IMG/VR virus record: IMGVR_UViG_3300042566_002057
Location: 1-64,000 of that record
Reading direction: 5' to 3' (one strand)
Source: a virus
Length of the DNA stretch: 64,000 bases
Shown here: positions 1-64,000 of the stretch, one piece after another
Layout of the letters: every line of letters begins with the position of its first letter
How positions within the stretch are numbered: position 1 is the stretch's first letter
The notes under the pieces: generated by a model
Told to the model about the DNA's origin: nothing
Seen by the model: only the letters and a program-made list of their open reading frames with translations
The model's database searches: none
Translations under genes and position numbers: made by a program

Positions 1-378
1 AAACTAAGTTTTTTCTTTAATGACGTAGATTATATTGATCAAGAAGTAATACAAGAAGACATTGAGTTACTTGCTAGATTTGCAAAAAATGCTCCAAACT
101 CCATTGAGAACTTAAAAGGTCTTAAACTATCAGAGCAGATTTCACTTATCAAAAAGTTTTTCGAGAAATTTAAGGACGATCCAATTGTGGCTATTTCAAT
201 TTTAGAAAAACAAAAGGTTGATAAAGACATTGAATTAGATGAAACAACATCTTTACTTTTAGAATTATCAGTCAGAAAAGAAATTATTAATGATACTAAA
301 GGTAAAGTTTATAAAATATTTGGTGTCGAACCAAATACTGAAAATTCTAAAGATGATGATATATCTTGGCTTTTTTAG
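1..378 (+). CDS. hypothetical protein, 5'-truncated by window edge
   Basis: Frame 1 is open from base 1 to TAG at 376-378 and is in frame with the 187..378 ORF. Confidence 0.7.
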   Translation, partial: KLSFFFNDVDYIDQEVIQEDIELLARFAKNAPNSIENLKGLKLSEQISLIKKFFEKFKDDPIVAISILEKQKVDKDIELDETTSLLLELSVRKEIINDTKGKVYKIFGVEPNTENSKDDDISWLF

Positions 379-426
379 TAATAAACTTTTAGATTTTTAA
401 TTAATATAAAAAAGAAAAATAATTTT

Positions 427-750
427 ATGGTAGCATATATAACAGAATTAAACAGTGAGAACTGGGAGACATTCAAAAATGGCGAGTTAGTACTTATTGA
501 TGTTTGGGCTCCTTGGTGTGGACCTTGTAAAATGGTTTCTCCAATTATTGACGAGATATCTAATAAATTTCACGGTCAATTATCTGTTGGTAAATTAGAA
601 GCTGATGGTAATAGAGATATCGTAGGTGAATTATCTGTTAGAAACATCCCTACTATTCTTATCTTCAAAAATGGAGTTGAAGTTGAAAGAAAAGTTGGAG
701 TTACTAAACTAGAAGAATTATCTGAACTTATCGAACAACACCTTTCTTAA
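427..750 (+). CDS. trxA: thioredoxin
   Basis: WAPWCGPC active site, 107 aa, cis-Pro motif IPT. Confidence 0.95.
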   Translation: MVAYITELNSENWETFKNGELVLIDVWAPWCGPCKMVSPIIDEISNKFHGQLSVGKLEADGNRDIVGELSVRNIPTILIFKNGVEVERKVGVTKLEELSELIEQHLS

Positions 751-1319
751 TGAAAACATTAAACGATTTGTTTGATTTAATCAAACAATCAGATGTAACC
801 TTAATTGGTTATACCTTTCAGAATGAAAGAATGAAAGACGAGTTAATTTCCAATTTCAATTATATTGAGGTTGGTCAAATTGATTCGTCTTTTTCTTTTC
901 GTTCTTTTTTAAGAGACCTTAAACTTAAATCAATTTTAGAAAATGATTCTGTAAAGTACCCAGATTATATTCTTTTAGATACAAATAATATACCTTTTAA
1001 GAATAATGATGCGTTATACGGAAGACAAAAATTCTTAAAAACCCTTGTTGAAGATTTAAGAAGTCAACTCTATACAGATTGTTCCGGATTTCCAGGGAAA
1101 CCTCAATTTAAAATTATATTAACTACATCTTTATATAGAAGTGGTGTAAACTCTGAAGGTAATGACATAAAAAACTTTAGTGGAGGAAGTTCCACATTAT
1201 ATGTTTCCGATTTAGTATTTACAATATCAGATAACAAAATTAAAGTCATTAAAAATAGATTTGGAATGGATGGTGATGAAATACTTTATAATACCGAACA
1301 ACAAATTGTAGAAATTTGA
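750..1319 (+). CDS. hypothetical protein, possibly a degenerate DnaB/RecA-like C-terminal fold
   Basis: C-terminal KVIKNRFG resembles the DnaB KNR-G motif; no Walker A seen. Confidence 0.5.
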   Translation: MKTLNDLFDLIKQSDVTLIGYTFQNERMKDELISNFNYIEVGQIDSSFSFRSFLRDLKLKSILENDSVKYPDYILLDTNNIPFKNNDALYGRQKFLKTLVEDLRSQLYTDCSGFPGKPQFKIILTTSLYRSGVNSEGNDIKNFSGGSSTLYVSDLVFTISDNKIKVIKNRFGMDGDEILYNTEQQIVEI

Positions 1320-1332
1320 TTATATTTGTAGT

Positions 1333-1767
1333 ATGAGTATTGTAACAAATAAAAAAGCCTACTTTGAGTATTTCGTATTAGAAGAATATGAAGCTGGAAT
1401 TGTTTTGCTTGGTTCTGAGGTTAAATCAATCCGTCAGTCGAATGTAACACTAACAGATTCTTTTATTTATCTTAAAAATGGTGAAGTATGGATTAAGAGT
1501 TTAAGAGTGGCTAGATATAAACAAACTCATATGGCTGAACCTCATGATGAAAATCGTGACAAGAAACTTTTATTAACTAAAAAAGAAATTGCTCGTATTA
1601 GTAGACTTTTAGATGATAAAGGTACAACTTGTGTACCTCTTACAATTTTTGCAAAAAATAATAAAGTAAAAGTAAAAATTGGTGTAGTTAAAGGAAAAAA
1701 ATTATGGGATAAACGTCAAACAATAAAAGAAAGAGACCAGAAAAGAGAAATGCAAAAAGGTTATTAA
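1333..1767 (+). CDS. smpB: SsrA-binding protein SmpB
   Basis: NKKAYFEY, EAGIVLLGSEVKSIR, KKLLL and GKKLWDKR motifs. Confidence 0.97.
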   Translation: MSIVTNKKAYFEYFVLEEYEAGIVLLGSEVKSIRQSNVTLTDSFIYLKNGEVWIKSLRVARYKQTHMAEPHDENRDKKLLLTKKEIARISRLLDDKGTTCVPLTIFAKNNKVKVKIGVVKGKKLWDKRQTIKERDQKREMQKGY

Positions 1768-3314
1768 CGTAAGATAGTATCGATGTATCTTTCCATAAGA
1801 TTTACGGTTTTCATATCTTTATCTAAATTTTGTTCTTTAGATGCGTATTCTGCTCCTCTATTAACATCACCATCATTATAATAGAAATTTTTGATGATTA
1901 TTTCTACACCTCCTGAAAAATAACCACTCTGTTCGTTTACAAAATTTCTAATACTTTCCAATTTATATCTAATAAATAGTAGATCATCTAATGTTTCAAT
2001 TTTAGAATCTGTTAAATACTTCTGAATTTTCTGACTTAAAAGTACCATTTTACCAATCAGTTCATTTGTTTTCTCATCACCAGAACCTTTAACTCTTTCT
2101 ATTGAACCTTTATATCTATCATTAAATTTCACAGATTCTTCCTTTTTATCTTTAAATCTTCTACTAAGTTCTTCTAAGTAATGTGGTTTTTCTTCATCCG
2201 AAGAATTAATTAAATTTTTAATATTTCTAGATATTCTGTCAATAGTAGTTGGTATTGAAGGATTATCAGATATAAGAGCAAATAATATCATGTCTCCACA
2301 AGAAACAGATTTTATCATATTCTGAAGATTTCTTAATTCACTTTCGGTTGTTTTTATCGTAAGGCCATATAATTCAACTATCTTTGACAAATATCTTTGA
2401 TAGTTTAGTTTTTTTATTTCACTATCAGACATAAGAGCGGTTGCTCCTTTTTTCTCTTCAGATCTTAATTTTTTAATACCAGATACACTTTCATCACCTA
2501 TCAACTCGTCTATGTAAAGAACTATTGCAAAATCAACATCCTCTAAATTTGCTCTTTTAATAGAATAAGCATCTCTTCTTGTAGTCAAATTTCCATCTCT
2601 ATCTATAGCAAGTTCTTTATCCGATCCAACAATTTCCAAATCTTCTGATCCTCTTCTATAGATATGTAATTTTGAGTGGTCATCAGCGGGGTGATCAATT
2701 CGACCCAAATTCCAAGATCTTCTACCATATTGCCTCCAGTCACCATCTGGTGTTCCACCATCAGCTACATCTTGTATTCCAAAAAGTTTTTCTCCTTCAA
2801 TAAAAATTGTACCTAAAGCTAGATAACTCAGATGTTCATAGTCACTGAAATAACAAACTATCTCGTCACCTGTTTTTAGAACTGAATAATTAGTGACTGG
2901 TATTAATTTACCAGTTTTTAAACCTAAATTATCTTTAATATAGTTCATTTCTGTATCTGTAAACTCACCTGATGTATCTGAAATATCTTCTGATTTTCCA
3001 ACACCAGTAAATCCTAAATAACCTTTATCAATAGAAAACCAAAATTTAAGAGCATAAACACCTCGTGGGTTTGAGATATCATAATTTTCAGGGACTTGAA
3101 TCTCAAAAGCTTTTTTCGCAGACATATATCTAACTTGTCCATCAGATATTTTATCGATTGGAAAGTCATAAGATTCCATTAAGATATTTCTTAAGTGATT
3201 TAAAAACTTTTCCTTTTCACTTTTTGAGACCTTATCACCAATATAACTCAATACAGATCTAATTGCAGAAGATTCAAATGCTTCAAATAGCTTAAGATAT
3301 TTAAATTGTTTCAT
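1764..3314 (-). CDS. hypothetical protein, probable virion protein (N-terminal KYLKLFEAF motif)
   Basis: 516 aa ORF with the shared N-terminal motif and an upstream AATATATA. Confidence 0.75.
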   Translation of the reverse strand: MKQFKYLKLFEAFESSAIRSVLSYIGDKVSKSEKEKFLNHLRNILMESYDFPIDKISDGQVRYMSAKKAFEIQVPENYDISNPRGVYALKFWFSIDKGYLGFTGVGKSEDISDTSGEFTDTEMNYIKDNLGLKTGKLIPVTNYSVLKTGDEIVCYFSDYEHLSYLALGTIFIEGEKLFGIQDVADGGTPDGDWRQYGRRSWNLGRIDHPADDHSKLHIYRRGSEDLEIVGSDKELAIDRDGNLTTRRDAYSIKRANLEDVDFAIVLYIDELIGDESVSGIKKLRSEEKKGATALMSDSEIKKLNYQRYLSKIVELYGLTIKTTESELRNLQNMIKSVSCGDMILFALISDNPSIPTTIDRISRNIKNLINSSDEEKPHYLEELSRRFKDKKEESVKFNDRYKGSIERVKGSGDEKTNELIGKMVLLSQKIQKYLTDSKIETLDDLLFIRYKLESIRNFVNEQSGYFSGGVEIIIKNFYYNDGDVNRGAEYASKEQNLDKDMKTVNLMERYIDTILR

Positions 3315-3803
3315 CTTTTTATATATTAATTTTTTGGTGTTTAAAACTTATTTTCTATCTTTGTATACAATTAAAGAGACATCAAACAATAGTTTCTATT
3401 TTAACAGCTATGAAACAAGTATTTATACTTCAAGTGCTGAATATTTTTTTGTGAGTTTGATGTAATTATGGTAGTAAGTAGCTGGTAAATAAATTTGCAT
3501 TCTTATTAAAAAACAGTGAACTACCTCGTATTATAAATATAAAGATATAATAACTAAAGAATGCGGGTGTTGAAATTGTTGGTGATAAACATCTTAAACT
3601 AATTAAACTAAGAAACCCAACGAAAGAAGATTTAATCGAGTAGAATGGTAACACTACTCAAAGAAGGGTGATGAGCCCATTAAAAGGTAATCCTAAGTGA
3701 TGAGGTCACTAAAAGTCAAGATACTAAAGGTTCTAGGGTTCCGACCATACTTGACAGACGTTCCAAAATCTTCTTTTTTTAAGAAAGTTAAATAAAAAAT
3801 AAA

Positions 3804-4238
3804 ATGATAAAAGAACAAATTAATGCAGATTACATGACGGCATTCAAAGCAAAGAATACTGTTGCAAAAAACTTACTTTCTGTTGTGAAAGGTGAGATTC
3901 AAACCATTGAGAAAAATACTGGTGTTGAAAATATGTCTGATGAAGATGTTCTTAAAATTCTTCAAAAGTCTGCTAAGTCTTTACGAGAAACTATTTCATC
4001 TTTAGAAAAAGCACAAACAGGAATGTATTTTTCAAATGATTTAGTTTCAGCAAAAGAAGAATTGAGTATTATCGAATCTTATCTTCCAAAACAAATGTCT
4101 AAAGAAGAAATAACTGAAAAAGTAACTGAGTTGGTAAATTCTGGAGTTACTCAGATGGGAGCAATTATGAAAGAATTCTCAACTCTTCCGGTTGATAAGA
4201 AAATGGTTTCTGAAATTGTAAAAGAATTAGTAAAATAA
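3804..4238 (+). CDS. GatB/YqeY domain protein
   Basis: IKEQINADYMTAFKAK, EELSIIESYLPKQMS and MGAIMK match the YqeY pattern. Confidence 0.9.
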   Translation: MIKEQINADYMTAFKAKNTVAKNLLSVVKGEIQTIEKNTGVENMSDEDVLKILQKSAKSLRETISSLEKAQTGMYFSNDLVSAKEELSIIESYLPKQMSKEEITEKVTELVNSGVTQMGAIMKEFSTLPVDKKMVSEIVKELVK

Positions 4239-4274
4239 TTTGTGAAAATAAATTAATTTCTCTATATTTGAATT

Positions 4275-4499
4275 ATGAAAAAATTAATATTTGTTTTAGT
4301 TGTTTTGGTTTCTCTAACTTCTTGTAATGGTAGAAGATTTAATTTAAGAGTTTGTAGTGGTGATGGCATCGCTTATACAGAAACTTGGATTGAGTGTGAT
4401 TCTTTCCAGATGGTTTCCAGAGACGAAGCAGTTATCTGGGTAGATGGTCAACAGATGAGAATTTTTGGAGACCGAGGAATTAAACCTGAAACAAATTAA
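4275..4499 (+). CDS. small lipoprotein
   Basis: MKK + hydrophobic stretch + LTSC lipobox; TATATTTG promoter element just upstream. Confidence 0.75.
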   Translation: MKKLIFVLVVLVSLTSCNGRRFNLRVCSGDGIAYTETWIECDSFQMVSRDEAVIWVDGQQMRIFGDRGIKPETN

Positions 4500-4527
4500 A
4501 CCAGTCTTTTGGTTGTTATATGATAAT

Positions 4528-4555
4528 AAAAAACCCACTATTAAGTGGGTTTTTT
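4528..4555. terminator. bidirectional intrinsic terminator
   Basis: AAAAAACCCACT-ATTA-AGTGGGTTTTTT between convergent genes. Confidence 0.8.
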
Positions 4556-5479
4556 AATAAGTTTATTGGTTGAAAATTCCCCAGTCGAATATTTTGGTTC
4601 CTTTGACATCTGCTGAATAGATTTTTTCTTTAGTTCATCATCTTTCTTTATAGATCCAATACAATCTATATCTACAACACATATCTCAAGAGAGCTTTGT
4701 TTATATTTTTTTCCTATAACTTCCCAACTATCCGGTTTATATTTAACATTTCCTTGATCATCAAGTTCTGGTTCTAATTTGTCTTCACCATATGGTCTTT
4801 CACTATATACACCAGAAAGACCCAAACTTTTAACCAAGTTCATTGAATCTTGATCCATTTCGGATATCATTTTGAAATCAAAATAGTCTGCTCTCAAAAA
4901 CTTACTTCCTGGTTTGATATTTATAGAATAAACAAATATACTATCAATATCTTCGGAAGCCCTTGCCATATAGTGTATAGTGTCCCAATCCGTTTTTTCG
5001 TCTTCGTCATAAGTACTCAGATAAAATCCCCATTTATTCTTGATATTTGCATCACCTTTTGATTTATCTTCTAAAGTTTCTGCTCTATCAGAAGACATTG
5101 GATTCATTGAGTTTTTTATAGAACCTGTGTTAAGATTAGGATTTAAAGAAACATGAGTAAAAAAACTAACATTGTTTTCTTTGATTATATCTTCAATAGA
5201 AATCCACATTTTTGACCAATGTTCTTTAAGATAAAAAGATTTTTTTTCTATCCACAGTTTATTTCTCTCTTCATCTGTTTTGTTATCAATATCTTTAATT
5301 TTAAGAAAGTTTTCTCTAGCAACATCATCTATCGTATAATTTTTAAAAAAATCTACGAATTTATCATTTTCACTCAGAATTCCTTTCCAAGGTAGTTGAT
5401 TTTTTACATCTAATGGATATTGATTAAATATATTATTTCCATCAATAGAAAAACTTTCAAATGTCTTAATATAAATCAT
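4541..5479 (-). CDS. hypothetical protein (N-terminal YIKTFESF motif)
   Basis: 312 aa ORF with the shared N-terminal motif and upstream AATATATA. Confidence 0.75.
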   Translation of the reverse strand: MIYIKTFESFSIDGNNIFNQYPLDVKNQLPWKGILSENDKFVDFFKNYTIDDVARENFLKIKDIDNKTDEERNKLWIEKKSFYLKEHWSKMWISIEDIIKENNVSFFTHVSLNPNLNTGSIKNSMNPMSSDRAETLEDKSKGDANIKNKWGFYLSTYDEDEKTDWDTIHYMARASEDIDSIFVYSINIKPGSKFLRADYFDFKMISEMDQDSMNLVKSLGLSGVYSERPYGEDKLEPELDDQGNVKYKPDSWEVIGKKYKQSSLEICVVDIDCIGSIKKDDELKKKSIQQMSKEPKYSTGEFSTNKLIKKPT

Positions 5480-5580
5480 ATCTTTTTTATTTTTTAGTAT
5501 ATATTAAATAAAAAATCCGTATCTTTGTATCACTGAATTGGTAACCAATCCAACTGGGGTCGAGCTGTAACTGGTTTTTT

Positions 5581-6015
5581 TTATTTAATATCTCCTCTTT
5601 TTCTTAGAGTGTATAAAATCTGTTTTACTGTTTCTTCACTTAAATCTAATTCAATTGATAGTTGACTTACATCAGTTAGCCCTTCTTCATAAAGTTCTTT
5701 TACCATTTCCATATCATCTAATGTGAAGTCCTCAAATGTATAACCTTCTTTGATAAACTGATTAAAAGTTAAAACTTTCTCTTCAATTTTTTCTGGAAGT
5801 TTATCGTGTTTTGTTTTAGCAAAATCTCTTAATTTATTGATGGCTCTTTTTTTAGCCTTTTCTTTTGCAGTTTTACTTTTAGAACCTTCTGTTTCATTTT
5901 TGATAAATGATTTCGCAACATCTTTTGCTGCTTTTGGAACGTCTTTATTTTCACCAGTAGCGAAAGCATAAGCGGCTCCCATAAGTCTTTGTTGTGTTTT
6001 AGAACGCGATGGCAT
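5581..6015 (-). CDS. DUF3008-like protein with C-terminal HTH-like segment
   Basis: MPSRSKTQQRLMGAA...DFAKTKHDKLPEK resembles DUF3008; C-terminal LSIELDLSEETVKQIL is HTH-like. Confidence 0.6.
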   Translation of the reverse strand: MPSRSKTQQRLMGAAYAFATGENKDVPKAAKDVAKSFIKNETEGSKSKTAKEKAKKRAINKLRDFAKTKHDKLPEKIEEKVLTFNQFIKEGYTFEDFTLDDMEMVKELYEEGLTDVSQLSIELDLSEETVKQILYTLRKRGDIK

Positions 6016-6059
6016 AAGAAACTATATTTTTTACTATATATAGAAAAATTAAAATAGAT

Positions 6060-6272
6060 ATGAGTCAGTTAAGAAACAATGGTATCTACTCTAAAAACGA
6101 GTATGTTGGGAAAACTTTAGAAGAAGCTAGTAAATATGCTGAACAAGGTGGATTCATAATACGAATAGTAGAAAAAGAAGGTATACCACTTATGCTTACA
6201 CACGATGTAAAAGAAAATAGATTAAACTTTAGAACAAAAGGTAATAAAGTTGTTGATGTCTTTGGTGGATAG
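6060..6272 (+). CDS. potato-inhibitor-fold (I13/I78-like) peptidase inhibitor
   Basis: VGKTLEEA...LTHDVKENRLNF...VVDVFGG pattern (TxD...RL...V..V..G). Confidence 0.6.
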   Translation: MSQLRNNGIYSKNEYVGKTLEEASKYAEQGGFIIRIVEKEGIPLMLTHDVKENRLNFRTKGNKVVDVFGG

Positions 6273-6331
6273 AAAATAAATACTTATATTTATATGCCTG
6301 GTTTGGATATTTAAATTGAAAAATATTGAAA

Positions 6332-6384
6332 TAAATTTGGTAGAATTAAAACTTTTATCTAATTTTGTATAAAATAATGACAAA
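6332..6384 (+). promoter_or_regulatory. Bacteroidota-type promoter; 53-nt block repeated identically at 19826-19878
   Basis: TTTG 6336-6339, 20-nt spacer, TAATTTTG 6360-6367; AATATATA follows at 6401. Confidence 0.8.
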
Positions 6385-6415
6385 GGAAGAATAACTTTTT
6401 AATATATAAGAAATA

Positions 6416-6517
6416 ATGACAACAAATCGCACACATAAACATTTTAGTAAATCGAGCAAGTGGTTTAGCACCCAGTTCGGTACTGAAAAAGTATTGCGTG
6501 ATTTGACTACACTATAA
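6416..6517 (+). CDS. attenuator leader peptide 1, MTTNRTHKHFSKSSKWFSTQFGTEKVLRDLTTL (Phe/His/Trp, also Lys/Ser)
   Basis: 33-codon ORF before a terminator and the Phe/His/Phe/Trp tRNAs; AGTTCGG 6474-6480 is complementary to the terminator 5' arm. Confidence 0.85.
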   Translation: MTTNRTHKHFSKSSKWFSTQFGTEKVLRDLTTL

Positions 6518-6542
6518 GTAGTAAAATTAAATACAATATTTA

Positions 6543-6578
6543 AGGTCCGAACTCAAAAAGTTCGGACTTTTTTGTTTT
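6543..6578 (+). terminator. attenuator terminator 1
   Basis: AGGTCCGAACT-CAAAA-AGTTCGGACTT plus T-tract, directly upstream of tRNA-Phe. Confidence 0.9.
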
Positions 6579-6588
6579 ATAATAAATT

Positions 6589-6661
6589 GGAACGGTGGCA
6601 GATCAGGTGATTGCGCTGGACTGAAAATCCAGAGGAATGGGTTCGATACCCATCCGTTCCA
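6589..6661 (+). tRNA. tRNA-Phe(GAA)
   Basis: GGAACGG/CCGTTCC acceptor; CTGGA-CTGAAAA-TCCAG anticodon arm; TTCGA T-loop. Confidence 0.9.
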
Positions 6662-6738
6662 CGGAGTCCTGAAATAACAGGAAACCCCCACTCCCATATG
6701 GCAGCCAGTCCATTAACCTGGTGAAGTGGGGTTTATAT

Positions 6739-6812
6739 GGTGAATGTAGCTCAATCGGTAGAGCACTGGTTTGTGAAGCCAGAGGTAGCGGGATCGTAAC
6801 CCGTCGTTCACC
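6739..6812 (+). tRNA. tRNA-His(GTG)
   Basis: G-1 and C73; CTGGT-TTGTGAA-GCCAG; atypical T-loop ATCGTAA. Confidence 0.9.
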
Positions 6813-6817
6813 CAAAA

Positions 6818-6889
6818 GGAGACTTAGCTAAGTAGGTTTAGCGTCCGGTTGAAGCCCGGAAGAGGTCGGTTCGATTCCGTCAGTCTCCA
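6818..6889 (+). tRNA. tRNA-Phe(GAA)
   Basis: TCCGG-TTGAAGC-CCGGA; GGAGACT/AGTCTCC acceptor. Confidence 0.85.
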
Positions 6890-6896
6890 CTAAAAA

Positions 6897-6969
6897 GCGT
6901 CATTTGTGTAATGGCTTAGCATCTTCGGTTCCAACCCGAAGGGTCAGGGTTCGAGTCCTTGGTGACGCG
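6897..6969 (+). tRNA. tRNA-Trp(CCA)
   Basis: TTCGG-TTCCAAC-CCGAA; G73. Confidence 0.9.
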
Positions 6970-7063
6970 CAATTACAAGTATGTAATCCAATTTAACTCC
7001 GAATGAGTTAATTGAATGATGTAAGAAGATTTTAGAGTTTAATAATTATAAAATAGAAAAAAA

Positions 7064-7099
7064 ATGAAAAAGAAAATGGAAACTAAACGAAAACGTTAA
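7064..7099 (+). CDS. putative Lys leader peptide MKKKMETKRKR
   Basis: 11 codons with 5 Lys, followed directly by a hairpin (7100-7129) and three Lys tRNAs. Confidence 0.65.
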   Translation: MKKKMETKRKR

Positions 7100-7143
7100 G
7101 TGATGGCTTACTAAGTTATAAGTCATCACATCGGAAAAATTAT

Positions 7144-7216
7144 GACTTCGTAGCTTAGTAGGTAGAGCACCTGGCTTTTAACCAGGGGGTCGCGAGTTCG
7201 ATTCTCGCCGGGGTCA
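7144..7216 (+). tRNA. tRNA-Lys(TTT)
   Basis: CCTGG-CTTTTAA-CCAGG. Confidence 0.92.
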
Positions 7217-7227
7217 CAAGGTAATAA

Positions 7228-7315
7228 GCACCTATGGCTCAATTGGTAGAGCATCGCACTTTTAATGCGAGGGGTAGACGTAAGTCCGTTGAAGGTTCGA
7301 GTCCTTCTGGGTGCA
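7228..7315 (+). tRNA. tRNA-Lys(TTT) with long variable arm
   Basis: TCGCA-CTTTTAA-TGCGA; extended variable region containing GAC-GTAA-GTC. Confidence 0.85.
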
Positions 7316-7321
7316 CTAAAT

Positions 7322-7396
7322 GACTTCGTATCCGTAATTGGTTTCCGGACCTGACTCTTAATCAGGGATATGTGGGTTCGAGTCCCACCGGAGTCA
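7322..7396 (+). tRNA. tRNA-Lys(CTT)
   Basis: CCTGA-CTCTTAA-TCAGG. Confidence 0.88.
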
Positions 7397-7407
7397 CAAA
7401 TATAAAT

Positions 7408-7534
7408 GGGGATGTAGCTCAGTGGTAGAGAAAACTATCTCTTTTGAAATTTTACCTCGTGAGAGTGTTGATTGAAAGAGTTACTTCGTATATTTGAAAT
7501 TATAAGGTCGTGGGTTCGAATCCCACCATCCCCA
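7408..7534 (+). tRNA. tRNA of uncertain identity with a ~56-nt structured insertion after the D-arm
   Basis: Canonical GGGGATG/CATCCCC acceptor, D-arm and T-arm; insertion at about 7431-7487; irregular anticodon arm around TTGAAA. Confidence 0.65.
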
Positions 7535-7575
7535 CAAAAAGAAAAAGAAAAAATTAATATATAAAAAATAAGATT

Positions 7576-7650
7576 ATGAAAACTATTATGTCAACATCGA
7601 AAAGTTCTAGTCGCTCGTCAAAGATGAGGGAGGTTCGATCGTATTCATAA
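7576..7650 (+). CDS. attenuator leader peptide 3, MKTIMSTSKSSSRSSKMREVRSYS (Ser/Arg)
   Basis: 9 Ser and 3 Arg in 24 codons; GAGGGAGGTTCGA 7626-7638 pairs with the terminator 5' arm. Confidence 0.88.
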   Translation: MKTIMSTSKSSSRSSKMREVRSYS

Positions 7651-7673
7651 TAGTCATAATAAGATATTGTGTT

Positions 7674-7709
7674 AACCCTCGAACCTAAAGTTTGAGGGTT
7701 TTTTGTTTT
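7674..7709 (+). terminator. attenuator terminator 3
   Basis: AACCCTCGAAC-CTAAA-GTTTGAGGGTT plus T-tract. Confidence 0.9.
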
Positions 7710-7713
7710 ATAT

Positions 7714-7787
7714 AGTTCCATAGTTTAATTGGATAAAACACCGGATTACGGCTCCGGAGATTGAGGGTTCGAGTCCTTCTGGAACTA
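7714..7787 (+). tRNA. tRNA-Arg(ACG)
   Basis: CCGGA-TTACGGC-TCCGG. Confidence 0.9.
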
Positions 7788-7793
7788 CAAATT

Positions 7794-7880
7794 GGAAAAG
7801 TAAGAGCAGTTGGTCTAAGCTCGGCGGTCTTGAAAACCGTAGGCCCTAGTGGTGTGTGAGTTCGAGTCTCACCTTTTCCG
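7794..7880 (+). tRNA. tRNA-Ser(TGA)
   Basis: GCGGT-CTTGAAA-ACCGT; long variable arm; G73. Confidence 0.88.
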
Positions 7881-7885
7881 CAAAA

Positions 7886-7969
7886 GGAGAATAAACTAAT
7901 CTGGTGATTAGGACCGCCTGCTAAGCGAGTCGTACTTTATAGTATGGGGTTCAATTCCTCTGTTCTCCG
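7886..7969 (+). tRNA. tRNA-Ser(GCT)
   Basis: CTGCTAA loop; long variable arm; G73. Confidence 0.82.
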
Positions 7970-7975
7970 CTATTT

Positions 7976-8061
7976 GGAGAGTAAACTGATGAGGTCATCA
8001 GCCACGCCTGGAAAGCGTTGGGTGCGTTCAATCGTATGGGTTTCGAGTATTCTGCTCTCCG
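7976..8061 (+). tRNA. tRNA-Ser(GGA)
   Basis: CACGC-CTGGAAA-GCGTT; long variable arm; weak T-stem. Confidence 0.78.
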
Positions 8062-8070
8062 CAAAAATGA

Positions 8071-11000
8071 TTACACAACACCAGTTATTATACCACCAGT
8101 AACAGTAACTATTTGACCATCTGCACTAAATGTTCCTGTCCATCCACTTGATACCGCTGAATCGACATAACCTTTAGTAACAAGTGAGTAAGTAGAAAAA
8201 TTAGCGGTATAATCATCTGTATATACCAGTCCCTTTTGATTAGCATCTGTGACTAATAATCTATTGTCTGAACTTCCATCATTTATATTCTGATCGATAT
8301 TTGTAATTAATATACCAGTAGATAATGATCCATCAAATGCAAAAATTGATGTACTTTGGTTATCTACAAAGACCCTCGAATATGTAGATGAGTCATATGT
8401 TACCTTTAAGTCTATAGCTGTGCCAAAGTTGTATATTCTTGACTCATTCAAGTTATTGTAGACTTTGTTATCAATAAATACAGAAGCTGTCACTGAAAAT
8501 CTTCCTAAGTTATTGATATAAAAGTTCTTTAGATCTCCTTCAATAAAAACTTGTGATGTAAGTGTTCCACCTAATTCAATATTTCCCGAAATACTTTGTG
8601 TTAGACCATTTTCACCCTGAACTTTTTGTGAATCAACATATCCTTTAGTTACAAGTGAATAAGTTGTGAAGTTTCCTACATAATTACCATCATAAACAAT
8701 ACCTTTATTATTGATATTATCAACAACTATTAAAGTGTTATTTATCGAACCATCTGAAATTGCTTGAGATCCAGCATAAGTACTAATAATGCTACTATAT
8801 GTACCAACTCTTGATTCTATTTTAATAGTGTCCATCTCACCTACTAAACCGGATCCCGTTACACCAGGAGCTCCATATATGAGCAAACCACCTGAAATGT
8901 CATGTGCTAAAAATCTAAGTGTGTTAGGACCATGTATCAAAAGTGTTGAACTATTTAAAAATTGTGATCTTGATGAGAAATAAACACTCGAAGTTAATGA
9001 AATTCTAGATGCGCCTAAAAAATGCAAATTTTTGTTGTCTACTTGAACAGTTGTATCTTGAGAAAGTGTTCCACCTAGTCCAATCACTCCTGATGATACA
9101 TAACTTAGACCATTTCCTGGTGTAGTAGATGAAATTGAATCAACATACCCTTTAGTTACAAGTGAATAAGTAGTGAAATTTGCAGTATAATCAGATCTAT
9201 ATACTATACCCTTCTGACTAATATCATCAGCTACTATAATTCTATTATTTGTTGATCCATCGCTTAATGGTTGGTCTTGTGAGTGAAAATTTATTCCAGA
9301 GTATCCAACACCATCAAAATTATATATATTTAATACTCCTGGTGTAATATCTACAATTGAGTAAGTTCCACTAGGATCATCAACTCTAGTATAGTAATTA
9401 TCACCATCATTCCACTGTGCACTAGTATTTGTGGATGGAGAAAAAACTGTATTAACTATAAAAGCTGAAGCTGTGACTGAAAATCTACTAAAATCGTTAA
9501 AATATACATTATTATCATAACCGTCAATAATCACTGGTCCACTTAGAGTTCCTCCTAAACCAATGTATCCTGAACTAAAAGTAAGACCATTATTTACATA
9601 TTGTTGTTTTTCATCAACATATCCTTTAGTAACTAATGAGTAAGTAGTAAAGTTTGGAGAATAATCTCCAACATATACTATTCCTTTATTTGATACATCT
9701 GTGACTAATATATTATTATCCGATGAGCCATCACCAATTGGTTGTGTTTCGTTATGAACTGTAATAGACGATACTCCGTTATTACCCACACTTTCAATAT
9801 TTATTGTACCAATATTTATTCTTGTTCTAGAATAAGTTGCATTATCAATTGTTGCTACTATGTTTTGGTAATCAGCTTGTTGTAAATAAACTTGACTATA
9901 ATAATCAGATGATATAACTCTATTATCTATGTTGTTAGATGCGGTCATTGTAATTCTGTATGCATCTGATATCTCTAAATCATATCCCTGTCCATAGATA
10001 ATTGTATTTAGTGAAAGCACACCACCTAATCCAATTTTATTATCAGTCTGTGACAGACCATTCATCGCATCACTAACAATAGTTTGTTCAGAACCAGAAA
10101 GTCCTGCATTCCAGTATTGAGATGAAGAACTCCAGAATATTTTAGAATAAGTTCCATCTCCTAAATTAACTTCAATTCCAGCATCAATTGCTGGTCCGCT
10201 ATATGTTCCATTAAGAGTTATAAAATTATCCTCGACAACAAGATTTTCTGTATAAATTGTTGATGTAGTTCCTAAAATAGCTAAGTCACCTAAGATAGTA
10301 ACAGAGTCATTAAACTGTCTATTACCATCAATTATGGATTTAAGTGAAACTTGATTACTTCCATTTAATTCAATTGACGTATTATCTACTTGTGATAAGA
10401 AATTACTATCTACATAATTCTTATCTATTAATGAATAAGTAACAAAAGTAGCTGAGTAATCAAATGCGTATCTTAGTCCTTCTAAGTTTCCGGATATAAC
10501 TGTTGAGTTACCGAAATTCAAATTAAATACACTTGGTGAGTAAATAATCAAATCACTTGTATTCATATCAATATATGTCTCTGAAATAGAACCATTATTT
10601 GTTGATATTACGACATTACCACTTGTAAATCCTTCATCTAAGTATATTCTACCACCACCATTACCACTAACTAAAGATGTACCAGTACCCATTACTATAT
10701 TTTGACCCAACGAATCATTGCCCTGAGTTAGTACTTGTTCCAATGTTGGTGTTGTAGAGGCTGGGGCCGTTCCCCAGTAAGCTTGACCAGCACCATCTGT
10801 TAACAATACTTCTGATAATGAACCATCAACATTTGGTAGTTTATAAGCATTATTTATATTAACACTGTTACCTAAATAAACTGTATTTGATTCAGTAGCT
10901 GATAAATTCACACCTCCAATAATAACACTATTATAGATTCCTGATTCAATGAATGCTGACTCAGATGAAATTGATGTTATCGGTGACTGAACAGCTGGTG

Positions 11001-11895
11001 TAGTTGAATAAGTAGTAGTATCTCTTACTAAAATACCATTTTTCCCAGTTAGGTGAGTAGATGAACTAGTTGATGAAAATATACCAATAATTGAGTTTGA
11101 TAAAAATGGTTTGTCTGTTGCTAAAATAACATCATTTGCACTATTAAACTCTAATAAGCCATATCCAGCACCTGATTTAATTCTATCACCATCTTTAATA
11201 ACTAACTGAGGAACATAAACTGTATTATTCTCATCTGCTATCATATCACTTCCTCCAATAATAACTGAGTTTGCTATTCCACCATATGTTGTTGAATTAT
11301 AGCTATTTAAATGTAAACTTGATTTATTAAGAGAACCAATGTCATATGTTGATTCTGATTTTATTATATCAATTTGACCAGAAAGTAAAGATGTATCATT
11401 TAGTGTCACATAATATGAATTCGGTGTGATATTTTGTACACTATAAATGGTTAAGTCTCCTACTCGATTGTTAATACTAATTGAATTTAAGTCAATAGTT
11501 GAAGCAGTATTACTTGTTAAATCAGTCATACTTATTGAAATTTCACCAAGACTTTGCTTGATACTATTTAAACCAAAGTAAGTACCATCATTAGTACTTA
11601 TCTCTAAGGCAGATGTTCCAAAATTAATTTGATTATTGCTTCCAGATGTAATAAGTGAGGTATTAGAACCCATCTCAATAGAGTAGGTTCCAGTGGATGA
11701 ACCCACTTTAAGAACATCTAAAAGTGATGGAGTCGCTGAGATTCCTGCAGTTCCACCAACACCGATTTGTATTATTGTACCGGAAGTATCTTTTTGTTTA
11801 AGAAAGCCATCTAAATCATAACCTATTATCCAACCCTGTGAAGGAGTTGCTGCGGTTGTCATCGAAACGGTAGATCCAAAATTTATAGTGCTCAT
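8071..11895 (-). CDS. long repetitive tail-fibre-like structural protein
   Basis: 1274 aa, Ser/Thr/Gly/Asn rich; five YxxNFTTYSLVTKGYVD-type repeats alternating with NGL...IGLGGTL; upstream AATATATA. Confidence 0.7.
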   Translation of the reverse strand: MSTINFGSTVSMTTAATPSQGWIIGYDLDGFLKQKDTSGTIIQIGVGGTAGISATPSLLDVLKVGSSTGTYSIEMGSNTSLITSGSNNQINFGTSALEISTNDGTYFGLNSIKQSLGEISISMTDLTSNTASTIDLNSISINNRVGDLTIYSVQNITPNSYYVTLNDTSLLSGQIDIIKSESTYDIGSLNKSSLHLNSYNSTTYGGIANSVIIGGSDMIADENNTVYVPQLVIKDGDRIKSGAGYGLLEFNSANDVILATDKPFLSNSIIGIFSSTSSSTHLTGKNGILVRDTTTYSTTPAVQSPITSISSESAFIESGIYNSVIIGGVNLSATESNTVYLGNSVNINNAYKLPNVDGSLSEVLLTDGAGQAYWGTAPASTTPTLEQVLTQGNDSLGQNIVMGTGTSLVSGNGGGRIYLDEGFTSGNVVISTNNGSISETYIDMNTSDLIIYSPSVFNLNFGNSTVISGNLEGLRYAFDYSATFVTYSLIDKNYVDSNFLSQVDNTSIELNGSNQVSLKSIIDGNRQFNDSVTILGDLAILGTTSTIYTENLVVEDNFITLNGTYSGPAIDAGIEVNLGDGTYSKIFWSSSSQYWNAGLSGSEQTIVSDAMNGLSQTDNKIGLGGVLSLNTIIYGQGYDLEISDAYRITMTASNNIDNRVISSDYYSQVYLQQADYQNIVATIDNATYSRTRINIGTINIESVGNNGVSSITVHNETQPIGDGSSDNNILVTDVSNKGIVYVGDYSPNFTTYSLVTKGYVDEKQQYVNNGLTFSSGYIGLGGTLSGPVIIDGYDNNVYFNDFSRFSVTASAFIVNTVFSPSTNTSAQWNDGDNYYTRVDDPSGTYSIVDITPGVLNIYNFDGVGYSGINFHSQDQPLSDGSTNNRIIVADDISQKGIVYRSDYTANFTTYSLVTKGYVDSISSTTPGNGLSYVSSGVIGLGGTLSQDTTVQVDNKNLHFLGASRISLTSSVYFSSRSQFLNSSTLLIHGPNTLRFLAHDISGGLLIYGAPGVTGSGLVGEMDTIKIESRVGTYSSIISTYAGSQAISDGSINNTLIVVDNINNKGIVYDGNYVGNFTTYSLVTKGYVDSQKVQGENGLTQSISGNIELGGTLTSQVFIEGDLKNFYINNLGRFSVTASVFIDNKVYNNLNESRIYNFGTAIDLKVTYDSSTYSRVFVDNQSTSIFAFDGSLSTGILITNIDQNINDGSSDNRLLVTDANQKGLVYTDDYTANFSTYSLVTKGYVDSAVSSGWTGTFSADGQIVTVTGGIITGVV

Positions 11896-11997
11896 CTATC
11901 TGAAATTATTGTTAGAGTATATATTATTTTACAAAGTGTCTTTTATTTTTAACTTTGCAAAAATTTGAGATATAATTTAAAAACACTCACTTAAATT

Positions 11998-12375
11998 ATG
12001 AAATTAGCCTTAATCGCACACGATGGTAAAAAAGCAGATATGGTTGCCTTTGTTATGAAAAGATTAGAATTCTTCAATCATAAAGAGGTAGAGATTGTAG
12101 CGACTGGAACAACCGGTGGTATGATTCAACGAGCCGGAGTGGATAAAGTTAAAACCGTACTTTCAGGACCACTTGGTGGTGACGCTGAAATAGGTTCGAT
12201 GGTTGCTAATGGAGAACTAGATGCTGTTATTTTCTTTAGAGATCCTTTAGACAAACACCCACATGATGTTGATATATCTATGTTAATGAGACTTTGTGAT
12301 GTTCATAATGTTCCATTAGCAACTAATTATAGGAGTGGTGATATTATGGTGAAATATTTTAGAAAAAAGATATGA
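11998..12375 (+). CDS. mgsA: methylglyoxal synthase
   Basis: ALIAHDGKK, ATGTTG, SGPLGGD, FFRDPL, PHDVD and LATN motifs. Confidence 0.97.
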   Translation: MKLALIAHDGKKADMVAFVMKRLEFFNHKEVEIVATGTTGGMIQRAGVDKVKTVLSGPLGGDAEIGSMVANGELDAVIFFRDPLDKHPHDVDISMLMRLCDVHNVPLATNYRSGDIMVKYFRKKI

Positions 12376-12623
12376 CTTGTGGTCAGACAATAGAATTTCT
12401 GACTAGGATATTACAGACTTCTATTGAAAAAAATTTATACGAGTTATCAAATACAATTATCACGATTCAACAACGACTTCTTGAAAAGTATAAATTAGAA
12501 GATATAGTTGAGTTATCTTACTTCACTGAAGTTTTACAGAAATCAATCGGAGGTTTATCTCATGAGGGTAAAGAAATACTATTACCAATTTTAAGAGAAC
12601 TGAAATTAAATACAATTCTTTAA
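12372..12623 (+). CDS. hypothetical protein (C-terminal LRELKLNTIL motif)
   Basis: ORF overlaps the mgsA stop codon. Confidence 0.65.
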   Translation: MTCGQTIEFLTRILQTSIEKNLYELSNTIITIQQRLLEKYKLEDIVELSYFTEVLQKSIGGLSHEGKEILLPILRELKLNTIL

Positions 12624-12991
12624 TACTTAGGTAATTTCATATCAGTTGTGATTTCAATTCTAAAGTTAAATCCAGTATCTTCATCACTTCCATATTTTAC
12701 TTCAGCGTCATAACCCATCTCACCACCAAATGTTGTTGGTTTTGGACCATTCTGAAGTTGTCTACGTCTTTCTTCTTCTCTTCTTCTTTTTTCTTCTTCC
12801 TGAGCAACCATTTGCTCAAATGTTAAGTTATTTTGAGGATTCTGATTATGTTGTATTTCTTCTTGTCTAGTGGAAAATTGAGTAGCATCATATCCATATT
12901 TTCTTAACAGTTCTTCAGCTTCCCAACCGGTAACTTCTCTTTCTGATTCAATGTGTTGTTGATCAACTATTCTTGCTTGTGGTCTTTCCAT
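12620..12991 (-). CDS. hypothetical protein
   Basis: 123 aa ORF. Confidence 0.7.
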   Translation of the reverse strand: MERPQARIVDQQHIESEREVTGWEAEELLRKYGYDATQFSTRQEEIQHNQNPQNNLTFEQMVAQEEEKRRREEERRRQLQNGPKPTTFGGEMGYDAEVKYGSDEDTGFNFRIEITTDMKLPKY

Positions 12992-13008
12992 GATTACATA
13001 TTATTTTT

Positions 13009-13476
13009 TCACAATCTTTTCATTTGTATTGCATTTCCAGCTTGGCTAATACTAAATCCAACCGGTGAGTTCATATCTAAATACCTCTTATATATTTTAG
13101 TTCTAGATGTTACATAGTCTTTTTCTAAGTCTTTTGCTAAACCAACAAAGAAAATGTTTTTAGCCCAATAACATCTTTTCGTAAAGTCATTTAAGATATC
13201 ACCAAATACAGTTTCTAATACTTTATAAGGATTTACATTTACAATCTTACTAACTGAATAAGAACCTTCGTCTTCTACAAAATAAAGTAACTCATAAACA
13301 GTACTTAATTCACCAACTTTATTAACTGGTATGTTTTTAAATTCAACTAAGTAGTTATTATTTTCTGAATCTAAAAATTCATACTTATACATAAATGGAT
13401 CATCTGATATTAAATTAAATCCATAAGAGTCAACTTTTTCATTTATAAAGTTATCATATAATGATATTTTTCTCAT
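13009..13476 (-). CDS. hypothetical protein (N-terminal ISLYDNFINE motif)
   Basis: 155 aa ORF; upstream AATATATA. Confidence 0.7.
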   Translation of the reverse strand: MRKISLYDNFINEKVDSYGFNLISDDPFMYKYEFLDSENNNYLVEFKNIPVNKVGELSTVYELLYFVEDEGSYSVSKIVNVNPYKVLETVFGDILNDFTKRCYWAKNIFFVGLAKDLEKDYVTSRTKIYKRYLDMNSPVGFSISQAGNAIQMKRL

Positions 13477-13560
13477 AAATCTATATATTAAATTAAAAAA
13501 AAGTATTAAAATCCAAAAACAGAGAAAACTTTTTGTTATATATACATATAATTAGAACAT

Positions 13561-13633
13561 CGCGGGGTGGAGCAGTCGGTAGCTCGCTAGGCTCATAACC
13601 TAGAGGTCACACGTTCGAGTCGTGTCCCCGCTA
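13561..13633 (+). tRNA. tRNA-fMet(CAT)
   Basis: CGCGGGGTGGAGCAG start; C1 mismatch; CTCATAA loop. Confidence 0.92.
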
Positions 13634-13700
13634 CTAAAAAAATAAAAATAAATTTGGTAGATTAAAAAAGTCTACTTATATTTGTAAAACAATTAAAGAA

Positions 13701-13778
13701 ATGATGACAACAGTTGCAACATATTATTATGAGGTCGAGAGCAAAAGCTCCGTCAGACGAGTATTAGTTATGTCGTAA
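13701..13778 (+). CDS. attenuator leader peptide 4, MMTTVATYYYEVESKSSVRRVLVMS (Tyr/Glu)
   Basis: TAT TAT TAT GAG GTC GAG; GTCAGAC 13752-13758 pairs with GTCTGAC of the terminator; promoter TTTG 13653 / TATATTTG 13677. Confidence 0.88.
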   Translation: MMTTVATYYYEVESKSSVRRVLVMS

Positions 13779-13800
13779 TTGAAAAATATTATATAACTTA

Positions 13801-13836
13801 AACCCAGTCTGACTTCAGATTGGGTTTTTTGTTTTT
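13801..13836 (+). terminator. attenuator terminator 4
   Basis: AACCCAGTCTGA-CT-TCAGATTGGGTT plus T-tract. Confidence 0.9.
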
Positions 13837-13846
13837 AAATTAATTT

Positions 13847-13914
13847 GGGATGGGTTATGGTGACGGCCGGATCTGTAAAATCCTAGCAGGTGAGTTCGAG
13901 TCTCACGCATCCCA
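13847..13914 (+). tRNA. tRNA-Tyr(GTA)-like, reduced D-arm and short variable region
   Basis: GGAT-CTGTAAA-ATCC; GTGAG-TTCGAGT-CTCAC T-arm; only about 68 nt. Confidence 0.6.
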
Positions 13915-13919
13915 CAAAT

Positions 13920-13953
13920 GGTCCTGTCGACTAATGGTTAGGTCAACACCCTT
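13920..13953 (+). pseudogene. 5' half of a tRNA-Glu-like gene ending in the anticodon loop
   Basis: GGTCCTGTCGACTAATGGTTAGGTCAACACCCTT followed by an A-rich promoter region. Confidence 0.7.
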
Positions 13954-14019
13954 AAAAAATAAAAACAAAAAAGATATTGTGGATTAAAAAAGTTTAATTA
14001 TCTTTGTAAAACAAAAGAC

Positions 14020-14091
14020 GGTCCCATCGTCTAACGGTTAGGACATTAGGTTTTCATCCTAAAAATCGGAGTTCGATTCTCCGTGGGACTA
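14020..14091 (+). tRNA. tRNA-Glu(TTC)
   Basis: TTAGG-TTTTCAT-CCTAA. Confidence 0.92.
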
Positions 14092-14186
14092 CAAATGTCG
14101 GAGTAATTAACCGATACTAACAAGAAGATGTATCATATATCGCAGTGAGATTTGGTACCAGTAATTTCTGATATGTCTACTTGAAT

Positions 14187-14265
14187 AACTGCTTATGGTG
14201 TAAATTGGTTTGCACGTCGGTCACTAAGGCCGAAGGGTTATAGGTTCGAGTCCTATGGGTAGTTC
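14187..14265 (+). tRNA. atypical tRNA with CTA anticodon (amber suppressor candidate)
   Basis: TCGGT-CACTAAG-GCCGA; 7-bp D-stem GTGTAAA/TTTGCAC; canonical T-arm. Confidence 0.6.
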
Positions 14266-14270
14266 AACAT

Positions 14271-14353
14271 TGGAAGGTGGCAGAGTGGTTAAATGCGGCG
14301 GACTGTAAATCCGCTCTCTTACGAGTACGGGGGTTCGAATCCCTCTCTTCCAA
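14271..14353 (+). tRNA. tRNA-Tyr(GTA)
   Basis: GCGGA-CTGTAAA-TCCGC; long variable arm. Confidence 0.93.
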
Positions 14354-14448
14354 CAAATAATATAATACTGTATCATGATGTTCCATGATTGAAAGTTTAT
14401 AATAGGGAAAAGAAAACTTTTTATATATACAATAATATAAATAATACA

Positions 14449-14526
14449 ATGAAGAATTTACTTAACATATCAGCATTTATAGCGAACGGCGCGGGGAGTG
14501 ACCGTAGTTGGCTGGTTGTTATGTAA
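14449..14526 (+). CDS. attenuator leader peptide 5, MKNLLNISAFIANGAGSDRSWLVVM (Ile-ATA/Ala/Gly)
   Basis: ATA TCA GCA TTT ATA GCG AAC GGC GCG GGG; TGGCTGG 14509-14515 pairs with CCAGTCA of the terminator. Confidence 0.85.
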   Translation: MKNLLNISAFIANGAGSDRSWLVVM

Positions 14527-14553
14527 ATTTCAGATATTGAAACTAACATACTT

Positions 14554-14582
14554 AACCCAGTCAGAAATGATTGGGTTTTTTT
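14554..14582 (+). terminator. attenuator terminator 5
   Basis: AACCCAGTCA-GAAA-TGATTGGGTT plus T-tract. Confidence 0.9.
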
Positions 14583-14586
14583 ATTT

Positions 14587-14667
14587 CGGCAAGTACCGTT
14601 GGAATCTTATACATTCTATACACGTAGCGGGAAGTTGAAAACGTGGGTTCGAATCCCACCTTGCCGA
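14587..14667 (+). tRNA. non-canonical tRNA-Ile(TAT)-like RNA lacking a normal D-arm
   Basis: CGGCAAG/CTTGCCG acceptor; TGGAAT-CTTATAC-ATTCTA arm; canonical T-arm. Confidence 0.6.
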
Positions 14668-14679
14668 CAAATGATACAA

Positions 14680-14753
14680 GCGGGTATCGTATAATGGTTT
14701 AATTACACCGGCCTTCCAAGTCGGTGATGTCGGTTCGATTCCGGTTACCCGCA
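14680..14753 (+). tRNA. tRNA-Gly(TCC)
   Basis: CCGGC-CTTCCAA-GTCGG. Confidence 0.9.
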
Positions 14754-14758
14754 CAAAT

Positions 14759-14834
14759 GGGCTAGCATGTTCCAAGGCTTCGGCGACTTACCCTTGCAAG
14801 GTAGGTGTGGTGGGTTCGATTCCCATCTGGTCCA
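14759..14834 (+). tRNA. tRNA-Ala(TGC)
   Basis: TTACC-CTTGCAA-GGTAG; G3-U70; irregular D-arm. Confidence 0.8.
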
Positions 14835-14855
14835 CAAAAAAAATAAATATGAGGA

Positions 14856-14981
14856 ATGAAAGTAGTAATTAAAGGCGAATTTAAATCAAGTAAAGTAAAT
14901 CTAAGAAATTCAGAAGAAATTAAATTAGATGTTTATTTAGAAAGACTAATTAAAAAGATTAAAAAGAGAATTAAAAAATAA
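14856..14981 (+). CDS. small basic hypothetical protein (41 aa) inside the tRNA cluster
   Basis: MKVVIKGEFKSSKVNLRNSEEIKLDVYLERLIKKIKKRIKK fills the tRNA spacer. Confidence 0.4.
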   Translation: MKVVIKGEFKSSKVNLRNSEEIKLDVYLERLIKKIKKRIKK

Positions 14982-14986
14982 AATAA

Positions 14987-15062
<76 letters not shown>

Positions 15063-15104
15063 AAATGCCGGGTGATCCACCGTTGAATCACGGTGCCGGC
15101 TCCA

Positions 15105-15178
15105 GGGGGATTAGCTCATTTGGCTAGAGCGCTTGTCTGGCAGACAAGAGGTGACGAGTTCAATCCTCGTATCCTCCA
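15105..15178 (+). tRNA. tRNA-Ala(GGC)
   Basis: CTTGT-CTGGCAG-ACAAG; G3-U70. Confidence 0.92.
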
Positions 15179-15180
15179 CA

Positions 15181-15215
15181 AAAAAGTCTAGTTATTTATT
15201 TAACTAGACTTTTTT
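15181..15215 (+). terminator. intrinsic terminator after the Gly/Ala cluster
   Basis: AAAAAGTCTAGTTA...TAACTAGACTTTTTT. Confidence 0.75.
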
Positions 15216-15228
15216 AATATATAACATT

Positions 15229-15726
15229 ATGAAATATCTTAGAAGATTTAATGAAAATATTAGCATGTACGATCCTGAATGGAAGGAGTCTTTACCTGAA
15301 ACTTTTTCAATATTAAAAGGAGAGGATGATGGTGTACATAAACACGTTTATAAGAAAGGTAATATTATGTTAAATTCTGATATGGTCCAGATAACTTATT
15401 ATAATGAAGACTGGGGTATACCAGATACTTTAGAATTCGATATTCATACAGTTAGAGACACGCAAACTGGTGACTTGAGACTAGATATTGACATTACATA
15501 TGGTAATGAAGTTGCTTGTGAATTTTCAATTGACAAAACAAATGGAGTTAGAGTAATCCAAGACACCACTTATCATTCCAAGTTTGACCCATCTAATACT
15601 GTATTTGCTTTTACTGATGATAGTCTTAAGCAATTTGTGGAATTCTTAAACAGATTTAACACTGGTATAAAAGTAACCACTCATGATTTGAGATTTTTAG
15701 ACGGTTATGATAATTATCAACATTAA
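15229..15726 (+). CDS. hypothetical protein (MKYLRRFNE motif); paralog of the N-terminal domain of 33836..35218
   Basis: Shared EFDIH...DITYG...EF.I...SK(F/Y)D...FN.GI segments. Confidence 0.75.
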   Translation: MKYLRRFNENISMYDPEWKESLPETFSILKGEDDGVHKHVYKKGNIMLNSDMVQITYYNEDWGIPDTLEFDIHTVRDTQTGDLRLDIDITYGNEVACEFSIDKTNGVRVIQDTTYHSKFDPSNTVFAFTDDSLKQFVEFLNRFNTGIKVTTHDLRFLDGYDNYQH

Positions 15727-15814
15727 TTTGACTAATTGATTTTTTTATTTATATTTGTTATTGAGGAAACTTATTTTCAATTTTCTCGTATATTTATAAA
15801 TACAAACACATTTT

Positions 15815-16468
15815 ATGCTTAGTAACGAACAAGTTCAACAAATAAAACAAATTATCGAATCAGATCCAAGATTTGTAACAAAAATCAATGAGGCTATTTC
15901 TTATACTGGTAAAGAAAGTGGTCATTCGCACGCTTCTCCAATGGAAGATATGATTCGTGAAATTCTTATTGATAAATTAGGAGCTAAAAAATCATCCAAA
16001 GACCGTTCACTTGCTGATATCTACTTAAATGATAATTTAATAAATGTTAAGTTTGGTTCTCCAAAAATCCAACCGAATGGTCGACCTAAATATGGTCAAC
16101 CAAATATGTGTGCTATGAGAAGAATTATGAAAGAGTTTTATTATGACTCTACTATTGATTCTTATTACATTATCAAAGTTAATCTAAAAAATGGTGAATA
16201 TACTTTACATGTCTTTGATATGTTAGATTATATTGACTATCTTACTTGGAATTCGGGTACTGGTCAAATTATGTTGAAAGAAAATGACTTTTATAATATA
16301 ATAAATACTTATGTACCAAGTTTAAATATTGAAGAGAAAAAGACTAAAATCAAAGATTTATATGATTTTGGATGTGAGAAGCATATTCTTCTTAGAATAA
16401 ATCAATATATGTCACAGTCTAATAATTCTGAAAGATTTAAAACTCAACTACGAAAACTGTTAGAGTGA
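15815..16468 (+). CDS. putative type II restriction endonuclease (PD-(D/E)XK-like)
   Basis: E...ADIYLNDNLINVKFG catalytic-like pattern; convergent with a methyltransferase. Confidence 0.55.
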   Translation: MLSNEQVQQIKQIIESDPRFVTKINEAISYTGKESGHSHASPMEDMIREILIDKLGAKKSSKDRSLADIYLNDNLINVKFGSPKIQPNGRPKYGQPNMCAMRRIMKEFYYDSTIDSYYIIKVNLKNGEYTLHVFDMLDYIDYLTWNSGTGQIMLKENDFYNIINTYVPSLNIEEKKTKIKDLYDFGCEKHILLRINQYMSQSNNSERFKTQLRKLLE

Positions 16469-16495
16469 AGAAGCCACCGCTTGTCGGTGGTTTTT

Positions 16496-18097
16496 TTATA
16501 CTTTATAAAGTTCTTCAATATTTAAGTTAAAGTCTTCTGGTGTAATTCCATTATTTTTCTTATAGTTAATACTTTCCTTTACTAACTGAATTGCTTTCTG
16601 TTTGTTTTCTTCACTTACCCAGAACGGATAAGGTAATCTTTCGATATCTTTACTTTGTATATTTTTAGTGTGATTAATAACACTTTTTAATATCTCATTA
16701 CATTTAGATGTAAGTAACCACCCAATAATAAAAAGTAGTTCTGATTTATTAACACCTTCTTTTAATACAGCTATCGGAGCTCCTGAGTCTAAAATATAAC
16801 CAGATGGTAAGTATCTTGCTTTTATGGATGATGAAATAAGTTGCCAAGTAAGACCTTCTCTTTTAAAATAAGGTTTACCACCAACACCGTGTAAGTACCA
16901 GTTACCATTTTTCTTAAAAGTTATACAAGCATCGCCATCATCTTTCCAGAATATCACAGTATTTGGTTTACTATAAAGAGTCTCATTAGTCGCTTTATTA
17001 TAATAACAATAATCACTATTTGGAATAGTTATTACAGACGGAGTTTCTTTCTTAGTTATTGAAATATTTCTACGAGTTGATCCAGATTTTTCTAAATCCT
17101 GATACTCTTTTATTTTACCTAATGATAACTTATTATTTCTAGCTTTTGATATTTCTCTTTCTAATGTAATTGGATCATCAAAGAATGTAAAGTCATACTC
17201 TTCAATAATTGTATTGTCTTCTCTGATATCCCTTAAAAAAAGTTCGTTTTTACCAACAGTCATTCCACTTGTTCCAATTAAGTAACTTTGTAGTTTTTCT
17301 CCAACAAAATACTTTACATATTCTTGTTGAATATACCAAGAAAAATTACTTGTTAGAATCATATTATCATAAGGTATTTCAACGCTATCTAATAATATGT
17401 GGTTTTGATGATTTGATTTATGATGTGTTAAAACTATCATTGGATAATCAGTTTCTTCTGAGAAGTTTAATAATCTTTCTATTTGATTATAACCTTGTTC
17501 ATAAAGAAATAATCTTAAACCAGTCATTGTTTTGATTGTAAGAAATGTATCAGATGATATAAAAACTAATTTACCATCTGGTTTAAGACATTCAATTGAT
17601 TTAATCATAAAGAATGAGTAAGTCTCTTTTTTAATTTTGTGACCGTTTCTTATACCATACTTTTTATCCATTTCATCTTGATACTTTGGATCGATTGTTC
17701 CTCCAAATGGTGGATTTCCTATGATATAATCAAAACCATCTACTGTAGGATTGTAAAGAAAGTAATCTGAAAGTAATAAGTTATGAGTTTCTGGTAAGAA
17801 TCCATACTTTTCTTTTATGTTTTCAAGACACTCGTTGTAAAGTTCAGAATCATATTCTACACCATAAAGATTATTATTAAGAATCTTGGTAAGTTTTTCT
17901 TCTACTGTACCTTCATAAATTTCTAAAAATTCATCTATTATACTGATAATAAAATTACCACATCCAAAAGAAGGTTCTAATACTTTATTTGATTTAGTGA
18001 AAGTGTATCTTTTAACAATTGACCGACATTTGTCAATTGGTGTCATAAATTGACCTAATTGTTTCTTCTTTGTTCTCTGTGTTTTAACTTCTGCCAT
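16496..18097 (-). CDS. N6-adenine DNA methyltransferase (gamma class, Eco57I/TaqI-like)
   Basis: GQFMTP, VLEPSFGCGNF (motif I), IIGNPPF (motif IV). Confidence 0.92.
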   Translation of the reverse strand: MAEVKTQRTKKKQLGQFMTPIDKCRSIVKRYTFTKSNKVLEPSFGCGNFIISIIDEFLEIYEGTVEEKLTKILNNNLYGVEYDSELYNECLENIKEKYGFLPETHNLLLSDYFLYNPTVDGFDYIIGNPPFGGTIDPKYQDEMDKKYGIRNGHKIKKETYSFFMIKSIECLKPDGKLVFISSDTFLTIKTMTGLRLFLYEQGYNQIERLLNFSEETDYPMIVLTHHKSNHQNHILLDSVEIPYDNMILTSNFSWYIQQEYVKYFVGEKLQSYLIGTSGMTVGKNELFLRDIREDNTIIEEYDFTFFDDPITLEREISKARNNKLSLGKIKEYQDLEKSGSTRRNISITKKETPSVITIPNSDYCYYNKATNETLYSKPNTVIFWKDDGDACITFKKNGNWYLHGVGGKPYFKREGLTWQLISSSIKARYLPSGYILDSGAPIAVLKEGVNKSELLFIIGWLLTSKCNEILKSVINHTKNIQSKDIERLPYPFWVSEENKQKAIQLVKESINYKKNNGITPEDFNLNIEELYKV

Positions 18098-18200
18098 CTA
18101 AGAAATAGTTTTTAATTATATCGGAAATTTGATAATATGTTTAATTTGTTTATTATCGGAAGTATATACATTTATATATATGTAAAAATAAGTATAGATT

Positions 18201-18371
18201 ATGCCAGCAAAAGATAAAATGTTTTCTTTAAGAATTCCTGAAAAACTTCTGGAAGAATACAGACAATTCTGTGAAGAAAACTCAATTAATATATCTAAAA
18301 GACTTAGAAAGTTTATGGAAAGAGATTTAGAGGTGTGGTATCAGAAGAAAAAATCTAATATCGGAAAATAA
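18201..18371 (+). CDS. ribbon-helix-helix DNA-binding protein (56 aa)
   Basis: MPAKDKMFSLRIPEKLLEEYRQFCEENSINISKRLRKFM pattern; divergent from the MTase; below the ORF-track cutoff. Confidence 0.75.
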   Translation: MPAKDKMFSLRIPEKLLEEYRQFCEENSINISKRLRKFMERDLEVWYQKKKSNIGK

Positions 18372-18395
18372 TATATACAAAAAATAGAATAAACA

Positions 18396-19805
18396 ATGAG
18401 ATATATTAAAGGCTACTCAAAATTTATAAATGAATCAAAAAGAGAAATTGAAAAAAATGCTTTAATTGTTGAAAAGCAAGTACTTAATGAGTTTTCCTCT
18501 GACTTTTGGTCATTGTGTTTAAGATCTAAAATATTCACTAATGAGGAAAAATCTTATATCGAAAATAACTTGATTGGTCAAAATGTTTCTTTGGTAACTG
18601 AAGAGTGGGAATGGTTAGATAAAGCTGTAGATTGGGCTAAAGACAAAGGAGAGAAAATGTTAAACTTTGTCGGTGATAAAATTAAAGCTGTTAAAAATGG
18701 TCTTAAAGAATTTGTCAGCTCAATGGTTGCTTTTGCTAAGAAATTATTTATTTCTGGATTAAATGGTGTTTTATCACAAGCTGCTAAGTTCAAACAAAAA
18801 ATTTCAGGAGACGGTAAAGTAAAAAAACAAATTGAGGAACTAGATCCTCAAAAGTCTAAAAATGAAATCGAAGATTTAAAGAAGACCTTTCAATTTTGGG
18901 CACCTGGTAAAACAGCAGCTGAAGCAAAACCATCAGCTGATGTAGCAGCAGGTCAAATTGAGGCTAAACTAAAAACAGCAGAAGGTGAAGCTGTTTCATC
19001 AACTGAGAAAAACTTAACAGAAGCTGAAGAAGAAGCAAAGAATGAATCAGTATCAACAATTATCTATTCTACTTCAGATGATATTTTAGAAAGTTTTTAT
19101 AATCTTTCATTAATAAAAGAAGCTGAAGAAGCTCCAGAAGGTGGTGAAGAAAAAAAGACAACTGGTCAAAAATGTATTGATTGGATTTTAGGATTCTTAG
19201 GTCAAGAGAAAATGGATCCAGATGCTAAAACAGGAAAGAAATTATTCTGGTGGGGTAAATTATTCTTAAAAATTCTTTCTACTTGTTTAAGTCCTATTCT
19301 AAAAGTAGTTGAAGTTTTAGTTAAAACTGGTGCTAATTTAGCACTTAAAGGTGTTTCAATGATTACAGGAGCTTTAGGTGGTCCCGGTGCTTTTGAATTT
19401 GCTTTACTTGGTGGTTTATGTGGTGGAATTATCGGTATAATATATGATTCACTTATGTTATTTGGTGATGCTGGAGCATCAACTGGTGCTGATACAATGG
19501 GTATGGTTAAAAAGTGGTTAGCACACGCTATAAATGAATCACTTGAATTATTTCCATCTTATAAAACATTAAAGTATATCTTTGCTGGATTTTGTGCTGG
19601 AATGACACTTTGGCATGTTATTGAAGAAATCAAACATTTAATGCATGCTGGTCACGGAGAACACAAAGAAGGCGAAGCGAAGGAAGGAGAAGCTGTAAAA
19701 CCAGGAGAAAAACCTGTGGTAACAAAACCTGGAGAGAAACCTGAACCTGTTAAACCAGGAGAAAAACCAGCAACTGGAGGAGCACCTGCACCAGCAGCGG
19801 CATAA
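18396..19805 (+). CDS. hypothetical protein with hydrophobic segments and a KPGEKP-rich tail (probable virion protein)
   Basis: MRYIKGYSKFINE N-terminal motif; upstream AATATATA. Confidence 0.75.
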   Translation: MRYIKGYSKFINESKREIEKNALIVEKQVLNEFSSDFWSLCLRSKIFTNEEKSYIENNLIGQNVSLVTEEWEWLDKAVDWAKDKGEKMLNFVGDKIKAVKNGLKEFVSSMVAFAKKLFISGLNGVLSQAAKFKQKISGDGKVKKQIEELDPQKSKNEIEDLKKTFQFWAPGKTAAEAKPSADVAAGQIEAKLKTAEGEAVSSTEKNLTEAEEEAKNESVSTIIYSTSDDILESFYNLSLIKEAEEAPEGGEEKKTTGQKCIDWILGFLGQEKMDPDAKTGKKLFWWGKLFLKILSTCLSPILKVVEVLVKTGANLALKGVSMITGALGGPGAFEFALLGGLCGGIIGIIYDSLMLFGDAGASTGADTMGMVKKWLAHAINESLELFPSYKTLKYIFAGFCAGMTLWHVIEEIKHLMHAGHGEHKEGEAKEGEAVKPGEKPVVTKPGEKPEPVKPGEKPATGGAPAPAAA

Positions 19806-19918
19806 AAAATTAAAAATATTTTAATTAAATTTGGTAGAATTAAAACTTTTATCTAATTTTGTATAAAATAATGACAAAAACCTCGAAAGAGAGTAATAAC
19901 TTTTAATATATAACAACA

Positions 19919-20032
19919 ATGAGAACAAATAATACAAATATGATGAACCTGACACTCAATGTGGTGAATATTACGTTATGTAATATTAGACCGTCTGAGG
20001 GTTCCTTCCTATTTAGAAAATTTGTCTCGTAA
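19919..20032 (+). CDS. attenuator leader peptide 6, MRTNNTNMMNLTLNVVNITLCNIRPSEGSFLFRKFVS
   Basis: Codons 1-24 use only M,R,T,N,L,V,I,C, the amino acids of the 14 downstream tRNAs; TCTGAGGGTTC 19994-20004 pairs with the terminator 5' arm. Confidence 0.92.
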   Translation: MRTNNTNMMNLTLNVVNITLCNIRPSEGSFLFRKFVS

Positions 20033-20063
20033 AATGTGACGTATTTATAACTAAATATAAAAA

Positions 20064-20095
20064 GAACCCTCAGATAAAAATCTGAGGGTTTTTTT
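20064..20095 (+). terminator. attenuator terminator 6
   Basis: GAACCCTCAGAT-AAAA-ATCTGAGGGTTT plus T-tract. Confidence 0.92.
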
Positions 20096-20110
20096 ATGTC
20101 TAAAAAATTA

Positions 20111-20195
20111 CGGTAGGTACCCGAGCGGTCTTCAGGGACCAGTCTGATACACTGGGTGAGAAATCACAACGTGGGTTCAAATCCCACCCTACCGA
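20111..20195 (+). tRNA. tRNA-Ile(GAT) with long variable arm
   Basis: CCAGT-CTGATAC-ACTGG; variable hairpin GTGA-GAAA-TCAC. Confidence 0.82.
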
Positions 20196-20203
20196 CAAAA
20201 TAT

Positions 20204-20275
20204 GGCTCCTTCGTCCAATGGATAGGACGTCGCTCTTCTAAAGCGAAGATACTGGTTCGAATCCAGTAGGGGCTA
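20204..20275 (+). tRNA. tRNA-Arg(TCT)
   Basis: TCGCT-CTTCTAA-AGCGA. Confidence 0.9.
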
Positions 20276-20285
20276 CAAATAAAAT

Positions 20286-20367
20286 GCCGAGGTGGTGGAA
20301 TGGTAGACACACCAGTTTAAGAAGCTGGTATCCTCAGGGTGTGAGAGTTCGAGTCTCTCCCTCGGTA
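20286..20367 (+). tRNA. tRNA-Leu(AAG)
   Basis: CCAGT-TTAAGAA-GCTGG; Leu-type body with long variable arm. Confidence 0.85.
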
Positions 20368-20373
20368 CAAAAT

Positions 20374-20462
20374 GGGCTTGTAGCTGATTTGGTTTTAGCT
20401 GGTGACTGTTAATCACTGTATGAAAAATTGAAATAAAGTAGGTTCGAATCCTACCTGGCCCG
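20374..20462 (+). tRNA. tRNA-Asn(GTT) with long variable region
   Basis: GGTGA-CTGTTAA-TCACT; G73. Confidence 0.78.
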
Positions 20463-20468
20463 CAAATC

Positions 20469-20539
20469 GCCCCGATGGCGTAAAGGTAGCGTATCTCTTT
20501 TACATGGAGAAGGCAGTGGTTCGATACCACTTCGGGGTA
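20469..20539 (+). tRNA. tRNA-Val(TAC)
   Basis: TCTCT-TTTACAT-GGAGA. Confidence 0.85.
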
Positions 20540-20546
20540 CTAAAAT

Positions 20547-20619
20547 TGTCAGTTAGCTCATTTGGTAGAGCACTTGTCTGATACACAAGAGGTGGTGGGA
20601 TCGTAACCCGCACTGACAA
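20547..20619 (+). tRNA. tRNA-Ile(GAT)
   Basis: CTTGT-CTGATAC-ACAAG; ATCGTAA T-loop. Confidence 0.87.
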
Positions 20620-20625
20620 CAACAA

Positions 20626-20708
20626 GCACCTGTGGTCGAGTGGTGTCGTAAGACGAGAGGCACTGGATTGCAAACCCAGTCACGGGGGTTCGAATCCCTC
20701 CAGGTGCT
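20626..20708 (+). tRNA. tRNA-Cys(GCA) with extra hairpin in the D-loop
   Basis: TTGCAAA loop; U73; GTC-GTAA-GAC insert. Confidence 0.82.
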
Positions 20709-20716
20709 CAAAATAT

Positions 20717-20788
20717 GCTGATGTCGTATAATGGTTATTACATTGCCTTTGTAACGCAAATATGTGGGTTCGACTCCCTCCATCAGCT
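20717..20788 (+). tRNA. tRNA-Thr(TGT)
   Basis: GCTGATG/CATCAGC acceptor; TTTGTAA loop. Confidence 0.82.
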
Positions 20789-20794
20789 CTAAAA

Positions 20795-20866
20795 TGTCTC
20801 GTAGTTTAATGGGAAAACGTTACCTTGACATGGTAAAGAGAGTGGGATCGTTACCCACCGAGACAA
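20795..20866 (+). tRNA. tRNA-Val(GAC)
   Basis: TTACC-TTGACAT-GGTAA. Confidence 0.85.
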
Positions 20867-20871
20867 CAAAA

Positions 20872-20990
20872 AATAATGGATGGTGATTGCAAGGGTTACT
20901 TCGTTTAATGACTAAACAATTGACTTTTAATCAATCTACACTGGTTCGATCCCAGTAGTATATCACTCTTCAAGGCTTTCCTCCGTTATT
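20872..20990 (+). ncRNA. tRNA-Lys(TTT)-like core embedded in a structured element, no normal acceptor end
   Basis: D-like arm, ATTGA-CTTTTAA-TCAAT and ACTGG-TTCGATC-CCAGT, flanked by TGATTGCAAGGGTTACTTCG and ACTCTTCAAGGCTTTCCTCC. Confidence 0.6.
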
Positions 20991-20996
20991 TTATTT

Positions 20997-21069
20997 GCCT
21001 CTATGACGTAATTGGCAGTCGTATGCGCCTTAGAAGCGTAGTGTCCGAGTTCGAATCTCGGTAGAGGTA
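20997..21069 (+). tRNA. tRNA-Leu(TAG), short variable loop
   Basis: TGCGC-CTTAGAA-GCGTA. Confidence 0.85.
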
Positions 21070-21083
21070 CAAACAAAACGAAT

Positions 21084-21156
21084 GCCCCGGTGACGTAATT
21101 GGCAGTCGTATCCGGCTTAAAATCGGAGTGTGCGGGTTCGAATCCCGTCTGGGGTA
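21084..21156 (+). tRNA. tRNA-Leu(TAA), short variable loop
   Basis: TCCGG-CTTAAAA-TCGGA. Confidence 0.85.
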
Positions 21157-21164
21157 CAAAATAA

Positions 21165-21237
21165 GCAGTTATCGTATAATCGGTGATTACACGTCCTTGG
21201 TAAGGATGAGACCCCAGTTCGATCCTGGGTATCTGCT
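21165..21237 (+). tRNA. tRNA-Thr(GGT)
   Basis: CGTCC-TTGGTAA-GGATG. Confidence 0.87.
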
Positions 21238-21243
21238 CTAAAT

Positions 21244-21313
21244 GCCGCGGCTTAGTGGAAAAGGACATTGGCTCATATCCGATGTTAAGTGAGTTCGAAC
21301 CTCATACGCGGTA
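21244..21313 (+). tRNA. tRNA-Met(CAT) (elongator Met or Ile2)
   Basis: ATTGG-CTCATAT-CCGAT; reduced D-arm. Confidence 0.7.
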
Positions 21314-21323
21314 CTAATAAAAA

Positions 21324-21396
21324 GCCTCTATGACGTAATTGGTAGTCGTATTTGTCTCAAAAGCAAAGTGTCCGGATTCGAATTCCGGTAGAGGTA
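21324..21396 (+). tRNA. tRNA-Leu(CAA), short variable loop
   Basis: TTTGT-CTCAAAA-GCAAA; paralog of 20997..21069. Confidence 0.85.
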
Positions 21397-22092
21397 CTAA
21401 GAAAGTATATAACTTTCAAGTTTATCAAAGTACTCTAAATCTACAAGATAGTATTCGTCACATATAAAAGTAATCTCTTGTAAATTGACTTTATTTATAT
21501 TACCCTCTTGATATCCATTGACTATGTAGTTTACATCACTTAGAACTTCATCAGTAATTTCTATATTATTGTATTCTTTATACCAATCAAAATTATCTCT
21601 TAATTCGGTAAAAAGATCATCTATATTTGGATTCCAAAAATATCTAAATCCATTTTTAGGAAAAAACATATATGTGTTTTTTAGTCTGTCTGGTCCAGCA
21701 TAATCAGATGCAATAGAAAGATTTTTAGTAGCAAACACACCACGACTTCTAAGTGGTATTCCAAATTTTCTTTCTAGACCTTTATTTATCAGTTCATTTA
21801 TTTCCCAATTTGTGTCTTTTGCTTTTCTTTTTTCGATTGGTTCTATCTTCCAAACTCCATCCAATATATTTGTTTGATTAACAGGTTCTTTATAATCCAT
21901 TTTATTTCTAAACATTTCCGCCTCCCATGCTGTGTCAGGACTAGTTAAAAATCCTCTATATAAAGAACTTATTCTATTAGTTTTTAGAAGATTTAAAAAT
22001 TCACCACATTCAGATTCTAAGATATCTACCATCTTCTCAAATGTATTATCATTATTTTCTGTAAAAATTCTAAATTCTTTGAGGTATTTCAT
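21397..22092 (-). CDS. hypothetical protein (MKYLKEFRIFTE motif)
   Basis: 231 aa; LYRG and FAT motifs loosely resemble ADP-ribosyltransferase folds; upstream AATATATA. Confidence 0.7.
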   Translation of the reverse strand: MKYLKEFRIFTENNDNTFEKMVDILESECGEFLNLLKTNRISSLYRGFLTSPDTAWEAEMFRNKMDYKEPVNQTNILDGVWKIEPIEKRKAKDTNWEINELINKGLERKFGIPLRSRGVFATKNLSIASDYAGPDRLKNTYMFFPKNGFRYFWNPNIDDLFTELRDNFDWYKEYNNIEITDEVLSDVNYIVNGYQEGNINKVNLQEITFICDEYYLVDLEYFDKLESYILS

Positions 22093-22158
22093 ATTTGTAT
22101 ATATTAATTTAACAAAAAATAATTTGATAGTCTAAGGTAATATAACTATATTTGTCTT

Positions 22159-23616
22159 ATGAAAAATATTGTTACAAGAATTGCGCCTTCTCCTACAGGA
22201 CCATTTGCTCATATTGGAAATGTTAGAACCTTACTTTATAACTACTTTCTTGCTAAAAGACACGGTGGTAAATTCATTGTTCGTTTAGAAGATACAGATC
22301 GTGACCGTTATACACCATCGTTTTTAACATATTTCAAAGATATGTGTGATTGGCTTGGAATAGTTCCAGATGCTTCTTACTGGAATCCTGATCCAACTAT
22401 TGGTTCTTTTACACAATCAGAAAGAGATTACTCTAAATATGTTAAATTCTTACTAGATAATGGTCTGGCTTATTACGCTTTTGACACTAAGGATGATTTA
22501 GATTCTCTTAAATCAAAAGGTCTTAAATATGACGCGACTACTCGTATGTCTATGAATAACTCTTTGACTAATCCATCAACTGATTTGATGTTACAAAGTG
22601 GTGTTCCCTATGTTATTCGTTTCGCAGTAACTCCTGATGTTGATATCACTTTTGATGATGCTATTTTAGGAACTATTACTATAAACACAAATACACTTGA
22701 TGATAAAGTTCTTATTAAGTCTAATGGTATTGGTTCTTATCATCTTTGTAATGTTTGCGACGACCACGATATGGGAGTTACTCATGTTCTTAGAGGTAAC
22801 GAGTGGGTAAATTCTACACCTTTTCATATTCTAATGTATAATGCTCTTGGATGGGATGTTCCAACATTTGCTCACTTACCATTAATTATGAATCCGGATG
22901 GTAAGGGAAAGTTATCAAAAAGAACAGCAATGAAGTATGGTATTCCAATTGCTCCAATCGGATATACCGATGATTCAGGTACTTATGTTCCTGGTTGGAA
23001 GGATTTAGGATATGATCCTAAGGCATTTATGAACGCACTTGCTCTTATCGGTTGGAACCCAGGAGACGATGTTGAAATTATGTCAATGAGTGGTATGATT
23101 AATTCATTCTCTTTAGATAGAGTTAATAAATCAGGTGCTCGTTTTGATATGGATAAAGCAAAGTGGATTAACGCTTATCATTTAAGAATGACCTCAAACT
23201 CTTGTCTTAAACCTTTTATCAATATAAAAGACGATAGATACTCTGATGATAAGTTAGATATGATTATTAATTTGGCTAAAGAAAGATCAAACTTCAAGTC
23301 TGACTTAAATGTAATTGTTGATTTATTTTACAATAATCCTATCATAACAGATGTTAAAAAGTTAGATGATAATTTTGTAAAAGTATTTTCTAAATTTATT
23401 TTATCTGATGTTGATTACACTAGTTCTGACTCTATCAAAGATTCTATATTGTCTGTGTGTAATGATGTTGATGTGAAAATTGGAAAAGTAATGCCTGGAT
23501 TAAGAATGGCTTTAGTTGGTGGAATTTCTGGACCAGACTTACCAACAACTATGTTTATTTTAGGTAAAGATGAAGTTATCAAAAGAATTTCAACTTCTTT
23601 ACCAGTACTAAACTAA
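22159..23616 (+). CDS. gltX: glutamyl-tRNA synthetase
   Basis: RIAPSPTG, HIGN, RLEDTD, THVLRG and KLSKR motifs. Confidence 0.97.
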   Translation: MKNIVTRIAPSPTGPFAHIGNVRTLLYNYFLAKRHGGKFIVRLEDTDRDRYTPSFLTYFKDMCDWLGIVPDASYWNPDPTIGSFTQSERDYSKYVKFLLDNGLAYYAFDTKDDLDSLKSKGLKYDATTRMSMNNSLTNPSTDLMLQSGVPYVIRFAVTPDVDITFDDAILGTITINTNTLDDKVLIKSNGIGSYHLCNVCDDHDMGVTHVLRGNEWVNSTPFHILMYNALGWDVPTFAHLPLIMNPDGKGKLSKRTAMKYGIPIAPIGYTDDSGTYVPGWKDLGYDPKAFMNALALIGWNPGDDVEIMSMSGMINSFSLDRVNKSGARFDMDKAKWINAYHLRMTSNSCLKPFINIKDDRYSDDKLDMIINLAKERSNFKSDLNVIVDLFYNNPIITDVKKLDDNFVKVFSKFILSDVDYTSSDSIKDSILSVCNDVDVKIGKVMPGLRMALVGGISGPDLPTTMFILGKDEVIKRISTSLPVLN

Positions 23617-24189
23617 CTACTTTATTAATGTAACATGACCGGTGATCATTTTAAGTTCACCGGTTTCTTTCATGTCTATTAACATAGTCCAGACATAAAC
23701 TCCATCTTGAACCAAACTACCATTGTGAGTACCATCCCATTTATCGTTCGCGTTGTGAGATTCCCAAATCACATCACCCCATCTATTATAAATTAATAAC
23801 TCAAAATTTTCTATTGAGATACCACTTGTTAATATTGGACCCCATGTTTGATTAAATTCATTCCCATCTGGAGTAAAACTGTTTGGTACCCAATATATGA
23901 GTGGATCACATTCGGTTACTACTATTTGTAAGACTTGAGGTACACTTTCACACCCAATATCATTATATCCAATAGCAACAAGTTCATATTGACCTGGATC
24001 GCTAAATATAATATCTGTGCTACTTCCTTCATCTATTAAACTACCATTTAAGAACCAAGATATTGTACCACTTACATCTAATGATGTAGAATAAGTAAAT
24101 ACTTTTTCATACTCACAAATCTCAAACTCTTGTTGTGAGTATGATATAAAGTAACTGAATAAAAATAATATCAAAAATAAGTGTCTCAT
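23617..24189 (-). CDS. secreted protein with gliding-motility-associated (T9SS type B) C-terminal domain
   Basis: Signal peptide; VPNSFTPDGNEFN...IYNRWG...WDG...GVYVW...GHVTLIK. Confidence 0.88.
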   Translation of the reverse strand: MRHLFLILFLFSYFISYSQQEFEICEYEKVFTYSTSLDVSGTISWFLNGSLIDEGSSTDIIFSDPGQYELVAIGYNDIGCESVPQVLQIVVTECDPLIYWVPNSFTPDGNEFNQTWGPILTSGISIENFELLIYNRWGDVIWESHNANDKWDGTHNGSLVQDGVYVWTMLIDMKETGELKMITGHVTLIK

Positions 24190-24190
24190 T

Positions 24191-24757
24191 TTAGTTATGT
24201 TGTATTGGTGTCAATGTTGGTTGTGGTGCTACACCAGTATTTGACGTAGCAGTAAAAGTACAACCACCATTTGAGTAAGTATATGTAATTGTTGCTGCTC
24301 CTGCTCCAGCGACTTGTGGACAAAATTGCCCATTAACTACACCTGTTCCTGACCAAACACCACCCACTGGTAATCCTACTAATGGTACACATGGATCAGT
24401 TACACAAAATGGACCAACAGATGTAATAGTTGGAACAACTTGATAAATCAAAACATTTAAGTTCACAGGATTTGATGGACAACCTTGTTGTGAAGTATAA
24501 ACAACACTTACCGCGTTATTAATAAGTCCTGGAGGACAATTTGACCAGTTAACATTGATTGAGTTTGTACCCTGACCCGATGTAATAGTAGCACATGCTG
24601 GTACGGTCCAAGTATAAGTACCAGCACCAATTGAAGTAACTTGATACTGTGATAAAGATTGTGTTTGATAACAAACTGTGTCTGGGTTTGTTGTTGTTAG
24701 TTGACCAAAAGCCACTGATGTTAAGAGAACAAAGAATAATAAAATTAATTTTTTCAT
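24191..24757 (-). CDS. secreted PKD/Ig-like Cys-rich protein
   Basis: Signal peptide; YTWTVP...SGQGTNSINVNW; ends PIQHN. Confidence 0.75.
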   Translation of the reverse strand: MKKLILLFFVLLTSVAFGQLTTTNPDTVCYQTQSLSQYQVTSIGAGTYTWTVPACATITSGQGTNSINVNWSNCPPGLINNAVSVVYTSQQGCPSNPVNLNVLIYQVVPTITSVGPFCVTDPCVPLVGLPVGGVWSGTGVVNGQFCPQVAGAGAATITYTYSNGGCTFTATSNTGVAPQPTLTPIQHN

Positions 24758-24775
24758 TTTTTCATTTAATTTTTA

Positions 24776-25825
24776 TTAGTTGTGGCTTATTGGGCCTAAA
24801 ACTATTTGAGGTGGTTGTGTTATTGTTACACTACCAGTGGCAGTGCAACCATTTAAGTTTATTGTTACAGTATAAGTACCTGGACAAAGTCCATTTATTG
24901 ATTGAGTTGTTGCTCCATTTGACCATAAATATGTTGCACCTGGATAATTAGCATTCGCCGTTCCGTTACAAAGACCAAAACAAGTTACATTAGTAAAGGT
25001 AGGATTTATTACTAATGGTGTTGGTGTGTAAGTTATTGTAGCATAACCATTTCCTGCATTGTTTGCCGGTAGACAAGTGCCACCTAATGGCATAAGTGAA
25101 GAACCAGCTCCTCCACCTCCTCCGCCATTTGATCCAGTACAACAACCGTCATTTCCACCACCACCTCCACCGTAGTATCCACCTCCACCACCTCCACCTG
25201 AGGCAGTTGACCAAAGACCACCATTACCACCTTGACCTAAAGTTCCAGCTTGACCACCTGGTGGTGTGAAATTCCAAGGGGCTCCCCCAACACCTCCAGT
25301 AGCTTGAGTGCCTCCACCACCACCAGTTCCAAATGAAGATGCACCGGCACCGCCATTTATACAGTTTGCTGTACCACCGGCTGCTGGTGACGAACCTCCG
25401 CTTTTTCCACCACCACCTCCAGCAACAATTACTCTATTACCTAAAGCAGTTCCACCGATTCTGATATCAGTGGATCCACCACCTCCACAAGAATTATAAT
25501 TTGCGTTTGCTGGATTTGATGCAAATCCGGTACCTCCACCATTCCAACCACCAGAGTTGTTACCACATGTTCCCATACCACCAACGTAGATATTTAATGT
25601 TTGTCCTGGTGTTACATTTAGAGTTGCTGTTATTCTGGATCCATTTCCTCCGGTGTTACCACCACCTTTGGCTCCAGCTACTACAACATTAATAGACGTG
25701 ACACATGGTGGAACAATCCAATTTTGTACTGAACCGGTATAGTTGAAATTAACAGTTTGAGTCTGTGAAAATGAAATATTGATTAAACAAGATAATAAGG
25801 CCAATAGTAAAAACTTTAATTTCAT
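24776..25825 (-). CDS. secreted glycine-rich protein with a SprB-like repeat
   Basis: Signal peptide; Gly-rich core; NVTCFGLCNGTA...YLWSNG...GLCPGTYTVT; ends PISHN. Confidence 0.8.
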   Translation of the reverse strand: MKLKFLLLALLSCLINISFSQTQTVNFNYTGSVQNWIVPPCVTSINVVVAGAKGGGNTGGNGSRITATLNVTPGQTLNIYVGGMGTCGNNSGGWNGGGTGFASNPANANYNSCGGGGSTDIRIGGTALGNRVIVAGGGGGKSGGSSPAAGGTANCINGGAGASSFGTGGGGGTQATGGVGGAPWNFTPPGGQAGTLGQGGNGGLWSTASGGGGGGGYYGGGGGGNDGCCTGSNGGGGGGAGSSLMPLGGTCLPANNAGNGYATITYTPTPLVINPTFTNVTCFGLCNGTANANYPGATYLWSNGATTQSINGLCPGTYTVTINLNGCTATGSVTITQPPQIVLGPISHN

Positions 25826-28285
25826 TTACCTAATCTCAATTTTTATTACAGATGTTGTTAGACTACTGTTTCTGATGTATATATAGTATAATCCAGTCGA
25901 ATTTTTTAATTCTTCGATTAAAAAGCTGTTTATTCCAGGTTTTACATCAATTATTTTGTTAAAAATTTGTGAACCCTTAGTGTCATTGATTATAACCTCA
26001 CTTTCACCGAGCAAATTTTTATCATTTAATATCACTTGAAAATCTCCCGTGCTTGGATTTGGAAATATTGAAAAATAACCCTTTGTATTTCCATTACAAA
26101 TAACATTTATTGGTCCATACTCTTTGAGTTGTCCGTCAATGTCATATTGAATTAGTTTGTAATAATTATTCCCGTCAATTGCGTTCCCGTCTTTTGTGTT
26201 ATATGTTAATTCTTGAGTTGAGTTGCCAGCAGATTCCAAAGTTGTTAATGACGACCAATTTTCACCATCTCTTGATTTTACAACTTCAAAATAGTCTGAG
26301 TTATGTTCGGTTGCCGTTTTCCACTCTAAAGATATGATATTATTATTACAAGTTCCGTCAAATGATAATAATTCCACAGGTAATGCTCCGTTTGTAATTA
26401 TATTAAAAAATCTAACTTGAGTTCCACAGTTTGATGAATTTGAAACTGTAGCTCTAACAGACCCATCGGTTGTTGTTTGAGGCCAATAAAAAGATATTGA
26501 TGGTGTGTTAGAGTTTGGTATGTTATTCCATAAAGGTGCTGTAACTGACTCTGTATATGCCCATTGATAATTTGCGTTTGGAACAGGTGTTATTGAATAT
26601 GTTTCTTGTGTTCCTGCAATAATTGTATTGTTCCCCGACACTGTAGAAACAAATCCAACTGAAGGGTTTACGGTTATTGTTGTTGATGTTGCATTTGAAC
26701 AACCGTTTGATGATACTGTTAGTGTGTATGTTTGATTGGTTGTTGGTGAAGCAAAAGGACTTGGTGCGTTTGGATTTGTTAGTCCTGTAGATGGAGACCA
26801 TGAGTAAGTCACTGGTGATCCCCCATTATTCCCCACTGATGAAATCAATTGTGTGTTAGATCCCGAACAAATTGTGTTTGTTACTGAACTCACCGAAACC
26901 GTTGGTGTTGGGTTAACGGTAACCGCAGTCGAGACACATCCATTACTAAAAAGACCTCCGTTGAAATTTCTAGCATTATAAGTAGTGGTTGTGGTAGGAG
27001 ACACCGTGATGGAATTTCCTACACCAATCTGAGTTACACCACATCCATTAATATACCAATAAACCGTTCCAACGGCTCCATTCGCAGTTAAAGTGGTTGA
27101 TCCTCCCGAACAGATTGGATTACTTGACTGCGTGATTGATGTTGGTGAAGGAGGTGGTGGTGTAGCACAAGTTAATGCAATTGAAAATGGACTTGTAGTG
27201 CTATACCCATGAACTAATATGTAATAATTTACTCCTACCGATGAATTCCAAGTATAAGACGCAGATGATGAAGAACATATTGGGCCCCAATCATCATTTC
27301 CACCAACACAAGTTAGTGATGAACAATTAGGACCACTAAATACCGATATTTTACTATCCCATGCGGTTGCACATAAGTTAGCACTCATGTTTTGACCATT
27401 TCCTGCAACCATATACCAAACACCACCAGTTGTTTGACTAACACCACAAAAACCCCCCATTTCACCTGTCCCTGTAGTTGTTGAGTTTACGGTAGTTCCG
27501 GCGATTGATTGTCCACATACTATTGGTGTTGCGTTACAGACTAAATCATTTACGGGTGCTGCAGGTGCAGAACAAGAAAGACATTCAATCGTTGTTGTCC
27601 CACAAGATGACGCAGTTCCACATGATGAATTAGTATTGTAGTGAATATAATAAGTTCCCGACACAGGAGCAGTCCATGTTAAAGGTGAAAAACCTGCAGC
27701 AACCACAGTTCCATTGTATGATGTGTGTCTAACCGTTATATAACCACCTAAATTATATGTCGATCTATATTGTCTTCCCGAAACAACACTAAAAATGGTA
27801 TTATACTCTGATTGAAAGGTGCAAGTGCTAATTGTTTGAGCACCCGGTATAGATGGTGCGGTTAACGACCCATAAGAATATATATTAACACATCCTCCAC
27901 CACCACCTCCACCAGAACACGAAGCAATACAAGTGTTTCCACCAAAACTTGCTGATCCTGTGGTTGGTTGTATGGTATTTAATAGAATTGTCCCTGTGTT
28001 ATTTCTGATTTGAACTCTCATTTCTGAAGGCCAAGATCCTGACAATGTTCTCCAAACTCTAATTGTTTGCCCACTACTTGCCGTAAAATTAAATATTGTT
28101 GGTCCATAACCTGATGATAAAGTTATATTATTTAACACAGTCAATCCATTTACACTAACAGAAACATAACCACCGTTCCAACCATCACCATAAGTGTCTG
28201 TTAAATAAATTTGATGTGTGCAAGATTGTGATAAAGTGACGAAACTTGCAAAAAAAACAAAAATTGATAATAATAAATTCTTCAT
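25826..28285 (-). CDS. large secreted protein with T9SS type A C-terminal domain
   Basis: Signal peptide; Ig-like repeats; LPVELLSF...WKTATEHNSDYF; IFPNPS...GLYYI...KIEIR. Confidence 0.88.
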   Translation of the reverse strand: MKNLLLSIFVFFASFVTLSQSCTHQIYLTDTYGDGWNGGYVSVSVNGLTVLNNITLSSGYGPTIFNFTASSGQTIRVWRTLSGSWPSEMRVQIRNNTGTILLNTIQPTTGSASFGGNTCIASCSGGGGGGGCVNIYSYGSLTAPSIPGAQTISTCTFQSEYNTIFSVVSGRQYRSTYNLGGYITVRHTSYNGTVVAAGFSPLTWTAPVSGTYYIHYNTNSSCGTASSCGTTTIECLSCSAPAAPVNDLVCNATPIVCGQSIAGTTVNSTTTGTGEMGGFCGVSQTTGGVWYMVAGNGQNMSANLCATAWDSKISVFSGPNCSSLTCVGGNDDWGPICSSSSASYTWNSSVGVNYYILVHGYSTTSPFSIALTCATPPPPSPTSITQSSNPICSGGSTTLTANGAVGTVYWYINGCGVTQIGVGNSITVSPTTTTTYNARNFNGGLFSNGCVSTAVTVNPTPTVSVSSVTNTICSGSNTQLISSVGNNGGSPVTYSWSPSTGLTNPNAPSPFASPTTNQTYTLTVSSNGCSNATSTTITVNPSVGFVSTVSGNNTIIAGTQETYSITPVPNANYQWAYTESVTAPLWNNIPNSNTPSISFYWPQTTTDGSVRATVSNSSNCGTQVRFFNIITNGALPVELLSFDGTCNNNIISLEWKTATEHNSDYFEVVKSRDGENWSSLTTLESAGNSTQELTYNTKDGNAIDGNNYYKLIQYDIDGQLKEYGPINVICNGNTKGYFSIFPNPSTGDFQVILNDKNLLGESEVIINDTKGSQIFNKIIDVKPGINSFLIEELKNSTGLYYIYIRNSSLTTSVIKIEIR

Positions 28286-28492
28286 TGCATATAAAATTAA
28301 AACACATTAATTATTATACTCACTTGAAGAATCCTAATTAGAAACCCCCATCTACCATGGGCCGGTCGAGTTTAGTTATACCAGGCATAACAATATATAT
28401 ATTATGATTATCTAAATTTTATCAGTGATTATAAGAGCACATTATTATATACTGTATTTATTTTATAATTTGATGAGATTCGTTGAATATTT

Positions 28493-30727
28493 TTACTCGT
28501 AAAGAGGATATTTAGGTAAATAAAGTCTTGTTGTTGCGTTATCTGCTAAAACTAAATATTTAGAATCATCTCTAACAATATATTGATTTAGTTGTTTAGT
28601 ATGTTCTTTTTCTGGAATTAACTCAGCGAATAATCTAACATTAGTGATTTTCATATCAGAACCTAAAATTTGTGCTGTGAATCCTCTAGCCTCAAAGTTT
28701 ATAGGTGTTATTGATTGTTCATTTTTATATAACATTTTCAATATTGTATTAGGTAAATCAGCTGCGTCTTCTTCATCATCAACATTTCGCTTGTAGATGT
28801 ATTGGTTCATTTTACCGTTTCTTTGGTCTATATTACAGATATAACCATGCCACACCTCTTCATTAAGAGCAGTTGTAGTATTTGTAGGTTGATTATATAA
28901 ATGGAAACTGTAAGTATCTGAGTTCATTGTTACAATTACTTCATCATTTCTTAAATCAATTTTAAATCCTTTTTGTATATTTTCATCATAGAAATTAATA
29001 AAGTTATAAAGTTCATCCTGTATGTAATTATTGATGTTAAACCATAATTGGAATCCAATATTATTAGTTTCATTAATTAAAGACCATAAGTTTTTATAAA
29101 TAACTCCTGGACTTCTATACTCAACTGATGCCATATCATAGTGAGATTTAGCAATAATTGTTGATGAGTTTTCAACCAATTCTTTATCAATTTGTACTTT
29201 ATACTCTAATCTAATAGGATCTCGTGTAAGTGGTTGAAATTGTGGTTTGTTTGCGATAGCATTTTTCTGATCATTTATTTCATTACCAAATAGTTCTTCA
29301 ATAGTAGTGTTTTTAGTAAGCTCATCAATTTTATTTCTAATTTCAATATTATCAGCAATAACATTTGCTTTCTGAGTAAATTTCTTCAATATCAATTTAT
29401 AATAAACAGCTGAGTTATTAAAGTTCCTAAATTGTTGAGCATGGTCAACTTGATACATTCTATTAACATCACAGAAATAAAGAAAATCTTCTTTTGATGG
29501 TCTTCTTTGTATACCAAATACTTCCTTAAATGATTGTTTAGTTATGTGCGCTTCCATAGTCTCAAATAAGTTAAGATCAAATTGATTCATAACAATCTGA
29601 GAATCTGGAAAATTATTACCATTAATTGAAACTTTAATTTCAGCCTCACATACTACGTTATAAAGAGCGTACTCGTTTAATATGTGATCCTGTCCTTTCT
29701 TATCAGGGTCAGTACAAAAGTATTTGACTTTATGACCAAATATTTGTTGAGCGTCAGTACTCAATTTAGTTAAAAGATTTATAGCTGTATTTTGTTGATA
29801 CGGATTATAAAGTTGAGCTTTTTCATCTGTTGACATTTGTGGAAGATTTGATTGTCCTGGTGGACAAGCGGCACCCCCAGATTGATTCATATTAGTATTT
29901 GGTACGAAATTCCCATTAGCGTCATATGTACCAAGCATGTTTGATTGACAACATTCTCTTATACCAAAAAGGTTAGTTTTTTTATAGTCGTTTGTTATAT
30001 TCTGAAAATCACCAATCAAGTTTATATCTTGAATTCTTACATCTTGATTTGACTCATTCTCTATAAGGTATTCAATCTGAAAAAATCTTATAGGTGATAT
30101 TCTTTTTGATACTATATTTCCTCTATTAAACTTTTCCCATTCAGACCAAGTTCTTGTTGAGTCTTGTGAATATCTATATTTTATTGTACATCCTTCTGGA
30201 ATACCAGTTGGTGATATTATTTCAATATCAGTTATGTTAAATATTTTAAGAATGTATGGAGGTCTTATTACCTTCATCTCACCGGAACCGATAGTTACAT
30301 TACTACCATCATCAACTAAATCTCTTTCTAATTCTCCATCAAGACTATATCTTATTAGTCTAATTTCTCCTCCGCCTTCTGATCCACCTCTTACCCATTT
30401 TACTTCTAAATAAAGTGGATCTTTGGTATCTACTAGTGGAAAGTTGTCAACAAAAAGACCTAAAGTCAACCAATCAGTCCAGACATTTCCATTTCTTGAA
30501 ATTCTGTAAAATGTAGTTAAATATCTATTTGGACTAAAATTAAGACCTTCATAATAAAATTTTGTAAGTTTTTTTATATTTTGTAAATCTGGAAAACTCA
30601 AAATATACTCATCTCCCGGATTTCTTAAATAAGGTGCACTATTAACATCACTTTCAGGAAGTGTATAGTCAAACTTATCGGAGATATTAAAAATCCCATC
30701 AGAATAATTGTAATCAACATTATACAT
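28493..30727 (-). CDS. phage structural protein (possible neck/baseplate-related)
   Basis: 744 aa; central region loosely like myovirus neck proteins (FG...Y...D.ILNEY; RPSKEDFLYF); upstream AATATATA. Confidence 0.55.
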   Translation of the reverse strand: MYNVDYNYSDGIFNISDKFDYTLPESDVNSAPYLRNPGDEYILSFPDLQNIKKLTKFYYEGLNFSPNRYLTTFYRISRNGNVWTDWLTLGLFVDNFPLVDTKDPLYLEVKWVRGGSEGGGEIRLIRYSLDGELERDLVDDGSNVTIGSGEMKVIRPPYILKIFNITDIEIISPTGIPEGCTIKYRYSQDSTRTWSEWEKFNRGNIVSKRISPIRFFQIEYLIENESNQDVRIQDINLIGDFQNITNDYKKTNLFGIRECCQSNMLGTYDANGNFVPNTNMNQSGGAACPPGQSNLPQMSTDEKAQLYNPYQQNTAINLLTKLSTDAQQIFGHKVKYFCTDPDKKGQDHILNEYALYNVVCEAEIKVSINGNNFPDSQIVMNQFDLNLFETMEAHITKQSFKEVFGIQRRPSKEDFLYFCDVNRMYQVDHAQQFRNFNNSAVYYKLILKKFTQKANVIADNIEIRNKIDELTKNTTIEELFGNEINDQKNAIANKPQFQPLTRDPIRLEYKVQIDKELVENSSTIIAKSHYDMASVEYRSPGVIYKNLWSLINETNNIGFQLWFNINNYIQDELYNFINFYDENIQKGFKIDLRNDEVIVTMNSDTYSFHLYNQPTNTTTALNEEVWHGYICNIDQRNGKMNQYIYKRNVDDEEDAADLPNTILKMLYKNEQSITPINFEARGFTAQILGSDMKITNVRLFAELIPEKEHTKQLNQYIVRDDSKYLVLADNATTRLYLPKYPLYE

Positions 30728-30847
30728 ACGAATTTATATATTAAAAAACAAAGGGCATTTACAATTTTTTTATTCACAAATTTGTATTTATTCTAAATAG
30801 TCCTTATATTTGTAATGTTAAAAGTATAAAAGACAAAAATAAATACG

Positions 30848-32101
30848 ATGAATATAAAAGAAACATTCTTAAAACTAACAAATCGTACATATCCACACGG
30901 TACAGAAGGAAAATTATTTCCTTATTTGTATTCCGAAATTGAAGGTCTACAAGTCGATGAATTTGGAAACTTATTCGTAAAAGTAGGTGAAAGTGATGTT
31001 ATGTTCACTTCTCACTTAGATACAGCAACTTCTGCAAATACTGAAGTAAATCACGTATTTGATGGTAACATTATAAAAACTGATGGTAAATCTATTCTTG
31101 GTGCTGACGATAAAGCAGGTGTAACAGTGATGATGTATATGATTAAAAATCAAGTACCAGGACTTTACTACTTTTTCTTAGGTGAAGAAGTCGGATGTGT
31201 TGGTTCTAAAAAAGTAGCAGCTGCTCAGAAAGAAACTAAAATTGAAGGTATCAATAAAGTAATTTCGTTTGACCGTAGAAATACTAAATCAGTAATTACC
31301 TATCAAAGTTCTCAACGATGTGCTTCTGATGCATTCGGTCGAGCATTGGCTGGAGAATTAAATAGAGCAAACGACTCATTTGAATATGAAATTGACCCAA
31401 CTGGTGTATTAACTGACTCTGTTCAATTTATTAAGATTTATGCAGAGTGTACTAACATTTCAGTTGGTTATCAATCAGAACACACTTTTTCAGAGTCGCA
31501 AGATATTGACCACTTAGAAAAATTGGCAGTGGCTTGTACTAAAGTAGACTGGATTGGATTACCTGTTGAAAGAGATCCTTCTAAAGTTGAATACCGAAGC
31601 TACGGTGGTTACGGTGGTGGTTGGGATTGGGAAGATGATTACGCTTACTCTAATCGATACAAAAACTATAAAGGTAATAGTTGGAATAGTTGGAATGGTT
31701 GGGATAAGTCACCAGCTGCTAAGAAGAAAGAAAATGAGAAGATTTGGTTCCAAGACAAAACATATAACTATGTTTCTCAAGTGACATTAGATCCATATAC
31801 TAAGAAATATGTTAGTGTTGACTTATGTAAAGACCGAATCTTATTTGAGAAGATTTTAATTGATAAGTTATTAACATCACTTGATTTGAGTTTTATTTCA
31901 ACTACTTGGGATGGATTTAAACTTAAAGTCAACTACACTGATAATCATTCTTCTGAATGTGACCGTAATGATTTGATTGAATATCTACCAGAGTTAGACT
32001 ATAAGAAACTAGATGATGATTTAGATAACTCAAAATTTAATAGTAACTCTAACAATTATGACTATGACTATGGAGACTGGTGTGACTCATTCTACGATTA
32101 A
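30848..32101 (+). CDS. M28/M20-family metallopeptidase
   Basis: SHLDT, LGADDKAG, GEEVG, SFDR and NISVGY..EH motifs. Confidence 0.85.
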   Translation: MNIKETFLKLTNRTYPHGTEGKLFPYLYSEIEGLQVDEFGNLFVKVGESDVMFTSHLDTATSANTEVNHVFDGNIIKTDGKSILGADDKAGVTVMMYMIKNQVPGLYYFFLGEEVGCVGSKKVAAAQKETKIEGINKVISFDRRNTKSVITYQSSQRCASDAFGRALAGELNRANDSFEYEIDPTGVLTDSVQFIKIYAECTNISVGYQSEHTFSESQDIDHLEKLAVACTKVDWIGLPVERDPSKVEYRSYGGYGGGWDWEDDYAYSNRYKNYKGNSWNSWNGWDKSPAAKKKENEKIWFQDKTYNYVSQVTLDPYTKKYVSVDLCKDRILFEKILIDKLLTSLDLSFISTTWDGFKLKVNYTDNHSSECDRNDLIEYLPELDYKKLDDDLDNSKFNSNSNNYDYDYGDWCDSFYD

Positions 32102-32261
32102 TAAAAAGAGTCCTAATTTAGGACTCTTTTCTTCTATAAATAAATATAATAGAAAACAAAGACTCAAGGCTGTTCTTTTTCAACAACTAAATGATGCTGT
32201 AGATAGACGAGATACTAAAAGAATTGAAACGATTTGTAAACGATATTTTAAAATTGATAAA

Positions 32262-32409
32262 AATGGAAATTGGAAAAATGACAATATCTGAGGCACTTCC
32301 TCATTTACAAGCTATAGCATCCGTTTATGGCTTAAGACTAAACAGAGTAAAAGAATTTAAGTTAGCTAGAGTAATTTTGGCTAATCTTTACTGTAGAGAA
32401 GTAGTATAA
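32262..32409 (+). CDS. small hypothetical protein
   Basis: MEIGKMTISEALPHLQ... within the 32224..32409 ORF; start uncertain. Confidence 0.5.
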
Positions 32410-32427
32410 TAAAAAAATAAATAAATT

Positions 32428-32862
32428 ATGACTTTTGAGGATAAAGTAAAATATTTTAATGTAGTGAAAAACTATAAACGAATGGCTTCTAATTTAGTAA
32501 GTGAAATATCATCTTATGAAAATTGGTCTGATGAATTTTGTAGAAAACAAGTAAAAGAACTTTACGCTAAATTGGTTGAAAAGTTTGATGGAGTTGATTT
32601 CACAGAATTCACTGTTGAGGAATTAAAACAATTAGACTTTCAACTTTGGGATGAAAATACAATCTTAATGCCAGTTTGGGCATTAGATTGCTTAATTGAT
32701 GGTACCAAAGTCGTAAGTATTGATGGTCAAGAAATAACTTTTGATAAATCAAAAGGTTTAGATAAAGATACGAGATTCGGTTGTACCGCTTATGGTTTTA
32801 CTTTATCACAACTAAGAGACTCTGCTATTGAGAACATTTTAGAAAAAGGTGAAGAAGAGTAA
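32428..32862 (+). CDS. hypothetical protein
   Basis: 144 aa; C-terminal LRDSAIENIL motif. Confidence 0.7.
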   Translation: MTFEDKVKYFNVVKNYKRMASNLVSEISSYENWSDEFCRKQVKELYAKLVEKFDGVDFTEFTVEELKQLDFQLWDENTILMPVWALDCLIDGTKVVSIDGQEITFDKSKGLDKDTRFGCTAYGFTLSQLRDSAIENILEKGEEE

Positions 32863-33403
32863 ATATAAAATAGCAATTTTTATATCAGGTAAAGGTTCTA
32901 ACGCTAAAAAACTGGTTGAGTATTTTAGAGAACATAATGATATAGAAGTTGCTATTATTGTTTCAAATAAACCAAACATTGATATTGAAAATCTTTGTTT
33001 ATCAAATGGAGTAGATTATATTGAAACCTCAGAAGTGATTGATATAATCGAAAATAAAAATATTGATTTAATAGTTCTTGCTGGTTACTTAAAGTTAATA
33101 CCTAATGAACTAATATCTATATTTACAAATCGTATAATTAATATACACCCATCACTTCTTCCAAAGTTTGGTGGTAAAGGTATGTATGGTAGAAAAGTAC
33201 ATCAGTCAGTAATTGAGTCTGGTGAAAAAGAATCTGGTATAACAATTCACTATGTTAATCAAAACTATGATGAAGGTGAAATTATTAAACAGATAAAAAT
33301 CAAACTTTCGGATTCTGAAACTCCTGATACTTTAGAATCCAAAATACACGATATTGAACTAGAAAATTTCCCTAAGATTATTGAACAAATTTTATGCAAA
33401 TAG
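32849..33403 (+). CDS. purN: phosphoribosylglycinamide formyltransferase
   Basis: SGKGSN, LAGYLK, INIHPSLLPKFGGKGMYG, SGITIH and YDEG motifs. Confidence 0.93.
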   Translation: MKKSKYKIAIFISGKGSNAKKLVEYFREHNDIEVAIIVSNKPNIDIENLCLSNGVDYIETSEVIDIIENKNIDLIVLAGYLKLIPNELISIFTNRIINIHPSLLPKFGGKGMYGRKVHQSVIESGEKESGITIHYVNQNYDEGEIIKQIKIKLSDSETPDTLESKIHDIELENFPKIIEQILCK

Positions 33404-33801
33404 AAGTATTAAAATTAGGTTATATTATACCAAAAGTTGTTGGTGGTAATATAGATAGAGAAAAAGAAACTATTATGATTGTCTATAATGGTGGTCCTAT
33501 CTTCGATCACTATGTTTCAATTCTAAAAGAAAAATGTGGTGATGAATACAAGTTTTTAAAAACTGACAAAAATATCATAGGTGGTCCACTTAGATACATA
33601 CCTGGTAATATTGATAATAGACTATTTGGTGAATTAGATGATAATTTGGTGGTAGGAATGTCATTTGCAGTTGGAAGTTGGCACAGTTCGATTGTCCAAA
33701 AAATCATAAATAAAAACATAGCTATTACAAATAATTCTGTTTATGCTATTCACAATATTTCTGAATTTAGAAATAAAAAAATACAAGATTTAGGTTTGTA
33801 A
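33394..33801 (+). CDS. hypothetical protein
   Basis: 135 aa; C-terminal FRNKKIQDLGL. Confidence 0.65.
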   Translation: MQIEVLKLGYIIPKVVGGNIDREKETIMIVYNGGPIFDHYVSILKEKCGDEYKFLKTDKNIIGGPLRYIPGNIDNRLFGELDDNLVVGMSFAVGSWHSSIVQKIINKNIAITNNSVYAIHNISEFRNKKIQDLGL

Positions 33802-33835
33802 ATATTCTCATCTTAAAACTATAATATATAGTATT

Positions 33836-35218
33836 ATGAGATATCTTAAGACTTTTGAGGGTATTGTACCGGTAAGACCTGGTACTAACAAAGAATATAG
33901 AATTCAGAATCTACCACATAAGGGAGAACCTATTGAGGATGATAATAATATCTCTATAATGCAACAAGATTGGTTTGAAAAATTACTACCAGATACTCTT
34001 TATATTGTATCTGATCCAAAATTGAGTAAATTAAACTTCGACCAATCATTAACTCCAGTTCCAAAAGGAGAATATGCCTTCGATAAAAATGATTGTACCA
34101 TAGATAATGGATTAGTTCAATTTAATTATTGGTATGATCCAAGATTACATCCAGGTACTGAGTTAGAAGATGGTGAACCATCTTGTATTGAATTTGATAT
34201 TCATTTCTCAAAAAATGATAGTGGATTTAAATTAATTGTTGATATAACTTATGGTGATCATAAAGCAACTGAATTTACAATTGAAGCTCCAAATAAGATT
34301 AATGTTGTTCACTATACTGGTGTTGATTCTAAATACGATGACTCTACACACTGGGGATTCAAAGATGAATCTATAAAAGATTTAGTGAAATTCTTTAATG
34401 CTTTTAATCATGGTATACAAATACAACCTGAAGATTTATCATTTATTGATGAGCATTTTGATAGTTATAAACACGATATACATAATCAAGATCATCTTTA
34501 TACAGATGAATCTGATTTAATTGAGTTTGGTAATTCAGTGAAAGAATCAAATGATTCTGATATATTTTTGATTATTAATAATGCTAAACCACCTCAGTAT
34601 AAATATTATCCAAAAGTAGTTAAGTATTTAACTATTAAAAATTTACCATTTAGAGTGGCTACTACACCTGAAGAAGTAGAAAAATATAATTCAGAATATA
34701 ATATTATAGGTGCTTTTTCAACCGGTTCTGATTTTAGTATGACTAATCCAGATTCAACTTCTGAATATTCAACAAATGAAAAAGCGTTAGAAATATTAAG
34801 TTGTCCTATAATTTCTATGTGTTATGGTTTCCAATCAATGGCTAAGTTTTATGGTCAAGAAATAACAGGTGGAGACTTAAACTGTAATCAATTCTTACTA
34901 ACTGATTATGATGATTCACACTTCTTGTTTAGTGGAATTGATCTATCAACTCAGAAATTAAGTTTTTGTTTTCATGATTATCCAGTTAATGTACCTTCTG
35001 GTTTTAGAAATATTGCAATGTTAGGTGATGTTATTTCTGGAATATCAAACACATCAACCGAAAGATATGGTATACTTTTTCATCCTGAAGAATTAGAACA
35101 AACTTATATTATCTTAGATAATTTTGTAAATCATTGTTATTCTAAGGTAAGTTTTAATAAAGAAAGTGAGTTTATTCTACAAACTTATGAATCTTTTATT
35201 AATAAAATCAAAAAATAA
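33836..35218 (+). CDS. phage domain fused to a class I glutamine amidotransferase-like domain
   Basis: SMCYGFQ nucleophile elbow and FHPE; N-terminal MRYLKTFE motif. Confidence 0.75.
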   Translation: MRYLKTFEGIVPVRPGTNKEYRIQNLPHKGEPIEDDNNISIMQQDWFEKLLPDTLYIVSDPKLSKLNFDQSLTPVPKGEYAFDKNDCTIDNGLVQFNYWYDPRLHPGTELEDGEPSCIEFDIHFSKNDSGFKLIVDITYGDHKATEFTIEAPNKINVVHYTGVDSKYDDSTHWGFKDESIKDLVKFFNAFNHGIQIQPEDLSFIDEHFDSYKHDIHNQDHLYTDESDLIEFGNSVKESNDSDIFLIINNAKPPQYKYYPKVVKYLTIKNLPFRVATTPEEVEKYNSEYNIIGAFSTGSDFSMTNPDSTSEYSTNEKALEILSCPIISMCYGFQSMAKFYGQEITGGDLNCNQFLLTDYDDSHFLFSGIDLSTQKLSFCFHDYPVNVPSGFRNIAMLGDVISGISNTSTERYGILFHPEELEQTYIILDNFVNHCYSKVSFNKESEFILQTYESFINKIKK

Positions 35219-35309
35219 TTTGGTCAGATTGAAACTTATCTATATCTTTGTAGTATAAATCTGACAAATAATTAAAAAGAGAGTAATAATATTTAATATA
35301 TAAGAAATA

Positions 35310-35405
35310 ATGACAACAATTAACGTAAATATCGCACAAGTTAACCCGCAACCTCAGGATCAGGATCGTGAGAGAGTGGCTAACTATGTCTTTACAATAA
35401 GTTAA
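35310..35405 (+). CDS. attenuator leader peptide 7, MTTINVNIAQVNPQPQDQDRERVANYVFTIS (Gln/Pro/Asp)
   Basis: CCG CAA CCT CAG GAT CAG GAT; GTGGCTAACT 35376-35385 pairs with GGTTAGTCAC 35435-35444; promoter TTTG 35219 / TATCTTTG 35243. Confidence 0.9.
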   Translation: MTTINVNIAQVNPQPQDQDRERVANYVFTIS

Positions 35406-35427
35406 TGTTTAAGTTAAATAAATTTGT

Positions 35428-35463
35428 AAAACCCGGTTAGTCACAAACTAATCGGGTTTTTTT
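35428..35463 (+). terminator. attenuator terminator 7
   Basis: AAAACCCGGTTAGT-CACAA-ACTAATCGGGTTTT plus T-tract. Confidence 0.92.
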
Positions 35464-35465
35464 AT

Positions 35466-35538
35466 TGTCCTATGGTGTAATTGGCAACACGTCTGGTTTT
35501 GATCCAGAAGAGTTGAGGTTCGAGCCCTTGTGGGACAG
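35466..35538 (+). tRNA. tRNA-Gln(TTG)
   Basis: TCTGG-TTTTGAT-CCAGA; T1-A72. Confidence 0.9.
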
Positions 35539-35543
35539 CAAAA

Positions 35544-35617
35544 CGAGAAGTGACTAAGGTTTTAAGCACGGGCGGTCTGGAGCCGTCAGTTAGTGGGTTC
35601 GATTCCCACCTTCTCGA
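35544..35617 (+). tRNA. tRNA-Pro(TGG)
   Basis: GGCGG-TCTGGAG-CCGTC; C1-G72; A73. Confidence 0.75.
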
Positions 35618-35622
35618 CAAAT

Positions 35623-35695
35623 GGTCTATTGGTGAAATGGCTTATCATCCCATCCTGTCACGATGGAGTAGACGGATCGTAACCGTCATAGACCG
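35623..35695 (+). tRNA. tRNA-Asp(GTC)
   Basis: CCATC-CTGTCAC-GATGG; G73. Confidence 0.88.
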
Positions 35696-35759
35696 CACAA
35701 AGTAACTGTTTGGCGGTGAAAGTACTCTTTAGAGAATAGAGTAAAATAATTCTCAATAT

Positions 35760-35842
35760 TGTGGAGTCGGCTAATTGGCAGGCCACCTGACTTTGAATCA
35801 GGGAGATAACACTCAGTGTAGGTTCGAGTCCTACCTCCACAA
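35760..35842 (+). tRNA. tRNA-Gln(TTG) with long variable arm
   Basis: CCTGA-CTTTGAA-TCAGG. Confidence 0.82.
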
Positions 35843-35849
35843 CAAAAAA

Positions 35850-35937
35850 CTAGGTGTGTAGGCAATTGGAAGCCGACCTGATTTGGGGTCAGGAATGAAC
35901 ATAAAGTTCTATGTGGGTTCGAGTCCCACCACTTAGA
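35850..35937 (+). tRNA. tRNA-Pro(TGG) with long variable arm
   Basis: CCTGA-TTTGGGG-TCAGG; GAAC-ATAAA-GTTC variable hairpin. Confidence 0.82.
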
Positions 35938-35943
35938 CAAATT

Positions 35944-36016
35944 GGTCTATTGGTGAAATGGCTTATCATTCCATCCTGTCACGATGGAGTAGACGGATCG
36001 TAACCGTCATAGACCG
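35944..36016 (+). tRNA. tRNA-Asp(GTC), near-identical duplicate of 35623..35695
   Basis: One substitution relative to the first copy. Confidence 0.88.
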
Positions 36017-36042
36017 CAAAAATTTAGAAATTTAATATAAGT

Positions 36043-36270
36043 ATGTTTGGTTGGAGAAAAGAAATATCAAATTTAGAATGTGATATAATCGCAGTTGAAG
36101 GTTATTTATCAGGTCTAAATTATCGTCTTAACTCACTTGTAAATCTTAGTAATAATCCTGATTATAGAGGTGATTTAACAGATGAAATAAAAAGAGTTAG
36201 ATTAGAAATAGAAGAAAATGAGATTAAATTAAACGAATTAAGACTCAGATTGAATCCACCTTCCATCTGA
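36043..36270 (+). CDS. hypothetical coiled-coil protein
   Basis: 75 aa ORF. Confidence 0.55.
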   Translation: MFGWRKEISNLECDIIAVEGYLSGLNYRLNSLVNLSNNPDYRGDLTDEIKRVRLEIEENEIKLNELRLRLNPPSI

Positions 36271-36624
36271 TAAAAACTCAAAAGTTCCAACATAATCAAA
36301 TCTATCACCCCACTCTTTTGGTGATATAAGTGATAGAAACTCCTCACCATTTTCTTTTATATAAAGATGATATGATTTACCAGGTATTGGTTCAAAACTG
36401 TGTTTTGCTAGGTAAAGTCTTTCATTGATATTTATCTCTTCAATTAACTTTTTGTATTCGGATTGTAACTCAGAAAATTTAGAACTGAAATGGTGTTTAA
36501 GTTTAGAAGTTTTTTCTAACTTAAATAATTGTATATCGTCTGGTGAAAATTTTTGAGAACCAATTTCTGTAGGATATGCCTTTAATCTACGATCATCAAC
36601 AAAACTATCCGGTTTTTCTTTCAT
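36238..36624 (-). CDS. DUF2452-like protein
   Basis: YPTEIGS...Y.A..SFEPIPGK.YHLY...FLSLISP.EW pattern. Confidence 0.7.
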   Translation of the reverse strand: MKEKPDSFVDDRRLKAYPTEIGSQKFSPDDIQLFKLEKTSKLKHHFSSKFSELQSEYKKLIEEININERLYLAKHSFEPIPGKSYHLYIKENGEEFLSLISPKEWGDRFDYVGTFEFLSDGRWIQSES

Positions 36625-36668
36625 ATACTTTATATAAAATAGATTAATATTGTTTTATATATAGTTAG

Positions 36669-37121
36669 ATGAAGACCTGCGTTTACAAAATACAATTTGA
36701 TAAAAACTCTTTTGATCTCAATGATGATTATGATAGATTATCTGAAGTAGAGAAAGAAAGAATTTCGGATTTAGATGCTGAAACTTTTTTTGACTATGAA
36801 AAAGATGGAAACTATACTTGTTTTGTAATAACTACTCCAGTCGAAATGAAGAAGTATATTTCAATACTAACTAACAATCTTATTATTTGTGACTGTCAGG
36901 ATATTTCTTCAGATGTTTTAAAATTCAAATTAGATTTAGAAGAAGAGTTAAGAGACCAAATCTCAACTATCAATTCAATAAAATATAGTTTCTTTATAGA
37001 TGATATTTATGAATGGATTGAAAGTAATTTAGATATGGATATGGTTTTAGATAGAATATCAGAAGTCGGTATTGATTCTCTTTCTAAAATTGAAAAAGAT
37101 TTCCTAAATAACTTTCATTAG
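36669..37121 (+). CDS. hypothetical protein
   Basis: 150 aa; C-terminal LDRISEVGIDSLSKIEKDFL. Confidence 0.7.
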   Translation: MKTCVYKIQFDKNSFDLNDDYDRLSEVEKERISDLDAETFFDYEKDGNYTCFVITTPVEMKKYISILTNNLIICDCQDISSDVLKFKLDLEEELRDQISTINSIKYSFFIDDIYEWIESNLDMDMVLDRISEVGIDSLSKIEKDFLNNFH

Positions 37122-37171
37122 GTTTGTTTATTACTTAACTTTTATTTATATTTGCACTATAAACTATCATT

Positions 37172-37342
37172 ATGCAAAAATTTAAAACAAAAATTGTTAA
37201 AAATATTGGTCAATCTATGGCTGATTTTATAATCAAAAGACTTGAATCTACATCGACTCAAGAAGAATTTGATTTCTGGTTTTCAATGGGTACTAAATTA
37301 AATGCCTATTGTGTAGTTTTTCATGACATTTACTTAGACTAA
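37172..37342 (+). CDS. small hypothetical protein (56 aa)
   Basis: ATG downstream of a TATATTTG promoter; stop abuts the next gene. Confidence 0.6.
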   Translation: MQKFKTKIVKNIGQSMADFIIKRLESTSTQEEFDFWFSMGTKLNAYCVVFHDIYLD

Positions 37343-37343
37343 T

Positions 37344-37739
37344 ATGAAAAAATTATTTTTAGACGATATAAGACAACCAAAAGATGCAATCAATCTTGTA
37401 CCATCACATCACAATAGAATGTATTGGGAACAAGATTGGCATGTTGTAAGAAATTACAAAGAGTTTACTAACTGGATATCATTTCATGGTGTACCTGACT
37501 TAATTAGTTTTGACCACGATTTGGCTGATATTCACTATGAAGTAGACTTCTCTGATTGGGAATTTTCTTCTGACCAACTTGGTGTTGAAGAAACTGGACT
37601 TGACTGTGCAAAATGGTTAGTTGATTACTGTGTAGACAATGGATTTGGTTTACCACAATATATCGTTCATTCTGCAAACCCTGCTGGTAAGAAAAATATC
37701 CAAGGATATTTAGATAACGCAACAAAACACTTATTTTAA
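37344..37739 (+). CDS. cyclic-phosphate-processing receiver-like domain protein
   Basis: LFLDDIR.P, ISFDHDL, TG.DCAKWL and HSANP.G motifs. Confidence 0.75.
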   Translation: MKKLFLDDIRQPKDAINLVPSHHNRMYWEQDWHVVRNYKEFTNWISFHGVPDLISFDHDLADIHYEVDFSDWEFSSDQLGVEETGLDCAKWLVDYCVDNGFGLPQYIVHSANPAGKKNIQGYLDNATKHLF

Positions 37740-37740
37740 T

Positions 37741-38046
37741 ATGATTAGTTTTATTGAAAAACATTTAATAACAGCTATCACAAATCAAGTTAAAGAAAAA
37801 TATAAAATTCTAAAATTTAGTGGATTTCTTTATTTTGATGAAACGATACCTGATGGTAAAAAAGAGATTAATAGAGTAAATGAAAGTAATCCTTTTCCTA
37901 AAGAAGAAGTTTTGCCTTTAAGTTGGTACTTTATTAGACCAGCTACTTTGGCTAAAATTTATCTTAAACTCAAATTTAATCAATTTTATATCTATAAAGA
38001 GATAGATGGTAAAAGCCACAAAATGAGAATTAAAAATAGAAAGTGA
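37741..38046 (+). CDS. hypothetical protein
   Basis: 101 aa ORF in an operon. Confidence 0.65.
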   Translation: MISFIEKHLITAITNQVKEKYKILKFSGFLYFDETIPDGKKEINRVNESNPFPKEEVLPLSWYFIRPATLAKIYLKLKFNQFYIYKEIDGKSHKMRIKNRK

Positions 38047-38759
38047 TTTTAGAAAAGGACTTTTCTTGGGCTACTAAACTTAGTTACGACACTGAGTACT
38101 ACTGTGATGAATACGGATGTAATGAAGAACGTATTTGTAGGTGCTCAGTGATTAGTAACGCTCAAGTCACTGGAGTCAGATTTTCGGACTTAAATAAAGA
38201 AATTTTTGACGAGTATCGAGATAACTCTACTATCACTAAAAGAAATAATAAACTAAATTCTTTACTTCATAACATTACCTATAATATAGATTGGTATACA
38301 GTAAATAGAATTCTTGTTGCAAACAAACTTTTTCTACCTCAGTCTTGGAACATAAATATATTCAACGGATACTATGGTCAGGAAATTGGTGAAGTAACAA
38401 TCGAACCAGAGCTATCTAAAAAGATAGACACTGAAATTAATAAGGCTCTTGAAATTTTAGACCTACAAAAAAGAATAGAATATTTACTTACTATCGAATA
38501 TGGTGGTGTTCTTCCAGAACTTAAAAATTGTAAATGGGAAGAGATAGAAATTGATTCAGATAAAATTTATTACGGTAATACTCGTCACAAAGATAATGTT
38601 CTATCAAAAGAACTGGATTATTATTCAGATAGTCAATATAAAGGAATTCGAGGAATTGTTATCAATAAATTTGGAGGTTATCAATTAATAGATGGTTATC
38701 ATAGATGTTTATCAACTAAACTATCTACAGTAAAGGTTTTAAGAGCTTCTAAATATTAA
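38043..38759 (+). CDS. hypothetical protein with ParB/Srx-like C-terminus
   Basis: YQLIDGYHR motif. Confidence 0.6.
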   Translation: MILEKDFSWATKLSYDTEYYCDEYGCNEERICRCSVISNAQVTGVRFSDLNKEIFDEYRDNSTITKRNNKLNSLLHNITYNIDWYTVNRILVANKLFLPQSWNINIFNGYYGQEIGEVTIEPELSKKIDTEINKALEILDLQKRIEYLLTIEYGGVLPELKNCKWEEIEIDSDKIYYGNTRHKDNVLSKELDYYSDSQYKGIRGIVINKFGGYQLIDGYHRCLSTKLSTVKVLRASKY

Positions 38760-40693
38760 AGATTATGCCACTCTTCGGAGTCTAGCTCTTCAAATCTTGT
38801 AGACAACTTAGTTTTGAGTTCATGAATAGATTTTCTATATTCTTCATCATCATCAAATTTCATTCTAGTTTGACCCTCAACTTTTATTATATCGTCTAGT
38901 TGTTTGATTTTAGTTTCTAACTTATTGAGAACATTCTCTAATACTTCATCCACATTTTTATTGTATTGTATAATATCAATCACTCTTGAGTTATCCATAT
39001 TTATCTCATAATCTAAAGCAATTGCATCTTCTTCTAATAACCATTCTACTCCATAGATATCTGGTGAGTCAGATGATTTAGGCTCACCTACTTTATAAAT
39101 TGTTCTTTCTAAAATCTTAGGGATATACTTATCTTCATAGTCTTTTGTAAGAAGGTCTTTTTGTATGTACTCATAATCATCCCAGTCAGAATATTTATCA
39201 CATAGTTTTTCATACCATAACATATTTCTCATTTCTCTGAGTTTGATTATGTCTCTATCATTCATATAACACCAGTTTCCTTCTGAATTTTCAACATCAC
39301 CATCTGTATAGATTTCAGTAATTGTTTTTACTGCTCTTTCATCCCAAATCCAATTTCCATAAATATCTGAATAAACAGCATCATCAACGTGAACATATTC
39401 ATCTGAATGCTCATCATAAACGATATCATCGTCATCTTGATGGTACCAACCTCTTCTTCTACTTGAACCGACATCAATTCTAACTGCATAATCTCTTAAC
39501 AAATGGTCGCCATATGCGTCTGAATAAACAGCTTCATCTTCTGGTATCATTCTATCATGCCATTCAGACCAAACACCACCTTCAACTTCACTATACCCAC
39601 CACCAGTATCTTCTAATATGTAACAACCTTCTTGGTCACTTTCTTGATTATCATCATTATAAAGTTTACCTATTCTTGGGTCATATCTTCTAAAAGTGTC
39701 CATATAAGGATATCTTTGATAGTCATAGTCACCTCCGAATCTATCAACTTGAACATCCATATCAACATTTATTTCATTTCCGTTATAAGTTATATTAGTA
39801 AAACTATGGTGATTATTATTTGTTTTGTAAATCCATCCTTGTTCTTTTGCAAAGTTTCTAAATTTATTAACATCTGAATCTTTAATAGTATATTGTCTAT
39901 CCATAAAATATTCAACACCTTCAAATTTTTCACCAATTCCACTATGAATTGATTTAAATTTCCAAATTAAGGCTCTTCCTAAAATTTTATCATCTTCTCT
40001 GAGAATTAATAATCTACAAACATCTGGATTTTTAACATAGATATTAAAGATGTTTCTTTTTTGAGCCATGCAAGAATTACCAAGTGTTCCACTTTTTTCT
40101 TTATAATTATCAGAGTTATACCAAAATGCGATATCATCTCCAGATACTAACTCAAAGTGTTCTCCAGATTTTTCTACAGCTGCCTTAAATGAGTTTACGA
40201 ATTCCTCGACTTGTTTAGAATTATATTTACCAGGAAATACTTTATTAACTAATCTACCTATAGCAATTTGATTTCTTCCTTTAACATATGGATCTACACC
40301 ATCATCAAAGTTACCCATTCCTCTAAGAGAACTTTTTAGATTACCATATTCTTTATTATGAATATACCAAATATCATCAGCTAAATCTTTGTTGGGTTTT
40401 TGGTCTAAGTCAATACCATTAATGTATAAATCTTTAAGATCCGGAAACTTTTCATCTAATATCTTTTTAACATTTCGCATTGTAGAGAATGAAAGAAATC
40501 CTTCTTTATCTAAATCAATAAAAGTAATATCTGGTTTTATATCAGTTGATTCTATACCTAATAAATCATCACTAATATCATCAGAAACTTTATTTAATTG
40601 TTTTCTTAAAGCGGGTGAAAAGTAAATCATCGATTCATTAATTAGACTTTCTAATAACAAATCTTCAACAAATGAATTATATCTATATAACAT
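38756..40693 (-). CDS. hypothetical phage protein (GNSCM / GRALIW / MDRQY / PYMDT motifs)
   Basis: 645 aa; acidic repeats; upstream AATATATA. Confidence 0.75.
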   Translation of the reverse strand: MLYRYNSFVEDLLLESLINESMIYFSPALRKQLNKVSDDISDDLLGIESTDIKPDITFIDLDKEGFLSFSTMRNVKKILDEKFPDLKDLYINGIDLDQKPNKDLADDIWYIHNKEYGNLKSSLRGMGNFDDGVDPYVKGRNQIAIGRLVNKVFPGKYNSKQVEEFVNSFKAAVEKSGEHFELVSGDDIAFWYNSDNYKEKSGTLGNSCMAQKRNIFNIYVKNPDVCRLLILREDDKILGRALIWKFKSIHSGIGEKFEGVEYFMDRQYTIKDSDVNKFRNFAKEQGWIYKTNNNHHSFTNITYNGNEINVDMDVQVDRFGGDYDYQRYPYMDTFRRYDPRIGKLYNDDNQESDQEGCYILEDTGGGYSEVEGGVWSEWHDRMIPEDEAVYSDAYGDHLLRDYAVRIDVGSSRRRGWYHQDDDDIVYDEHSDEYVHVDDAVYSDIYGNWIWDERAVKTITEIYTDGDVENSEGNWCYMNDRDIIKLREMRNMLWYEKLCDKYSDWDDYEYIQKDLLTKDYEDKYIPKILERTIYKVGEPKSSDSPDIYGVEWLLEEDAIALDYEINMDNSRVIDIIQYNKNVDEVLENVLNKLETKIKQLDDIIKVEGQTRMKFDDDEEYRKSIHELKTKLSTRFEELDSEEWHNL

Positions 40694-40729
40694 GTAATAT
40701 ATATTAAAATTATTTTTTATATTTGTAAT

Positions 40730-41206
40730 ATGAATTTACCAGAACCATTTGTTATACTACTTATAGGTCCCCCACTTTCAGGTAAGACTACCTGGATACG
40801 TGAAAATTTTCCAACAACTGATGTTATTTCGCGTGACGAAATTGTAATGGAAGTTTATGGGTCTAAAAACTACACCGAAGCATTTGGTAGTGTTGATCAA
40901 AAAGAAGTCGATAGAATTCTTAATCAAAGATTTTTAGATTTTTCAACTGAAAAAAGAAATGTGATAGTTGATATGACTAACATGACTATTAAAAGAAGAA
41001 GAGCCACTCTTAATTACTTCTCAAATGATTACTATAAAATGGCTGTAATCTTTCCTATACTTTCAGATGATGAGTATGGAAGAAGAAATCTTAAAAGAAT
41101 TAAAGAAGAAAATAAAGATTTACCAATGCATGTTATAAAAAATATGATATCTTCTTACAATCCTATCTCACCAGACGAAGGATTTGATAAAGTAATTTCT
41201 TTATAA
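40730..41206 (+). CDS. P-loop kinase (AAA_33 / polynucleotide kinase-like)
   Basis: GPPLSGKT, SRD, IVDMTN...RR and EGFD motifs. Confidence 0.85.
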   Translation: MNLPEPFVILLIGPPLSGKTTWIRENFPTTDVISRDEIVMEVYGSKNYTEAFGSVDQKEVDRILNQRFLDFSTEKRNVIVDMTNMTIKRRRATLNYFSNDYYKMAVIFPILSDDEYGRRNLKRIKEENKDLPMHVIKNMISSYNPISPDEGFDKVISL

Positions 41207-41279
41207 ATTTTAATAGAACCTTTGTAAAATTTGGTTTTTAGAGGTTTTGTGCTTATATTTGTTATAAATCAAAATATAT

Positions 41280-41636
41280 ATGACTTCATCTAATTCTAAA
41301 TACGTCTTAAATCTTAATGATTTAGTTATCAAAGAAAAAGAAGTAGTATCAGATTGGGAAGAACTGATTTGTGAGGATGAAGATGAGTATTTTACTCGAG
41401 ACGACCAATATATTCTATTTGATATGAATGGAATAGAAGTCTCTGTGAATTTTGAGTTGACTGTTCGTGGAAGAGTTTACTCAGATCCAGGTGACTATTG
41501 GACACCACCGAGTTGTGATGTTGATATTGTGAGTGTTGAAGTTGATGTGACTGATTTGTTTATTGACGACTATGATGTTTTATTAGATAGAGAGTTAACA
41601 AAAACAATGGAGTCATTAGTTAAAAAATATTTATAA
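41280..41636 (+). CDS. hypothetical acidic protein
   Basis: 118 aa; DPGDYWTPP. Confidence 0.7.
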   Translation: MTSSNSKYVLNLNDLVIKEKEVVSDWEELICEDEDEYFTRDDQYILFDMNGIEVSVNFELTVRGRVYSDPGDYWTPPSCDVDIVSVEVDVTDLFIDDYDVLLDRELTKTMESLVKKYL

Positions 41637-41639
41637 ACT

Positions 41640-41960
41640 ATGGACAAAGTTTATTTTAATAAAGACTACTACGGTAGTTGGTGGTTAAAATCACTTGAAG
41701 ATTTTTATTCATTTGACTGTGTTAATATAACTACAAATGAAATATCAAATCATATACTTTCTTGGACTCGTAATATCGACGTTTCTATTTATGATGAAGA
41801 AGTAATTAGAGTCTATGATATTGAAGTAGATAAAGAGAAATATTACTTTTTAGTAATTCCTAAAAATAATGCTTTTATTCTTAAAGCTAAAAATCCACTT
41901 GAATTAGAAAGATTAGTAAATAACAATAATCTAATATTAGTAGGTACTACTTTAGATTAA
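41640..41960 (+). CDS. hypothetical protein
   Basis: 106 aa ORF. Confidence 0.6.
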   Translation: MDKVYFNKDYYGSWWLKSLEDFYSFDCVNITTNEISNHILSWTRNIDVSIYDEEVIRVYDIEVDKEKYYFLVIPKNNAFILKAKNPLELERLVNNNNLILVGTTLD

Positions 41961-41981
41961 TCTAATTTTATATATAGTCAT

Positions 41982-42842
41982 ATGAGAGTAAGAAAACTCG
42001 GAGACTATAAACCGAAAGTGCTAATATTTCAAGGTTCACCAAGAGACGAAGATACTTGTTCAGATATGGATTCTAAAACCCATAAAGTAGTAAAGTATAT
42101 AAAGTCAAAATGGTCACCTTTCGTTAGTTTTCATGAAATAGACTTAGCTGTCAATCAAAGTAAAAGACCAATAATTCAACCATGTAAGGGTTGTATATCT
42201 ACATCTGGTGGATTTCATTGTCACTTTGCTTGTTCTTGTTATTCTAAAGGTGATAAACAAAAGAAAGATTTATTAGCAGAAGCTGATGTTTATCAATTAT
42301 TACAGGATTGTGATGCATTTATAATTGTTTCACCAATACACTGGCATTCTCTTACATCACAAGTAAAATTACTTTTTGATAGACTGGTGTGTATAAATCA
42401 AACTTTAACTGTTGATGATGCAAAGAAATTAATGGGTGATGGAAATATCAAAAACTCAGAAATTACTGGTAAGTTTTCTAAGTCTGGTAAATATGATCAT
42501 ATGTTGAGAAATCACTTAGAAGGAAAAGTTGCTGCTTTTTACGTACACGGTGATGATGGTGCTGATGATTATGAGGGTAAAGAACTTCCAGAATCATATC
42601 AAGATGTTTTTGATGATGGATTTGGTAAAAATCCTAAAAATGTTGTAATGCCATTTGTAATGCAACTTAAATACTCTGGTGTATTTGTACCTGATGAATT
42701 AATTGAAGCTTTTTATATAAATAAAGGTGTCAATTATTATGTGGCTAATCAAAAATTTAATAAAGAAAAAGAATTTTTTGATAAAGCTGATACACTTATA
42801 GATAATCTATTGAACTATTTAGACGAAAAATCTAATATATAA
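41982..42842 (+). CDS. flavodoxin-like iron-sulfur flavoprotein / NAD(P)H-dependent FMN reductase
   Basis: QGSPR, PCKGC...CHFACSC and SPIHW...K.LFDRL motifs. Confidence 0.85.
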   Translation: MRVRKLGDYKPKVLIFQGSPRDEDTCSDMDSKTHKVVKYIKSKWSPFVSFHEIDLAVNQSKRPIIQPCKGCISTSGGFHCHFACSCYSKGDKQKKDLLAEADVYQLLQDCDAFIIVSPIHWHSLTSQVKLLFDRLVCINQTLTVDDAKKLMGDGNIKNSEITGKFSKSGKYDHMLRNHLEGKVAAFYVHGDDGADDYEGKELPESYQDVFDDGFGKNPKNVVMPFVMQLKYSGVFVPDELIEAFYINKGVNYYVANQKFNKEKEFFDKADTLIDNLLNYLDEKSNI

Positions 42843-42845
42843 GAT

Positions 42846-43352
42846 ATGTATATTAAAAGATTCAATGAAATGGTCGGTTTTGATGATGAAGAAACCAGAG
42901 ATAGATTAGAGATACCTAATCTCAGAGGTGAACTTGAGCCATCAAGTGTTTCCATGAAACCTTACTCTAAACCTTTTGAGTCAGAAACAACAGAGACTTT
43001 TGTTAAAAAACTATTATATAGATACCCTGTTTTAGACAGATTTCATGGAAATATTCAGAAAATTGATTCAACCGAAGTTTATAATTTTTACGCAACGAGC
43101 TTAGAACCCAAAGACGGAATGGAATTTTATACTCAATTATCATTAGCCTTTAATAAAGGTGACTACTATTGCTTAGCGGTATTAAGAGGACTAGAAGATT
43201 TTGATGATGAAGATAAATGGTATAAAAAAGACATTACTGTAGAAAATGTCGATGATACATTTGAGTTTGTAGATGCTTTTCTAAAAGCTTGTAAAGGTCT
43301 ACATATAGTTGCTAAATCTCATTTAGAGGAAGATAGATTTAGAAATAACTAA
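42846..43352 (+). CDS. hypothetical protein (MYIKRFNE motif)
   Basis: 168 aa; upstream AATATATA. Confidence 0.7.
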   Translation: MYIKRFNEMVGFDDEETRDRLEIPNLRGELEPSSVSMKPYSKPFESETTETFVKKLLYRYPVLDRFHGNIQKIDSTEVYNFYATSLEPKDGMEFYTQLSLAFNKGDYYCLAVLRGLEDFDDEDKWYKKDITVENVDDTFEFVDAFLKACKGLHIVAKSHLEEDRFRNN

Positions 43353-43455
43353 TCTTTTTTAATTTTTTTTTATTATTTTTTTGGTCAATTAAAACTTTCG
43401 CTTTATATTTGTATAAATAAAGTCGGTAACGATTTTACGTTCATTGAAATATTAA

Positions 43456-43543
43456 GGGGAAGTTCCAGAGAGGCAAATGGGGTTTCAGTTGGTGCTGAAA
43501 TTGGTCTTAAGATCTTCGTAGGTTCGAGTCCTATCCTTCCCCA
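43456..43543 (+). tRNA. class II tRNA-like gene with aberrant anticodon loop
   Basis: GGGGAAG/CTTCCCC acceptor; TTTCA-GTTGGTGC-TGAAA; variable hairpin; canonical T-arm. Confidence 0.6.
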
Positions 43544-43554
43544 CAAAAAGTAAA

Positions 43555-43710
43555 TTTTTTTACAAAAGATTTGGTAGATTAAAAAAAAGTCATTATCTTT
43601 GTAAAACGAAATTGAGATAGGCAACGATTCAGATACAAGTCTCAATTTTTTTTACAAAAGATTTGGTAGAATAAAATAAAATATCTATCTTTGTAAAACA
43701 AAATTGAAAA
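43555..43710 (+). promoter_or_regulatory. tandem duplicated Bacteroidota-type promoters
   Basis: TTTTTACAAAAGATTTGGTAGA...TATCTTTGTAAAAC.AAATTGA occurs twice. Confidence 0.8.
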
Positions 43711-43731
43711 AAGAAATATAAAAATACACAT

Positions 43732-43804
<73 letters not shown>

Positions 43805-43839
43805 CTAAAGAAAAACGTTCTTTGATTTATTGATTTTAC

Positions 43840-44715
43840 AGATTCTTTGACTTCGGTCATTGATGAATGTAACGGCCGCTTATGGTCGATAAATAAACCT
43901 CGAAAGGGGGATAAAGTGGATACAAAAGCTAATTGTATCTGCGTCTTGAGAGTTCTTCGGAACAATTGAGGTCGAGTAAGCAAGTGGGGCACCACAAGTT
44001 CTGAGTAGTCGAGGGTAACACTGTAGACCAAATGAGTTTGTGACTGGGCAATTGTAGATTGTTCAGTTGACTTCGGAAGAGGAATAGGAATAACCCATAG
44101 GAATTTTGTAAGAAATAAAGACTCACCGGTTTTTACTATTGCGAGTTCCAACTCAAAAGGTGTCTTAAAGTTGAAAGACAATCAGTCGTACAGGTGGTGC
44201 TGTTGACTGACACTAATCTCTCTACCAAGAGAGTAGATAAACCGAAAGGTAAGTCGTGGTGAAGATATCTTGAAGAGTTGTGATGGAGGCATCACACGGA
44301 GTAGTCCAGTATTCTTGAGACCAAAAGTTTTGAGAGCTGAGAGGTGACCACTACTTCGACATATCTACTAGCACTAAATTTCTAACTGTTAATTGGAAAC
44401 ATTTAAAAAATAAGAAATCGAAAGTGTTACCTAGTTACTGATGAAAGGTACCTACTTAGTCGTGAGTGTTCACGGCCACTGAAGCTCGAAAGGCTGACGT
44501 GATTTCATCGAAAAACTTATAGAGGGTCGAACCTCGAATCAGCTCGCAAGGTTGAATAAGCGGATTAAATGGAGAGTAAACAGTAACTCAAGAAGTGGTT
44601 AGTCTAACTAACCGGTACTGACAGAATACTACTCAAAAGGTAGTGGATAAGAAGGGAAACAATAATCCAACTAAAGTTCTGTCGCCATAGGATGTAATCT
44701 CAGTCCTTTTTTTTT
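43840..44715 (+). ncRNA. large structured ncRNA, probably GOLLD-like
   Basis: About 870 nt without a plausible + strand ORF; GC-richer; many GNRA/TTCG hairpins; flanked by tRNAs; ends GGATGTAATCTCAGTCC + T9. Family assignment is from memory only. Confidence 0.65.
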
Positions 44716-44719
44716 ATAT

Positions 44720-44793
44720 GGTCGGTTCGTCTAGCGGTTTAGGACGATAATCTTTTCAGATTAGAAACAGAGGTTCGAATCCTCTACCGACTA
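44720..44793 (+). tRNA. tRNA-Glu-like with 8-nt anticodon loop
   Basis: Glu-type body; ATAAT-CTTTTCAG-ATTAG. Confidence 0.65.
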
Positions 44794-44877
44794 CGAGTTT
44801 TCGTAGTGGTTAACTTATCCTCTAAACAGAGGGGTCTGTCTCAGAGACAGGGTGGATACCCAACTCCACACTAATAT

Positions 44878-44984
44878 GGCCCGTTCGTCTACTGGACCCG
44901 TAAGGGAAACTGAAACTAAGGTGGAAGTTTAGGATGTCCAATTTTTCGATTGGAAGACAGAGTGTTCGAATCCTCTACGGGCTA
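44878..44984 (+). tRNA. tRNA-Glu-like with D-loop insertion and 8-nt anticodon loop
   Basis: GGCCCGT/ACGGGCT acceptor; TCCAA-TTTTTCGA-TTGGA; ~33-nt D-loop insert. Confidence 0.6.
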
Positions 44985-45008
44985 CAAATAAAAACCCAGA
45001 CGTGTACT

Positions 45009-45030
45009 CCCATCTTCGGATGGGTTTTTT
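45009..45030 (+). terminator. intrinsic terminator
   Basis: CCCATC-TTCG-GATGGG-TTTTTT. Confidence 0.85.
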
Positions 45031-45063
45031 ATGCTTTTTTTGATAATTGTGTAATATTATAAC

Positions 45064-45549
45064 TTGATGAATATAGAAATCGAAAGAAAATTTTTACTTA
45101 AATCAATGCCAGATGTTAAACCAACTGAAGTAATTAAAATTGAACAATGGTATTTTAAAAATAACGAAGGCATCTGGGAAAGAGCTCGATACTGCAACTC
45201 GAATATTAAAGGCAAGTATTATATACACACCATCAAAACAACAATCTCAAAAGGCGTAAATATGGAAGATGAACATCCTCTAACAAAAGAGGAGTTTAAC
45301 CTATTTGTTGAGAATTGTAAAAAAGATGGAGTAGAATCTAGAAGTATATCTAAAAAAAGATGTATCTATCCACAAGGTAAATTAAAATGGGAAGTTGATA
45401 AATTTGAAGGTCACCTAATTATTGCTGAAATTGAAATTCCGGAACAAGACTATGAAGTTGTAATTCCTGAACATATCAAAAAAAGAGTCATAATTGAAGT
45501 GACTGGAATAAAACAATTTAGTAACAAAAACCTTTCTAACAAAATCTAA
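45064..45549 (+). CDS. CYTH domain protein
   Basis: EIERKFL, WEVD and IAEIE motifs. Confidence 0.9.
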   Translation: MMNIEIERKFLLKSMPDVKPTEVIKIEQWYFKNNEGIWERARYCNSNIKGKYYIHTIKTTISKGVNMEDEHPLTKEEFNLFVENCKKDGVESRSISKKRCIYPQGKLKWEVDKFEGHLIIAEIEIPEQDYEVVIPEHIKKRVIIEVTGIKQFSNKNLSNKI

Positions 45550-45559
45550 TATAAATTCT

Positions 45560-46135
45560 ATGAAAAATTTAGAACTTAGAATGTATGGTTTAGTGCCATA
45601 TAATATCTCACCGATTCAACAAGCTATACAATTTGGACACGCAGTTGTTGAATATGGTCAAAAAGTAAAAGGACATGGATTTGAATTGGCTTCGGTTACA
45701 TACAATGATTGGGCTGATAACTGGAAAACATTTATCATCTTAAATGGTGGAACTACAAATCACAAAACTTCTTTGGAAGATGGATTACCGTTTGGTACTC
45801 TAAATAATCACTTACTTACTTTAATGGATAATGGTATTGACTTTGCTCAATTTAATGAACCAGACTTAGGTGATCAATTAACAGCAGTTGTATTTATTGT
45901 TGATGAAAGAGTTTTCAATCGTAAAAAGTATCCGGACTTTGAGGATTGGGTAATTGAAAACTATGGTGAATTAATAAGATCTGACTATTATACAACATCT
46001 TATATGTTAGCTCAAAGAATTAAAAACTCTGAAAGTAAAAGTGACCAAAAAGTTTATCAATCCTGGATTAAATTTATTGGTGGTGAAAAGAATGTTTTCT
46101 TGAGAGACTTTCTAAAAAACTTTAAACTAGCATGA
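45560..46135 (+). CDS. peptidyl-tRNA hydrolase II-like protein
   Basis: QQAIQFGHAVVEY...W...IILNGG...FNEPDLGDQLTAV. Confidence 0.7.
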   Translation: MKNLELRMYGLVPYNISPIQQAIQFGHAVVEYGQKVKGHGFELASVTYNDWADNWKTFIILNGGTTNHKTSLEDGLPFGTLNNHLLTLMDNGIDFAQFNEPDLGDQLTAVVFIVDERVFNRKKYPDFEDWVIENYGELIRSDYYTTSYMLAQRIKNSESKSDQKVYQSWIKFIGGEKNVFLRDFLKNFKLA

Positions 46136-46512
46136 TAGATAGTTGGATGAAAATAGACGATTCTTACTTTGATGTGAATATCATTAGTACTCAGTTAAGT
46201 ATTGGATCACATGCTAATCTAAATATAAGTCTAAACACTATAAAAAATCCAGACTGTTATGGTTTTTTTACCAACTGGTTTGATAGTTCTTCTATAAGAA
46301 CTGGATATGCTAGTCAATATAAAAAAGATATATCATGTAAAAACTTTGACTCAAAAGGTTGTTTTATTAAAGCAATTGATTTTGATCCAAACACAAACAC
46401 TTTGAGTGTTGATGTTTCTTGTGATTATTTACAAACAGCAAATGTATCTGAAAGAAGAGATTCTAAAATCGATGAACTGTTAAACGAAACTTATAACAAA
46501 AAAACAATATAA
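46132..46512 (+). CDS. hypothetical protein
   Basis: 126 aa; C-terminal RRDSKIDELL. Confidence 0.65.
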   Translation: MIDSWMKIDDSYFDVNIISTQLSIGSHANLNISLNTIKNPDCYGFFTNWFDSSSIRTGYASQYKKDISCKNFDSKGCFIKAIDFDPNTNTLSVDVSCDYLQTANVSERRDSKIDELLNETYNKKTI

Positions 46513-46535
46513 ATTAAAATCTAAAATAAAGTTCT

Positions 46536-48644
46536 ATGGAAGAAAACAAACAATACTTAGAGACTGTACCTGATGTAAGAGCAGCTCTTGAAGACGATGA
46601 TGATGATAGAGGATATGGTTCCTCAAAAAAATCAGAGTCTAAATCTAAGACTCCGGTCTTAGATACTTACAGCCGAGACCTTACTAAAATGGCCGAAGAT
46701 GGTAGACTTGATCCTATCGTAGGTAGAGAAAAAGAAATTGAAAGAGTTTCACAAATTTTATCTCGTAGAAAAAAGAACAATCCAATTTTAATTGGTGAAC
46801 CAGGTGTTGGTAAATCTTCTATTGCGGAAGGTTTAGCTTTAAGAATCGTTCAGAGAAAAGTTTCAAGATTACTTTTCAATAAAAGAATCGTTATGCTTGA
46901 CTTAGCTTCTATGGTTGCTGGTACTAAATATCGTGGTCAGTTTGAGGAAAGAATTAAAGCTCTTATGGCTGAAATGGAAAAAGAACCAGATGTAATTCTT
47001 TTCATTGATGAAATTCACACAATGATTGGGGCTGGTGGTGCTTCTGGATCATTAGATGCTTCTAATATGTTCAAACCGGCACTTGCACGTGGTGAAATCC
47101 AAATCATCGGAGCTACTACTTTGGATGAATATAGAAAACACATTGAGAAAGACGGAGCTCTTGAAAGAAGATTCCAAAAAGTAACTGTTGAACCTGCTAC
47201 TTCTGATGAGTCAATTCAGATTCTTAATAACATTAAAGACAAGTATGAATACCATCATAATGTTACTTACACTGAAGGTGCTATCAAAGCTTGTGTTGAA
47301 TTAACAAATCGTTATCTTACTGATAGACATTTACCAGATAAAGCAATTGATGCTTTAGATGAAGTAGGTGCTCGTGTTCATATTTCTAACATCAACGTTC
47401 CTAAAGAAATTACAGACATTGAGAAGAAGATTGTTGAAATTAAAGAAAAGAAAAACGATGTAATTCGTTCTCAAAAATATGAAGAGGCGGCTCGTCTTCG
47501 TGATGTTGAACGTCAACTTAATACCGAACTTGAAGAAGCAAGAAAAGCTTGGGAAGAAGAACAAAAAAATCATCGTCAAATTGTAAATGAAGAAGCTGTT
47601 GCTGAAGTTGTTTCAATGATGTGTGGTATTCCTTTACAAAAGATTTCACAAAACGAGAATGACAAACTTGCTAAGATGCCAGAGAGTATTCAAGGTAAAG
47701 TAATTGGTCAAGATGAAGCTGTTGGAAAGATTGTAAAAGCGATTCAACGTGGTCGAGTTGGTCTTAAAGATCCTAATAAACCAATTGGTTCATTTATGTT
47801 CTTAGGACCTACGGGTGTTGGTAAAACACAATTGGCTAAAGTTTTGGCGAAGTATCTATTTGACTCAGAAGATTCTTTAATTAGAATTGATATGTCTGAG
47901 TATATGGAAAAATTCGCAGTATCTCGTTTGATTGGAGCGCCCCCGGGATATGTTGGTCACGATGAAGGTGGTCAGTTAACTGAAAAAGTTAGACGTAAAC
48001 CTTATTCGGTAGTTCTTTTAGATGAGATTGAAAAAGCTCACCCTGAAGTATTTAACTTACTTCTACAAGTTCTTGATGATGGTCAATTGACTGACTCACT
48101 TGGTAGAAAAGTAAACTTTAAGAACACCATTATCATTATGACTTCTAATACTGGTTCTCGTCAGTTGAAGGACTTTGGAACTGGTGTAGGATTTGCTACT
48201 AAACACAAAGAAGATAAAAAAGATGAAGAAGCAAATGCTGTGATTGAAAAAGAACTTAAAAAGAAATTTGCTCCAGAATTCTTAAACCGTGTTGATGATG
48301 TTGTGATGTTTAACTCTCTTGAAAAAGAAGACATCAATAAAATTATCAAAATTGAGTTAGAAAGACTTGTTGATAGAGTGAAACAAATGGAATACAATCT
48401 TGAAATTACAGATAATGCCGTTGAATACATTGCTTCACAAGGATTTGATCCTCAATACGGAGCTCGTCCTCTAAAAAGAGCGATTCAGAAAAATGTAGAA
48501 GATGTTCTTACTGAAGAAATTATTACATCAAATCCAGAAAAGAATTCACTTATGATATTGGATTACAATTCTGAGGATGATAAAATGGTCGTCATTTTAG
48601 AAAAGAAGAAAAAAACTACTCGTAAGAAGAAAACTGAAGAGTAA
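46536..48644 (+). CDS. clpC: ClpC/ClpB-family AAA+ ATPase lacking the N-terminal Clp repeat domain
   Basis: GEPGVGKS and GPTGVGKT Walker A motifs; UVR-like middle domain; GAPPGYVG; GVGF loop. Confidence 0.9.
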
Positions 48645-48669
48645 AAATTAAAAGAGAGAGTATTATTAA

Positions 48670-49593
48670 ATGAATAAAGATTCTAAAATTTATGTAGCTG
48701 GTCATCGAGGTATGGTTGGATCTGCAATAGTAAGAAGACTAGAAGAGTTAGGTTACACTAACATTGTTACTGCTCCACGAAATAAACTAAACCTATTAGA
48801 CCAGTCGGAGGTTGATAATTTCTTCACAAAACAAAAGCCAGAATATGTTTTTTTAGCAGCAGCTAAGGTTGGTGGTATAAAAGCCAACAGTGAAATGAAA
48901 GGAGATTTCATCTATGATAATCTTATGATACAAACAAATGTCATTAGAGCTTGTAAAGAACAAGGTGTAGAAAAATTACTTTTTTTAGGGAGTTCTTGTA
49001 TTTATCCAAAGTTAGCACCTCAACCTATCAAAGAAGATTACTTACTAAGTGGTAAGTTAGAACCAACTAATGATGCTTATGCTATTTCTAAAATAGCCGG
49101 AATCATGATGTGTCAGTCATTTAATCAACAATATGGAACTAATTTCATCTCAGTAATGCCAACTAATCTTTATGGTAAAAATGATAATTATGATTTAAAT
49201 AATTCTCACGTTTTACCTGCTATGATTCGTAAGTTTCACGAAGCTAAGTTAGAAGGAAAAGATAAAGTTGAAATTTGGGGAACTGGTACTCCAATGCGTG
49301 AGTTTCTTTATGTAGATGACTTAGCAGATGCTTGTGTTTATCTTATGAGCAGTTATGACGAATCTGAAATAGTAAATATTGGAACAGGTGAAGATATAAC
49401 AATTAAAGACTTAGCTTACTTAGTAAAAGATGTTGTTGATTTTCAAGGTGAAATTTATTTTAACACTGACATGCCGGATGGAACACCTAGAAAACTTTTA
49501 GACGTATCAAAACTAAAAGATTTAGGTTGGACCTACAAAACATCTCTTAAAGAGGGAATACAAAAAACTTACTTAGATTATGTCAGTAAATAA
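48670..49593 (+). CDS. fcl: GDP-L-fucose synthase
   Basis: GHRGMVGSA, AAAKVGGI, LGSSCIYP and YAISK motifs. Confidence 0.96.
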   Translation: MNKDSKIYVAGHRGMVGSAIVRRLEELGYTNIVTAPRNKLNLLDQSEVDNFFTKQKPEYVFLAAAKVGGIKANSEMKGDFIYDNLMIQTNVIRACKEQGVEKLLFLGSSCIYPKLAPQPIKEDYLLSGKLEPTNDAYAISKIAGIMMCQSFNQQYGTNFISVMPTNLYGKNDNYDLNNSHVLPAMIRKFHEAKLEGKDKVEIWGTGTPMREFLYVDDLADACVYLMSSYDESEIVNIGTGEDITIKDLAYLVKDVVDFQGEIYFNTDMPDGTPRKLLDVSKLKDLGWTYKTSLKEGIQKTYLDYVSK

Positions 49594-50620
49594 AAAAGCT
49601 TTAATAACTGGAATTACCGGAATGGATGGTTCACACTTAGCTGAACTACTACTTGAAAAAGGATATGAAGTTCACGGTATTATTAGAAGAACATCAACTT
49701 TTAACACAGTTAGAATTGACCATATCTTCGATAGATTAAAATTACACTATGGTGATGTCACGGATCCATTAGTTATTTCTAGTCTAATCTCAGAAATTCA
49801 ACCTGATGAGGTTTACAATTTAGCAGCTCAATCTCATGTTAAGGTTTCATTTGAAATACCTTATTATACTGCTCAAGTTGATGGACTTGGAACACTTGTT
49901 GTATTGGATGCTGTTAGAAATCACTGTCCAAAAGCTAAAGTTTATCAAGCATCAACTTCAGAACTTTATGGTGGTATGGGTTATAATATGCCAGAAACTG
50001 GATATACTGAAGAATCTAAAATGCATCCAAGAAGTCCTTATGGAGTTGCTAAATTATATGGTCTTTGGATTACTAAAAATTATAGAGAATCATATAATAT
50101 GTTTATCTGTAATGGTATTCTTTTTAACCACGAAGGTGAGCGTAGGGGAGAAACATTTGTTACTCGTAAAATAACTTTAGCACTCGCTAAGATTAAAAAA
50201 TCTATTGAAAATGGTGAAGACTTCCAAACATTAAAATTAGGCAATCTTTATTCCAAAAGAGACTGGGGATATGCCAAAGATTATGTAAGGGGTATGTGGA
50301 TGATGTTACAAAAAGATGAACCAGATGATTATGTATTATCAACAAATGAAACATACTCAATTAAAGAGTTTGTTGAAATGGCTTGTAAAGAGTGTGGTTG
50401 GAACATAAACTGGATCGGTGAAGGTGTAAATGAAAAAGGAATTTTAGATAATGGATTAACTATTATAGAAGTAAGTCCAAAATACTATAGACCAGCTGAA
50501 GTACAAATACTCTTAGGTGATTATACAAAAGCTAAAGAAAAATTAAACTGGATTCCAGAAGTAAAACTTCCAGAGTTAGTTAAAATCATGATGCAACATG
50601 ATATTAAAAATATAAAATAA
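49580..50620 (+). CDS. gmd: GDP-mannose 4,6-dehydratase
   Basis: GITGMDG, NLAAQSHV, QASTSE and SPYGVAK motifs. Confidence 0.96.
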   Translation: MSVNKKALITGITGMDGSHLAELLLEKGYEVHGIIRRTSTFNTVRIDHIFDRLKLHYGDVTDPLVISSLISEIQPDEVYNLAAQSHVKVSFEIPYYTAQVDGLGTLVVLDAVRNHCPKAKVYQASTSELYGGMGYNMPETGYTEESKMHPRSPYGVAKLYGLWITKNYRESYNMFICNGILFNHEGERRGETFVTRKITLALAKIKKSIENGEDFQTLKLGNLYSKRDWGYAKDYVRGMWMMLQKDEPDDYVLSTNETYSIKEFVEMACKECGWNINWIGEGVNEKGILDNGLTIIEVSPKYYRPAEVQILLGDYTKAKEKLNWIPEVKLPELVKIMMQHDIKNIK

Positions 50621-50623
50621 AAG

Positions 50624-51328
50624 ATGATACATATTTTATGGTGTACACTTAGACCTTCTCAATTTATTAACATGCATCAGGAGTGGATGAGAAGAGCTGA
50701 AAATCCTGAAAACATACAAACTTATGTGGCTGTCAATTGGGAACAACACGCAAACGAATTAAGAGATTACTTAAAAAAGAATTATTTAATTACACTTAAT
50801 ACTAATCGTATTGGTGTTTGTTATCCATCATATCAATTATCTTCTAACTTAGGTGTAAATATGGGTCAATGTAAAGATGATGATATTGTTGTTTTTGCAT
50901 CTGATGATTTTATGGCACCTCAAGGATGGGACACTTATCTTATTGATAAATTAAAAGAAAGAACATCTGCTCTTTTTGTAAGAGATGGTTATCAACTACC
51001 AGACTCTTCTAATATGTTACATCCAGCAATCACTATTCCAATTATGACATATGATTGTTTACTAAAGATAAACAGAGCTATTTATCATCCATCTTATAAC
51101 CATATGTTTTCAGATTGTGAGCTTTATCTAACATTAAAAGATTTAGGTCTTTTATATGATGATAGATTAAATGATGAAACAACATTTGAGCATCACCATT
51201 ATGCCGCTGGTAAAAGAACTGCTGACCAGGCCGACCAAGCTTATAGTAATAAGTGGAAAGAAGATGAGATAACTTGGAATAAAAGAAAAGATATGTCAGT
51301 AGAAGAAAGAATTTTAGTATCGGAATGA
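50624..51328 (+). CDS. GT-A fold glycosyltransferase-like protein
   Basis: ASDDF DxD-like motif; MFSDCE; EHHH. Confidence 0.6.
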   Translation: MIHILWCTLRPSQFINMHQEWMRRAENPENIQTYVAVNWEQHANELRDYLKKNYLITLNTNRIGVCYPSYQLSSNLGVNMGQCKDDDIVVFASDDFMAPQGWDTYLIDKLKERTSALFVRDGYQLPDSSNMLHPAITIPIMTYDCLLKINRAIYHPSYNHMFSDCELYLTLKDLGLLYDDRLNDETTFEHHHYAAGKRTADQADQAYSNKWKEDEITWNKRKDMSVEERILVSE

Positions 51329-52155
51329 AAAAGAAAATTAAAATAGACTTTACAGACTTCTGGGGTGGATTTGATAAGACAAATAATTACTTCTACAACT
51401 TATTGAAAGATGAATTTGATGTGGTGATAACTTCTAATCCTGACTTTTTATTTTTCTCTGTTTTTGGTAACCAACATCAAAATTATAAGTGTAAAAAGAT
51501 TTTTTACACTGGTGAGAATGTTGCACCACCGTTAGGATATTGTGATTACTCTTTCTCATTCGATTATTTAGATGATGTGAGAAACTATAGACTACCACAT
51601 TATTTATTATATGATGGTTATTATGAATTAGAAAGAGAAAAGATAATTGATAATAGTTTATCCAATCGTAAGTTTTGTAATTTTATTGCTTCTAATGGTA
51701 ATTGTCAAGAAAGAAATCAATTTGTTCAATTATTATCACAGTATAAAAAAGTAGATTGTGGTGGTCAATGGATGAATAACATTGGTTATGCGGTAACTGA
51801 TAAGAGAAAATTTCAATCAGAATATAAATTTTCCATCTCATTTGAGAATAATGCTTATAGACCTCAATTTCCTGGATACACGACTGAGAAAATTATGGAA
51901 CCTATGACAGTCAACTCAATGCCAATATACTGGGGTAATCCAGAGATTTATAAAGAATTTAATACTAAATCTTTTGTAAATTTTTACGATTTCAACAATA
52001 TAAACGAAATGGTTGACTATATTATAGAACTCGATAAGAATGATAACTTATATTTAGATAAGTTAAGAGAACATTGGTTTGTTAATAATGAAACACCAAC
52101 TAATAATAAGATAGAAAATATAAAGTCTTTCTTATATAAAATATTTAATAACTAA
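51325..52155 (+). CDS. alpha-1,3-fucosyltransferase (GT10)
   Basis: FYTGEN, YKFSISFEN, GYTTEKI and PIYWG motifs. Confidence 0.9.
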   Translation: MKKKIKIDFTDFWGGFDKTNNYFYNLLKDEFDVVITSNPDFLFFSVFGNQHQNYKCKKIFYTGENVAPPLGYCDYSFSFDYLDDVRNYRLPHYLLYDGYYELEREKIIDNSLSNRKFCNFIASNGNCQERNQFVQLLSQYKKVDCGGQWMNNIGYAVTDKRKFQSEYKFSISFENNAYRPQFPGYTTEKIMEPMTVNSMPIYWGNPEIYKEFNTKSFVNFYDFNNINEMVDYIIELDKNDNLYLDKLREHWFVNNETPTNNKIENIKSFLYKIFNN

Positions 52156-52779
52156 ATGACTGGAATAGTAGTAGCAAGATACAATGAAGACACAAAGTGG
52201 TTAGAAGAATTTAATGATTTTAATATTCACTTGTATAATAAAGGTGAAGATGAATTAGTAAATTCAATAAAACTACCAAATGTTGGAAGAGAAGCACATA
52301 CTTATCTAACACATATTGTTAATAATTATGATAATCTTGATGATGTTATAATTTTCACTCAGGGTAATCCTGATCACGCCTCTGATATAAATGAATTTAG
52401 AAGTTTAGAAAACTTCAGTGGTTACAAAACATTTGTTGAATATTATGGGAATATGACTGATGGTGAAATAATATCTAGAAAGAATCAACCAGGTGCTTAT
52501 TGGATGGCTTTTTCACAAAGAAGTCAAATAACACCAAATGTTGTTTACAAATTTCTATATGGAAAAGAAATTTCTAATTGTTGGGTTGCTGTTTGTGCAA
52601 TTTTTGCGGTAGACAAAGAAACAATATTAAAACACCCAAAAGAAAAATACCAACAATTACTTATGTTATTTGATAGACCAGATTTTAACTGGATGGCTTA
52701 TGTTCTTGAATATAGTTGGACACTTATGTTTAAACCAGAGGGATTCAATACTGAAGAAGTAAAAGAAAATATAATATAA
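52156..52779 (+). CDS. DUF3431-like protein
   Basis: VVARYNED, LPNVGREAHTYL.HI, FTQG and LE..W motifs. Confidence 0.75.
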   Translation: MTGIVVARYNEDTKWLEEFNDFNIHLYNKGEDELVNSIKLPNVGREAHTYLTHIVNNYDNLDDVIIFTQGNPDHASDINEFRSLENFSGYKTFVEYYGNMTDGEIISRKNQPGAYWMAFSQRSQITPNVVYKFLYGKEISNCWVAVCAIFAVDKETILKHPKEKYQQLLMLFDRPDFNWMAYVLEYSWTLMFKPEGFNTEEVKENII

Positions 52780-52827
52780 ATGAATTTTTATTACAAAACA
52801 ATAAGATAAATAATTATAAAATTAAAT

Positions 52828-54063
52828 ATGAAACAAATTTCACAAATTGAAAATAAAGAAAAAAATATCAATTGTTTAATATCAGGTGAGCAACTATTAA
52901 AGATATTAGATTTTGGAATGCATCCTTACGCAGATACATTTATTCCTGAAAATTTAGTTGATAAAAGTGAACCTGTATTTCCATTAGAAGTTTACTTGAA
53001 TCCTAATAATGGTAATATACAATTAGGTTGTGTTACAAACGATTTTGATAGATATAATTTATATGATTACTCATATACTTCATCTAACTCAAATTTTTCT
53101 AAAACACACTGGAGAAAATATAAAGATAGAATTGTAGAAAAATTCAATCCAGTTGATAAGTTTATCATTGAAGTAGGATCTAACGATGGTTTTTTATTAG
53201 GTATGTTCTCTGAATCAAATTCAATTCTTGGGGTTGATTCTTCGAAACAAATGGTAGATGTTGCTAATAGTAATGGTGTGAGAAGTATTCATAGAATTTT
53301 TAATACTGATACCGCTAATGAAATAAAAAGTAATTATGGTTTGTGTGATATACTTATTGCGAATAATGTATTTAATCACTCTAATAATCCTGTAGACTTT
53401 GCAACTGGTGTGTCTAACATTCTAAATACCGATGGTGTTTTTGTATTTGAATTACCCTACTGGTTTGATACTGTAAGAAGTGGTAAATTTGATCAAGTTT
53501 ATCATGAGCACATAAGCTACTTCACAGTAAATTCAGCTTATCATTTACTAAAAAAGGCAAATTTAGAAATCTTTGATGTAGAATTAGTTGACTACCACGG
53601 TGGAAGTATAAGAGTTTACTCTAGAAAATCATCAAGTCCTAAAATGAATCCATTAGTCAAGAAACTAATAGATGATGAAGTGTCATATGGTTTATTTAAC
53701 TCTGAGACATATGTAAAATGGCAGAAAGAACTTGAACTTAAAAGAAATCAATTTTTATCTGAAATATTTGATCTTAAGATTAAAAATCCTAATTCAATAA
53801 TAATAGGTGTTGGTGCTGCAGCTAAAGCAAATACATTTCTTAATTATTACAGAATTGATAAAAGTATATTAAATTATATCACTGATTCGTCAGAGTATAA
53901 AATTGGAAAACTTACACCACTTAGTAGGATTCCAATTGTATCAGATGATATTTTTTCCGAGTTTGATGATGTTTACGCGATGATTTTATCTTGGAACATT
54001 TCACAAGATTTGATAGATATACTTAAAAAAATAAATCCAAAAATTAAATTTATAAAAATATGA
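52828..54063 (+). CDS. NDP-sugar C-methyltransferase
   Basis: EVGSNDG, NVFNH, YHEHISYF, HGGSIR and GAAAKA motifs. Confidence 0.9.
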   Translation: MKQISQIENKEKNINCLISGEQLLKILDFGMHPYADTFIPENLVDKSEPVFPLEVYLNPNNGNIQLGCVTNDFDRYNLYDYSYTSSNSNFSKTHWRKYKDRIVEKFNPVDKFIIEVGSNDGFLLGMFSESNSILGVDSSKQMVDVANSNGVRSIHRIFNTDTANEIKSNYGLCDILIANNVFNHSNNPVDFATGVSNILNTDGVFVFELPYWFDTVRSGKFDQVYHEHISYFTVNSAYHLLKKANLEIFDVELVDYHGGSIRVYSRKSSSPKMNPLVKKLIDDEVSYGLFNSETYVKWQKELELKRNQFLSEIFDLKIKNPNSIIIGVGAAAKANTFLNYYRIDKSILNYITDSSEYKIGKLTPLSRIPIVSDDIFSEFDDVYAMILSWNISQDLIDILKKINPKIKFIKI

Positions 54064-54464
54064 AAGTTATTAATATATTCGACGGAGATAATCCTAATTT
54101 AGAAGTTCATAGAGATGGTAGAGGAACTATCGCTGATATTTTTTACAATACAAAAATTGAGCATGTTGCAATTATTCAATCCGAACCTAATGTAATTAGA
54201 GGAAATCACTACCATAAAGAAACTACACAGTCTATGTTAATGACTAAAGGATCACTTGAATATTGGTACAAGCCAGTAGAAAGTGATGAGCCAGCTAAGA
54301 TGTATCTTTGTAAAGTTGGTGATCTAATCACAACTGGGCCATATGAAATACACGCTCTAAAAATTACAGAAGAAGGAAACGAATTTATTGTTTTTACAGA
54401 AGGTAAAAGAGGAGGAATGGATTATGAGTCCGATACTTATAGAGTTGATTCAATAATTCCATAA
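54060..54464 (+). CDS. cupin-fold sugar isomerase/epimerase
   Basis: DGRG, RGNHYH and HA motifs. Confidence 0.75.
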   Translation: MKVINIFDGDNPNLEVHRDGRGTIADIFYNTKIEHVAIIQSEPNVIRGNHYHKETTQSMLMTKGSLEYWYKPVESDEPAKMYLCKVGDLITTGPYEIHALKITEEGNEFIVFTEGKRGGMDYESDTYRVDSIIP

Positions 54465-54486
54465 ACAGAATAAATTAATAAATTTT

Positions 54487-55008
54487 ATGAAAGTTGGTGA
54501 AGATGTTATCATAGATAATGATGTTGTATTTAAGAGACCTGAATTTGTCTCTATCGGAGATCATGTTGCAATTGACAAAGGATTTTATTGTACAACTAAA
54601 ATAGAGATAGGTAACTACGTTCACATATCACCATATGTAACTTGTATAGGTGGTGTAGATGGTCACTTCATTTGTAAAGGTTTTAACAACATTATGGCTG
54701 GAGCTAGAATAGTTTGTTCATCTGATAGGTTTGATGATAGTGGTTTATTTGGTGCTATGATTCCTAATCAACTAAAAGGAAATCAAATAATAAAACCTGT
54801 GATAATGGAAGAGTTCTCTAATATAGGAACGAATTCAATAGTGTTACCAGGTTCTATATTAAGAAAGGGTGTATTGTTAGCCGCTGGTTCTCTATTAATC
54901 GGAGATACAGAAGAATGGGGAGTTTATAAAGGAAATCCGGCTGTTTTGGTAAAAAAGATTAATCCTGAAAAAATTATAAAAAATGCAAAACTATTAGGTT
55001 ATGAGTAA
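54487..55008 (+). CDS. hexapeptide-repeat acyltransferase
   Basis: IGDHVAID, IGNYVHIS and GNPA motifs. Confidence 0.85.
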   Translation: MKVGEDVIIDNDVVFKRPEFVSIGDHVAIDKGFYCTTKIEIGNYVHISPYVTCIGGVDGHFICKGFNNIMAGARIVCSSDRFDDSGLFGAMIPNQLKGNQIIKPVIMEEFSNIGTNSIVLPGSILRKGVLLAAGSLLIGDTEEWGVYKGNPAVLVKKINPEKIIKNAKLLGYE

Positions 55009-55732
55009 ATATGTTTATAATAGTTGGCCTTTGGGTAAAGTCTCTAAAGATTTACAAAGACCAGAATTAGAAATAATAAAAGAAATGGGATATCATTGGT
55101 CGGATCCAAGAGATGTAATTGATATGTTTGAGGAAAAAATTGCTAAGTTTGCTGGTTCCAAATTTGCAGTTTCTGTAGATTGTTGTTCTAATGGACTTTT
55201 TCTTTGTATGAAATACCTACAAAGTATTTCGTCTGAAAATAAAAAATTAGAAGTTACTATCCCTAATAGAACTTATGTTTCAGTAGCTATGCAAATCAAA
55301 CATGCTGGTTGGATTCCTAAATTCGATGAGATTAACTGGAATGGTGTATATCAATTAGGTGATACAAGAATCTGGGATGGTGCTGGAAGATACACAAAGG
55401 ATATGTATTTAGGTGGTGATGTTTTACAAGTATTATCTTTTCAAATAAAAAAGAAAATTCCAATTGGTAAGGGTGGTGTTATTCTAACAGACGATGAACA
55501 AGCATATAACTGGTTGAAGTTAGCATCTTATGATGGTAGAGATTTAAGGACTCCTTATACAGATGAGAACCATATCAGACAAATAGGTTGGCATATGTAT
55601 ATGACACCTGAGGATGCCGCTAGAGGTATTATACTTATGGATAAAACACCTGAAATCAATGAAGACTTTCAAAATGATGGTATGTATCCAGAAATAAAAG
55701 AATTATTAAAAAATATAAATTTATATGAGTAA
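55001..55732 (+). CDS. DegT/DnrJ-family aminotransferase (short form)
   Basis: FEEKIAKF, LSFQIKK and GKGGVILTDD motifs. Confidence 0.8.
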   Translation: MSKYVYNSWPLGKVSKDLQRPELEIIKEMGYHWSDPRDVIDMFEEKIAKFAGSKFAVSVDCCSNGLFLCMKYLQSISSENKKLEVTIPNRTYVSVAMQIKHAGWIPKFDEINWNGVYQLGDTRIWDGAGRYTKDMYLGGDVLQVLSFQIKKKIPIGKGGVILTDDEQAYNWLKLASYDGRDLRTPYTDENHIRQIGWHMYMTPEDAARGIILMDKTPEINEDFQNDGMYPEIKELLKNINLYE

Positions 55733-56717
55733 GAAAAAAGCGTTTATAACAGGAATATCCGGCCAAGATGGTTCATATCTTTCAGAGTATTTACTATCTA
55801 AAGATTATGAGGTTTATGGTATAGTAAGAAGAAGTTCGGTAGCTGAAAATCAACTATCAAGACTTAATCCAGTAATTGATAAAATAAATGTCTCTTATGG
55901 TGATATGTTGGATCAAACATCATTAGAAAAAGCACTTACTGATATCAAACCAGATGAAATTTATAATTTAGCAGCTCAGTCGCATGTTAGAGTAAGTTTT
56001 GATGTACCTCAATTCACAGTACAGACTAACTCAATTGGTGTTGTGAATATATTAGAAGCTTATAAAAGAATAGTTCCTGAAGCTAAATTCTATCAAGCTT
56101 CAAGTTCTGAAATGTTTGGACTTAGTGTAGACGATGATGGTTATCAAAGAGAAACAACATCTCTTAATCCGGTATCACCATATGGTTGCTCTAAGGTCTT
56201 TGCGTATAATATGGTTAGACATTATAGAAGAGCACACGGATTACATGCGGTTAATGGTATATTATTCAACCATGAGTCTCCAAGAAGAGGAAGTAACTTT
56301 GTAACTAATAAAGTTGTAAAGAGTGCTTGTCTTATAAAACTTGGTAAATTAGATAAACTTGAACTCGGTAACTTGGACTCTTATAGAGATTGGGGTCACT
56401 CAAAAGACTATGTAAGAGCAATGCACTCAATATTAAATCACGATACTCCTGATGACTTTGTTGTATCAACTGGTAGAACAAATAGTGTAAGAGAGATGTG
56501 TGATGTGGTTTTTAAATATTTAGACTTAGATTATAAAGATTATATTTTACAGAATCCTAAGTTTTTGAGACCGGAAGAACTTCCATATCTTAAGGGTGAT
56601 TGTAGTAAATTAAAAAATACTATTAATTGGGAACCAGAGTACTCATTTGAGGAAATGATGTATGAGATGTGTGATCATTGGATGGATGTTTTACAAAATA
56701 AAGAATCTCTTCGATGA
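55725..56717 (+). CDS. gmd: GDP-mannose 4,6-dehydratase (second copy)
   Basis: GISGQDGSY, NLAAQSHV, SPYGCSK and NHESPRRG motifs. Confidence 0.95.
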   Translation: MSKKKAFITGISGQDGSYLSEYLLSKDYEVYGIVRRSSVAENQLSRLNPVIDKINVSYGDMLDQTSLEKALTDIKPDEIYNLAAQSHVRVSFDVPQFTVQTNSIGVVNILEAYKRIVPEAKFYQASSSEMFGLSVDDDGYQRETTSLNPVSPYGCSKVFAYNMVRHYRRAHGLHAVNGILFNHESPRRGSNFVTNKVVKSACLIKLGKLDKLELGNLDSYRDWGHSKDYVRAMHSILNHDTPDDFVVSTGRTNSVREMCDVVFKYLDLDYKDYILQNPKFLRPEELPYLKGDCSKLKNTINWEPEYSFEEMMYEMCDHWMDVLQNKESLR

Positions 56718-57427
56718 AAAAAATAATAGCTTTCTCACTATGGGGTGATAATTCGATTTATTGGACAGGAGCAGTTAGAAATATAGAACTTGCTAAAAAG
56801 TTTTATCCAGATTGGTTTTGTAGATTTTACGTTGATTCAAATTGTAAAAAAGAACTTATAGAAACTCTTTCAGGTGAGAACGTTGAGATTGTTCTTATGA
56901 ACTCTTCTAACTATGATTATAGTAATATTTCACCTAGATTTAATCACTCTGGTTTATTTTGGAGATTTTTGGCTTTATCAGATGAATCTGTTGATTATGT
57001 AATTTCGAGAGATTGTGATTCGCGTATTTCTAAAAGAGAGTCAGATGCTGTAAATGAGTGGTTGAATTCAGATAAGAGATTTCATATTATGAGAGACCAT
57101 CCTTACCACAGAGTTCCTATATTAGCTGGAATGTGGGGTTGTAAAAGAGAGTTTTTATCAAATATAAAAGAACTTCTTAACTTTTGGGAAAACTATCCAC
57201 ATAAAGGTGTTTTTCATGCAGAGGATCAAGACTTTTTAGGTCAATTAATTTATTCTTTAGTGAAAAATGAGTGTATGGAGCACTCTGAGTTTAATATATC
57301 CTATGGTAATGAAATAAGAAACTTTCCTGAAAAAAGAGTTGATTATGAATTCATAGGAGATGTATTTGATGAAAATGATAATAGAAATCCAGATTATTGG
57401 ATATTAATAAAAAATATAGAAGGTTAA
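56714..57427 (+). CDS. putative glycosyltransferase
   Basis: FSLWG, FWRF, RDCDSR, MRDHP.H and DQDFL motifs. Confidence 0.65.
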   Translation: MKKIIAFSLWGDNSIYWTGAVRNIELAKKFYPDWFCRFYVDSNCKKELIETLSGENVEIVLMNSSNYDYSNISPRFNHSGLFWRFLALSDESVDYVISRDCDSRISKRESDAVNEWLNSDKRFHIMRDHPYHRVPILAGMWGCKREFLSNIKELLNFWENYPHKGVFHAEDQDFLGQLIYSLVKNECMEHSEFNISYGNEIRNFPEKRVDYEFIGDVFDENDNRNPDYWILIKNIEG

Positions 57428-58279
57428 ATGAAAATAGATAAGATACTATTCATTAGTGACTCGAATATAAACTATTTGAGTTTTTGGAATTCAATTTCCA
57501 AGTATTACAAAAAAAGATTCAATTTAGACAGTAAGTTGTTTTTTATTGGTGAGAAAACTTCAGAAAATGAACAATTCTTATCAGAAGAGTGGGGTGAAGT
57601 TGAAGTAGTAAAACCACTTGAAAATGTTCCAATAATTATACAAAGCTTATGGGGTAAATTTTGGTTTACTCAAACTGAGCCAGATACAAACTGGTTGATT
57701 GGTGATATTGACTTATACCTTCTTAATAAAGAATATTTTGAGTATTGTATGTCTATTATACCAGATGGTACTTATGCACATATTAACGCAAATGGTTACA
57801 AAGATGGTAATTGGTGGGAAAGACCGTTGACTGGTATTCCTGGGTATTTTCACTGTGGGCCTGGTAAAAAATTTAAGGAATACTTAGAACTATCTGATTC
57901 TTTTGAGGAAGATTGTCTTTATATCTACAATTCTAAAAAATATGGAATACTTTATAATGGATTAATTCAACACGAAGATCAAGCTCCTCAAAGAGTTAAA
58001 GATAAAAAAGAATTTGGATTTATTTGTTGTGAGGAAAACTTAACTACTGAAAGGTTAAAAAGACACAAAGATCAAATAACTTCAATTACTTATCCTACAA
58101 ATTTAGTAAGAGTTGAAACTCCTTATGCTCTTCATGGTCAAGCTACTCCAGAAGATTTTGATTTTGTACATATTTTCAATCCAACACATAAGAACTTTTA
58201 TATTGACTTTCATGCACCAAGACCATACACTGTGTTTGGTGATAGAATAGAAAAAATATTAGACTACTATTATGAATAG
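57428..58279 (+). CDS. putative glycosyltransferase
   Basis: GDID DxD motif; located in the glycan cluster. Confidence 0.55.
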   Translation: MKIDKILFISDSNINYLSFWNSISKYYKKRFNLDSKLFFIGEKTSENEQFLSEEWGEVEVVKPLENVPIIIQSLWGKFWFTQTEPDTNWLIGDIDLYLLNKEYFEYCMSIIPDGTYAHINANGYKDGNWWERPLTGIPGYFHCGPGKKFKEYLELSDSFEEDCLYIYNSKKYGILYNGLIQHEDQAPQRVKDKKEFGFICCEENLTTERLKRHKDQITSITYPTNLVRVETPYALHGQATPEDFDFVHIFNPTHKNFYIDFHAPRPYTVFGDRIEKILDYYYE

Positions 58280-59081
58280 CATTTATCAATGGTGTGGAAG
58301 ATTTGGAAATAATGTTCAACAAATATCTAATGCTATATTTTTTTGTAAAGAGAATTCATTGAACTTTCAGTCACCTGATAACGAAGTTATAAATTCATTT
58401 TCTGTGAATTTTGGTCAAAATCTTTGTAATCCAGGACTTTATTTTTTTCATATACCAAGTAAAATAGGCTCAGGTATTCCTGATTATACTACTGGTGATA
58501 TTCCTCTTTTATATAAAGTTCGTAGAGAAATTTGTAAAGAATATATCTATCCAAATCTAAAAATAAATTTTGATAACGTAAAAGAGTTAGATAATGATAC
58601 TGTTGTGATGCACATAAGAAGTGGTGATATCTTTTCAAGAAAAGATTATTATTGCTCGGTGGTATCAAACTACTTACAAAATCCTCTCGACTACTATATA
58701 AAAATCTCAGAAAACTATAATAAAGTAATTGTATTAACTGAAGACTATCAAAATCCTGTCATAGCTGAGTTAAACAAAATTGAAAAGTTTGATATTCGTA
58801 TATTAGGTATACAAGAGACAATAGAAATTATGTTATCTGCAAAGAATATAGTAACTTCTGGAGTATCAAGCTTTGGTATAGCTTGTGCTTTACTATCCAA
58901 AAATGTGAAGAGAGTTTATGCTTCTGATTTGATTGTTGATGAAATACTTAACTTCAATGATTTGATACAAACTGATATTGAAGTAAAAGTGACTAGTATA
59001 GATACCGAACGATATATTAAATGGAATAATTGGTTAAATAGTGATGAACAAAGAAAAATAATGATAGAATATGTTTTATAG
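58272..59081 (+). CDS. GT11-like fucosyltransferase
   Basis: GRFGNN, HIRSGD and SSF motifs. Confidence 0.65.
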   Translation: MNSIYQWCGRFGNNVQQISNAIFFCKENSLNFQSPDNEVINSFSVNFGQNLCNPGLYFFHIPSKIGSGIPDYTTGDIPLLYKVRREICKEYIYPNLKINFDNVKELDNDTVVMHIRSGDIFSRKDYYCSVVSNYLQNPLDYYIKISENYNKVIVLTEDYQNPVIAELNKIEKFDIRILGIQETIEIMLSAKNIVTSGVSSFGIACALLSKNVKRVYASDLIVDEILNFNDLIQTDIEVKVTSIDTERYIKWNNWLNSDEQRKIMIEYVL

Positions 59082-59691
59082 TCAGTCAGGTGAAGACCAA
59101 ATTTTATACGATAAGTATTTAAATTACAGAGATGGATTTTTTATAGAGTTGGGTGCAATGGATGGTGTTTGCTATTCAAATACACACTTTTTTGAGAATA
59201 ATTTAAATTGGACCGGGGTTTTGATAGAACCTACAAATCAATACAATCGGTTAATTGAAAATAGACCAAAATGTCATAATTTTAATTATGCTATTACTAA
59301 AGAAGAAGGATATGTAGACTTTGTTGGTGATGGTGCTGTTGGTGGTGTGGTTGAAACTATGCATGAAAATCATAGAATTGGAAATCATATAGATAATAAT
59401 ATCTATCAAGTAAAATCAATTCCAATCTCTGATTTACTAAAAGACTTAAATATAGAAAGAGTAGATTTATTTTCGATAGATGTTGAAGGTGGTGAGTTGC
59501 AAGTTTTAGAGACATTTGATTGGAGTATTCCTGTTTACATAGTATTAATTGAAATGGCAAGGTATTACCCTGAGAAAGATGAGAACTGTAGAAAAATACT
59601 TAGATCTAAAGGATTTGAACTAGACGCAACACTTAATATTAATAGTGGGTGTGAAGAAGTGTGGGTCAATAAAAATAATTCAAGAAAATGA
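59071..59691 (+). CDS. FkbM-family methyltransferase
   Basis: YSQSGED, ELGAMDG, GVLIEP and SIDVEGGE motifs. Confidence 0.9.
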   Translation: MFYSQSGEDQILYDKYLNYRDGFFIELGAMDGVCYSNTHFFENNLNWTGVLIEPTNQYNRLIENRPKCHNFNYAITKEEGYVDFVGDGAVGGVVETMHENHRIGNHIDNNIYQVKSIPISDLLKDLNIERVDLFSIDVEGGELQVLETFDWSIPVYIVLIEMARYYPEKDENCRKILRSKGFELDATLNINSGCEEVWVNKNNSRK

Positions 59692-60533
59692 AAATACTTA
59701 TATCAGATATTTACTTAGCAGGAAGAGACAATTGTGACTGGAAAGATGGTTATGAACTTTACTATGCATTTCAGAGTTTAGGATATCAAGTTGATATCGC
59801 TGGTAAAAATGGTATTATACCAGAAACCGAAATTCCTAATATAGCTCATAATTATGATTTAATAATCATAACTGAAAACTATCCACAATATAGTAATTGG
59901 CAGTGGTGGAATTGGAGAGAAATTAAAACACCTAAATTATTTTGGGCTATAGATACTCATCTAATTGACTTTACTGACTTTATTAATTATCATAAAATTG
60001 ATTATGTTGCTTTTAACAATAAGAGAGATATAGATAAAATGATAACATCTGCTAAAAAATTCTGGTTACCTTATGGTATTTCTAAAAAACACTATGGTGT
60101 TGATTATGAGACAGAAAAAGTACACGACATATCCTTTATTGGTGGATTAAATCCAGATAGACAATATTATATTGAAAAATATGGTATGAAACATTTTCAA
60201 CTTTATGGTCCAAATTATGTTAGAGAGATGCAAAAATCAAAAATTTGTTTCAATAAATCTATGTCTCACGATTTGAATGCTAAGAATATGGAAATAATAG
60301 GTTCGGGTACTTTTATGTTATCAAATATTAACGAAGACTTTTTACAATTTATGGACTATAATGAAAGTATAAAAGAAATGATGTACGTTGATGATATTGA
60401 TTTAGATAACAAAATCAAATTCTACTTAGAAAATGATGAGAAAAGAAATGAAATATCTAAAAATGCTAGAAATTACATCTTTGATAATCACTCATATGAG
60501 AAAAGAATGGAATATTTAATAAGCAATTTATAA
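59688..60533 (+). CDS. glycosyltransferase (CgeB-like, GT-B)
   Basis: SKICFN...N.KNMEI.G.G.F.L; HSYEKR. Confidence 0.75.
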   Translation: MKILISDIYLAGRDNCDWKDGYELYYAFQSLGYQVDIAGKNGIIPETEIPNIAHNYDLIIITENYPQYSNWQWWNWREIKTPKLFWAIDTHLIDFTDFINYHKIDYVAFNNKRDIDKMITSAKKFWLPYGISKKHYGVDYETEKVHDISFIGGLNPDRQYYIEKYGMKHFQLYGPNYVREMQKSKICFNKSMSHDLNAKNMEIIGSGTFMLSNINEDFLQFMDYNESIKEMMYVDDIDLDNKIKFYLENDEKRNEISKNARNYIFDNHSYEKRMEYLISNL

Positions 60534-60548
60534 AAAACAATTAAAAAA

Positions 60549-61358
60549 ATGAACAGAATTATTTATCTTCTAAAAAATGATCCTAAAGAGATAGGAATGT
60601 TATTCAAAAGTTTAGAACTATTGAATGCTAACTTTCTTCCTAATAATAACTACCCTATTTATATTTTACATGATGAACCAATTAGTGATGAGACATTTCA
60701 ACAACTCAAAGAATATTCTGGTGTTGATTTTACCACTGTACTTATCAGCTTTGAGACCGATGAATATAAATCTAAAACGGTGGGAGTGCCTGATCAAATT
60801 ATGGTTCCTGGTATTGATAGAGGATTTGGAATAGGTTATAGACATATGTGTAGATTTTACTCATATGGTATGTATCTTATTCCTGAACTACAAGATACCA
60901 ATTACTATTTACGATTAGATTGTGACTCATATTTTACAAAAACTGTAGATTTTGATATATTCAAGCATATGGAAAATGGTGGATTTATCTACGGTTACAA
61001 TCAAATTACAACAGACAATCCACTTGTGTCACAAGGTCTTTGGGAAACAAGTAAAGAATATTCTAAAACCGTTGATGTAATTAAAGTTCCAATAGATGAA
61101 ATTAGACAGTATAATGTTTACTATACAAACTTTGAGATTGCTAAATTTGGTTGGTTTAGTGAATCCGTATATAAAGGCTTCTTCAATCATGTTGATGAAG
61201 TTAATGGAATCTACATCTATAGATGGGGAGACCACTGTATCAAATATCTGGGTGTAGAGATGTTCTTAGAAGACAGTAAAAAATGCCATCTAAACCTACC
61301 TTACTCACATGGAAATATATATAACATAAATGAATTTCAACAATTTATTAATAGGTAA
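60549..61358 (+). CDS. GT15 (KRE2/Mnt1-like) mannosyltransferase
   Basis: GYRHMCRFYS, YYLRLD, YTNFEI and GIY.YRWGD motifs. Confidence 0.85.
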   Translation: MNRIIYLLKNDPKEIGMLFKSLELLNANFLPNNNYPIYILHDEPISDETFQQLKEYSGVDFTTVLISFETDEYKSKTVGVPDQIMVPGIDRGFGIGYRHMCRFYSYGMYLIPELQDTNYYLRLDCDSYFTKTVDFDIFKHMENGGFIYGYNQITTDNPLVSQGLWETSKEYSKTVDVIKVPIDEIRQYNVYYTNFEIAKFGWFSESVYKGFFNHVDEVNGIYIYRWGDHCIKYLGVEMFLEDSKKCHLNLPYSHGNIYNINEFQQFINR

Positions 61359-62127
61359 TACATCTCAGTTATCACAATATTTCCCTGAGGAAAATTTTGT
61401 TAAAATCTCATCAAGAGATATTGACTTTGATTACATCTGCTCACAAAATTGGAACAGAGTTTATATTTGTTTTGGTGAATCTAGAAAATTCATTACTGAT
61501 ATAAAGTTACATGATGACATTAACTTTTACTTGACACTACAGATAGTAGATAAACTTAAAGATATATCTAAAAATATTATAGTTTACTCATCTTGTGAAT
61601 TGTGGAATAAATATGATGGTCAAATTTCTATAGATTTAAATTTTAATTTCTATAGTACATCTTACTTACAGTCTAAATATAGGTTATCAAAGTATATTAT
61701 ATCAAATAAGTCTAAATACTCAAATGTTATAATACTTTATCCATTCAATTTTAATTCAACGTATAGAAGTGAAAATTTCTTATTTGGAAAAATATTTAAC
61801 TCAATAATAAATAAAAAAGTAGTAGAGATTGGTGATACCTATTTTTATAGAGATATTATACATCCAAAGTTTGTAGTTCAGAAATCATTAGTTTCAACAG
61901 AACATGAGATTATTGGTTCGGGTAGAAAAGTATTTGTGAATGATTTTATAAGAGATCTTTATAACGCATTTGGCTTAAAATATGAAGATTATGTAATTGA
62001 AAATACAAATAAATTCAATGAGTATGAGAAAAAAAACGAATACTATCTAAGATCTAATAGTTGTCTATATAATTATCAACAATTACTTAGTGATACGATA
62101 GAAGATATAAATAATTGTTTATTATGA
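61330..62127 (+). CDS. NAD-dependent epimerase/dehydratase-like protein
   Basis: YSSCE, YLQSK and YRDIIH motifs. Confidence 0.65.
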   Translation: MNFNNLLIGNTSQLSQYFPEENFVKISSRDIDFDYICSQNWNRVYICFGESRKFITDIKLHDDINFYLTLQIVDKLKDISKNIIVYSSCELWNKYDGQISIDLNFNFYSTSYLQSKYRLSKYIISNKSKYSNVIILYPFNFNSTYRSENFLFGKIFNSIINKKVVEIGDTYFYRDIIHPKFVVQKSLVSTEHEIIGSGRKVFVNDFIRDLYNAFGLKYEDYVIENTNKFNEYEKKNEYYLRSNSCLYNYQQLLSDTIEDINNCLL

Positions 62128-63011
62128 TAGATATTATATTAGTTCACACTGGTACTGTTTTTGAGAGTTATATAAATGATTGTATCACTCAACTAAAAAA
62201 ATTTAACTTAAAAATACATCTAATATTAAGTGATTGTTTGTTCGACAAGGTCGAACACAAAGATGTTATTTTAGTAAAAGCAGAAGACTACCTAGATGAT
62301 TATTATAATAATTTTAATCTTATTGGACATGACAATTCTTTTAGAGATGGATTTTGGATAAGAACTTCAACAAGATTCTTCTTGATAAATTCATATGCTC
62401 GTAATAACAACGTACAATCTTTTTTTCACATAGAAAATGATAATTTGATATTCAATGATTTAAACAACATCAAACAATTTTTACAATCACAATCTTATGA
62501 TATGGCCTTAGTTGTTGATTCAGAACAAAGATGTATACCATCTGTTATTTGGTTTAGAGATTCAACTATAACAAAAAGGTTATCAGAACACATTTATAAT
62601 AACAATAGTGTTAATGATATGACAAATTTGTATAATTTTTTTATATCAAATAGAGATATTGTCACAAACTTACCAATAATACCATCTTATGTAGAACAGA
62701 CAAAATTAATTAGTACTACCGGAATAAATTATTCTGGTGAAATTAATTATTCAAATTTTTATGAAGAGCTACAGTGTGTGTTTGATGGAGCTGCTATTGG
62801 TCAATACATAGGTGGAATTGACACAAGAAATAATCCAAGAGAAACTGAAGGTTTTGTAAATGAAACTACAATATTTGATGTTTCTAAATTCAATTTTTTT
62901 TGGAAAAATACAAAACCATATTTTGGTGATGAATTAATTCCTATAGTTAATTTACATTTACATAGTAAAAATCTAAAAAAATTCTTAAATTATGGACTTT
63001 ATACAAGGTGA
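62115..63011 (+). CDS. putative glycosyltransferase
   Basis: RFF, HIENDN, FDGAAIGQY.GGID and NLHLHSK motifs. Confidence 0.6.
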   Translation: MFIMIDIILVHTGTVFESYINDCITQLKKFNLKIHLILSDCLFDKVEHKDVILVKAEDYLDDYYNNFNLIGHDNSFRDGFWIRTSTRFFLINSYARNNNVQSFFHIENDNLIFNDLNNIKQFLQSQSYDMALVVDSEQRCIPSVIWFRDSTITKRLSEHIYNNNSVNDMTNLYNFFISNRDIVTNLPIIPSYVEQTKLISTTGINYSGEINYSNFYEELQCVFDGAAIGQYIGGIDTRNNPRETEGFVNETTIFDVSKFNFFWKNTKPYFGDELIPIVNLHLHSKNLKKFLNYGLYTR

Positions 63012-63837
63012 GAAATTCATATACTTACAAAATGAGAATATAGTTTATTGTGCAACTCACGATGTAAATCAGTTCTTCAGAAGTTGTCAAATTAGTAAAC
63101 CATTTATTTTAATAACACATAATAGTGATGGATATATAACTGACAATCCGAGATATGTAAATACACTTGAACCACATCACCACGCTGATGTGAGTCTAAT
63201 TCCAGAAAACTTACATAAATGGTTTGGTTGTATGGTAGAATATCAACATGAAAAAATAGTTTCAATACCAATTGGAGTTGAAAATGCAATGCACTTCCGT
63301 AACAAAGGAGAAATAATAATCAATACATTAAATAAAAAAAATAATAAGTATTCAGATAAATTACTTTTTGTCAATTTTAAGATTTCTAATAATTACTCAG
63401 AAAGAATATCTGCATACAAGTCTGTTGAAGGTAAACCATTTTGTACATTTTCAGAAAAAATGTTTACAGAAGAACAACTTAATCCACCTACAGAAGCTTT
63501 TCCACCTATACACACAGAACCTTATGAGTATTTTGTTGATGAGATTAGCAAACATAAGTTTGTTTTATGTCCGGTGGGTAATGGATTAGAATCACATAGG
63601 TTATGGGAAGTTCTATACATAGGTTCAATTCCTATTACTCGTAGAAATGTAAACTACTCATTTTACGAAGATAAACTACCTATACTTATGGTAGATGATT
63701 GGTCTGAAATCACAGAAGATTTTTTAATTCAGAAATATTCAGAAATAACAAACAAATTAGAGAATAACTTCTATAATTTAGAAATGTTAAATTTTTCATA
63801 TTGGAGAGATTTAATCATTAACGAATCAAAAAAATAA
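62992..63837 (+). CDS. exostosin-like (GT47) glycosyltransferase
   Basis: KFVLCPVGNGLESHRLWEVLY.GSIPI. Confidence 0.75.
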   Translation: MDFIQGEKFIYLQNENIVYCATHDVNQFFRSCQISKPFILITHNSDGYITDNPRYVNTLEPHHHADVSLIPENLHKWFGCMVEYQHEKIVSIPIGVENAMHFRNKGEIIINTLNKKNNKYSDKLLFVNFKISNNYSERISAYKSVEGKPFCTFSEKMFTEEQLNPPTEAFPPIHTEPYEYFVDEISKHKFVLCPVGNGLESHRLWEVLYIGSIPITRRNVNYSFYEDKLPILMVDDWSEITEDFLIQKYSEITNKLENNFYNLEMLNFSYWRDLIINESKK

Positions 63838-63843
63838 ATTAAA

Positions 63844-64000
63844 GTGAAATTTAGAATTATTCTTCCTCCAGTAGGTGGTTTATTTAGTCAACTACACATG
63901 GGTATTTGTATTCTTATAAAAGAGACAAATTTAGAAGATGTCGAGGCTTTTAATTTGAGTCCTTCCTCAATATATATAAATAAAAAGGATAATTATATAA
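63844..64000 (+). CDS. hypothetical protein, 3'-truncated
   Basis: GTG start; open to the window end; GGLFSQ. Confidence 0.5.
   Translation, partial: MKFRIILPPVGGLFSQLHMGICILIKETNLEDVEAFNLSPSSIYINKKDNYI

Follow-up and report, generated by a model that had tools for sequence, protein, structure and literature searches.

The window that we analysed, a single stretch of 64,000 nt, carries the tRNA operons of a huge phage whose host probably belongs to the Bacteroidota (Table 1). Seven leader ORFs and seven tRNA clusters are distributed over operons A to D, and the order of parts within a unit is promoter, leader ORF, intrinsic terminator and tRNA cluster. The genes downstream of the leaders are tRNA genes, none of which makes or charges the sensed amino acid. 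Matches to the Bacteroidota-type promoter (TTTG..TAnnTTTG) numbered 18 in the window against 4.45 expected, and such host-type promoters were found only before leaders 1, 4, 6 and 7. The terminators of leaders 1, 3, 5, 6 and 7 have stems of 10–12 bp with a U tract and lie 5–20 nt 5′ of the first tRNA. The terminator of leader 4 is followed by a degenerate Tyr-like RNA, and the hairpin behind the Lys leader has no U tract. All of the codons and tRNAs listed in an initial annotation of this DNA were recovered in place. Two tRNAs, Ser(GGA) of cluster 3 and Cys of cluster 6, were read by eye, and ARAGORN calls Ser(GGA) and Cys in relatives. The tRNA-like RNA with a UAU anticodon that opens cluster 5 scored 33.8 bits against the Rfam tRNA model. 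In 33 of 39 loci, the leader-5 terminator is followed by an RNA whose anticodon loop reads CUUAUAY or CUUAUAA; the 26 loci with the CUUAUAY loop comprise nine distinct anticodon-stem sequences, 8 of them fully paired.

Table 1. Positions of promoters, leaders, terminators and tRNA clusters in the window
Feature	Position	Strand	Remarks
Promoter, operon A	6336–6367	+	TTTG..TAnnTTTG match, 49 nt 5′ of leader 1
Leader 1 ORF	6416–6517	+	Sensor R H K H F S K S S K W F S; CGC is codon 5
Leader 1 intrinsic terminator	6542–6577	+	Region 2 is GTTCGG
tRNA cluster 1	6589–6970	+	Phe, His, Phe, Trp
Lys leader (leader 2)	7064–7099	+	MKKKMETKRKR; Arg codons CGA and CGT; followed by 11-bp hairpin 7100–7129
tRNA cluster 2	7144–7397	+	Lys(TTT) twice, Lys(CTT)
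Ser/Arg leader (leader 3)	7576–7650	+	Ser run with CGC at 7612–7614; AGG 7627–7629; CGA 7636–7638
Leader 3 intrinsic terminator	7674–7706	+	
tRNA cluster 3	7714–8061	+	Arg(ACG) 7714–7788, Ser(TGA), Ser(GCT) 7885–7969, Ser(GGA) 7976–8061
Promoter, operon B	13653–13684	+	Bacteroidota-type promoter match
Leader 4 and terminator	13701–13833	+	YYYEVE; terminator 13800–13827
Leader 5	14449–14526	+	ATA 14467–14469 and 14479–14481; GCA, GCG, GGC, GCG, GGG
Leader 5 intrinsic terminator	14554–14583	+	
tRNA cluster 5	14587–15179	+	UAU-anticodon tRNA-like RNA 14587–14667, then Gly(TCC), Ala(TGC), Gly(GCC), Ala(GGC)
Promoter, operon C	19830–19861	+	Bacteroidota-type promoter match
Leader 6	19919–20032	+	AGA three times, ATT twice, CTG, CTC, TTA
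Leader 6 intrinsic terminator	20063–20098	+	
tRNA cluster 6	20111–21397	+	Ile(GAT) twice, Arg(TCT), Leu(AAG, TAG, TAA, CAA), Asn, Val(TAC, GAC), Cys(GCA), Thr(TGT, GGT), CAT tRNA, one odd tRNA-like
Operon D	35219–36017	+	Promoter; leader 7 (PQPQDQD) 35310–35405; terminator 35428–35460; then Gln, Pro, Asp, each twice

The same leader-terminator-tRNA units recur in at least 10 related huge-phage genomes (LR745206.1, LR756502.1 and about 8 IMG/VR records) and in 33 metagenome contigs. Loci L020, L074–L077, L081 and L085 were false pattern matches and were discarded; a search for related loci with the 1274-aa neighbour protein as query gave no match.

The leader codons specify the same amino acids as the tRNAs encoded downstream, a correspondence for which the evidence is very strong. 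When the 7 leaders were assigned to the 7 clusters in all 5040 permutations, the true assignment was the single best, with 62 of 123 zone codons matching the downstream clusters. Leader 6 was the clearest case: codons 2–24 encode R, T, N, M, L, V, I and C exclusively, and all 23 of 23 codons match cluster 6 (P = 1.4e-9). Leaders 1 and 4 contain codons for amino acids of every cluster behind them in the operon. In leader 1, 13 of 19 codons match the union of clusters 1–3 (P = 2e-4), and the leader 4 sensor run in relatives, I A Y Y Y E G E, spans clusters 4 and 5. Leader content also followed cluster content, in that relatives with Gln tRNAs in a cluster of their own have a separate poly-Gln leader before that cluster.

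Each of leaders 1, 4, 5, 6 and 7 has a region 2 that is complementary to the 5′ half of its terminator; in leader 5 this antiterminator strand is TGGCTG (14509–14514), and in leader 6 it is TCTGAGGGTTC (19994–20004). The region 2/terminator pair of leader 1 covaries in the related sequence W02. In the Ser/Arg leader, the antiterminator strand is AGGTTCGA (7631–7638), a small hairpin is formed by 7614–7619 and 7623–7628, and AGTCGCTC is invariant across 8 genomes. The antiterminator of this leader was paired in 63 of 63 cells in those 8 genomes (100%); one column is GC in 5 genomes and AU in 3, a compensatory change that covaries with the terminator as well. Candidate 1:2 or pause helices over the sensor codons were 83–92% paired, but are near-invariant and offer little covariation to judge by.

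We propose that transcription would start at the host-type promoter, and that the first feature of the transcript would be an ORF of 10–37 codons whose middle consists of consecutive codons for amino acids carried by the tRNAs that the operon encodes further downstream. A scarce or uncharged A-site tRNA would make the ribosome stall in this run, leaving region 2, near the end of the ORF, free to pair with the terminator's 5′ half and allowing RNA polymerase to enter the tRNA genes. If there were no stall, region 2 would be covered or paired elsewhere and the terminator would form. Because the output is tRNA, such a circuit would amount to feedback on decoding capacity. We infer leader translation, stalling, readthrough and the physiological trigger from the arrangement of these parts.

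The short ORFs could instead be chance frames in the 5′ leaders of tRNA transcripts, with hairpins that are ordinary terminators or processing sites and no translation-dependent control, and short ORFs are indeed common in an AT-rich genome. This account is very improbable. It is at odds with the permutation test (1 of 5040), with the covariation of region 2 and terminator, with the way that leader content follows cluster content, and with the variation of synonymous and flanking positions in tens of loci that nevertheless keep the ORF, its frame and its amino-acid run. That the leaders are attenuators, a reading that underlies the initial annotation, is well supported by features observed directly: the unit anatomy, its conservation and recurrence in relatives, the amino-acid match and other codon statistics, and the covarying alternative helices.

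We then considered whether the match extends to isoacceptors, as the initial annotation had claimed. A sensor that works by stalling responds to codons and hence to tRNA species; since a stall depends on the tRNA that decodes the codon, the sensor would be codon-resolved by construction. Only Arg and Ile can discriminate between the two levels of matching, because these are the only amino acids with tRNAs split between operons. In the window and in relatives, leader codons did lean to the isoacceptor of the same operon (CGN with Arg-ACG, ATA with the UAU RNA), but not exclusively. CGN made up 29 of 34 Arg codons in the operon A leaders, which lie 5′ of Arg-ACG, compared with 20 of 56 in the remaining leaders and 15% across genes (CGN to AGR, 29 to 5 and 20 to 36), and ATA made up 79 of 114 Ile codons (69%) in the operon B leaders, which lie 5′ of the UAU RNA, against 7 of 48 elsewhere and 35% in genes (ATA to ATY, 79 to 35 and 7 to 41); these raw counts come from related sequences and so overstate independence. 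Rank tests at the level of leader families gave 2 of 56 for CGN (P ~0.04) and 1 of 21 for ATA (P ~0.05).

Comparison with genome-wide usage and with homologues bore out part of the isoacceptor claim. CGC and ATA stand above background. The 115 long ORFs examined in this genome contain 1259 Arg codons, of which only 3 are CGC, and the CGC in the Ser run is invariant in 8 of 8 genomes, with a CGT independently added there in W02. The Arg codons of the Lys leader in seven genomes were 8 CGN and 1 AGA. Every one of 26 distinct leader-5 sequences has at least two ATA codons, whose positions shift. In contrast, AGA and ATT are simply the defaults in genes, where they make up 81% of the codons for Arg and 51% of those for Ile, respectively. 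The AGA codons of leader 6 therefore carry no weight as evidence for a match to Arg(TCT), and its ATT codons are uninformative. Likewise, the Leu codons of leader 6, said to fit the Leu tRNAs, carry no weight, since all four Leu tRNAs are in that one cluster. We rejected leader-6 AGA as an Arg(TCT) sensor on two further grounds: the conserved AGA24 (19988–19990) adjoins region 2, where a paused ribosome would probably mask the antiterminator, and ARAGORN finds no Arg(TCT) in cluster 6 of genome G003.

Codon identity in homologous leaders also had exceptions. Of the 26 distinct leader-5 (Ile/Gly/Ala) sequences, 20 contain ATT or ATC, and the Ser/Arg leader has AGG18 in the window and AGA16 in genome G001. 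A leader-6 subclade (G003, G005 and L073) has CGC and CGA before a cluster whose Arg tRNA is Arg(TCT) or that lacks an Arg tRNA altogether. Every leader family has an elevated share of CGN (23–89% against 15% in genes), and leader 5, with no Arg tRNA downstream, has 8 CGN among 11 Arg codons. Codon choice in the leaders of relatives showed no correlation with whether the genome encodes Glu(CTC), Gln(CTG), Pro(AGG) or Leu(AAG) tRNAs (the codons being GAG, CAG and CCT for the first three). The G34 isoacceptors Ala-GGC, Val-GAC and Thr-GGT are barely sampled by sensor codons. The Arg(CCT) tRNAs of W01 and W02 were set aside as an extra isoacceptor test; they follow a protein gene, without a leader. 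We do not count the CGC of leader 1 or the ATA of leader 4 as counter-examples. Both codons are consistent with the match, because host-type promoters are confined to leaders 1, 4, 6 and 7, and the first two of these cover all of the clusters behind them.

The many G/C-ending codons of the sensor runs had also been taken as a sign that particular tRNAs are sensed. The excess itself was real (20 of 59 codons against 9.8 expected), but it was not specific to sensors and lends no weight to tRNA targeting: it was equal in non-matching codons (19 of 57 against 8.4 expected) and in leader tails (18 of 53 against 7.5 expected). GC content by codon position was flat in leaders (0.35, 0.42, 0.37), unlike that in genes (0.41, 0.33, 0.19). 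The poly-Gln and poly-Lys leaders, which use common A-ending codons, showed no G/C-ending excess (GC3 0.14). G/C-ending codons were accordingly rejected as a sensor-specific trait, and we attribute the excess to what the leaders require in RNA structure and base composition rather than to the targeting of tRNAs.

RNA structure also involves the codons on which the isoacceptor match depends. The third base of the CGC codon (C3) is paired in 8 of 8 genomes; in leader 5, AACATA, which contains ATA7, is the reverse complement of a conserved TATGTT near the stop; and the leader 6 hairpin AATATTAC/GTAATATT holds both ATT codons. Because these key codons lie inside conserved helices, their conservation among homologues does not separate tRNA matching from RNA structure. 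The attenuators might then sense amino acids only, with synonymous choice set by RNA structure (regions 1 and 2 and the small hairpins) and by flat, GC-richer leaders, and the partition of Arg and Ile codons would be a by-product of descent plus structure. The excesses of GC3 and of rare codons are the same in sensor, non-sensor and tail codons, and both the abundance of CGN in leaders without a downstream Arg tRNA and the failure of codon choice to track Glu, Gln and Pro tRNA content are in keeping with such an account. However, structure fixes only the third base of CGC, yet Arg-CGN was kept in 8 genomes despite the 81% AGA default, and the additional Arg codon in the sensor run of W02 is again of the CGN type. 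With column 7 left out, 36 of 61 leader-5 Ile codons were still ATA, compared with 7 of 48 in the remaining leaders, and all 26 leader-5 sequences retain ATA while its position moves. Moreover, amino-acid starvation is not relieved by extra tRNA, so that amino-acid sensing alone would give the operon no sensible logic. We consider this explanation possible but on the whole unlikely.

We put at about 60% the probability of the joint reading in which each tRNA operon is gated by at least one ribosome-mediated leader-peptide transcription attenuator, the tuning of Arg and Ile codons is partial, and the G/C-ending excess stems from leader structure and composition. Within this, the tuning of CGC, CGA and CGT to Arg-ACG and of ATA to the UAU RNA is partly supported by the data as a partial, not exclusive, match. 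More tentatively, the operons may be isoacceptor-resolved feedback devices. That is, each attenuator would measure, at the ribosome, the decoding of the codons served by the tRNA species that it gates, so that the phage refills only depleted tRNAs, whether these are lost to host anticodon nucleases or to its own shut-off of the host, and the stacked leaders would provide hierarchical control.

The initial annotation went further on the trigger, and took the signal to be the loss of specific tRNA species, consistent with counter-defence against anticodon nucleases. In a specific version of this reading, the sensors would have evolved to detect the loss of particular tRNAs to cleavage by anticodon nucleases of the host, and the tRNAs that they gate would serve as replacements in an inducible counter-defence. 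It is known that phage tRNAs can restore infection in the face of defences that cleave tRNA, as with T5 tRNAs against retron and PARIS systems and with mycobacteriophage tRNAs (PMC11555353, PMC12409363, PMC10264068). The present phage resembles these in having a large tRNA set able to replace depleted host tRNAs, but the three reports describe no demand-sensing control of tRNA genes. A stall-based sensor would respond to tRNA cleavage, and sensor codons from four-codon boxes lean to purine endings, read by U34 tRNAs (about 16 of 21 in an informal tally). On the other hand, no nuclease, tRNA repair enzymes or nuclease-resistant anticodon loops were seen in the window, and with nearly all amino acids covered, a general control of supply is a better fit than a response to nucleases that are narrowly specific. 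Phage-induced decay of host tRNAs, or plain demand, predicts the same behaviour. An origin specifically in counter-defence is improbable.

The closest known systems are the attenuators of amino-acid operons (trpL, hisL, pheL, leuL, thrL and ilvL, and that of pheST). In these, as in the phage units, regulatory codons follow one another in a short ORF, the run of sensor codons lies a few codons 5′ of region 2, and an intrinsic terminator competes for its 5′ half with an antiterminator, so that the two structures are mutually exclusive. The phage elements differ in gating tRNAs rather than biosynthetic enzymes or synthetases, and in belonging to a phage. Furthermore, one phage leader may sense up to eight amino acids, phage leaders stand in tandem in one operon, where the first leader takes in every cluster that follows, and the hairpin of the Lys leader lacks a U tract. 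Known leaders can be tuned to codons: the enterobacterial leu leader has rare CUA codons and is codon-tuned. The his leader has served as a meter of codon speed (PMC4046918), which shows that such leaders respond at the level of the codon. The likeness here is that the synonymous codon, and hence the isoacceptor, sets the response; the difference is that the output of those leaders is amino-acid synthesis, whereas the phage codon would match the very tRNA gene that is switched on. T-box riboswitches likewise control terminator readthrough by sensing a particular tRNA through its anticodon (the specifier codon), but sensing by the phage leaders would run through a translating ribosome, not through direct RNA-tRNA pairing. 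No T-box family was among the Rfam gathering-scan matches in the window.

In the literature searched, we found no leader-peptide attenuators before tRNA genes acting as a decoding-capacity circuit. The control and purpose of phage tRNA arrays are debated, with codon compensation, host shut-off and counter-defence all proposed. Attenuators before tRNA genes would mean that a phage takes a direct measure of decoding capacity and responds by supplying tRNA. If their codons are matched to single tRNA species, the leaders would be natural reporters of the tRNAs that run short in infection, and the counter-defence idea would become directly testable. Lastly, the units are widespread in lake and marine metagenomes, and so are no curiosity of one genome.

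One layout recurs seven times upstream of the tRNA clusters in the window: a short ATG-started ORF (the leader), a G+C-containing hairpin of 10–12 bp with a U tract, and the first tRNA 5–20 nt further on. In an independent scan, the unit hairpins ranked top among terminator-like sites of the region. Host-type promoters were found upstream of leaders 1, 4, 6 and 7 only, and on this basis the arrangement can be read as four operons: A (leaders 1, 2 and 3), B (leaders 4 and 5), C (leader 6) and D (leader 7). An ATATATA motif, a candidate phage-type promoter or translation signal, lies 10–20 nt before the ATGs of leaders 1, 6 and 7 and also before leaders 3 and 5, both of which have no host-type promoter. 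Leader 2 (the Lys leader) has an 11-bp hairpin without a U tract directly after its ORF, and it may act differently from the other leaders; its final sense codon in seven genomes is an Arg CGN codon in five, AGA in LR756502.1 and Pro CCA in the related genome G006. Past the leader-4 terminator come, in order, a degenerate Tyr(GTA)-like tRNA, a truncated tRNA-Glu copy that represents its 5' part, a second promoter-like site and the intact tRNA-Glu.

Features of the window, with leader sensor residues and the RNAs behind each leader
Feature	Position	Host-type promoter	Sensor residues	Downstream tRNAs or remark
Leader 1	6416 (ATG)	6336	H, H, F, W, F	Phe, His, Phe, Trp
Leader 2	7064–7129 (unit)		K-rich	three Lys
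Odd tRNA-like gene	7408–7535
Leader 3 (Ser/Arg)	7576–7650		S-rich + R	Arg(ACG), three Ser
Leader 4		13653	YYYEVE	Tyr, Glu
Tyr(GTA)-like tRNA	13844–13953 (region)			first RNA past leader-4 terminator
tRNA-Glu	14020			intact
Weak tRNA-like element	14187–14264			anticodon loop CACUAAG
Leader 5	14449–14526		I, A, I, A, G, A, G	UAU RNA, Gly, Ala, Gly, Ala
UAU RNA	14587–14667			D arm nearly absent
Leader 6	19919–20032	19830	codons 2–24 only R, T, N, M, L, V, I, C	14-tRNA cluster (20111–21397)
Odd tRNA-like gene	20880–20966
Glu/Gln-tRNA synthetase, class I	22159–23616			Pfam tRNA-synt_1c, 3.6e-73
Leader 7	35310 (ATG)	35219	PQPQDQD	Gln, Pro, Asp, twice over
Odd tRNA-like genes	43456, 44720, 44878
tRNA-Met	43732
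GOLLD RNA	44297–44706			Rfam RF02032, 298.9 bits
ClpB-like ATPase	46536–48644

The true leader-to-cluster assignment ranked single best of 5040 permutations. Leader 1 has K, S and R too, with 13 of its 19 sensor codons matching the union of clusters 1–3 (P = 2e-4). In most relatives the leader 4 run is I A Y Y Y E G E, which takes in clusters 4 and 5 together. Because these leaders cover such unions, it appears that where leaders are stacked in an operon, the first one senses the amino acids of all clusters behind it. Relatives with a separate Gln tRNA cluster carry their own poly-Gln leader and terminator there (e.g., MTTTQQIQQQQINQTD), and their Pro/Asp leader remains with the Pro and Asp tRNAs.

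Near its ORF end, every leader has a segment (region 2) that is complementary to the terminator's 5' half. We aligned the Ser/Arg leader from eight genomes, and its proposed antiterminator AGGTTCGA/TCGAACCT was paired in all 63 cells. At one antiterminator pair, five genomes have G-C and three have A-U, and that terminator column covaries with its terminator-stem partner as well; in leader 1 of LR756502.1, region 2 and the terminator are altered together. Sensor runs stop 1–4 codons upstream of region 2, a spacing that fits the classical model, in which a stalled ribosome would leave region 2 free. The same units, in the same order, were present in the closest relatives from the phage collection, two uncultured huge phages in GenBank (LR745206.1, 635 kb; LR756502.1, 642 kb), and in about eight IMG/VR records. 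A metagenome search for leader 5, using a pattern built from its non-Ile parts only, returned 33 further loci, from metagenomes of lake, marine and other origin. An Rfam scan of the window matched neither a T-box nor any other known riboswitch. Anatomy, conservation and covariation strongly support the reading of these units as putative attenuators; our literature search found no paper on leader-peptide attenuation of tRNA genes.

The initial annotation had proposed that leader codons match downstream tRNAs at the isoacceptor level, and the leaders do hold the codons it listed. The phage tRNA set is nearly full, and for most amino acids all isoacceptors lie within one cluster, so that any synonymous codon would fit. 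The fit of leader 6 Leu codons to the Leu tRNAs therefore carries no weight, and the same is true of Ser, Gly, Ala, Val and Thr. Arg and Ile alone can discriminate: Arg(ACG) is in operon A and Arg(TCT) in operon C, while Ile UAU is in operon B and Ile(GAT) in operon C. Relatives with and without Glu(CTC), Gln(CTG) and Pro(AGG) tRNAs showed no matching shift in GAG, CAG and CCT use, and the G34 tRNAs Ala-GGC, Val-GAC and Thr-GGT were seldom sampled by sensor codons.

Genome-wide, Arg codons are AGA (81%), CGT (10%), CGA (4%), AGG (4%) and CGC (3 of 1259). The operon A sensor zones of the window contain CGC (leader 1), CGA and CGT (leader 2) and CGC (leader 3); AGT CGC TCG is invariant in the Ser/Arg leader (8/8 genomes), and the second Arg codon of its run in LR756502.1 is CGT. 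Among distinct leaders, CGN to AGR was 29:5 in operon A, 4:11 in leader 6 and 16:25 in leaders without an Arg tRNA behind them. When whole leader families were the units, the Arg rank sum of operon A was attained in 2 of 56 choices. However, CGN was elevated across all leader families, a small conserved hairpin includes the CGC third base in one of its pairs (CG in 8/8), and CGA21 of the Ser/Arg leader belongs to the antiterminator. Exceptions were AGG18 (window) and AGA16 (relative G001) in the Ser/Arg leader; leader 6 of three relatives (G003, G005, L073) reads AGA CGC ... CGA. The AGA codons of leader 6, offered as a match to Arg(TCT), were uninformative because AGA is the default codon and because the conserved AGA24 directly adjoins region 2, so that a ribosome paused there should block the antiterminator. 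In leader 6, AGA2 occurs in the window, its closest relative L083, and L058.

Ile codons genome-wide are ATT (51%), ATA (35%) and ATC (13%). The sensor zones of 26 distinct leader-5 sequences held 61 ATA, 11 ATT and 10 ATC, with at least two ATA codons, at shifting positions, in all 26; the usual I-I pair is ATT ATA, ATA ATC, ATC ATA or ATA ATA. Over whole ORFs, ATA to ATY was 79:35 in operon B leaders and 7:41 in all other leaders, and the leader 6 zone has ATT throughout. At the family level, the operon B skew was attained in 1 of 21 choices. Caveats apply here too: ATA7 lies within an invariant AACATA, the reverse complement of a conserved TATGTT near the stop, and the pairing looks like a 1:2 helix. 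With the ATA7 column removed, leader 5 still had 36 ATA to 25 ATY; leader 4 dropped to genome level. ATT or ATC occurred in 20 of the 26 leader-5 zones, though Ile(GAT) is encoded elsewhere, and a single hairpin contains both ATT codons of leader 6.

In 33 of 39 loci, the RNA past the leader-5 terminator had an anticodon loop with UAU, and the 26 loci with a CUUAUAY loop had nine distinct anticodon stems, eight of them fully paired. This retention of the loop on varied yet paired stems argues that the UAU RNA is a real, though odd, RNA. It has a 22-nt insert resembling a D arm in the variable region, and about 33 of 39 related loci, L041, L043, L058, L059, L064 and L066 among them, share its build, with an anticodon stem that shows many compensatory variants.

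Combined, the two family-level tests (Arg, Ile) gave roughly P = 0.01, post hoc. The isoacceptor match has suggestive support in two cases, ATA ahead of the UAU RNA and CGN ahead of Arg(ACG). In both, the match is partial and RNA structure confounds it; the remaining arguments add no weight. The excess of G/C-ending codons noted for the sensor runs was real but not specific to them. GC3 was about twice expected, and rare codons were 3–4 times their expected number, in matched sensor, non-matching and tail codons alike. GC by codon position was flat in leaders (0.35, 0.42, 0.37) versus 0.41, 0.33 and 0.19 in genes, and the poly-Gln and poly-Lys leaders, which are structurally simple, have the common codons CAA and AAA (GC3 0.14). 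The excess therefore belongs to the leaders as RNA and not to their sensor codons.

Logical grounds favour sensing of decoding capacity over amino-acid supply, because the operon output is tRNA. Loss of tRNA species to an anticodon nuclease, the trigger first proposed, is one candidate beside phage-driven host tRNA loss and plain demand, and sequence cannot tell the three apart. Phage tRNAs that counter tRNA-cleaving defences are documented in the literature.

The weak tRNA-like element has a CUA anticodon of amber-suppressor type; ARAGORN called 'Pyl(cta)' tRNAs in relatives L019, L058 and L067, and TAG is still the stop of 12 of 115 long ORFs. The odd tRNA-like genes at the first two table positions, like those in relatives W01 and G001, have a common repeated motif, (GATTGAAA)GAGTTACTTCG or GGGTTACTTCG. 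One has a long insertion, and the anticodon of the homologue is TTT in the window but TCT in G001.

The window covers the first 64 kb of an IMG/VR virus record 152 kb long (GC ~31%), whose tRNA genes all lie within 6.5–45 kb. A Bacteroidota host is suggested by the promoter pattern TTTG-N17-22-TAnnTTTG (18 observed, 4.45 expected) and by a protein with a CHU_C type IX secretion domain. The synthetase gene adjoins tRNA cluster 6, and the GOLLD RNA lies amid tRNA-Met and odd tRNA-like genes.

Follow-up and report, generated by a model that had tools for sequence, protein, structure and literature searches.

A predicted Ser/Arg leader-peptide attenuator ahead of tRNA genes in a huge phage

Leader-peptide attenuators have been described for amino-acid operons, among them trpL, hisL, pheL and leuL and the multivalent thrL and ilvL (mechanism summarized in PMC1183508). 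Judging from its sequence, an element of this type appears to stand ahead of a group of tRNA genes in the window, i.e., the whole analysed stretch of 64,000 nucleotides of viral DNA (IMG/VR record IMGVR_UViG_3300042566_002057, positions 1 to 64,000). As in the trpL/hisL class, a short leader ORF with a putative regulatory codon run is followed by an apparent intrinsic terminator, which is situated between the ORF and the first structural gene. In modelled folds, the antiterminator would use the 5' arm of this terminator, an upstream segment could sequester the antiterminator strand, and the stop codon is placed so that a terminating ribosome would mask the same strand. More than one amino acid would be sensed, as by thrL and ilvL, and the putative sensor codons are rare, as are the CUA codons used by leuL of enterobacteria.

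The differences from these systems concern mainly the genes under control. These are four tRNA genes, whereas biosynthetic enzymes or a synthetase would be expected in the trpL/hisL class. Unlike in amino-acid attenuators, the output itself would decode the sensor, providing direct feedback on tRNA supply with discrimination between isoacceptors (UCR, AGY and CGY), and the element is encoded by a phage, probably one infecting a Bacteroidota host. Because the controlled genes are tRNA genes, the element would work like leader-peptide attenuators and yet be a variant outside any described leader family. An Rfam search of positions 7540-7713 at E values up to 1 gave no match to leader families (Thr_leader, His_leader, Trp_leader, Leu_leader and others), the T-box or tRNA.

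The pheM leader of E. coli pheST (phenylalanyl-tRNA synthetase) is a leader-peptide attenuator of a component of the translation apparatus, as may be the case here, but there the output is the synthetase itself, the sensor responds to a single amino acid and the gene is cellular. T-box riboswitches, about 200-300 nt in length, resemble the element in that the choice between terminator and antiterminator is made by the state of a specific tRNA. They have no ORF and bind uncharged tRNA directly, by means of Stem I with a specifier codon in its loop, the conserved T-box sequence and an antiterminator bulge to which the 3' end of the tRNA pairs (RF00230), and these features are absent here.

Phage tRNA genes are commonly taken to be expressed either constitutively or according to the stage of infection. 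In Anabaena PCC 7120, the trn operon is a long stress-inducible tRNA array under the repressor TrcR (PMC8421152, PMC10272220). Its accessory tRNA genes are silent and are switched on when translation is impaired, as is proposed for the genes considered here; it differs in being controlled at the promoter, with direct repeats bound by an RHH repressor, and in responding to a global, not codon-specific signal. PMC8421152 nowhere uses the terms attenuator, leader or terminator. In a full-text literature search, whose coverage was incomplete and which leaves absence unproven, leader-peptide attenuation was found described for amino-acid genes and not for tRNA genes. The Anabaena trn/TrcR system, with its protein repressor and global signal, is the only inducible tRNA array found in print.

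Leader ORF, sensor codons and downstream tRNA genes

With pattern scans of IMG/VR and of a metagenome collection, the number of distinct versions of the element rose to 42, found in two phage genomes of more than 630 kb, in IMG/VR contigs of up to 476 kb and in metagenome contigs. The window belongs to a huge lake phage. Closest to it among deposited sequences are LR745206 and LR756502 (uncultured phages of 634 kb and 642 kb), which are among the largest megaphages and come from a Japanese subsurface sample and a French lake (PMC9723777). Both carry the same unit of ORF plus terminator ahead of tRNA-Arg(ACG). The element is single-copy in each of the four huge-phage genomes searched (385-642 kb). 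A second viral pattern, AGTCGCTC...GTGARRTTCGA, yielded mostly chance matches in GC-rich contigs, only L015 and L021 being real, and L009, obtained with the first pattern, was a chance match as well. The coordinates of the element, of the tRNA genes behind it and of the sibling leaders are collected in Table 1.

Table 1. Features of the Ser/Arg element, the tRNA genes downstream of it and the sibling leaders in the window
Feature	Position	Strand	Evidence or remark
Leader ORF, 24 codons, tandem stop TAA TAG	7576-7653 (coding 7576-7650)	+	Intact in 42 of 42 distinct homologues
Sensor run, codons 6-15: TCA ACA TCG AAA AGT TCT AGT CGC TCG TCA	7591-7620	+	Ser/Arg codons 8 of 10
Region 1, ACATCGAA; predicted partner 7634-7642; would sequester the antiterminator strand without a ribosome	7594-7601	+	Modelled folds
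Hairpin P1, TCGCTCGT / ATGAGGGA; last three sensor codons in its 5' strand; candidate pause hairpin	7611-7631	+	RNAalifold
Region 2, antiterminator 5' strand AGGTTCGA, inside codons E19-V20-R21	7631-7638	+	8-bp helix with 7679-7686
Intrinsic terminator, 11-bp stem 7674-7684 / 7690-7700, loop CTAAA, T run 7699-7709	7674-7709	+	Hairpin prediction
tRNA-Arg(ACG), begins 4 nt past the T run	7714-7788	+	ARAGORN and Rfam, 65 bits
tRNA-Ser(TGA)	7794-7881	+	ARAGORN and Rfam, 51 bits
tRNA-Ser(GCT)	~7885-7969	+	Relaxed ARAGORN only; tRNA-Sec model 44 bits (cut-off 47); cloverleaf fold
tRNA-Ser(GGA)	~7975-8061	+	Relaxed ARAGORN only; cloverleaf fold; gene called in most relatives
Sibling leader	6416-6517		Ahead of Phe/His/Phe/Trp tRNAs
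Sibling leader	7064-7099		Ahead of three Lys tRNAs; hairpin ~7101-7131 without T run
Sibling leader	13701-13778		Ahead of Tyr/Glu/Tyr tRNAs
Sibling leader	14449-14526		Ahead of Ile(TAT)/Gly/Ala tRNAs
Sibling leader	19919-20032		Ahead of at least 13 tRNA genes: Ile, Arg-TCT, Leu, Asn, Val, Thr and others
Sibling leader	35310-35405		Ahead of Gln, Pro and two Asp tRNAs

The leader ORF translates as MKTIMSTSKSSSRSSKMREVRSYS, and the untranslated stretch upstream of it is A/T-rich and has no Shine-Dalgarno sequence. An earlier note on this DNA, made from the letters alone, had pointed to a run S-T-S-K-S-S-S-R-S-S that samples the Ser and Arg codons TCA, TCG, AGT, TCT and CGC; this run is present as described, with Thr and Lys codons breaking it up. 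The accompanying statement that the sampled codons can all be decoded by the downstream tRNAs holds for the run itself and fails for codon 18, an AGG outside the run, which none of the four tRNAs reads.

To judge whether such a composition could be due to chance, the leader was compared with all ATG-started ORFs of 20-40 codons in the contig (152 kb, six frames, 477 ORFs). The four tRNAs behind the element can read 48% of the codons of the leader ORF, which is the maximum and is unmatched by the other ORFs (mean 8.7%). Stretches of ten codons with at least 8 readable ones are found only twice among 303,842 in the same contig. In the long ORFs of the phage, CGC and TCG occur at only 0.1 and 3.1 per 1000 codons, respectively, so the sensor prefers codons that these ORFs avoid. 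The pattern is maintained among relatives: each of the 42 homologues has at least three UCR, at least two AGY and at least one CGY codon before the antiterminator, and 41-68% of the codons in this part are readable by the downstream tRNAs, compared with the genome background of 8.7%. UCY codons, which are read by Ser(GGA), are missing from 19 of the 42 leaders, although the Ser(GGA) tRNA is downstream.

The ATG lies 33, 36, 39, 45 or 63 nt from the AGTCGCTC anchor, a multiple of three in every homologue, while all lengths between 28 and 36 nt occur in the spacer that separates the stop codon from the terminator (counts by remainder modulo three 20/11/11). Since all the indels within the ORF are multiples of three and the spacer is free of this limitation, it may be concluded that the reading frame of the leader is constrained and that the ORF is probably read as codons. 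Runs of Ser codons grow and shrink in frame, from 3 to 9 consecutive codons, and one group of homologues has a 30-nt in-frame duplication in the ORF. Codon 15 alternates among the versions between TCA and AGT, which have no base in common and yet both encode Ser. Part of the invariance of CGC and TCG could come from hairpin P1 and not from codon choice.

High conservation of nucleotides, synonymous sites included (AGTCGCTC, TTCGA and TAATAG), together with several conserved helices, would also be expected of an RNA-only switch which binds a tRNA or a protein directly, in the manner of a T-box or of protein-mediated antitermination, the ORF being incidental. This explanation is very improbable in our opinion, because the exclusively in-frame indels and the expansions of Ser runs argue for translation, the Rfam search of positions 7540-7713 at E up to 1 retrieved neither the T-box nor a leader family, and the element, of about 130 nt, is shorter than a T-box and would have to sense four isoacceptors.

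The translated product itself may be considered as well, i.e., the ORF may encode a functional Ser/Arg-rich micropeptide, with the hairpin merely ending its mRNA. It is hardly conceivable that this is so: the C-terminal half of the peptide (SEVR-L/S-Y/C-S) is indeed conserved, but its conserved codons coincide with RNA helices, the N-terminal half is of low complexity and variable in length, and the tRNA genes immediately behind the terminator lack a promoter of their own. A decayed tRNA was also considered, since GGTTCGA resembles the T arm of a tRNA, and no model supports it.

In nearly all relatives, genes for Arg(ACG) and Ser tRNAs come next. Automatic calling placed Arg(ACG) and one to four Ser tRNAs directly 3' of the element at 38 of the 47 loci; the L005 group begins with a tRNA of the Ser(TGA) type. 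The Ser(GCT) and Ser(GGA) genes of the window have an unusual architecture consisting of an 8-bp acceptor stem, a 6-bp D stem, a 4-nt D loop, a T stem of 4 bp and an extended variable arm. Comparison with relatives shows compensatory changes in the D stem (CTAATC/GATTAG, CTGATG/CATCAG and CTACTC/GAGTAG). Ser(GCT) scores best on the tRNA-Sec model and has a tRNA-Sec-like shape, and the form of both genes resembles that of the 8/4 'allo-tRNAs' from metagenomes.

Directly upstream of the Ser/Arg leader, here as well as in L007 and L015, a 128-nt tRNA-like gene is located (7408-7535). Its acceptor stem, D arm and T arm are normal, and an insert of about 55 nt surrounds the anticodon arm. With the tRNA model of Rfam the gene reaches 45 bits, and with the tmRNA model 31 bits, which is below the cut-off of the latter. 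Its motif GTTACTTCG is also present in L001 (near position 1770) and in a second tRNA-like gene of odd form (20893-20966).

RNA helices and the proposed switch

The terminator stem (7674-7700) is followed by TTTTGTTTT, and each of the 42 homologues has a T run preceded by a terminator hairpin, the energies of which range from -13.5 to -25 kcal/mol. Region 3, TCGAACCT (7679-7686), belongs to the 5' arm and loop of the terminator, is common to both folds and is the exact complement of AGGTTCGA (7631-7638). The earlier proposal that a segment of the leader pairs with the terminator was confirmed by these two stretches, the pairing of which is exact and has been kept by compensatory changes.

Bases a2-a9 of GAGGTTCGA form the antiterminator helix with eight bases beginning at TCGAAC. 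Over the 42 sequences it is 95% paired, and this value falls to 54% or less when the partner is slid by one column. Pair a4:t6 is G-C in 31 homologues, A-U in 6 and G-U in 5, with no broken pair and no A-C; A at a4 is always accompanied by T at t6 and is found with no fewer than three types of peptide. Pair a3:t7 is G-U in 21, G-C in 13 and A-U in 4 homologues and mismatched in the remaining 4, and a2:t8 is mismatched in 12 of 42. The helix is short, with six invariant base pairs and two or three variable ones. None of 500 shuffles matched the observed pairing or covariation score of the antiterminator, and since the homologues are related, these counts overstate independence. A base change in the 5' arm of the terminator is matched in its 3' arm (TCGAAC...GTTTGA versus TCGAAT...GATTTGA). 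Being mirrored in both the 3' arm and the antiterminator, this change means that three segments co-vary.

Covariation was scored by motif-anchored counts and by alignment to a covariance model, the latter being fitted to the tested helix and somewhat biased. In MAFFT alignments, the columns of the terminator come out misplaced for sequences with an additional T in the 5' arm, and for this reason RNAalifold recovered only part of the terminator. In the RNAalifold consensus, P1 has covarying pairs (GU23/GC10/AU4 and UA27/AU7); in the alignment to the covariance model, 97% of helix 1 is paired. The antiterminator lies 21 nt from AGTCGCTC in 41 of the 42 homologues, whereas the length upstream varies. 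Bases of the conserved AGATATT spacer are predicted to pair with the stop-codon region within the modelled antiterminator fold.

The effect of a ribosome was modelled by masking a footprint assumed to extend from -15 to +12 nt around the A site and by folding the transcript cut before the 3' arm of the terminator. With the ribosome at the Arg codon or two codons earlier, the antiterminator formed in all 42 homologues, and with the ribosome at the stop codon it formed in none. A codon-by-codon scan gave the same border in 42 of 42, the antiterminator being permitted up to the last Ser of the run and blocked at all later codons, including the stop. Minimum-energy folds of the full-length transcript invariably show the terminator, even with a stalled ribosome masked, and the antiterminator is far weaker; the switch must therefore be kinetic, as in classical attenuators. 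A switch based on thermodynamics alone was rejected, as full-length folds with a stalled ribosome keep the terminator and switching appears only in the truncated transcript.

In modelled ribosome-free nascent transcripts, the antiterminator strand was paired with the upstream sensor region in 39-40 of 42 homologues, with a partner that varies among them; in a longer truncated-transcript fold, also ribosome-free, the antiterminator formed in 38 of 42. The default state in the absence of a ribosome is model-dependent. The upstream pairing is predicted to give the four-segment layout of the trp leader, though the upstream partner is not the same in all versions.

The earlier note had interpreted this locus as a Ser/Arg attenuator, and those of its predictions that could be checked in the sequence were borne out by our analysis: an ORF held in frame, matching codons, the terminator and the covarying antiterminator helix, the modelled geometry with nearly constant spacing, and linkage to tRNA genes. 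It is likely, in our opinion, that the element is a ribosome-mediated (leader-peptide) transcription attenuator gating a phage tRNA operon. Against this speak the shortness of the antiterminator, the UCY codons missing from some leaders, the Thr and Lys codons within the run and the want of a promoter belonging to this cassette in the window. Translation of the leader in vivo, coupling of transcription with translation and a response to slow decoding are parts of the model that we infer.

According to this model, RNA polymerase would transcribe the leader, and a ribosome would begin to translate it. When Ser and Arg(CGY) codons are decoded fast, the ribosome would move past codon 15 to the tandem stop and cover AGGTTCGA, the terminator would fold, and transcription would stop 4 nt before tRNA-Arg. 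A ribosome lingering at codons 6-15 would keep region 1 open and leave AGGTTCGA free to pair with TCGAACCT as soon as the latter emerges, pre-empting the terminator, and the polymerase would read into Arg(ACG), Ser(TGA), Ser(GCT) and Ser(GGA). With no ribosome on the leader, the sensor region upstream is predicted to sequester AGGTTCGA, and termination would be the default. Thus, the phage probably makes its Arg and Ser tRNAs only when ribosomes read the sensor codons slowly. Since the products are the tRNAs that read these codons, the supply of charged tRNA would be under negative feedback.

Sibling cassettes, promoters and the sensed signal

Seven leaders, including the one discussed above, were found in the window (Table 1). 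Each consists of a micro-ORF and a downstream hairpin, and most of them hold a segment complementary to the 5' arm of the hairpin. Several siblings share the start ATGACAACA and a common 5' UTR, and for this reason they look paralogous. At one sibling (6498-6576), Rfam gave only a weak match to Thr_leader (20.7 bits, E 0.65). When leaders were assigned to tRNA clusters by codon-level decodability, the true assignment was the unique best of 5040 permutations, and each of the seven leaders scored highest on its own cluster (column z at least 1.9). The match extends to the level of isoacceptors, with CGC at 7576 going together with Arg(ACG) and AGA at 19919 with Arg(TCT).

A promoter motif of Bacteroidota type (TTTG, 17-23 nt, TAnnTTTG) is enriched in the window (18 occurrences versus 5.2 expected), and the host of the phage is probably a member of the Bacteroidota. 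Such motifs are located ahead of sibling cassettes at 6336, 13653, 19830 and 35219, and none was found between 6367 and 13653 in the search of the window. It follows that the Ser/Arg cassette is third in a series, behind the Phe/His/Trp and Lys cassettes, the nearest motif being that at 6336. An internal promoter in the conserved AGATATT spacer was rejected on the same ground. Eight relatives have a TAnnTTTG-type motif of their own just upstream of the leader. The 4 nt between the terminator and the first tRNA leave no room for a promoter, nor is there room for one at this place in the relatives, so the tRNAs can be transcribed only by read-through.

The last points have to be considered together with another explanation of the hairpin, namely that it is a constitutive or leaky terminator, an insulator between tRNA sub-operons, or a hairpin for processing or stability, the small ORF being irrelevant or serving only for ribosome loading. 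In the relatives, where the promoter is upstream of the leader and the tRNA lies a few nucleotides past the T run, a constitutive terminator would silence the operon. This explanation also provides no role for the frame constraint, the Ser/Arg codons, the covarying antiterminator and the fixed spacing, nor does it predict the 1-in-5040 match of leaders to clusters. It is quite improbable, even though the terminator is strong, the antiterminator is weak, and the element of the window, which follows Lys tRNA genes, could simply end that unit.

Attenuation by the translating ribosome being the preferred reading, the nature of the signal has to be discussed. The mechanism may be the same and the signal may be amino-acid supply or general translation stress, as in starvation or late infection, the extra tRNA then acting as a timing device and not as feedback. 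It was established for the trp and his attenuators that an attenuator cannot tell low tRNA from low charging, and in Anabaena the stress-inducible tRNA array is switched on whenever translation is impaired, whatever the cause (PMC8421152). Nevertheless, this variant seems unlikely: extra tRNA does not relieve amino-acid starvation, and the match of seven cassettes to their own clusters per isoacceptor is predicted by sensing of tRNA species and is superfluous for a general stress response.

Several other features of the window should be mentioned. Two tRNA-Met(CAT) genes (13561-13634 and 43732-43805) have a promoter motif but are not preceded by a leader cassette. This would be consistent with a function as initiator tRNAs, since a ribosome stalled in elongation gives no information on the supply of such tRNAs. 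Long variable arms of 10-17 nt were found in tRNAs for Lys (7228-7316), Ile (20111-20196), Asn (20374-20463), Gln (35760-35843) and Pro (35850-35938), each adjoining a copy of normal length with the same anticodon; to our knowledge, such arms are not expected in bacteria for these five tRNAs. GOLLD RNA was identified at 44297-44706 (Rfam RF02032, 299 bits), with a tRNA-like gene directly after it (44720-44794). On the minus strand, a 1274-aa ORF (8071-11895) converges on the tRNA operon. It has at least five repeat copies ending in ...TYSLVTKGYVD, and its product looks like a fibre or adhesin.

Summarizing the data on the Ser/Arg leader and its six siblings, we are inclined to believe that the phage gauges the decoding of UCR, AGY and CGY codons for each isoacceptor and transcribes its Arg and Ser tRNAs only when this decoding is slow, all seven elements together making up a codon-resolved and self-correcting supply. 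A codon-matched attenuator ahead of each tRNA block would mean that the expression of phage tRNAs is driven by demand. This design bears on the question of why tRNA genes are carried by phages and of when they come into use. If the model is true, such a supply system could also answer the depletion or cleavage of host tRNAs during infection. It would extend attenuation, a textbook mechanism, to a new class of targets, the decoder itself, and the element, being small (about 135 nt) and self-contained, could be used as a natural sensor that reports how available each isoacceptor is.

Follow-up and report, generated by a model that had tools for sequence, protein, structure and literature searches.

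The window analysed here (the whole 64,000-nucleotide stretch of DNA, positions 1 to 64,000 of the IMG/VR virus record IMGVR_UViG_3300042566_002057) contains an array of tRNA genes preceded by a promoter, a small open reading frame (hereafter the focal leader) and a set of alternative RNA pairings:

19830-19861, + strand: promoter of host (Bacteroidota) type (TTTG, 20 nt, TAATTTTG), supported by pattern match and conservation
19901-19913, + strand: conserved TTTTAATATATAA box, 6 nt 5' of the leader ATG, invariant in alignment A1
19919-20032, + strand: leader ORF of 37 codons, between the promoter and the first tRNA (20111)
19922-19990, + strand: sensor run (codons 2-24, M, R, T, N, L, V, I and C only), cognate to the downstream tRNAs
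19945-19958, + strand: segment 1, an interrupted copy of arm B (GAACC..CTCA) able to pair with arm A
19967-19987, + strand: 8-bp hairpin within the sensor (AATATTAC / GTAATATT), present in all folds
19994-20004, + strand: arm A (TCTGAGGGTTC, codons 26-29), 5' arm of the antiterminator, pairing with arm B
20030-20032, + strand: stop codon of the leader, located at the tip of the A:B hairpin and 31 nt 5' of arm B
20064-20074, + strand: arm B (GAACCCTCAGA), shared arm, pairing with A in the antiterminator and with C in the terminator
20081-20096, + strand: arm C and eight T, forming with B an intrinsic terminator (terminator scan)
20111-21397, + strand: tRNA array of 12 firm tRNAs, probable Cys and Met tRNAs and one degenerate tRNA-like element

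The 12 firm tRNAs (Ile x2, Arg, Leu x4, Asn, Val x2 and Thr x2) were supported by ARAGORN at default settings and by Rfam, while Met(CAT) (21241-21316) and a Cys candidate (20626-20709) were found only at relaxed thresholds. For the latter, ARAGORN forces a different anticodon; its UUGCAAA loop, as read here, gives GCA, and a close relative (contig L122) carries a canonical Cys(GCA) at the equivalent position. A 15th, degenerate tRNA-like element (20893-20966, 42.9 bits in Rfam, UUU anticodon) is without a good acceptor stem, and the sensor has no Lys codon in spite of its presence. The genes placed under the focal leader are tRNAs only, with none of the classical targets of attenuators (biosynthesis enzymes, transporters, synthetases) downstream of it. 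The sequence-only reading had stated that the first 24 codons use exclusively M, R, T, N, L, V, I and C, which held, and that this set is exactly that of 14 downstream tRNAs, which held in part (12 are firm, Cys and Met are of low confidence, and the degenerate 15th element had been overlooked).

Under strict wobble, the 12 firm tRNAs suffice for 20 of the 23 sensor codons (codons 2-24), and all 23 can be read when Cys and Met are included. As these eight amino acids make up a fraction of 0.41 of the residues in long ORFs, the probability of 23 consecutive residues being drawn from the set is 1.4e-9 (approximately 4e-4 occurrences expected per genome), which disfavours chance. Across the six frames of the 151,950-bp contig, no other run of this residue set is as long as that of 24 codons (the runner-up has 16), which reaches 27 when three in-frame codons 5' of the ATG are counted; the enrichment of the focal leader in cognate codons had a binomial P of 6e-5. 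Moreover, the sensor codons favour G/C-ending codons that are rare in the phage (22 of 59, against 9.6 expected), a bias by which the leaders of this type resemble classical attenuators, where the sensor codons are likewise rare. In the four homologues of the focal leader (L122, L004, L003 and L108) the alignment showed that ATG, frame and stop are kept and that indels are in-frame only. The hairpin within the sensor is kept in L122 and L004 (and partly in L003), and might act as an RNA polymerase pause hairpin, although this role is inferred only.

Arm A is an exact reverse complement of arm B, as had been noticed from the sequence alone, and the A:B duplex (12 bp) was calculated at -21.1 kcal/mol. 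The proposal that the intervening sequence also pairs and places the stop codon at the hairpin apex was likewise confirmed, for a transcript cut at 20075, which folds as a single extended hairpin with the stop codon (20030-20032) at its tip. This earlier model did not include the intrinsic terminator at 20064-20091 (12-bp stem, 4-nt loop, followed by eight T) recovered by the terminator scan, and was therefore without the actual switch: since arm B also constitutes the 5' arm of the terminator, arm A becomes an antiterminator arm. This strong terminator lies 15-20 nt 5' of the first tRNA. In folding calculations the terminator formed whenever the leader ORF was masked, and represented the more stable fold at equilibrium, so that attenuation would have to rest on the kinetics of folding during transcription. 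Segment 1 pairs with 19996-20004 when the full-length transcript is folded without constraints, though in the focal module this competitor is weak.

With a ribosome placed successively along the focal leader (stall model), the 5' arm of the terminator was approximately 100% sequestered for positions at codons 1-21, and sequestration dropped to 0 from codon 25, so that the switch falls at codons 22-25. All six modules of the window (see below) displayed the same switch, at the end of their cognate runs. In the absence of a ribosome, B was 0.97 paired with A, and the untranslated focal transcript is thus predicted to default to the antiterminator, a state that differs from superattenuation of the trp type. 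Once the ribosome has reached the stop codon, its footprint has left arm A about 10 nt behind, and the exclusion of A:B pairing at this stage, as predicted by the model, rests on sterics and timing.

Five further tRNA blocks within the window follow the focal plan, and the leader of each matches the tRNAs of its own block:

6416-6570, + strand: R,H,K,F,S,W-rich leader and terminator (6542-6570) before Phe/His/Phe/Trp, Lys x3, Arg and Ser tRNAs
7576-7700, + strand: internal module, Ser/Arg-rich leader and terminator (7674-7700) before Arg(ACG) and Ser tRNAs
13701-13827, + strand: YYYEVE sensor and terminator (13800-13827) before Tyr/Glu tRNAs
14449-14577, + strand: Ile(ATA)/Ala/Gly sensor and terminator (14554-14577) before Ile(TAT), Gly and Ala tRNAs
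35310-35459, + strand: PQPQDQD sensor and terminator (35429-35459) before Gln-Pro-Asp-Gln-Pro-Asp tRNAs

All six main modules possess textbook intrinsic terminators (G+C-rich stems of 10-12 bp, 6-8 T), and their leaders together partition and cover all 20 amino acids. The enrichment in cognate codons across the six gave a combined Fisher P of 3.4e-12 (for the binomial and Fisher values the wobble rule let TAT read ATG, while the permutation tests used a corrected rule). When leaders and tRNA sets were exchanged, only 1 of 720 permutations (i.e. the true assignment) reached the observed score; furthermore, cognate triplets were concentrated in the reading frame of the leaders (54, 13 and 14 of 103 in frames 0, +1 and +2). 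Small Lys mini-ORFs (7064-7099 and homologues) were also observed, with hairpins 3' of them that lack a T run.

Homologous modules were recovered from LR745206, LR756502 and 16 IMG/VR contigs, giving 49 modules in total (6 in the window and 43 elsewhere), which owing to their homology are not independent samples. The pattern used to search IMG/VR lacked specificity, being too rich in A+T and too permissive: of 118 loci about 100 had no relation to the modules, and the 20 loci with tRNA clusters were kept, one of which (L110) gave no module. Over the 49 modules the agreement between leader composition and tRNA content reached a score of 368 (against 114 +/- 18 in permutations, 0 of 100,000 attaining the observed value), and cognate triplets again favoured frame 0 (391, 102 and 108 of 894 in frames 0, +1 and +2). 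The matching extends to isoacceptors, as Arg codons fit the Arg anticodon of their own block in 23 of 25 cases (12.7 expected) and Ile codons the Ile anticodon in 32 of 38 (19.9 expected): the focal leader uses AGA and ATT with Arg(TCT) and Ile(GAT), the leader at 7576 uses CGC with Arg(ACG), and that at 14449 uses ATA with Ile(TAT). In other contigs, Gln-only arrays are preceded by poly-Q leaders and Pro/Asp arrays by P/D(/Q) leaders, the match being imperfect in relatives whose Pro/Asp leaders retain Gln codons. In some contigs the focal tRNA set is divided, Arg and Leu forming one block and Asn, Val, Ile, Cys and Thr another, and the internal leader of the latter is devoid of L and R. A further measure (own tRNA set as row maximum, 7 of 49) was discarded as uninformative, because the large tRNA set of the focal type reads the Thr/Asn/Ile filler codons that open every leader.

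The complementarity of arms A and B was assessed by direct duplex calculation in each module, replacing column-wise covariation counts on the MAFFT alignment A1, which were dropped because the terminator arm of L108 was misaligned. In L108 both arms are altered and their complementarity is retained; arm A varies jointly with the terminator, and the peptide encoded there is not conserved (PSEGS, AGSGC, PGF, TSGK). The mean A:B duplex energy with a module's own terminator arm was -9.95 kcal/mol, as compared to -5.93 kcal/mol for shuffled leaders (Wilcoxon, 3e-12), and the spacing between stop codon and terminator was confined to 17-33 nt (median 25, 49 modules).

The promoter upstream of the focal leader conforms to the Bacteroides -7 consensus TAnnTTTG (PMC4747536); the pattern TTTG-N18-22-TAnnTTTG was matched 17 times (3.6 expected), the box recurs 5' of the leaders at 6416, 13701 and 35310, and the focal copy is conserved in the five-way alignment A1. 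The TTTTAATATATAA box also precedes the leaders at 6416 and 35310, with similar boxes before the internal leaders at 7576 and 14449; its function is unknown, and it could conceivably be a second, phage-type promoter or an initiation context. Parts of the region were detected in six lake metatranscriptome runs, four of which were compared with 6000-23700; the contigs were sparse, short and of low depth, and in these four runs none spanned leader, terminator and tRNA.

Leader-peptide attenuation, whose general mechanism is set out in PMC1183508, involves a leader ORF, a run of cognate codons, an intrinsic terminator and a mutually exclusive antiterminator, all of which were found computationally at the focal locus. 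We consider it likely (probability of about 0.85, on computational evidence only and without experiment) that the focal element is a ribosome-mediated transcription attenuator gating a phage tRNA operon. The sequence elements, the alternative pairings, their statistics, conservation and covariation are shown; the translation of the leader, the coupling of transcription and translation, the direction of the response (including stalling-dependent read-through and regulated termination) and the physiological trigger are inferred. In the proposed mechanism, transcription would start at the host-type promoter (19830-19861) and the 37-codon leader would be translated co-transcriptionally. Scarcity of charged tRNA for any sensor codon (Arg AGA, Thr, Asn, Met, Leu, Val, Ile ATT or Cys) would stall the ribosome 5' of arm A, leaving A to pair with the emerging B, so that no B:C terminator would form and the polymerase would enter the tRNA genes. 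During fast decoding the ribosome would move across A to the stop codon at the apex, B would be free to pair with C, and transcription would end at the T run, 15 nt 5' of the first tRNA. The eight-amino-acid OR gate that the sequence-only reading had envisaged was supported by every computational test run, while stalling-dependent read-through has not been shown experimentally. Inasmuch as the tRNA output would relieve the slow decoding that serves as input, the arrangement would amount to a negative feedback on tRNA supply, resolved per tRNA block since every one of the six is preceded by a leader that matches it. The natural signal remains uncertain, as extra tRNA would not relieve amino-acid starvation.

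A bolder reading, towards which we are on balance slightly sceptical, is that phages possess a codon-resolved tRNA homeostat that doubles as a counter-defence sensor. Each block would be induced only by stalls on its own codons, and the phage would replace exactly the missing tRNAs, the stalls being caused by a host pool unfit for A+T-rich phage codons, by decay of host tRNAs in the course of infection or by cleavage of these through a host anticodon nuclease. Under this reading, the occurrence of the design in unrelated lineages (huge phages of Bacteroidota and phiCbK-like phages of Caulobacter, see below) would point to a general, unrecognised principle by which phages control translation.

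Among the alternatives, we first considered that the leader RNA senses tRNAs directly and without translation, in a T-box-like manner, with many specifier triplets and an antiterminator stabilised by uncharged tRNA. It has in its favour that the steering of an antiterminator/terminator choice by tRNA status is the logic of the T-box, and that the leader triplets do fit the anticodons of the downstream tRNAs. Against it, the cognate triplets stand in a single unbroken stretch, in the reading frame of a conserved ATG and stop, the indels of the homologues respect the frame, the focal folds show no clear stem I or NCCA-binding bulge, and to our knowledge there is no precedent for 23 different adjacent specifiers; moreover, the T-box family (RF00230) gave no match at gathering level in the whole window, nor any at E<=10 in 19800-20115. 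We thus regard it as very unlikely.

A second possibility is that the element gauges general translation capacity, any slowing of ribosomes (through few ribosomes, host shut-off or antibiotics) opening the operon and the codons being uninformative. The focal leader is indeed predicted to read through by default without a ribosome, and an OR gate responding to eight amino acids, which account for about 41% of residues, comes close to a general sensor. However, the six leaders of one genome match their own blocks and not the others, Arg and Ile are matched at the level of isoacceptors, and leader composition follows the tRNA blocks as these are gained, lost or split from contig to contig, which leaves this possibility with very little support.

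Also very improbable in our view is an opposite sign or another output, in which a stall lowers tRNA levels (via Rho or RNases, for instance) or the hairpins serve as signals for precursor processing or stability. It may be said in its support that tRNA precursors need 5' processing and that the hairpins of the Lys mini-ORFs have no T run, so that some of the elements fall outside the classical terminator type; but textbook intrinsic terminators are present in all six main modules, the placement of arm A leaves it free only under a ribosome stalled upstream, and a positive feedback on shortage would be functionally senseless. Coincidence (an ordinary gene-end terminator next to a small ORF that arose by chance in A+T-rich spacer DNA) is all but excluded and refuted by the comparative data: A+T-rich DNA does abound in Asn, Ile, Leu and Thr codons and the 24-codon boundary was picked post hoc, but the run is the longest of its kind in the genome (about 4e-4 expected), five further modules occur in the window and 43 in other contigs, and the permutation tests, frame tests and A-B covariation all speak against it.

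For 45 years, attenuation by leader peptides has been textbook knowledge. The ilvGMEDA leader of enterobacterial amino-acid operons senses Ile, Leu and Val, and the thr leader Thr and Ile. Like the focal element, these systems have a short translated leader, regulatory codons for more than one amino acid and rare sensor codons, and (as predicted for the focal element) one arm common to antiterminator and terminator, with stalling leading to read-through. They differ in that they control biosynthetic enzymes, whereas the focal element would control tRNA genes, its output therefore acting directly on the quantity sensed; in that eight amino acids would be sensed instead of two or three; and in that the focal element is viral, with hosts in the phylum Bacteroidota, while ilvGMEDA and thr are enterobacterial and without sequence homology to it. 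In line with this, the Rfam leader families gave zero matches at gathering level in the window, the amino-acid leaders remaining far below threshold (His_leader RF00514, 24.1 bits against 49; Phe_leader RF01859, 22.2 against 55), as did the trpB motif in the focal leader region (28.9 bits against 59). A component of the translation apparatus is similarly controlled by the pheM leader, which attenuates E. coli pheST (phenylalanyl-tRNA synthetase) by sensing charged tRNA-Phe; pheM, however, is cellular, senses one amino acid and governs a synthetase protein gene, whereas here the tRNAs themselves would be controlled. T-box riboswitches share the codon-specific reading of tRNA status, the antiterminator/terminator choice and the translation-related genes, but bind uncharged tRNA directly through one specifier and without a ribosome, while the focal signal is frame-dependent.

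Leader-peptide attenuation is not known to operate beyond amino-acid supply and a few synthetase genes, and we found no description of attenuation of tRNA operons in the literature searched (most subscription journals being outside its scope); the words 'leader' and 'attenuat' are absent from the text of Al-Shayeb et al. 2020 (PMC7162821), and 'attenuation' from the phiCbK genomics paper (PMC3556154). What would set the present case apart is attenuation applied to tRNA genes, in a virus (a huge lake-water phage), with six sensors covering 20 amino acids. Phage genomes carry up to 67 tRNAs each (PMC7162821), and the attenuation reading, if true, would explain why and when large phages express many tRNAs, a question open since tRNA-rich genomes were found. 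It would further imply that phages gauge decoding speed codon by codon, would offer a natural part of approximately 180 nt converting the shortage of chosen tRNAs into transcription, and would supply an annotation rule by which a small ORF that precedes a phage tRNA array is a regulatory leader, with a composition that predicts the content of the array.

The same design is met in cultivable Caulobacter phages, and is therefore directly testable. The tRNA arrays of CcrColossus (NC_019406.1, 59-69 kb) fit it with a promoter, a block-matching small ORF and a terminator, although this phage belongs to an unrelated lineage and host phylum, has a G+C-rich genome and shows no sequence similarity to modules of the focal type; the likeness could reflect either a wide spread or a repeated invention. 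The leader that precedes its Val-Ile-Ile-Gln-Gln-Asn-Arg block has a high content of R, N, V, Q and I, and that before Pro-Pro-Lys-Leu-Leu-His-Ala-Ser is made of T, H, K, P, S, L and A.

The open reading frame preceding the focal tRNA array encodes 37 residues, the first 24 of which are drawn only from M, R, T, N, L, V, I and C, as the sequence-only reading (an eight-amino-acid sensor leader ahead of a 14-tRNA operon) had stated. In the six frames of the whole contig no other run of this kind is as long (the next reaching 16); the run extends to 27 when three in-frame codons upstream of the ATG are included, and has, in the probability calculation which that reading had proposed, a chance expectation of ~4e-4. 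The claim that the set corresponds exactly to 14 downstream tRNAs held in part: 12 are firm (Ile x2, Arg(TCT), Leu x4, Asn, Val x2, Thr x2), while Met(CAT) and an insertion-bearing Cys(GCA)-like gene were detected at relaxed settings only. Also confirmed was the exact complementarity of 19994-20004 (arm A) to 20064-20074 (arm B), with the intervening sequence paired and the stop codon at the hairpin apex; what had been missed is the role of arm B in an intrinsic terminator of textbook form, which ends 15 nt 5' of the first tRNA.

19919-20032, + strand: focal leader ORF
20064-20091, + strand: intrinsic terminator, arm B (20064-20074) pairing with arm C (20081-20091), followed by eight T

Since arm B is the 5' arm of the terminator, arm A is an antiterminator arm, and the A:B and B:C pairings are mutually exclusive. 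In folding calculations the nascent RNA adopts A:B before arm C is made (-37.7 kcal/mol for the leader up to B), and B:C alone forms when the ORF is masked. In a stall model, in which a ribosome was held at every codon in turn and the sequestration of arm B read out, stalls at codons 1-21 left B fully sequestered, and the value then dropped, reaching 0 from codon 25, so that the modelled switch point is exactly the end of the restricted-codon run.

Five further modules were found in the window, each with a strong terminator 21-27 nt downstream of the leader, followed by the tRNAs:

6416: leader with sensor R/H/K/F/S/W, before Phe, His, Trp, Lys, Arg and Ser tRNAs
7576: leader with sensor S/R, before Arg(ACG) and Ser tRNAs
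13701: leader with sensor Y/E, before Tyr and Glu tRNAs
14449: leader with sensor I(ATA)/A/G, before Ile(TAT), Gly and Ala tRNAs
35310: leader with sensor PQPQDQD, before Gln-Pro-Asp-Gln-Pro-Asp tRNAs

The six blocks jointly cover all 20 amino acids, and in all five further modules the stall model places the structural switch point at the end of the cognate run. Binomial tests with the codon usage of the phage itself as background support the match between leaders and tRNAs (Fisher combined P 3.4e-12 for the six modules), and when leaders and tRNA sets were exchanged, the true assignment alone (1/720) attained the observed score. Furthermore, cognate triplets number 54, 13 and 14 of 103 in frames 0, +1 and +2, the match extends to isoacceptors (Arg 23/25 vs 12.7 expected; Ile 32/38 vs 19.9), and G/C-ending codons, rare in this phage, are favoured in the sensors (22/59 vs 9.6 expected).

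A module finder applied to the uncultured huge phages LR745206.1 (634,780 bp) and LR756502.1 (642,428 bp) and to 20 IMG/VR loci yielded 49 modules in 19 contigs, with a diagonal score of 368 (vs 114 +/- 18 permuted; 0/100,000 attaining 368), although this permutation overstates independence because the modules are related. Homologues of the focal leader (in both huge phages and in contigs L122, nearly identical, and L108) vary by in-frame indels and by substitutions inside the same amino-acid set. Poly-Q leaders precede Gln-only arrays and S/R leaders Ser/Arg arrays; where the focal set is split in two blocks, L, R, N, T, V and C occur in the upstream leader (ahead of Arg/Leu and all behind), whereas L and R are absent from the internal one, which precedes Asn, Val, Ile, Cys and Thr alone. 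Leader composition thus tracks tRNA content across contigs. Moreover, the complementarity of arm A to its own terminator is far above that of shuffled leaders (Wilcoxon 3e-12), the two change jointly across modules (A/B pairs TGAGGGTT/AACCCTCA, GGTTCGGGTT/AACCCGAACC, TGGGTTTT/AAAACCCA and TTCGGGT/ACCCGAA), the peptide encoded at arm A shows no conservation, and the stop-to-terminator spacing is constrained to 17-33 nt. In the Caulobacter phage CcrColossus (NC_019406.1), the block Val-Ile-Ile-Gln-Gln-Asn-Arg is preceded by a leader that abounds in R, N, V, Q and I and has an annotated terminator after it, and the block Pro-Pro-Lys-Leu-Leu-His-Ala-Ser by one made of T, H, K, P, S, L and A. Unrelated phages whose hosts belong to two phyla thus share the design, and one of them is a laboratory model.

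We consider classical ribosome-mediated attenuation of tRNA genes the best reading (probability roughly 0.85), which supports the interpretation of the sequence-only reading, pending experiment. We infer translation of the leader, its coupling to transcription, the direction of the response and its natural trigger, whereas the elements, their pairings and their covariation are shown. A stall at any sensor codon would leave A free to form A:B, and the tRNA genes would be transcribed, while smooth translation to the stop would mask A, allowing B:C to form and transcription to end. As the product is the tRNA whose shortage is sensed, the circuit would feed back negatively on tRNA supply; each block would have a circuit of its own, and distal sub-blocks would be served by nested internal leaders. 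Codon-usage mismatch with the host, host tRNA loss during infection and cleavage by a host anticodon nuclease are possible triggers. Three weak points remain: the model relies on co-transcriptional kinetics, the terminator being the fold favoured at equilibrium; a ribosome halted at the stop codon has arm A immediately behind it; and read-through is the predicted default of the focal leader without translation (B pairing 0.97). In contrast, without translation four of the five further modules default to termination (B pairing 0.02-0.41), as does the trp leader, and the Gln/Pro/Asp leader (35310) is intermediate (0.49).

A T-box identity of the focal leader was rejected, as Rfam gave no T-box match at gathering level across the window or at E<=10 over 19800-20115, and Rfam leader families showed no homology (best scores 22-29 bits vs thresholds of 49-59). 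The proposed attenuator shares its working principle with the multivalent ilv and thr leaders and with the pheM leader of pheST, but the nature of the regulated genes, a defining feature of classical attenuators, differs. We found no description of attenuated tRNA operons in the literature searched (including PMC7162821); the mechanism is known, and its use on tRNA genes appears new, experiment still being awaited.

The window covers the initial 64 kb of a virus contig of 151,950 bp (G+C 31%) and contains every tRNA gene of that contig (36-45, depending on threshold). The adjoining Glu/Gln-tRNA-synthetase-like gene (22159-23616) has ~75% nucleotide identity to LR745206.1 and LR756502.1; the largest genomes of Al-Shayeb et al. 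2020 (PMC7162821) were assigned there to the Mahaphage clade, with Bacteroidetes as predicted hosts. The Bacteroides-type promoter TTTG-N18-22-TAnnTTTG (consensus from PMC4747536) occurs 17 times vs 3.6 expected, an excess that agrees with such a host. DNA of the focal phage is present in lake-water metagenomes.

Two Met(CAT) genes (13561-13634 and 43732-43805) have their own promoters, without leader or terminator. In the former, a 1:72 mismatch suggests an initiator tRNA, for which the absence of a leader would make sense, because a translated leader cannot sense the initiator. The focal array also contains a degenerate tRNA-like element, unmentioned in the sequence-only reading (20893-20966; Rfam 42.9 bits, model positions 4-67, UUU anticodon, poor acceptor stem), probably a Lys tRNA gene in decay. 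The 5' untranslated region of the focal leader carries a small hairpin (19881-19893, CTC-GAAA-GAG) whose counterpart in LR745206 (about 46661-46676, CTCC-TAAAA-GGGAG) displays a compensatory change. A conserved TTTTAATATATAA box lies 5-7 nt 5' of leader ATGs (6399-6411, 19901-19913, 35293-35305), with similar boxes at about 7555 and 14425; it is also found at internal leaders without a host-type promoter, and might be a phage-specific promoter or a translation-initiation context. In LR756502.1, a 67-codon ORF (46347-46550) follows the focal-type terminator and precedes the first tRNA, and the attenuator of that phage would therefore gate a small protein gene too. Lys-rich mini-ORFs of 9-11 codons, with K at every second position, lie immediately 5' of Lys tRNA genes (window 7064-7129; LR745206.1 2137-2200; LR756502.1 18591-18650) and have a stable hairpin without a T run right after the stop, a conserved variant left unaccounted for by the antiterminator/terminator model.

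Many phage tRNA genes measure 83-127 nt and carry insertions of 10-55 nt in the D, anticodon or variable region; one has a long extra arm together with its Ile GAT anticodon:

7228-7316: long tRNA gene
7408-7535: long tRNA gene
20111-20196: long tRNA gene
20374-20463: long tRNA gene
20626-20709: long tRNA gene
35760-35843: long tRNA gene
35850-35938: long tRNA gene

Relatives have likewise elongated genes, and the insertions could be short introns, plain insertions or novel tRNA variants. Elsewhere in the window, a GOLLD RNA (Rfam RF02032, 298.9 bits; 44297-44706, region 43810-44794) lies between tRNA-Met 43732-43805 and a tRNA-like gene (44720-44794), with ~490 nt of structured-looking sequence on its 5' side and three tandem host-type promoters ahead of it (43380, 43570 and 43662).

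Follow-up and report, generated by a model that had tools for sequence, protein, structure and literature searches.

A putative ribosome-mediated attenuator ahead of six Gln, Pro and Asp tRNA genes in a phage genome

Introduction

tRNA genes are generally thought to be controlled through their promoters, and how phages control many tRNA genes is, to our knowledge, largely unknown. The enterobacterial thr leader, which senses threonine and isoleucine, and the ilvGMEDA leader, which senses isoleucine, leucine and valine, are multivalent attenuators. The pheM leader attenuator of E. coli controls pheST, encoding phenylalanyl-tRNA synthetase. The T-box (RF00230) works without translation, binding uncharged tRNA directly via one specifier codon.

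The window analysed here is a 64,000-nt stretch of viral DNA (positions 1 to 64,000 of IMG/VR record IMGVR_UViG_3300042566_002057). It contains a unit for which the thr and ilv multivalent leaders and pheM-pheST are the closest systems in logic. As in thr and ilvGMEDA, a short leader, here predicted to be translated, carries a run of codons for several amino acids and precedes an intrinsic terminator whose 5' arm can alternatively pair with a leader segment, the position of the ribosome, by inference in the phage unit, deciding between the two. The phage unit differs from thr and ilvGMEDA in its target, tRNA genes instead of biosynthetic enzymes, so that the loop would close on decoding capacity. 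Its region 2 lies within the ORF, about six codons before the stop, and the unit is a phage-borne, apparently copied cassette without sequence or Rfam relation to thr or ilvGMEDA. Unlike thr, ilvGMEDA and the trp attenuator, it has no supported 1:2 helix, and its untranslated state is predicted to be ON. With pheM-pheST it shares the leader-peptide logic, a target in the translation apparatus and the decoding of cognate codons as the signal; pheM, however, is cellular and serves a synthetase and one amino acid, whereas the phage unit is viral and concerns tRNA genes for three. Terminator/antiterminator control answering to the state of specific tRNAs is common to the T-box and the phage unit, but the latter has an ORF with a start, a stop and several codon types. 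Searching Rfam with the whole window at gathering score and with the leader (35200-35475) at E-values up to 10 gave no known leader, T-box or riboswitch; the best score for an amino-acid leader was 14 bits (Trp_leader), against a gathering score of 41.

We interpret the unit as a ribosome-mediated transcription attenuator which gates an operon of six tRNA genes and is tuned to decoding speed, and estimate the probability of this reading at roughly 0.7. The anatomy, the conservation and the leader-tRNA match are observed. That the leader is translated, that termination is regulated and that the response runs in the proposed direction is inferred.

Organisation of the locus

The window is part of a contig of 151,950 bp with a G+C content of 30.7%. 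ARAGORN, on whose defaults all tRNA calls depend, identified 36 tRNA genes on this contig, all within the window, on the plus strand and in a few clusters. The contig has no tRNA genes for Gln, Pro or Asp apart from the six at 35466-36017. The unit consists of the following elements:

35219-35250, plus strand: candidate Bacteroidota-type promoter from a contig pattern scan (TTTG at 35219-35222, 20-nt spacer, TAnnTTTG at 35243-35250)
35294-35302, plus strand: TAATATATA box, 7 nt upstream of the leader ATG
35310-35405, plus strand: leader ORF, 31 codons plus stop (stop codon at 35403-35405)
35337-35366, plus strand: sensor, leader codons 10-19 (Q10-D19), 8 of 10 being Gln, Pro or Asp
35376-35385, plus strand: region 2, the antiterminator 5' strand, inside the ORF (codons 23-26); conserved core 35378-35385
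35391-35430, plus strand: inner hairpin (35391-35397 with 35424-35430) surrounding the stop codon
35429-35463, plus strand: intrinsic terminator with a 13-bp stem (35429-35441/35447-35459), 5-nt loop and 7-T run (35457-35463)
35435-35444, plus strand: region 3, the antiterminator 3' strand, overlapping the terminator 5' arm; core 35435-35442
35466-35539, plus strand: tRNA-Gln(UUG), ARAGORN
35544-35618, plus strand: tRNA-Pro(UGG), ARAGORN
35623-35696, plus strand: tRNA-Asp(GUC), ARAGORN
35697-35759, plus strand: inter-triplet spacer of 63 nt with two short overlapping hairpin options (35723-28/35738-43 and 35732-37/35749-54)
35760-35843, plus strand: second tRNA-Gln, ARAGORN, 84 nt, long variable arm
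35850-35938, plus strand: second tRNA-Pro, ARAGORN, 89 nt, long variable arm
35944-36017, plus strand: second tRNA-Asp, ARAGORN

The original prediction had placed a Gln/Pro/Asp sensor run ahead of Gln, Pro, Asp, Gln, Pro and Asp tRNAs, and both the ORF and the ARAGORN calls put all elements where it had them. The span which it assigned to the element, 35310-36016, was correctly positioned but ended one base short, as the last tRNA extends to 36017. Within the sensor, Gln is encoded by CAA, CAA, CAG and CAG, Pro by CCG and CCT, and Asp by GAT and GAT, and every one of these codons is readable by the downstream anticodons UUG, UGG and GUC.

The 10-nt strands 35376-85/35435-44 together with the 7-nt strands 35391-97/35424-30 fold with -20.2 kcal/mol, compared to -11.4 +/- 2.7 kcal/mol for shuffled sequences (z -3.3). 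Since region 3 shares seven bases (35435-35441) with the 5' arm of the terminator, antiterminator and terminator are mutually exclusive. Between the end of the terminator and the start of tRNA-Gln, only 2 nt remain.

Two candidate expression signals are located upstream of the ORF. The TTTG/TAnnTTTG element at 35219-35250 is inferred to be a promoter of the Bacteroidota type (-33/-7 pattern). It occurs with equal spacing upstream of the window's leaders A, D and F, and a strict match is found in 29 of 51 homologues, 44-59 nt ahead of the ATG. The TAATATATA box is present in 33 copies on the 152-kb contig, on either strand, most of them with a start ATG following within a few to about 25 nt; examples in the window are 33822, 35294, 6400 and 19904, one of which precedes the 460-aa gene at 33836. 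Among the homologues, 49 of 51 have this box 5-11 nt ahead of the leader ATG. This box, which differs from the TTTG..TAnnTTTG pattern, may be a promoter or initiation signal specific to the phage, and its usual position just before start codons implies that the leader has the start signals of ordinary genes.

The homologue family

Homologues were collected with tRNA-, terminator- and leader-anchored scans of viral contigs and one scan of metagenome contigs. This resulted in 80 distinct homologues from viral and metagenome contigs, 53 of which remain below 93% identity. The search pattern has biased the choice of orthologues, as 12 of the 16 bases of the antiterminator core were fixed in the metagenome scan. 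A loose pattern scan of the viral contigs mostly returned chance matches, L022, L044, L045 and L056 being its only family members. No homologue was found in 596 Gb of prokaryote genomes: the 32 pattern matches were all chance occurrences within genes, without the ORF, the terminator and the tRNAs, which ruled them out as a clue to the host. Two uncultured phage genomes, one of 634 and one of 642 kb, are the closest relatives in the databases and carry the same Gln/Pro/Asp unit. Assignment of the host to the Bacteroidota is inferred and rests only on the promoter type and on relatives.

Based on the tRNAs called behind the 53 homologues, 171 out of 181 are specific for Asp (75), Pro (51) or Gln (45), and every member with sufficient contig has Asp, Pro or Gln tRNAs downstream of the leader. 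Five homologues are without a called tRNA. Three of these lack contig room, and the other two have a gap of 700-800 nt before Pro and Asp tRNAs (in L077 also Gln). The leader ORF is intact in 67 of 70 distinct family members; the three exceptions are explained by a contig edge, a longer ORF starting from an upstream ATG, and a chance match. The geometry is conserved as well, with median distances of 11 nt from sensor to region 2, 12 nt from region 2 to the stop codon and 22 nt from the stop codon to the terminator.

Between the Gln/Pro/Asp attenuator and the tRNAs of L077, positions 2478-3000 hold an inserted gene, apparently a mobile endonuclease, that shows an HNH-like motif and has a separate TAATATATA box.

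Sensor composition and the downstream tRNAs

Eight Gln, Pro or Asp residues within ten are found in only two of the 865 small ORFs (15-60 codons) of the 152-kb contig, namely this leader and a proline-rich antisense frame. The window contains seven leader/tRNA units, and the other six leaders have 0-2 of these residues each. When the seven leaders were scored against the seven tRNA sets, the true pairing was the single best of 5040. For eight units from other phages, the true pairing of leaders and tRNAs ranked within the top 2 of 40320. The tRNAs are sometimes grouped differently in these phages, with Asp next to Phe, Glu and Ala, and Pro and Gln next to Lys, Tyr, Thr and Gly, and the composition of the leader changes accordingly.

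Across the homologues, the third position of the Pro codons in the sensor varies and the amino acid is retained. CCG makes up 45% of the Pro codons in the sensors versus 6.9% in the genes of the phage. This preference fits selection for slow codons which sharpen the sensor, and could also be explained by a structural role.

Relatives possess a second leader family (L001 2532-2582, L002 2311-2364 and many metagenome loci) with 4-7 Gln codons and a terminator. These poly-Gln leaders precede blocks of 2-4 tRNA-Gln genes, and the genome of the window has no such unit. Even in relatives with a poly-Gln leader devoted to the Gln tRNAs, the first leader still contains Gln codons, showing that the matching is not perfectly tight. 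A tight tracking, by which Gln codons would be lost once the Gln tRNAs acquire a leader of their own, mostly does not hold.

Conservation of the RNA folds

The terminator covaries across the family: 91.5% of the cells are paired, six pairs are changed on both sides, and none of 500 shuffles was as good. The 53 sequences contain 32 distinct pairs of terminator arms. For the antiterminator, the 8-bp core is paired in 94% of the cells across the family, while only one-sided changes (G-U to A-U etc.) and no compensatory pair were observed among the orthologues. Conservation does not extend to the outer two pairs of the 10-bp helix, which form in only 32% of the cells.

Four bases of the region 2 motif are invariant in the 53 sequences and the others nearly so. 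The motif is preserved in three members in which it is read in another frame. One subgroup had its terminator stem replaced outright and retains the region 3 motif, now partly in the loop. That the antiterminator core survives both stem replacement and frame change points to a constraint on the RNA and not on the peptide. Both antiterminator motifs are also present in 10 of 10 leaders retrieved without a constraint on regions 2 and 3. Per sequence, the antiterminator duplex scores modestly better than shuffles (median z -1.7), and it is modestly better than in a cross-family control (-10.6 versus -7.7 kcal/mol). This control, combining Gln/Pro/Asp ORFs with terminators of poly-Gln units, is not clean, since the poly-Gln terminators are paralogous and share the motif.

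The sequence of the inner hairpin is unconserved; the equivalent stretch in relatives folds with a median of -4.7 kcal/mol (median z -1.5). A trp-style 1:2 helix is not supported. It appears in the minimum-energy fold of the window, but is paired in 59.6% of the cells across the family, no better than shuffles, and on a truncated transcript it is outcompeted by the 2:3 helix.

The 10-bp and 7-bp helices originally proposed around the stop codon are thus present and exclude the terminator, but only the inner 8 bp of the longer one are kept in relatives. Covariation across homologues, put forward as a check, gave a mixed answer: the terminator covaries and core pairing of the antiterminator is conserved, but the latter offers no compensatory change. 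Overall, the attenuator reading finds support in the intact ORFs, the matching tRNAs, the terminator covariation, the conserved core and the position of the sensor; read-through itself is inferred.

Proposed mechanism

In the proposed mechanism, transcription would start at one of the two upstream signals and yield the 31-codon leader. When decoding capacity is short, slow reading of the Gln, Pro and Asp codons 10-19 would hold the ribosome upstream of region 2, which could pair with region 3 once this is made. The terminator would then be blocked and RNA polymerase would enter the tRNA genes. When reading is fast, regions 3 and 4 would emerge with the ribosome already on or just past region 2, or else at the stop codon within the antiterminator loop. 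The local terminator hairpin would then prevail, ending transcription 2 nt before tRNA-Gln. The predicted outcome is a negative feedback which keeps the supply of the three tRNAs at the level that translation needs. The phage therefore probably makes its Gln, Pro and Asp tRNAs only when ribosomes decode those codons slowly, an inference made without expression data.

Folding of the full transcript at equilibrium always favours the terminator, whatever is masked, the sensor included. This rules out a purely thermodynamic switch and implies that the switch must be kinetic. The terminator of the E. coli trp leader is likewise favoured at equilibrium.

The kinetic case was approached with a footprint model, in which a ribosome is assumed to mask -15 to +12 around the A-site and the transcript ends just before the 3' arm of the terminator. 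For the window, the modelled probability of the 2:3 helix is 0.99 with A-site codons 2-19 and about 0 with codons 22-30, the last sensor codon being the last fully permissive one. Among the homologues, the modelled permissive boundary lies 0 to 5 codons past the last sensor codon in 43 of 53 cases, most often 1. The simple mask does not keep the antiterminator from forming when the ribosome stands at the stop codon (P 0.82); that such a ribosome, situated within the loop, blocks the 2:3 helix is inferred from a steric argument only. In the absence of a ribosome, the antiterminator, and not a 1:2 helix, is predicted as well (median P 0.93). Termination would therefore depend on active translation, with ON as the predicted default.

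Alternative explanations

The same machinery might respond to a different signal, i.e. amino-acid starvation (uncharged tRNA) or a general slowdown of translation, in which case it would report on host nutrition and not feed back on tRNA supply. Classical trp and his leaders sense charged tRNA, which depends on both the amino acid and the tRNA, and our model predicts read-through if region 2 is not reached by a ribosome in time; a global block of translation of any kind would then also turn the unit ON. Extra tRNA, however, gives no relief from amino-acid starvation, and a nutritional sensor need not name exactly its downstream tRNAs, unit by unit. Where other phages have regrouped the tRNAs, as with Asp next to Phe, Glu and Ala, the leader composition follows. 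For these reasons we regard such a signal as unlikely, though it deserves the most attention among the alternatives. Considerably weaker is the case for a hairpin that acts as a constitutive or leaky terminator, or as an element for pre-tRNA processing or stability, next to an ORF kept for another reason and with the ribosome position irrelevant. The dominance of the terminator at equilibrium and the absence of compensatory covariation in the antiterminator among orthologues would agree with it. A processing role would also suit the 2-nt distance to the first tRNA, by which the leader doubles as the 5' leader removed by RNase P. It leaves unexplained why the ORF of every unit uses the codons of its downstream tRNAs, why each ORF contains, just past the sensor, a copy of the 3' arm of its own terminator, and why the motif is retained across frame shifts and stem replacement.

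The conserved ORF and its gene-like start signals could also belong to a functional small protein acting in trans, the composition of which is unrelated to regulation. This is hard to reconcile with a C-terminal half that is conserved as nucleotides and not as amino acids, as seen in the three members with another frame, with the variable length and N-terminal residues, and with a composition tracking the downstream tRNAs; moreover, the leader peptide belongs to no Pfam or PHROG family. We consider it very improbable. As for a chance ORF beside an ordinary terminator, AT-rich DNA is rich in small ORFs, as the 865 on this contig illustrate, but just one other reaches an equal Gln/Pro/Asp density and the permutation tests disagree with chance. 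The 80 distinct homologues all precede the same tRNAs; all 32 pattern matches in prokaryotes lack ORF, terminator and tRNAs. The conservation data already refute this last explanation.

Sibling units and the wider family of attenuators

The attenuator reading extends to other units of the window. Six attenuators each have a different region 2, located 2-5 codons past the sensor and matching their own terminator arm, and the true pairing of region 2 and terminator across these paralogues is the best of 720. They share a cassette of promoter, box, leader, terminator and tRNA block with paralogous 5' parts; the unit described here has its own Gln/Pro/Asp sensor, region 2 and terminator sequence, and its orthologue set is the largest of those examined. 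Leaders A, F and G are plainly paralogous in promoter, 5' UTR and first codons. Judging from these sequences, the cassette was copied, after which sensor, region 2 and terminator were re-written for each tRNA set, and this re-writing is the real sign of selection. The original prediction had argued for selection rather than a local duplication; selection is upheld by the unit-specific sensors and regions 2, but the paralogy of leaders A, F and G indicates that the cassette was copied.

An 11-codon Lys-rich leader at 7065-7099 lies ahead of three tRNA-Lys genes. The hairpin after it lacks a T-run, so the mechanism of this unit may differ from that of its siblings.

A comparable arrangement is found in the cultured Cellulophaga phage phi4:1 (NC_021788.1, L301), where three leader-plus-terminator units occur in a tRNA array (approximately 3560-3690, 4490-4665 and 6270-6425). 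All three leaders abound in residues matching their downstream tRNAs, and a terminator comes after each; the annotation lists one unit as hypothetical protein gp075. Since this phage and its host are in culture, the design is open to direct testing.

On balance, and somewhat less firmly than for the single unit, we favour the view that phages of aquatic Bacteroidota run a modular, codon-addressed tRNA homeostat, whose blocks are ON by default and are switched off only when ribosomes cross the matching leader fast. The Gln/Pro/Asp unit would be one of about seven channels in its genome and belong to a family of at least 53 diverged lineages. Full-text literature searches returned no account of leader-peptide attenuation of tRNA genes, and this would be its first case. 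If true, decoding speed would feed back directly on tRNA synthesis, which would explain how, in a phage with dozens of tRNAs, each set is kept from over- or underproduction when the host pool shifts or comes under attack. The short modular units, differing only in sensor codons and one helix, would then also be ready-made, interchangeable, codon-specific sensors of tRNA availability in vivo.

Neighbouring genes and further RNA elements

Upstream, the unit is flanked by the 460-aa gene (33836), which has a class I glutamine amidotransferase domain. Downstream follow small genes of unknown function and a protein with a cREC_REC (cyclic-phosphate processing receiver) domain (37344-37739, E-value 1.5e-22). 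This domain is linked to RNA repair systems and may bear on tRNA damage during infection.

The 63-nt element that separates the tRNA triplets is also found, conserved and equally placed, in L001 and L111. In the second triplet, tRNA-Gln and tRNA-Pro (35760-35843 and 35850-35938) resemble class II tRNAs in that their variable arm is long and paired. Unusually long tRNA genes are also seen in other clusters for Lys, Ile and Asn (7228-7316, 20111-20196 and 20374-20463), and long tRNA-Gln genes occur in L001 and L002. At 7408-7534, an Rfam tRNA match of 45.4 bits extends over 127 nt, which marks a tRNA gene split by roughly 55 nt of inserted sequence; ARAGORN detects it only in intron mode. Finally, a full-length GOLLD RNA (Rfam RF02032, 298.9 bits) is located at 44297-44706, between tRNA or tRNA-like genes at 43456-43542, 43732-43805 and 44720-44794, two of which were assigned abnormal 2-nt anticodons by ARAGORN.
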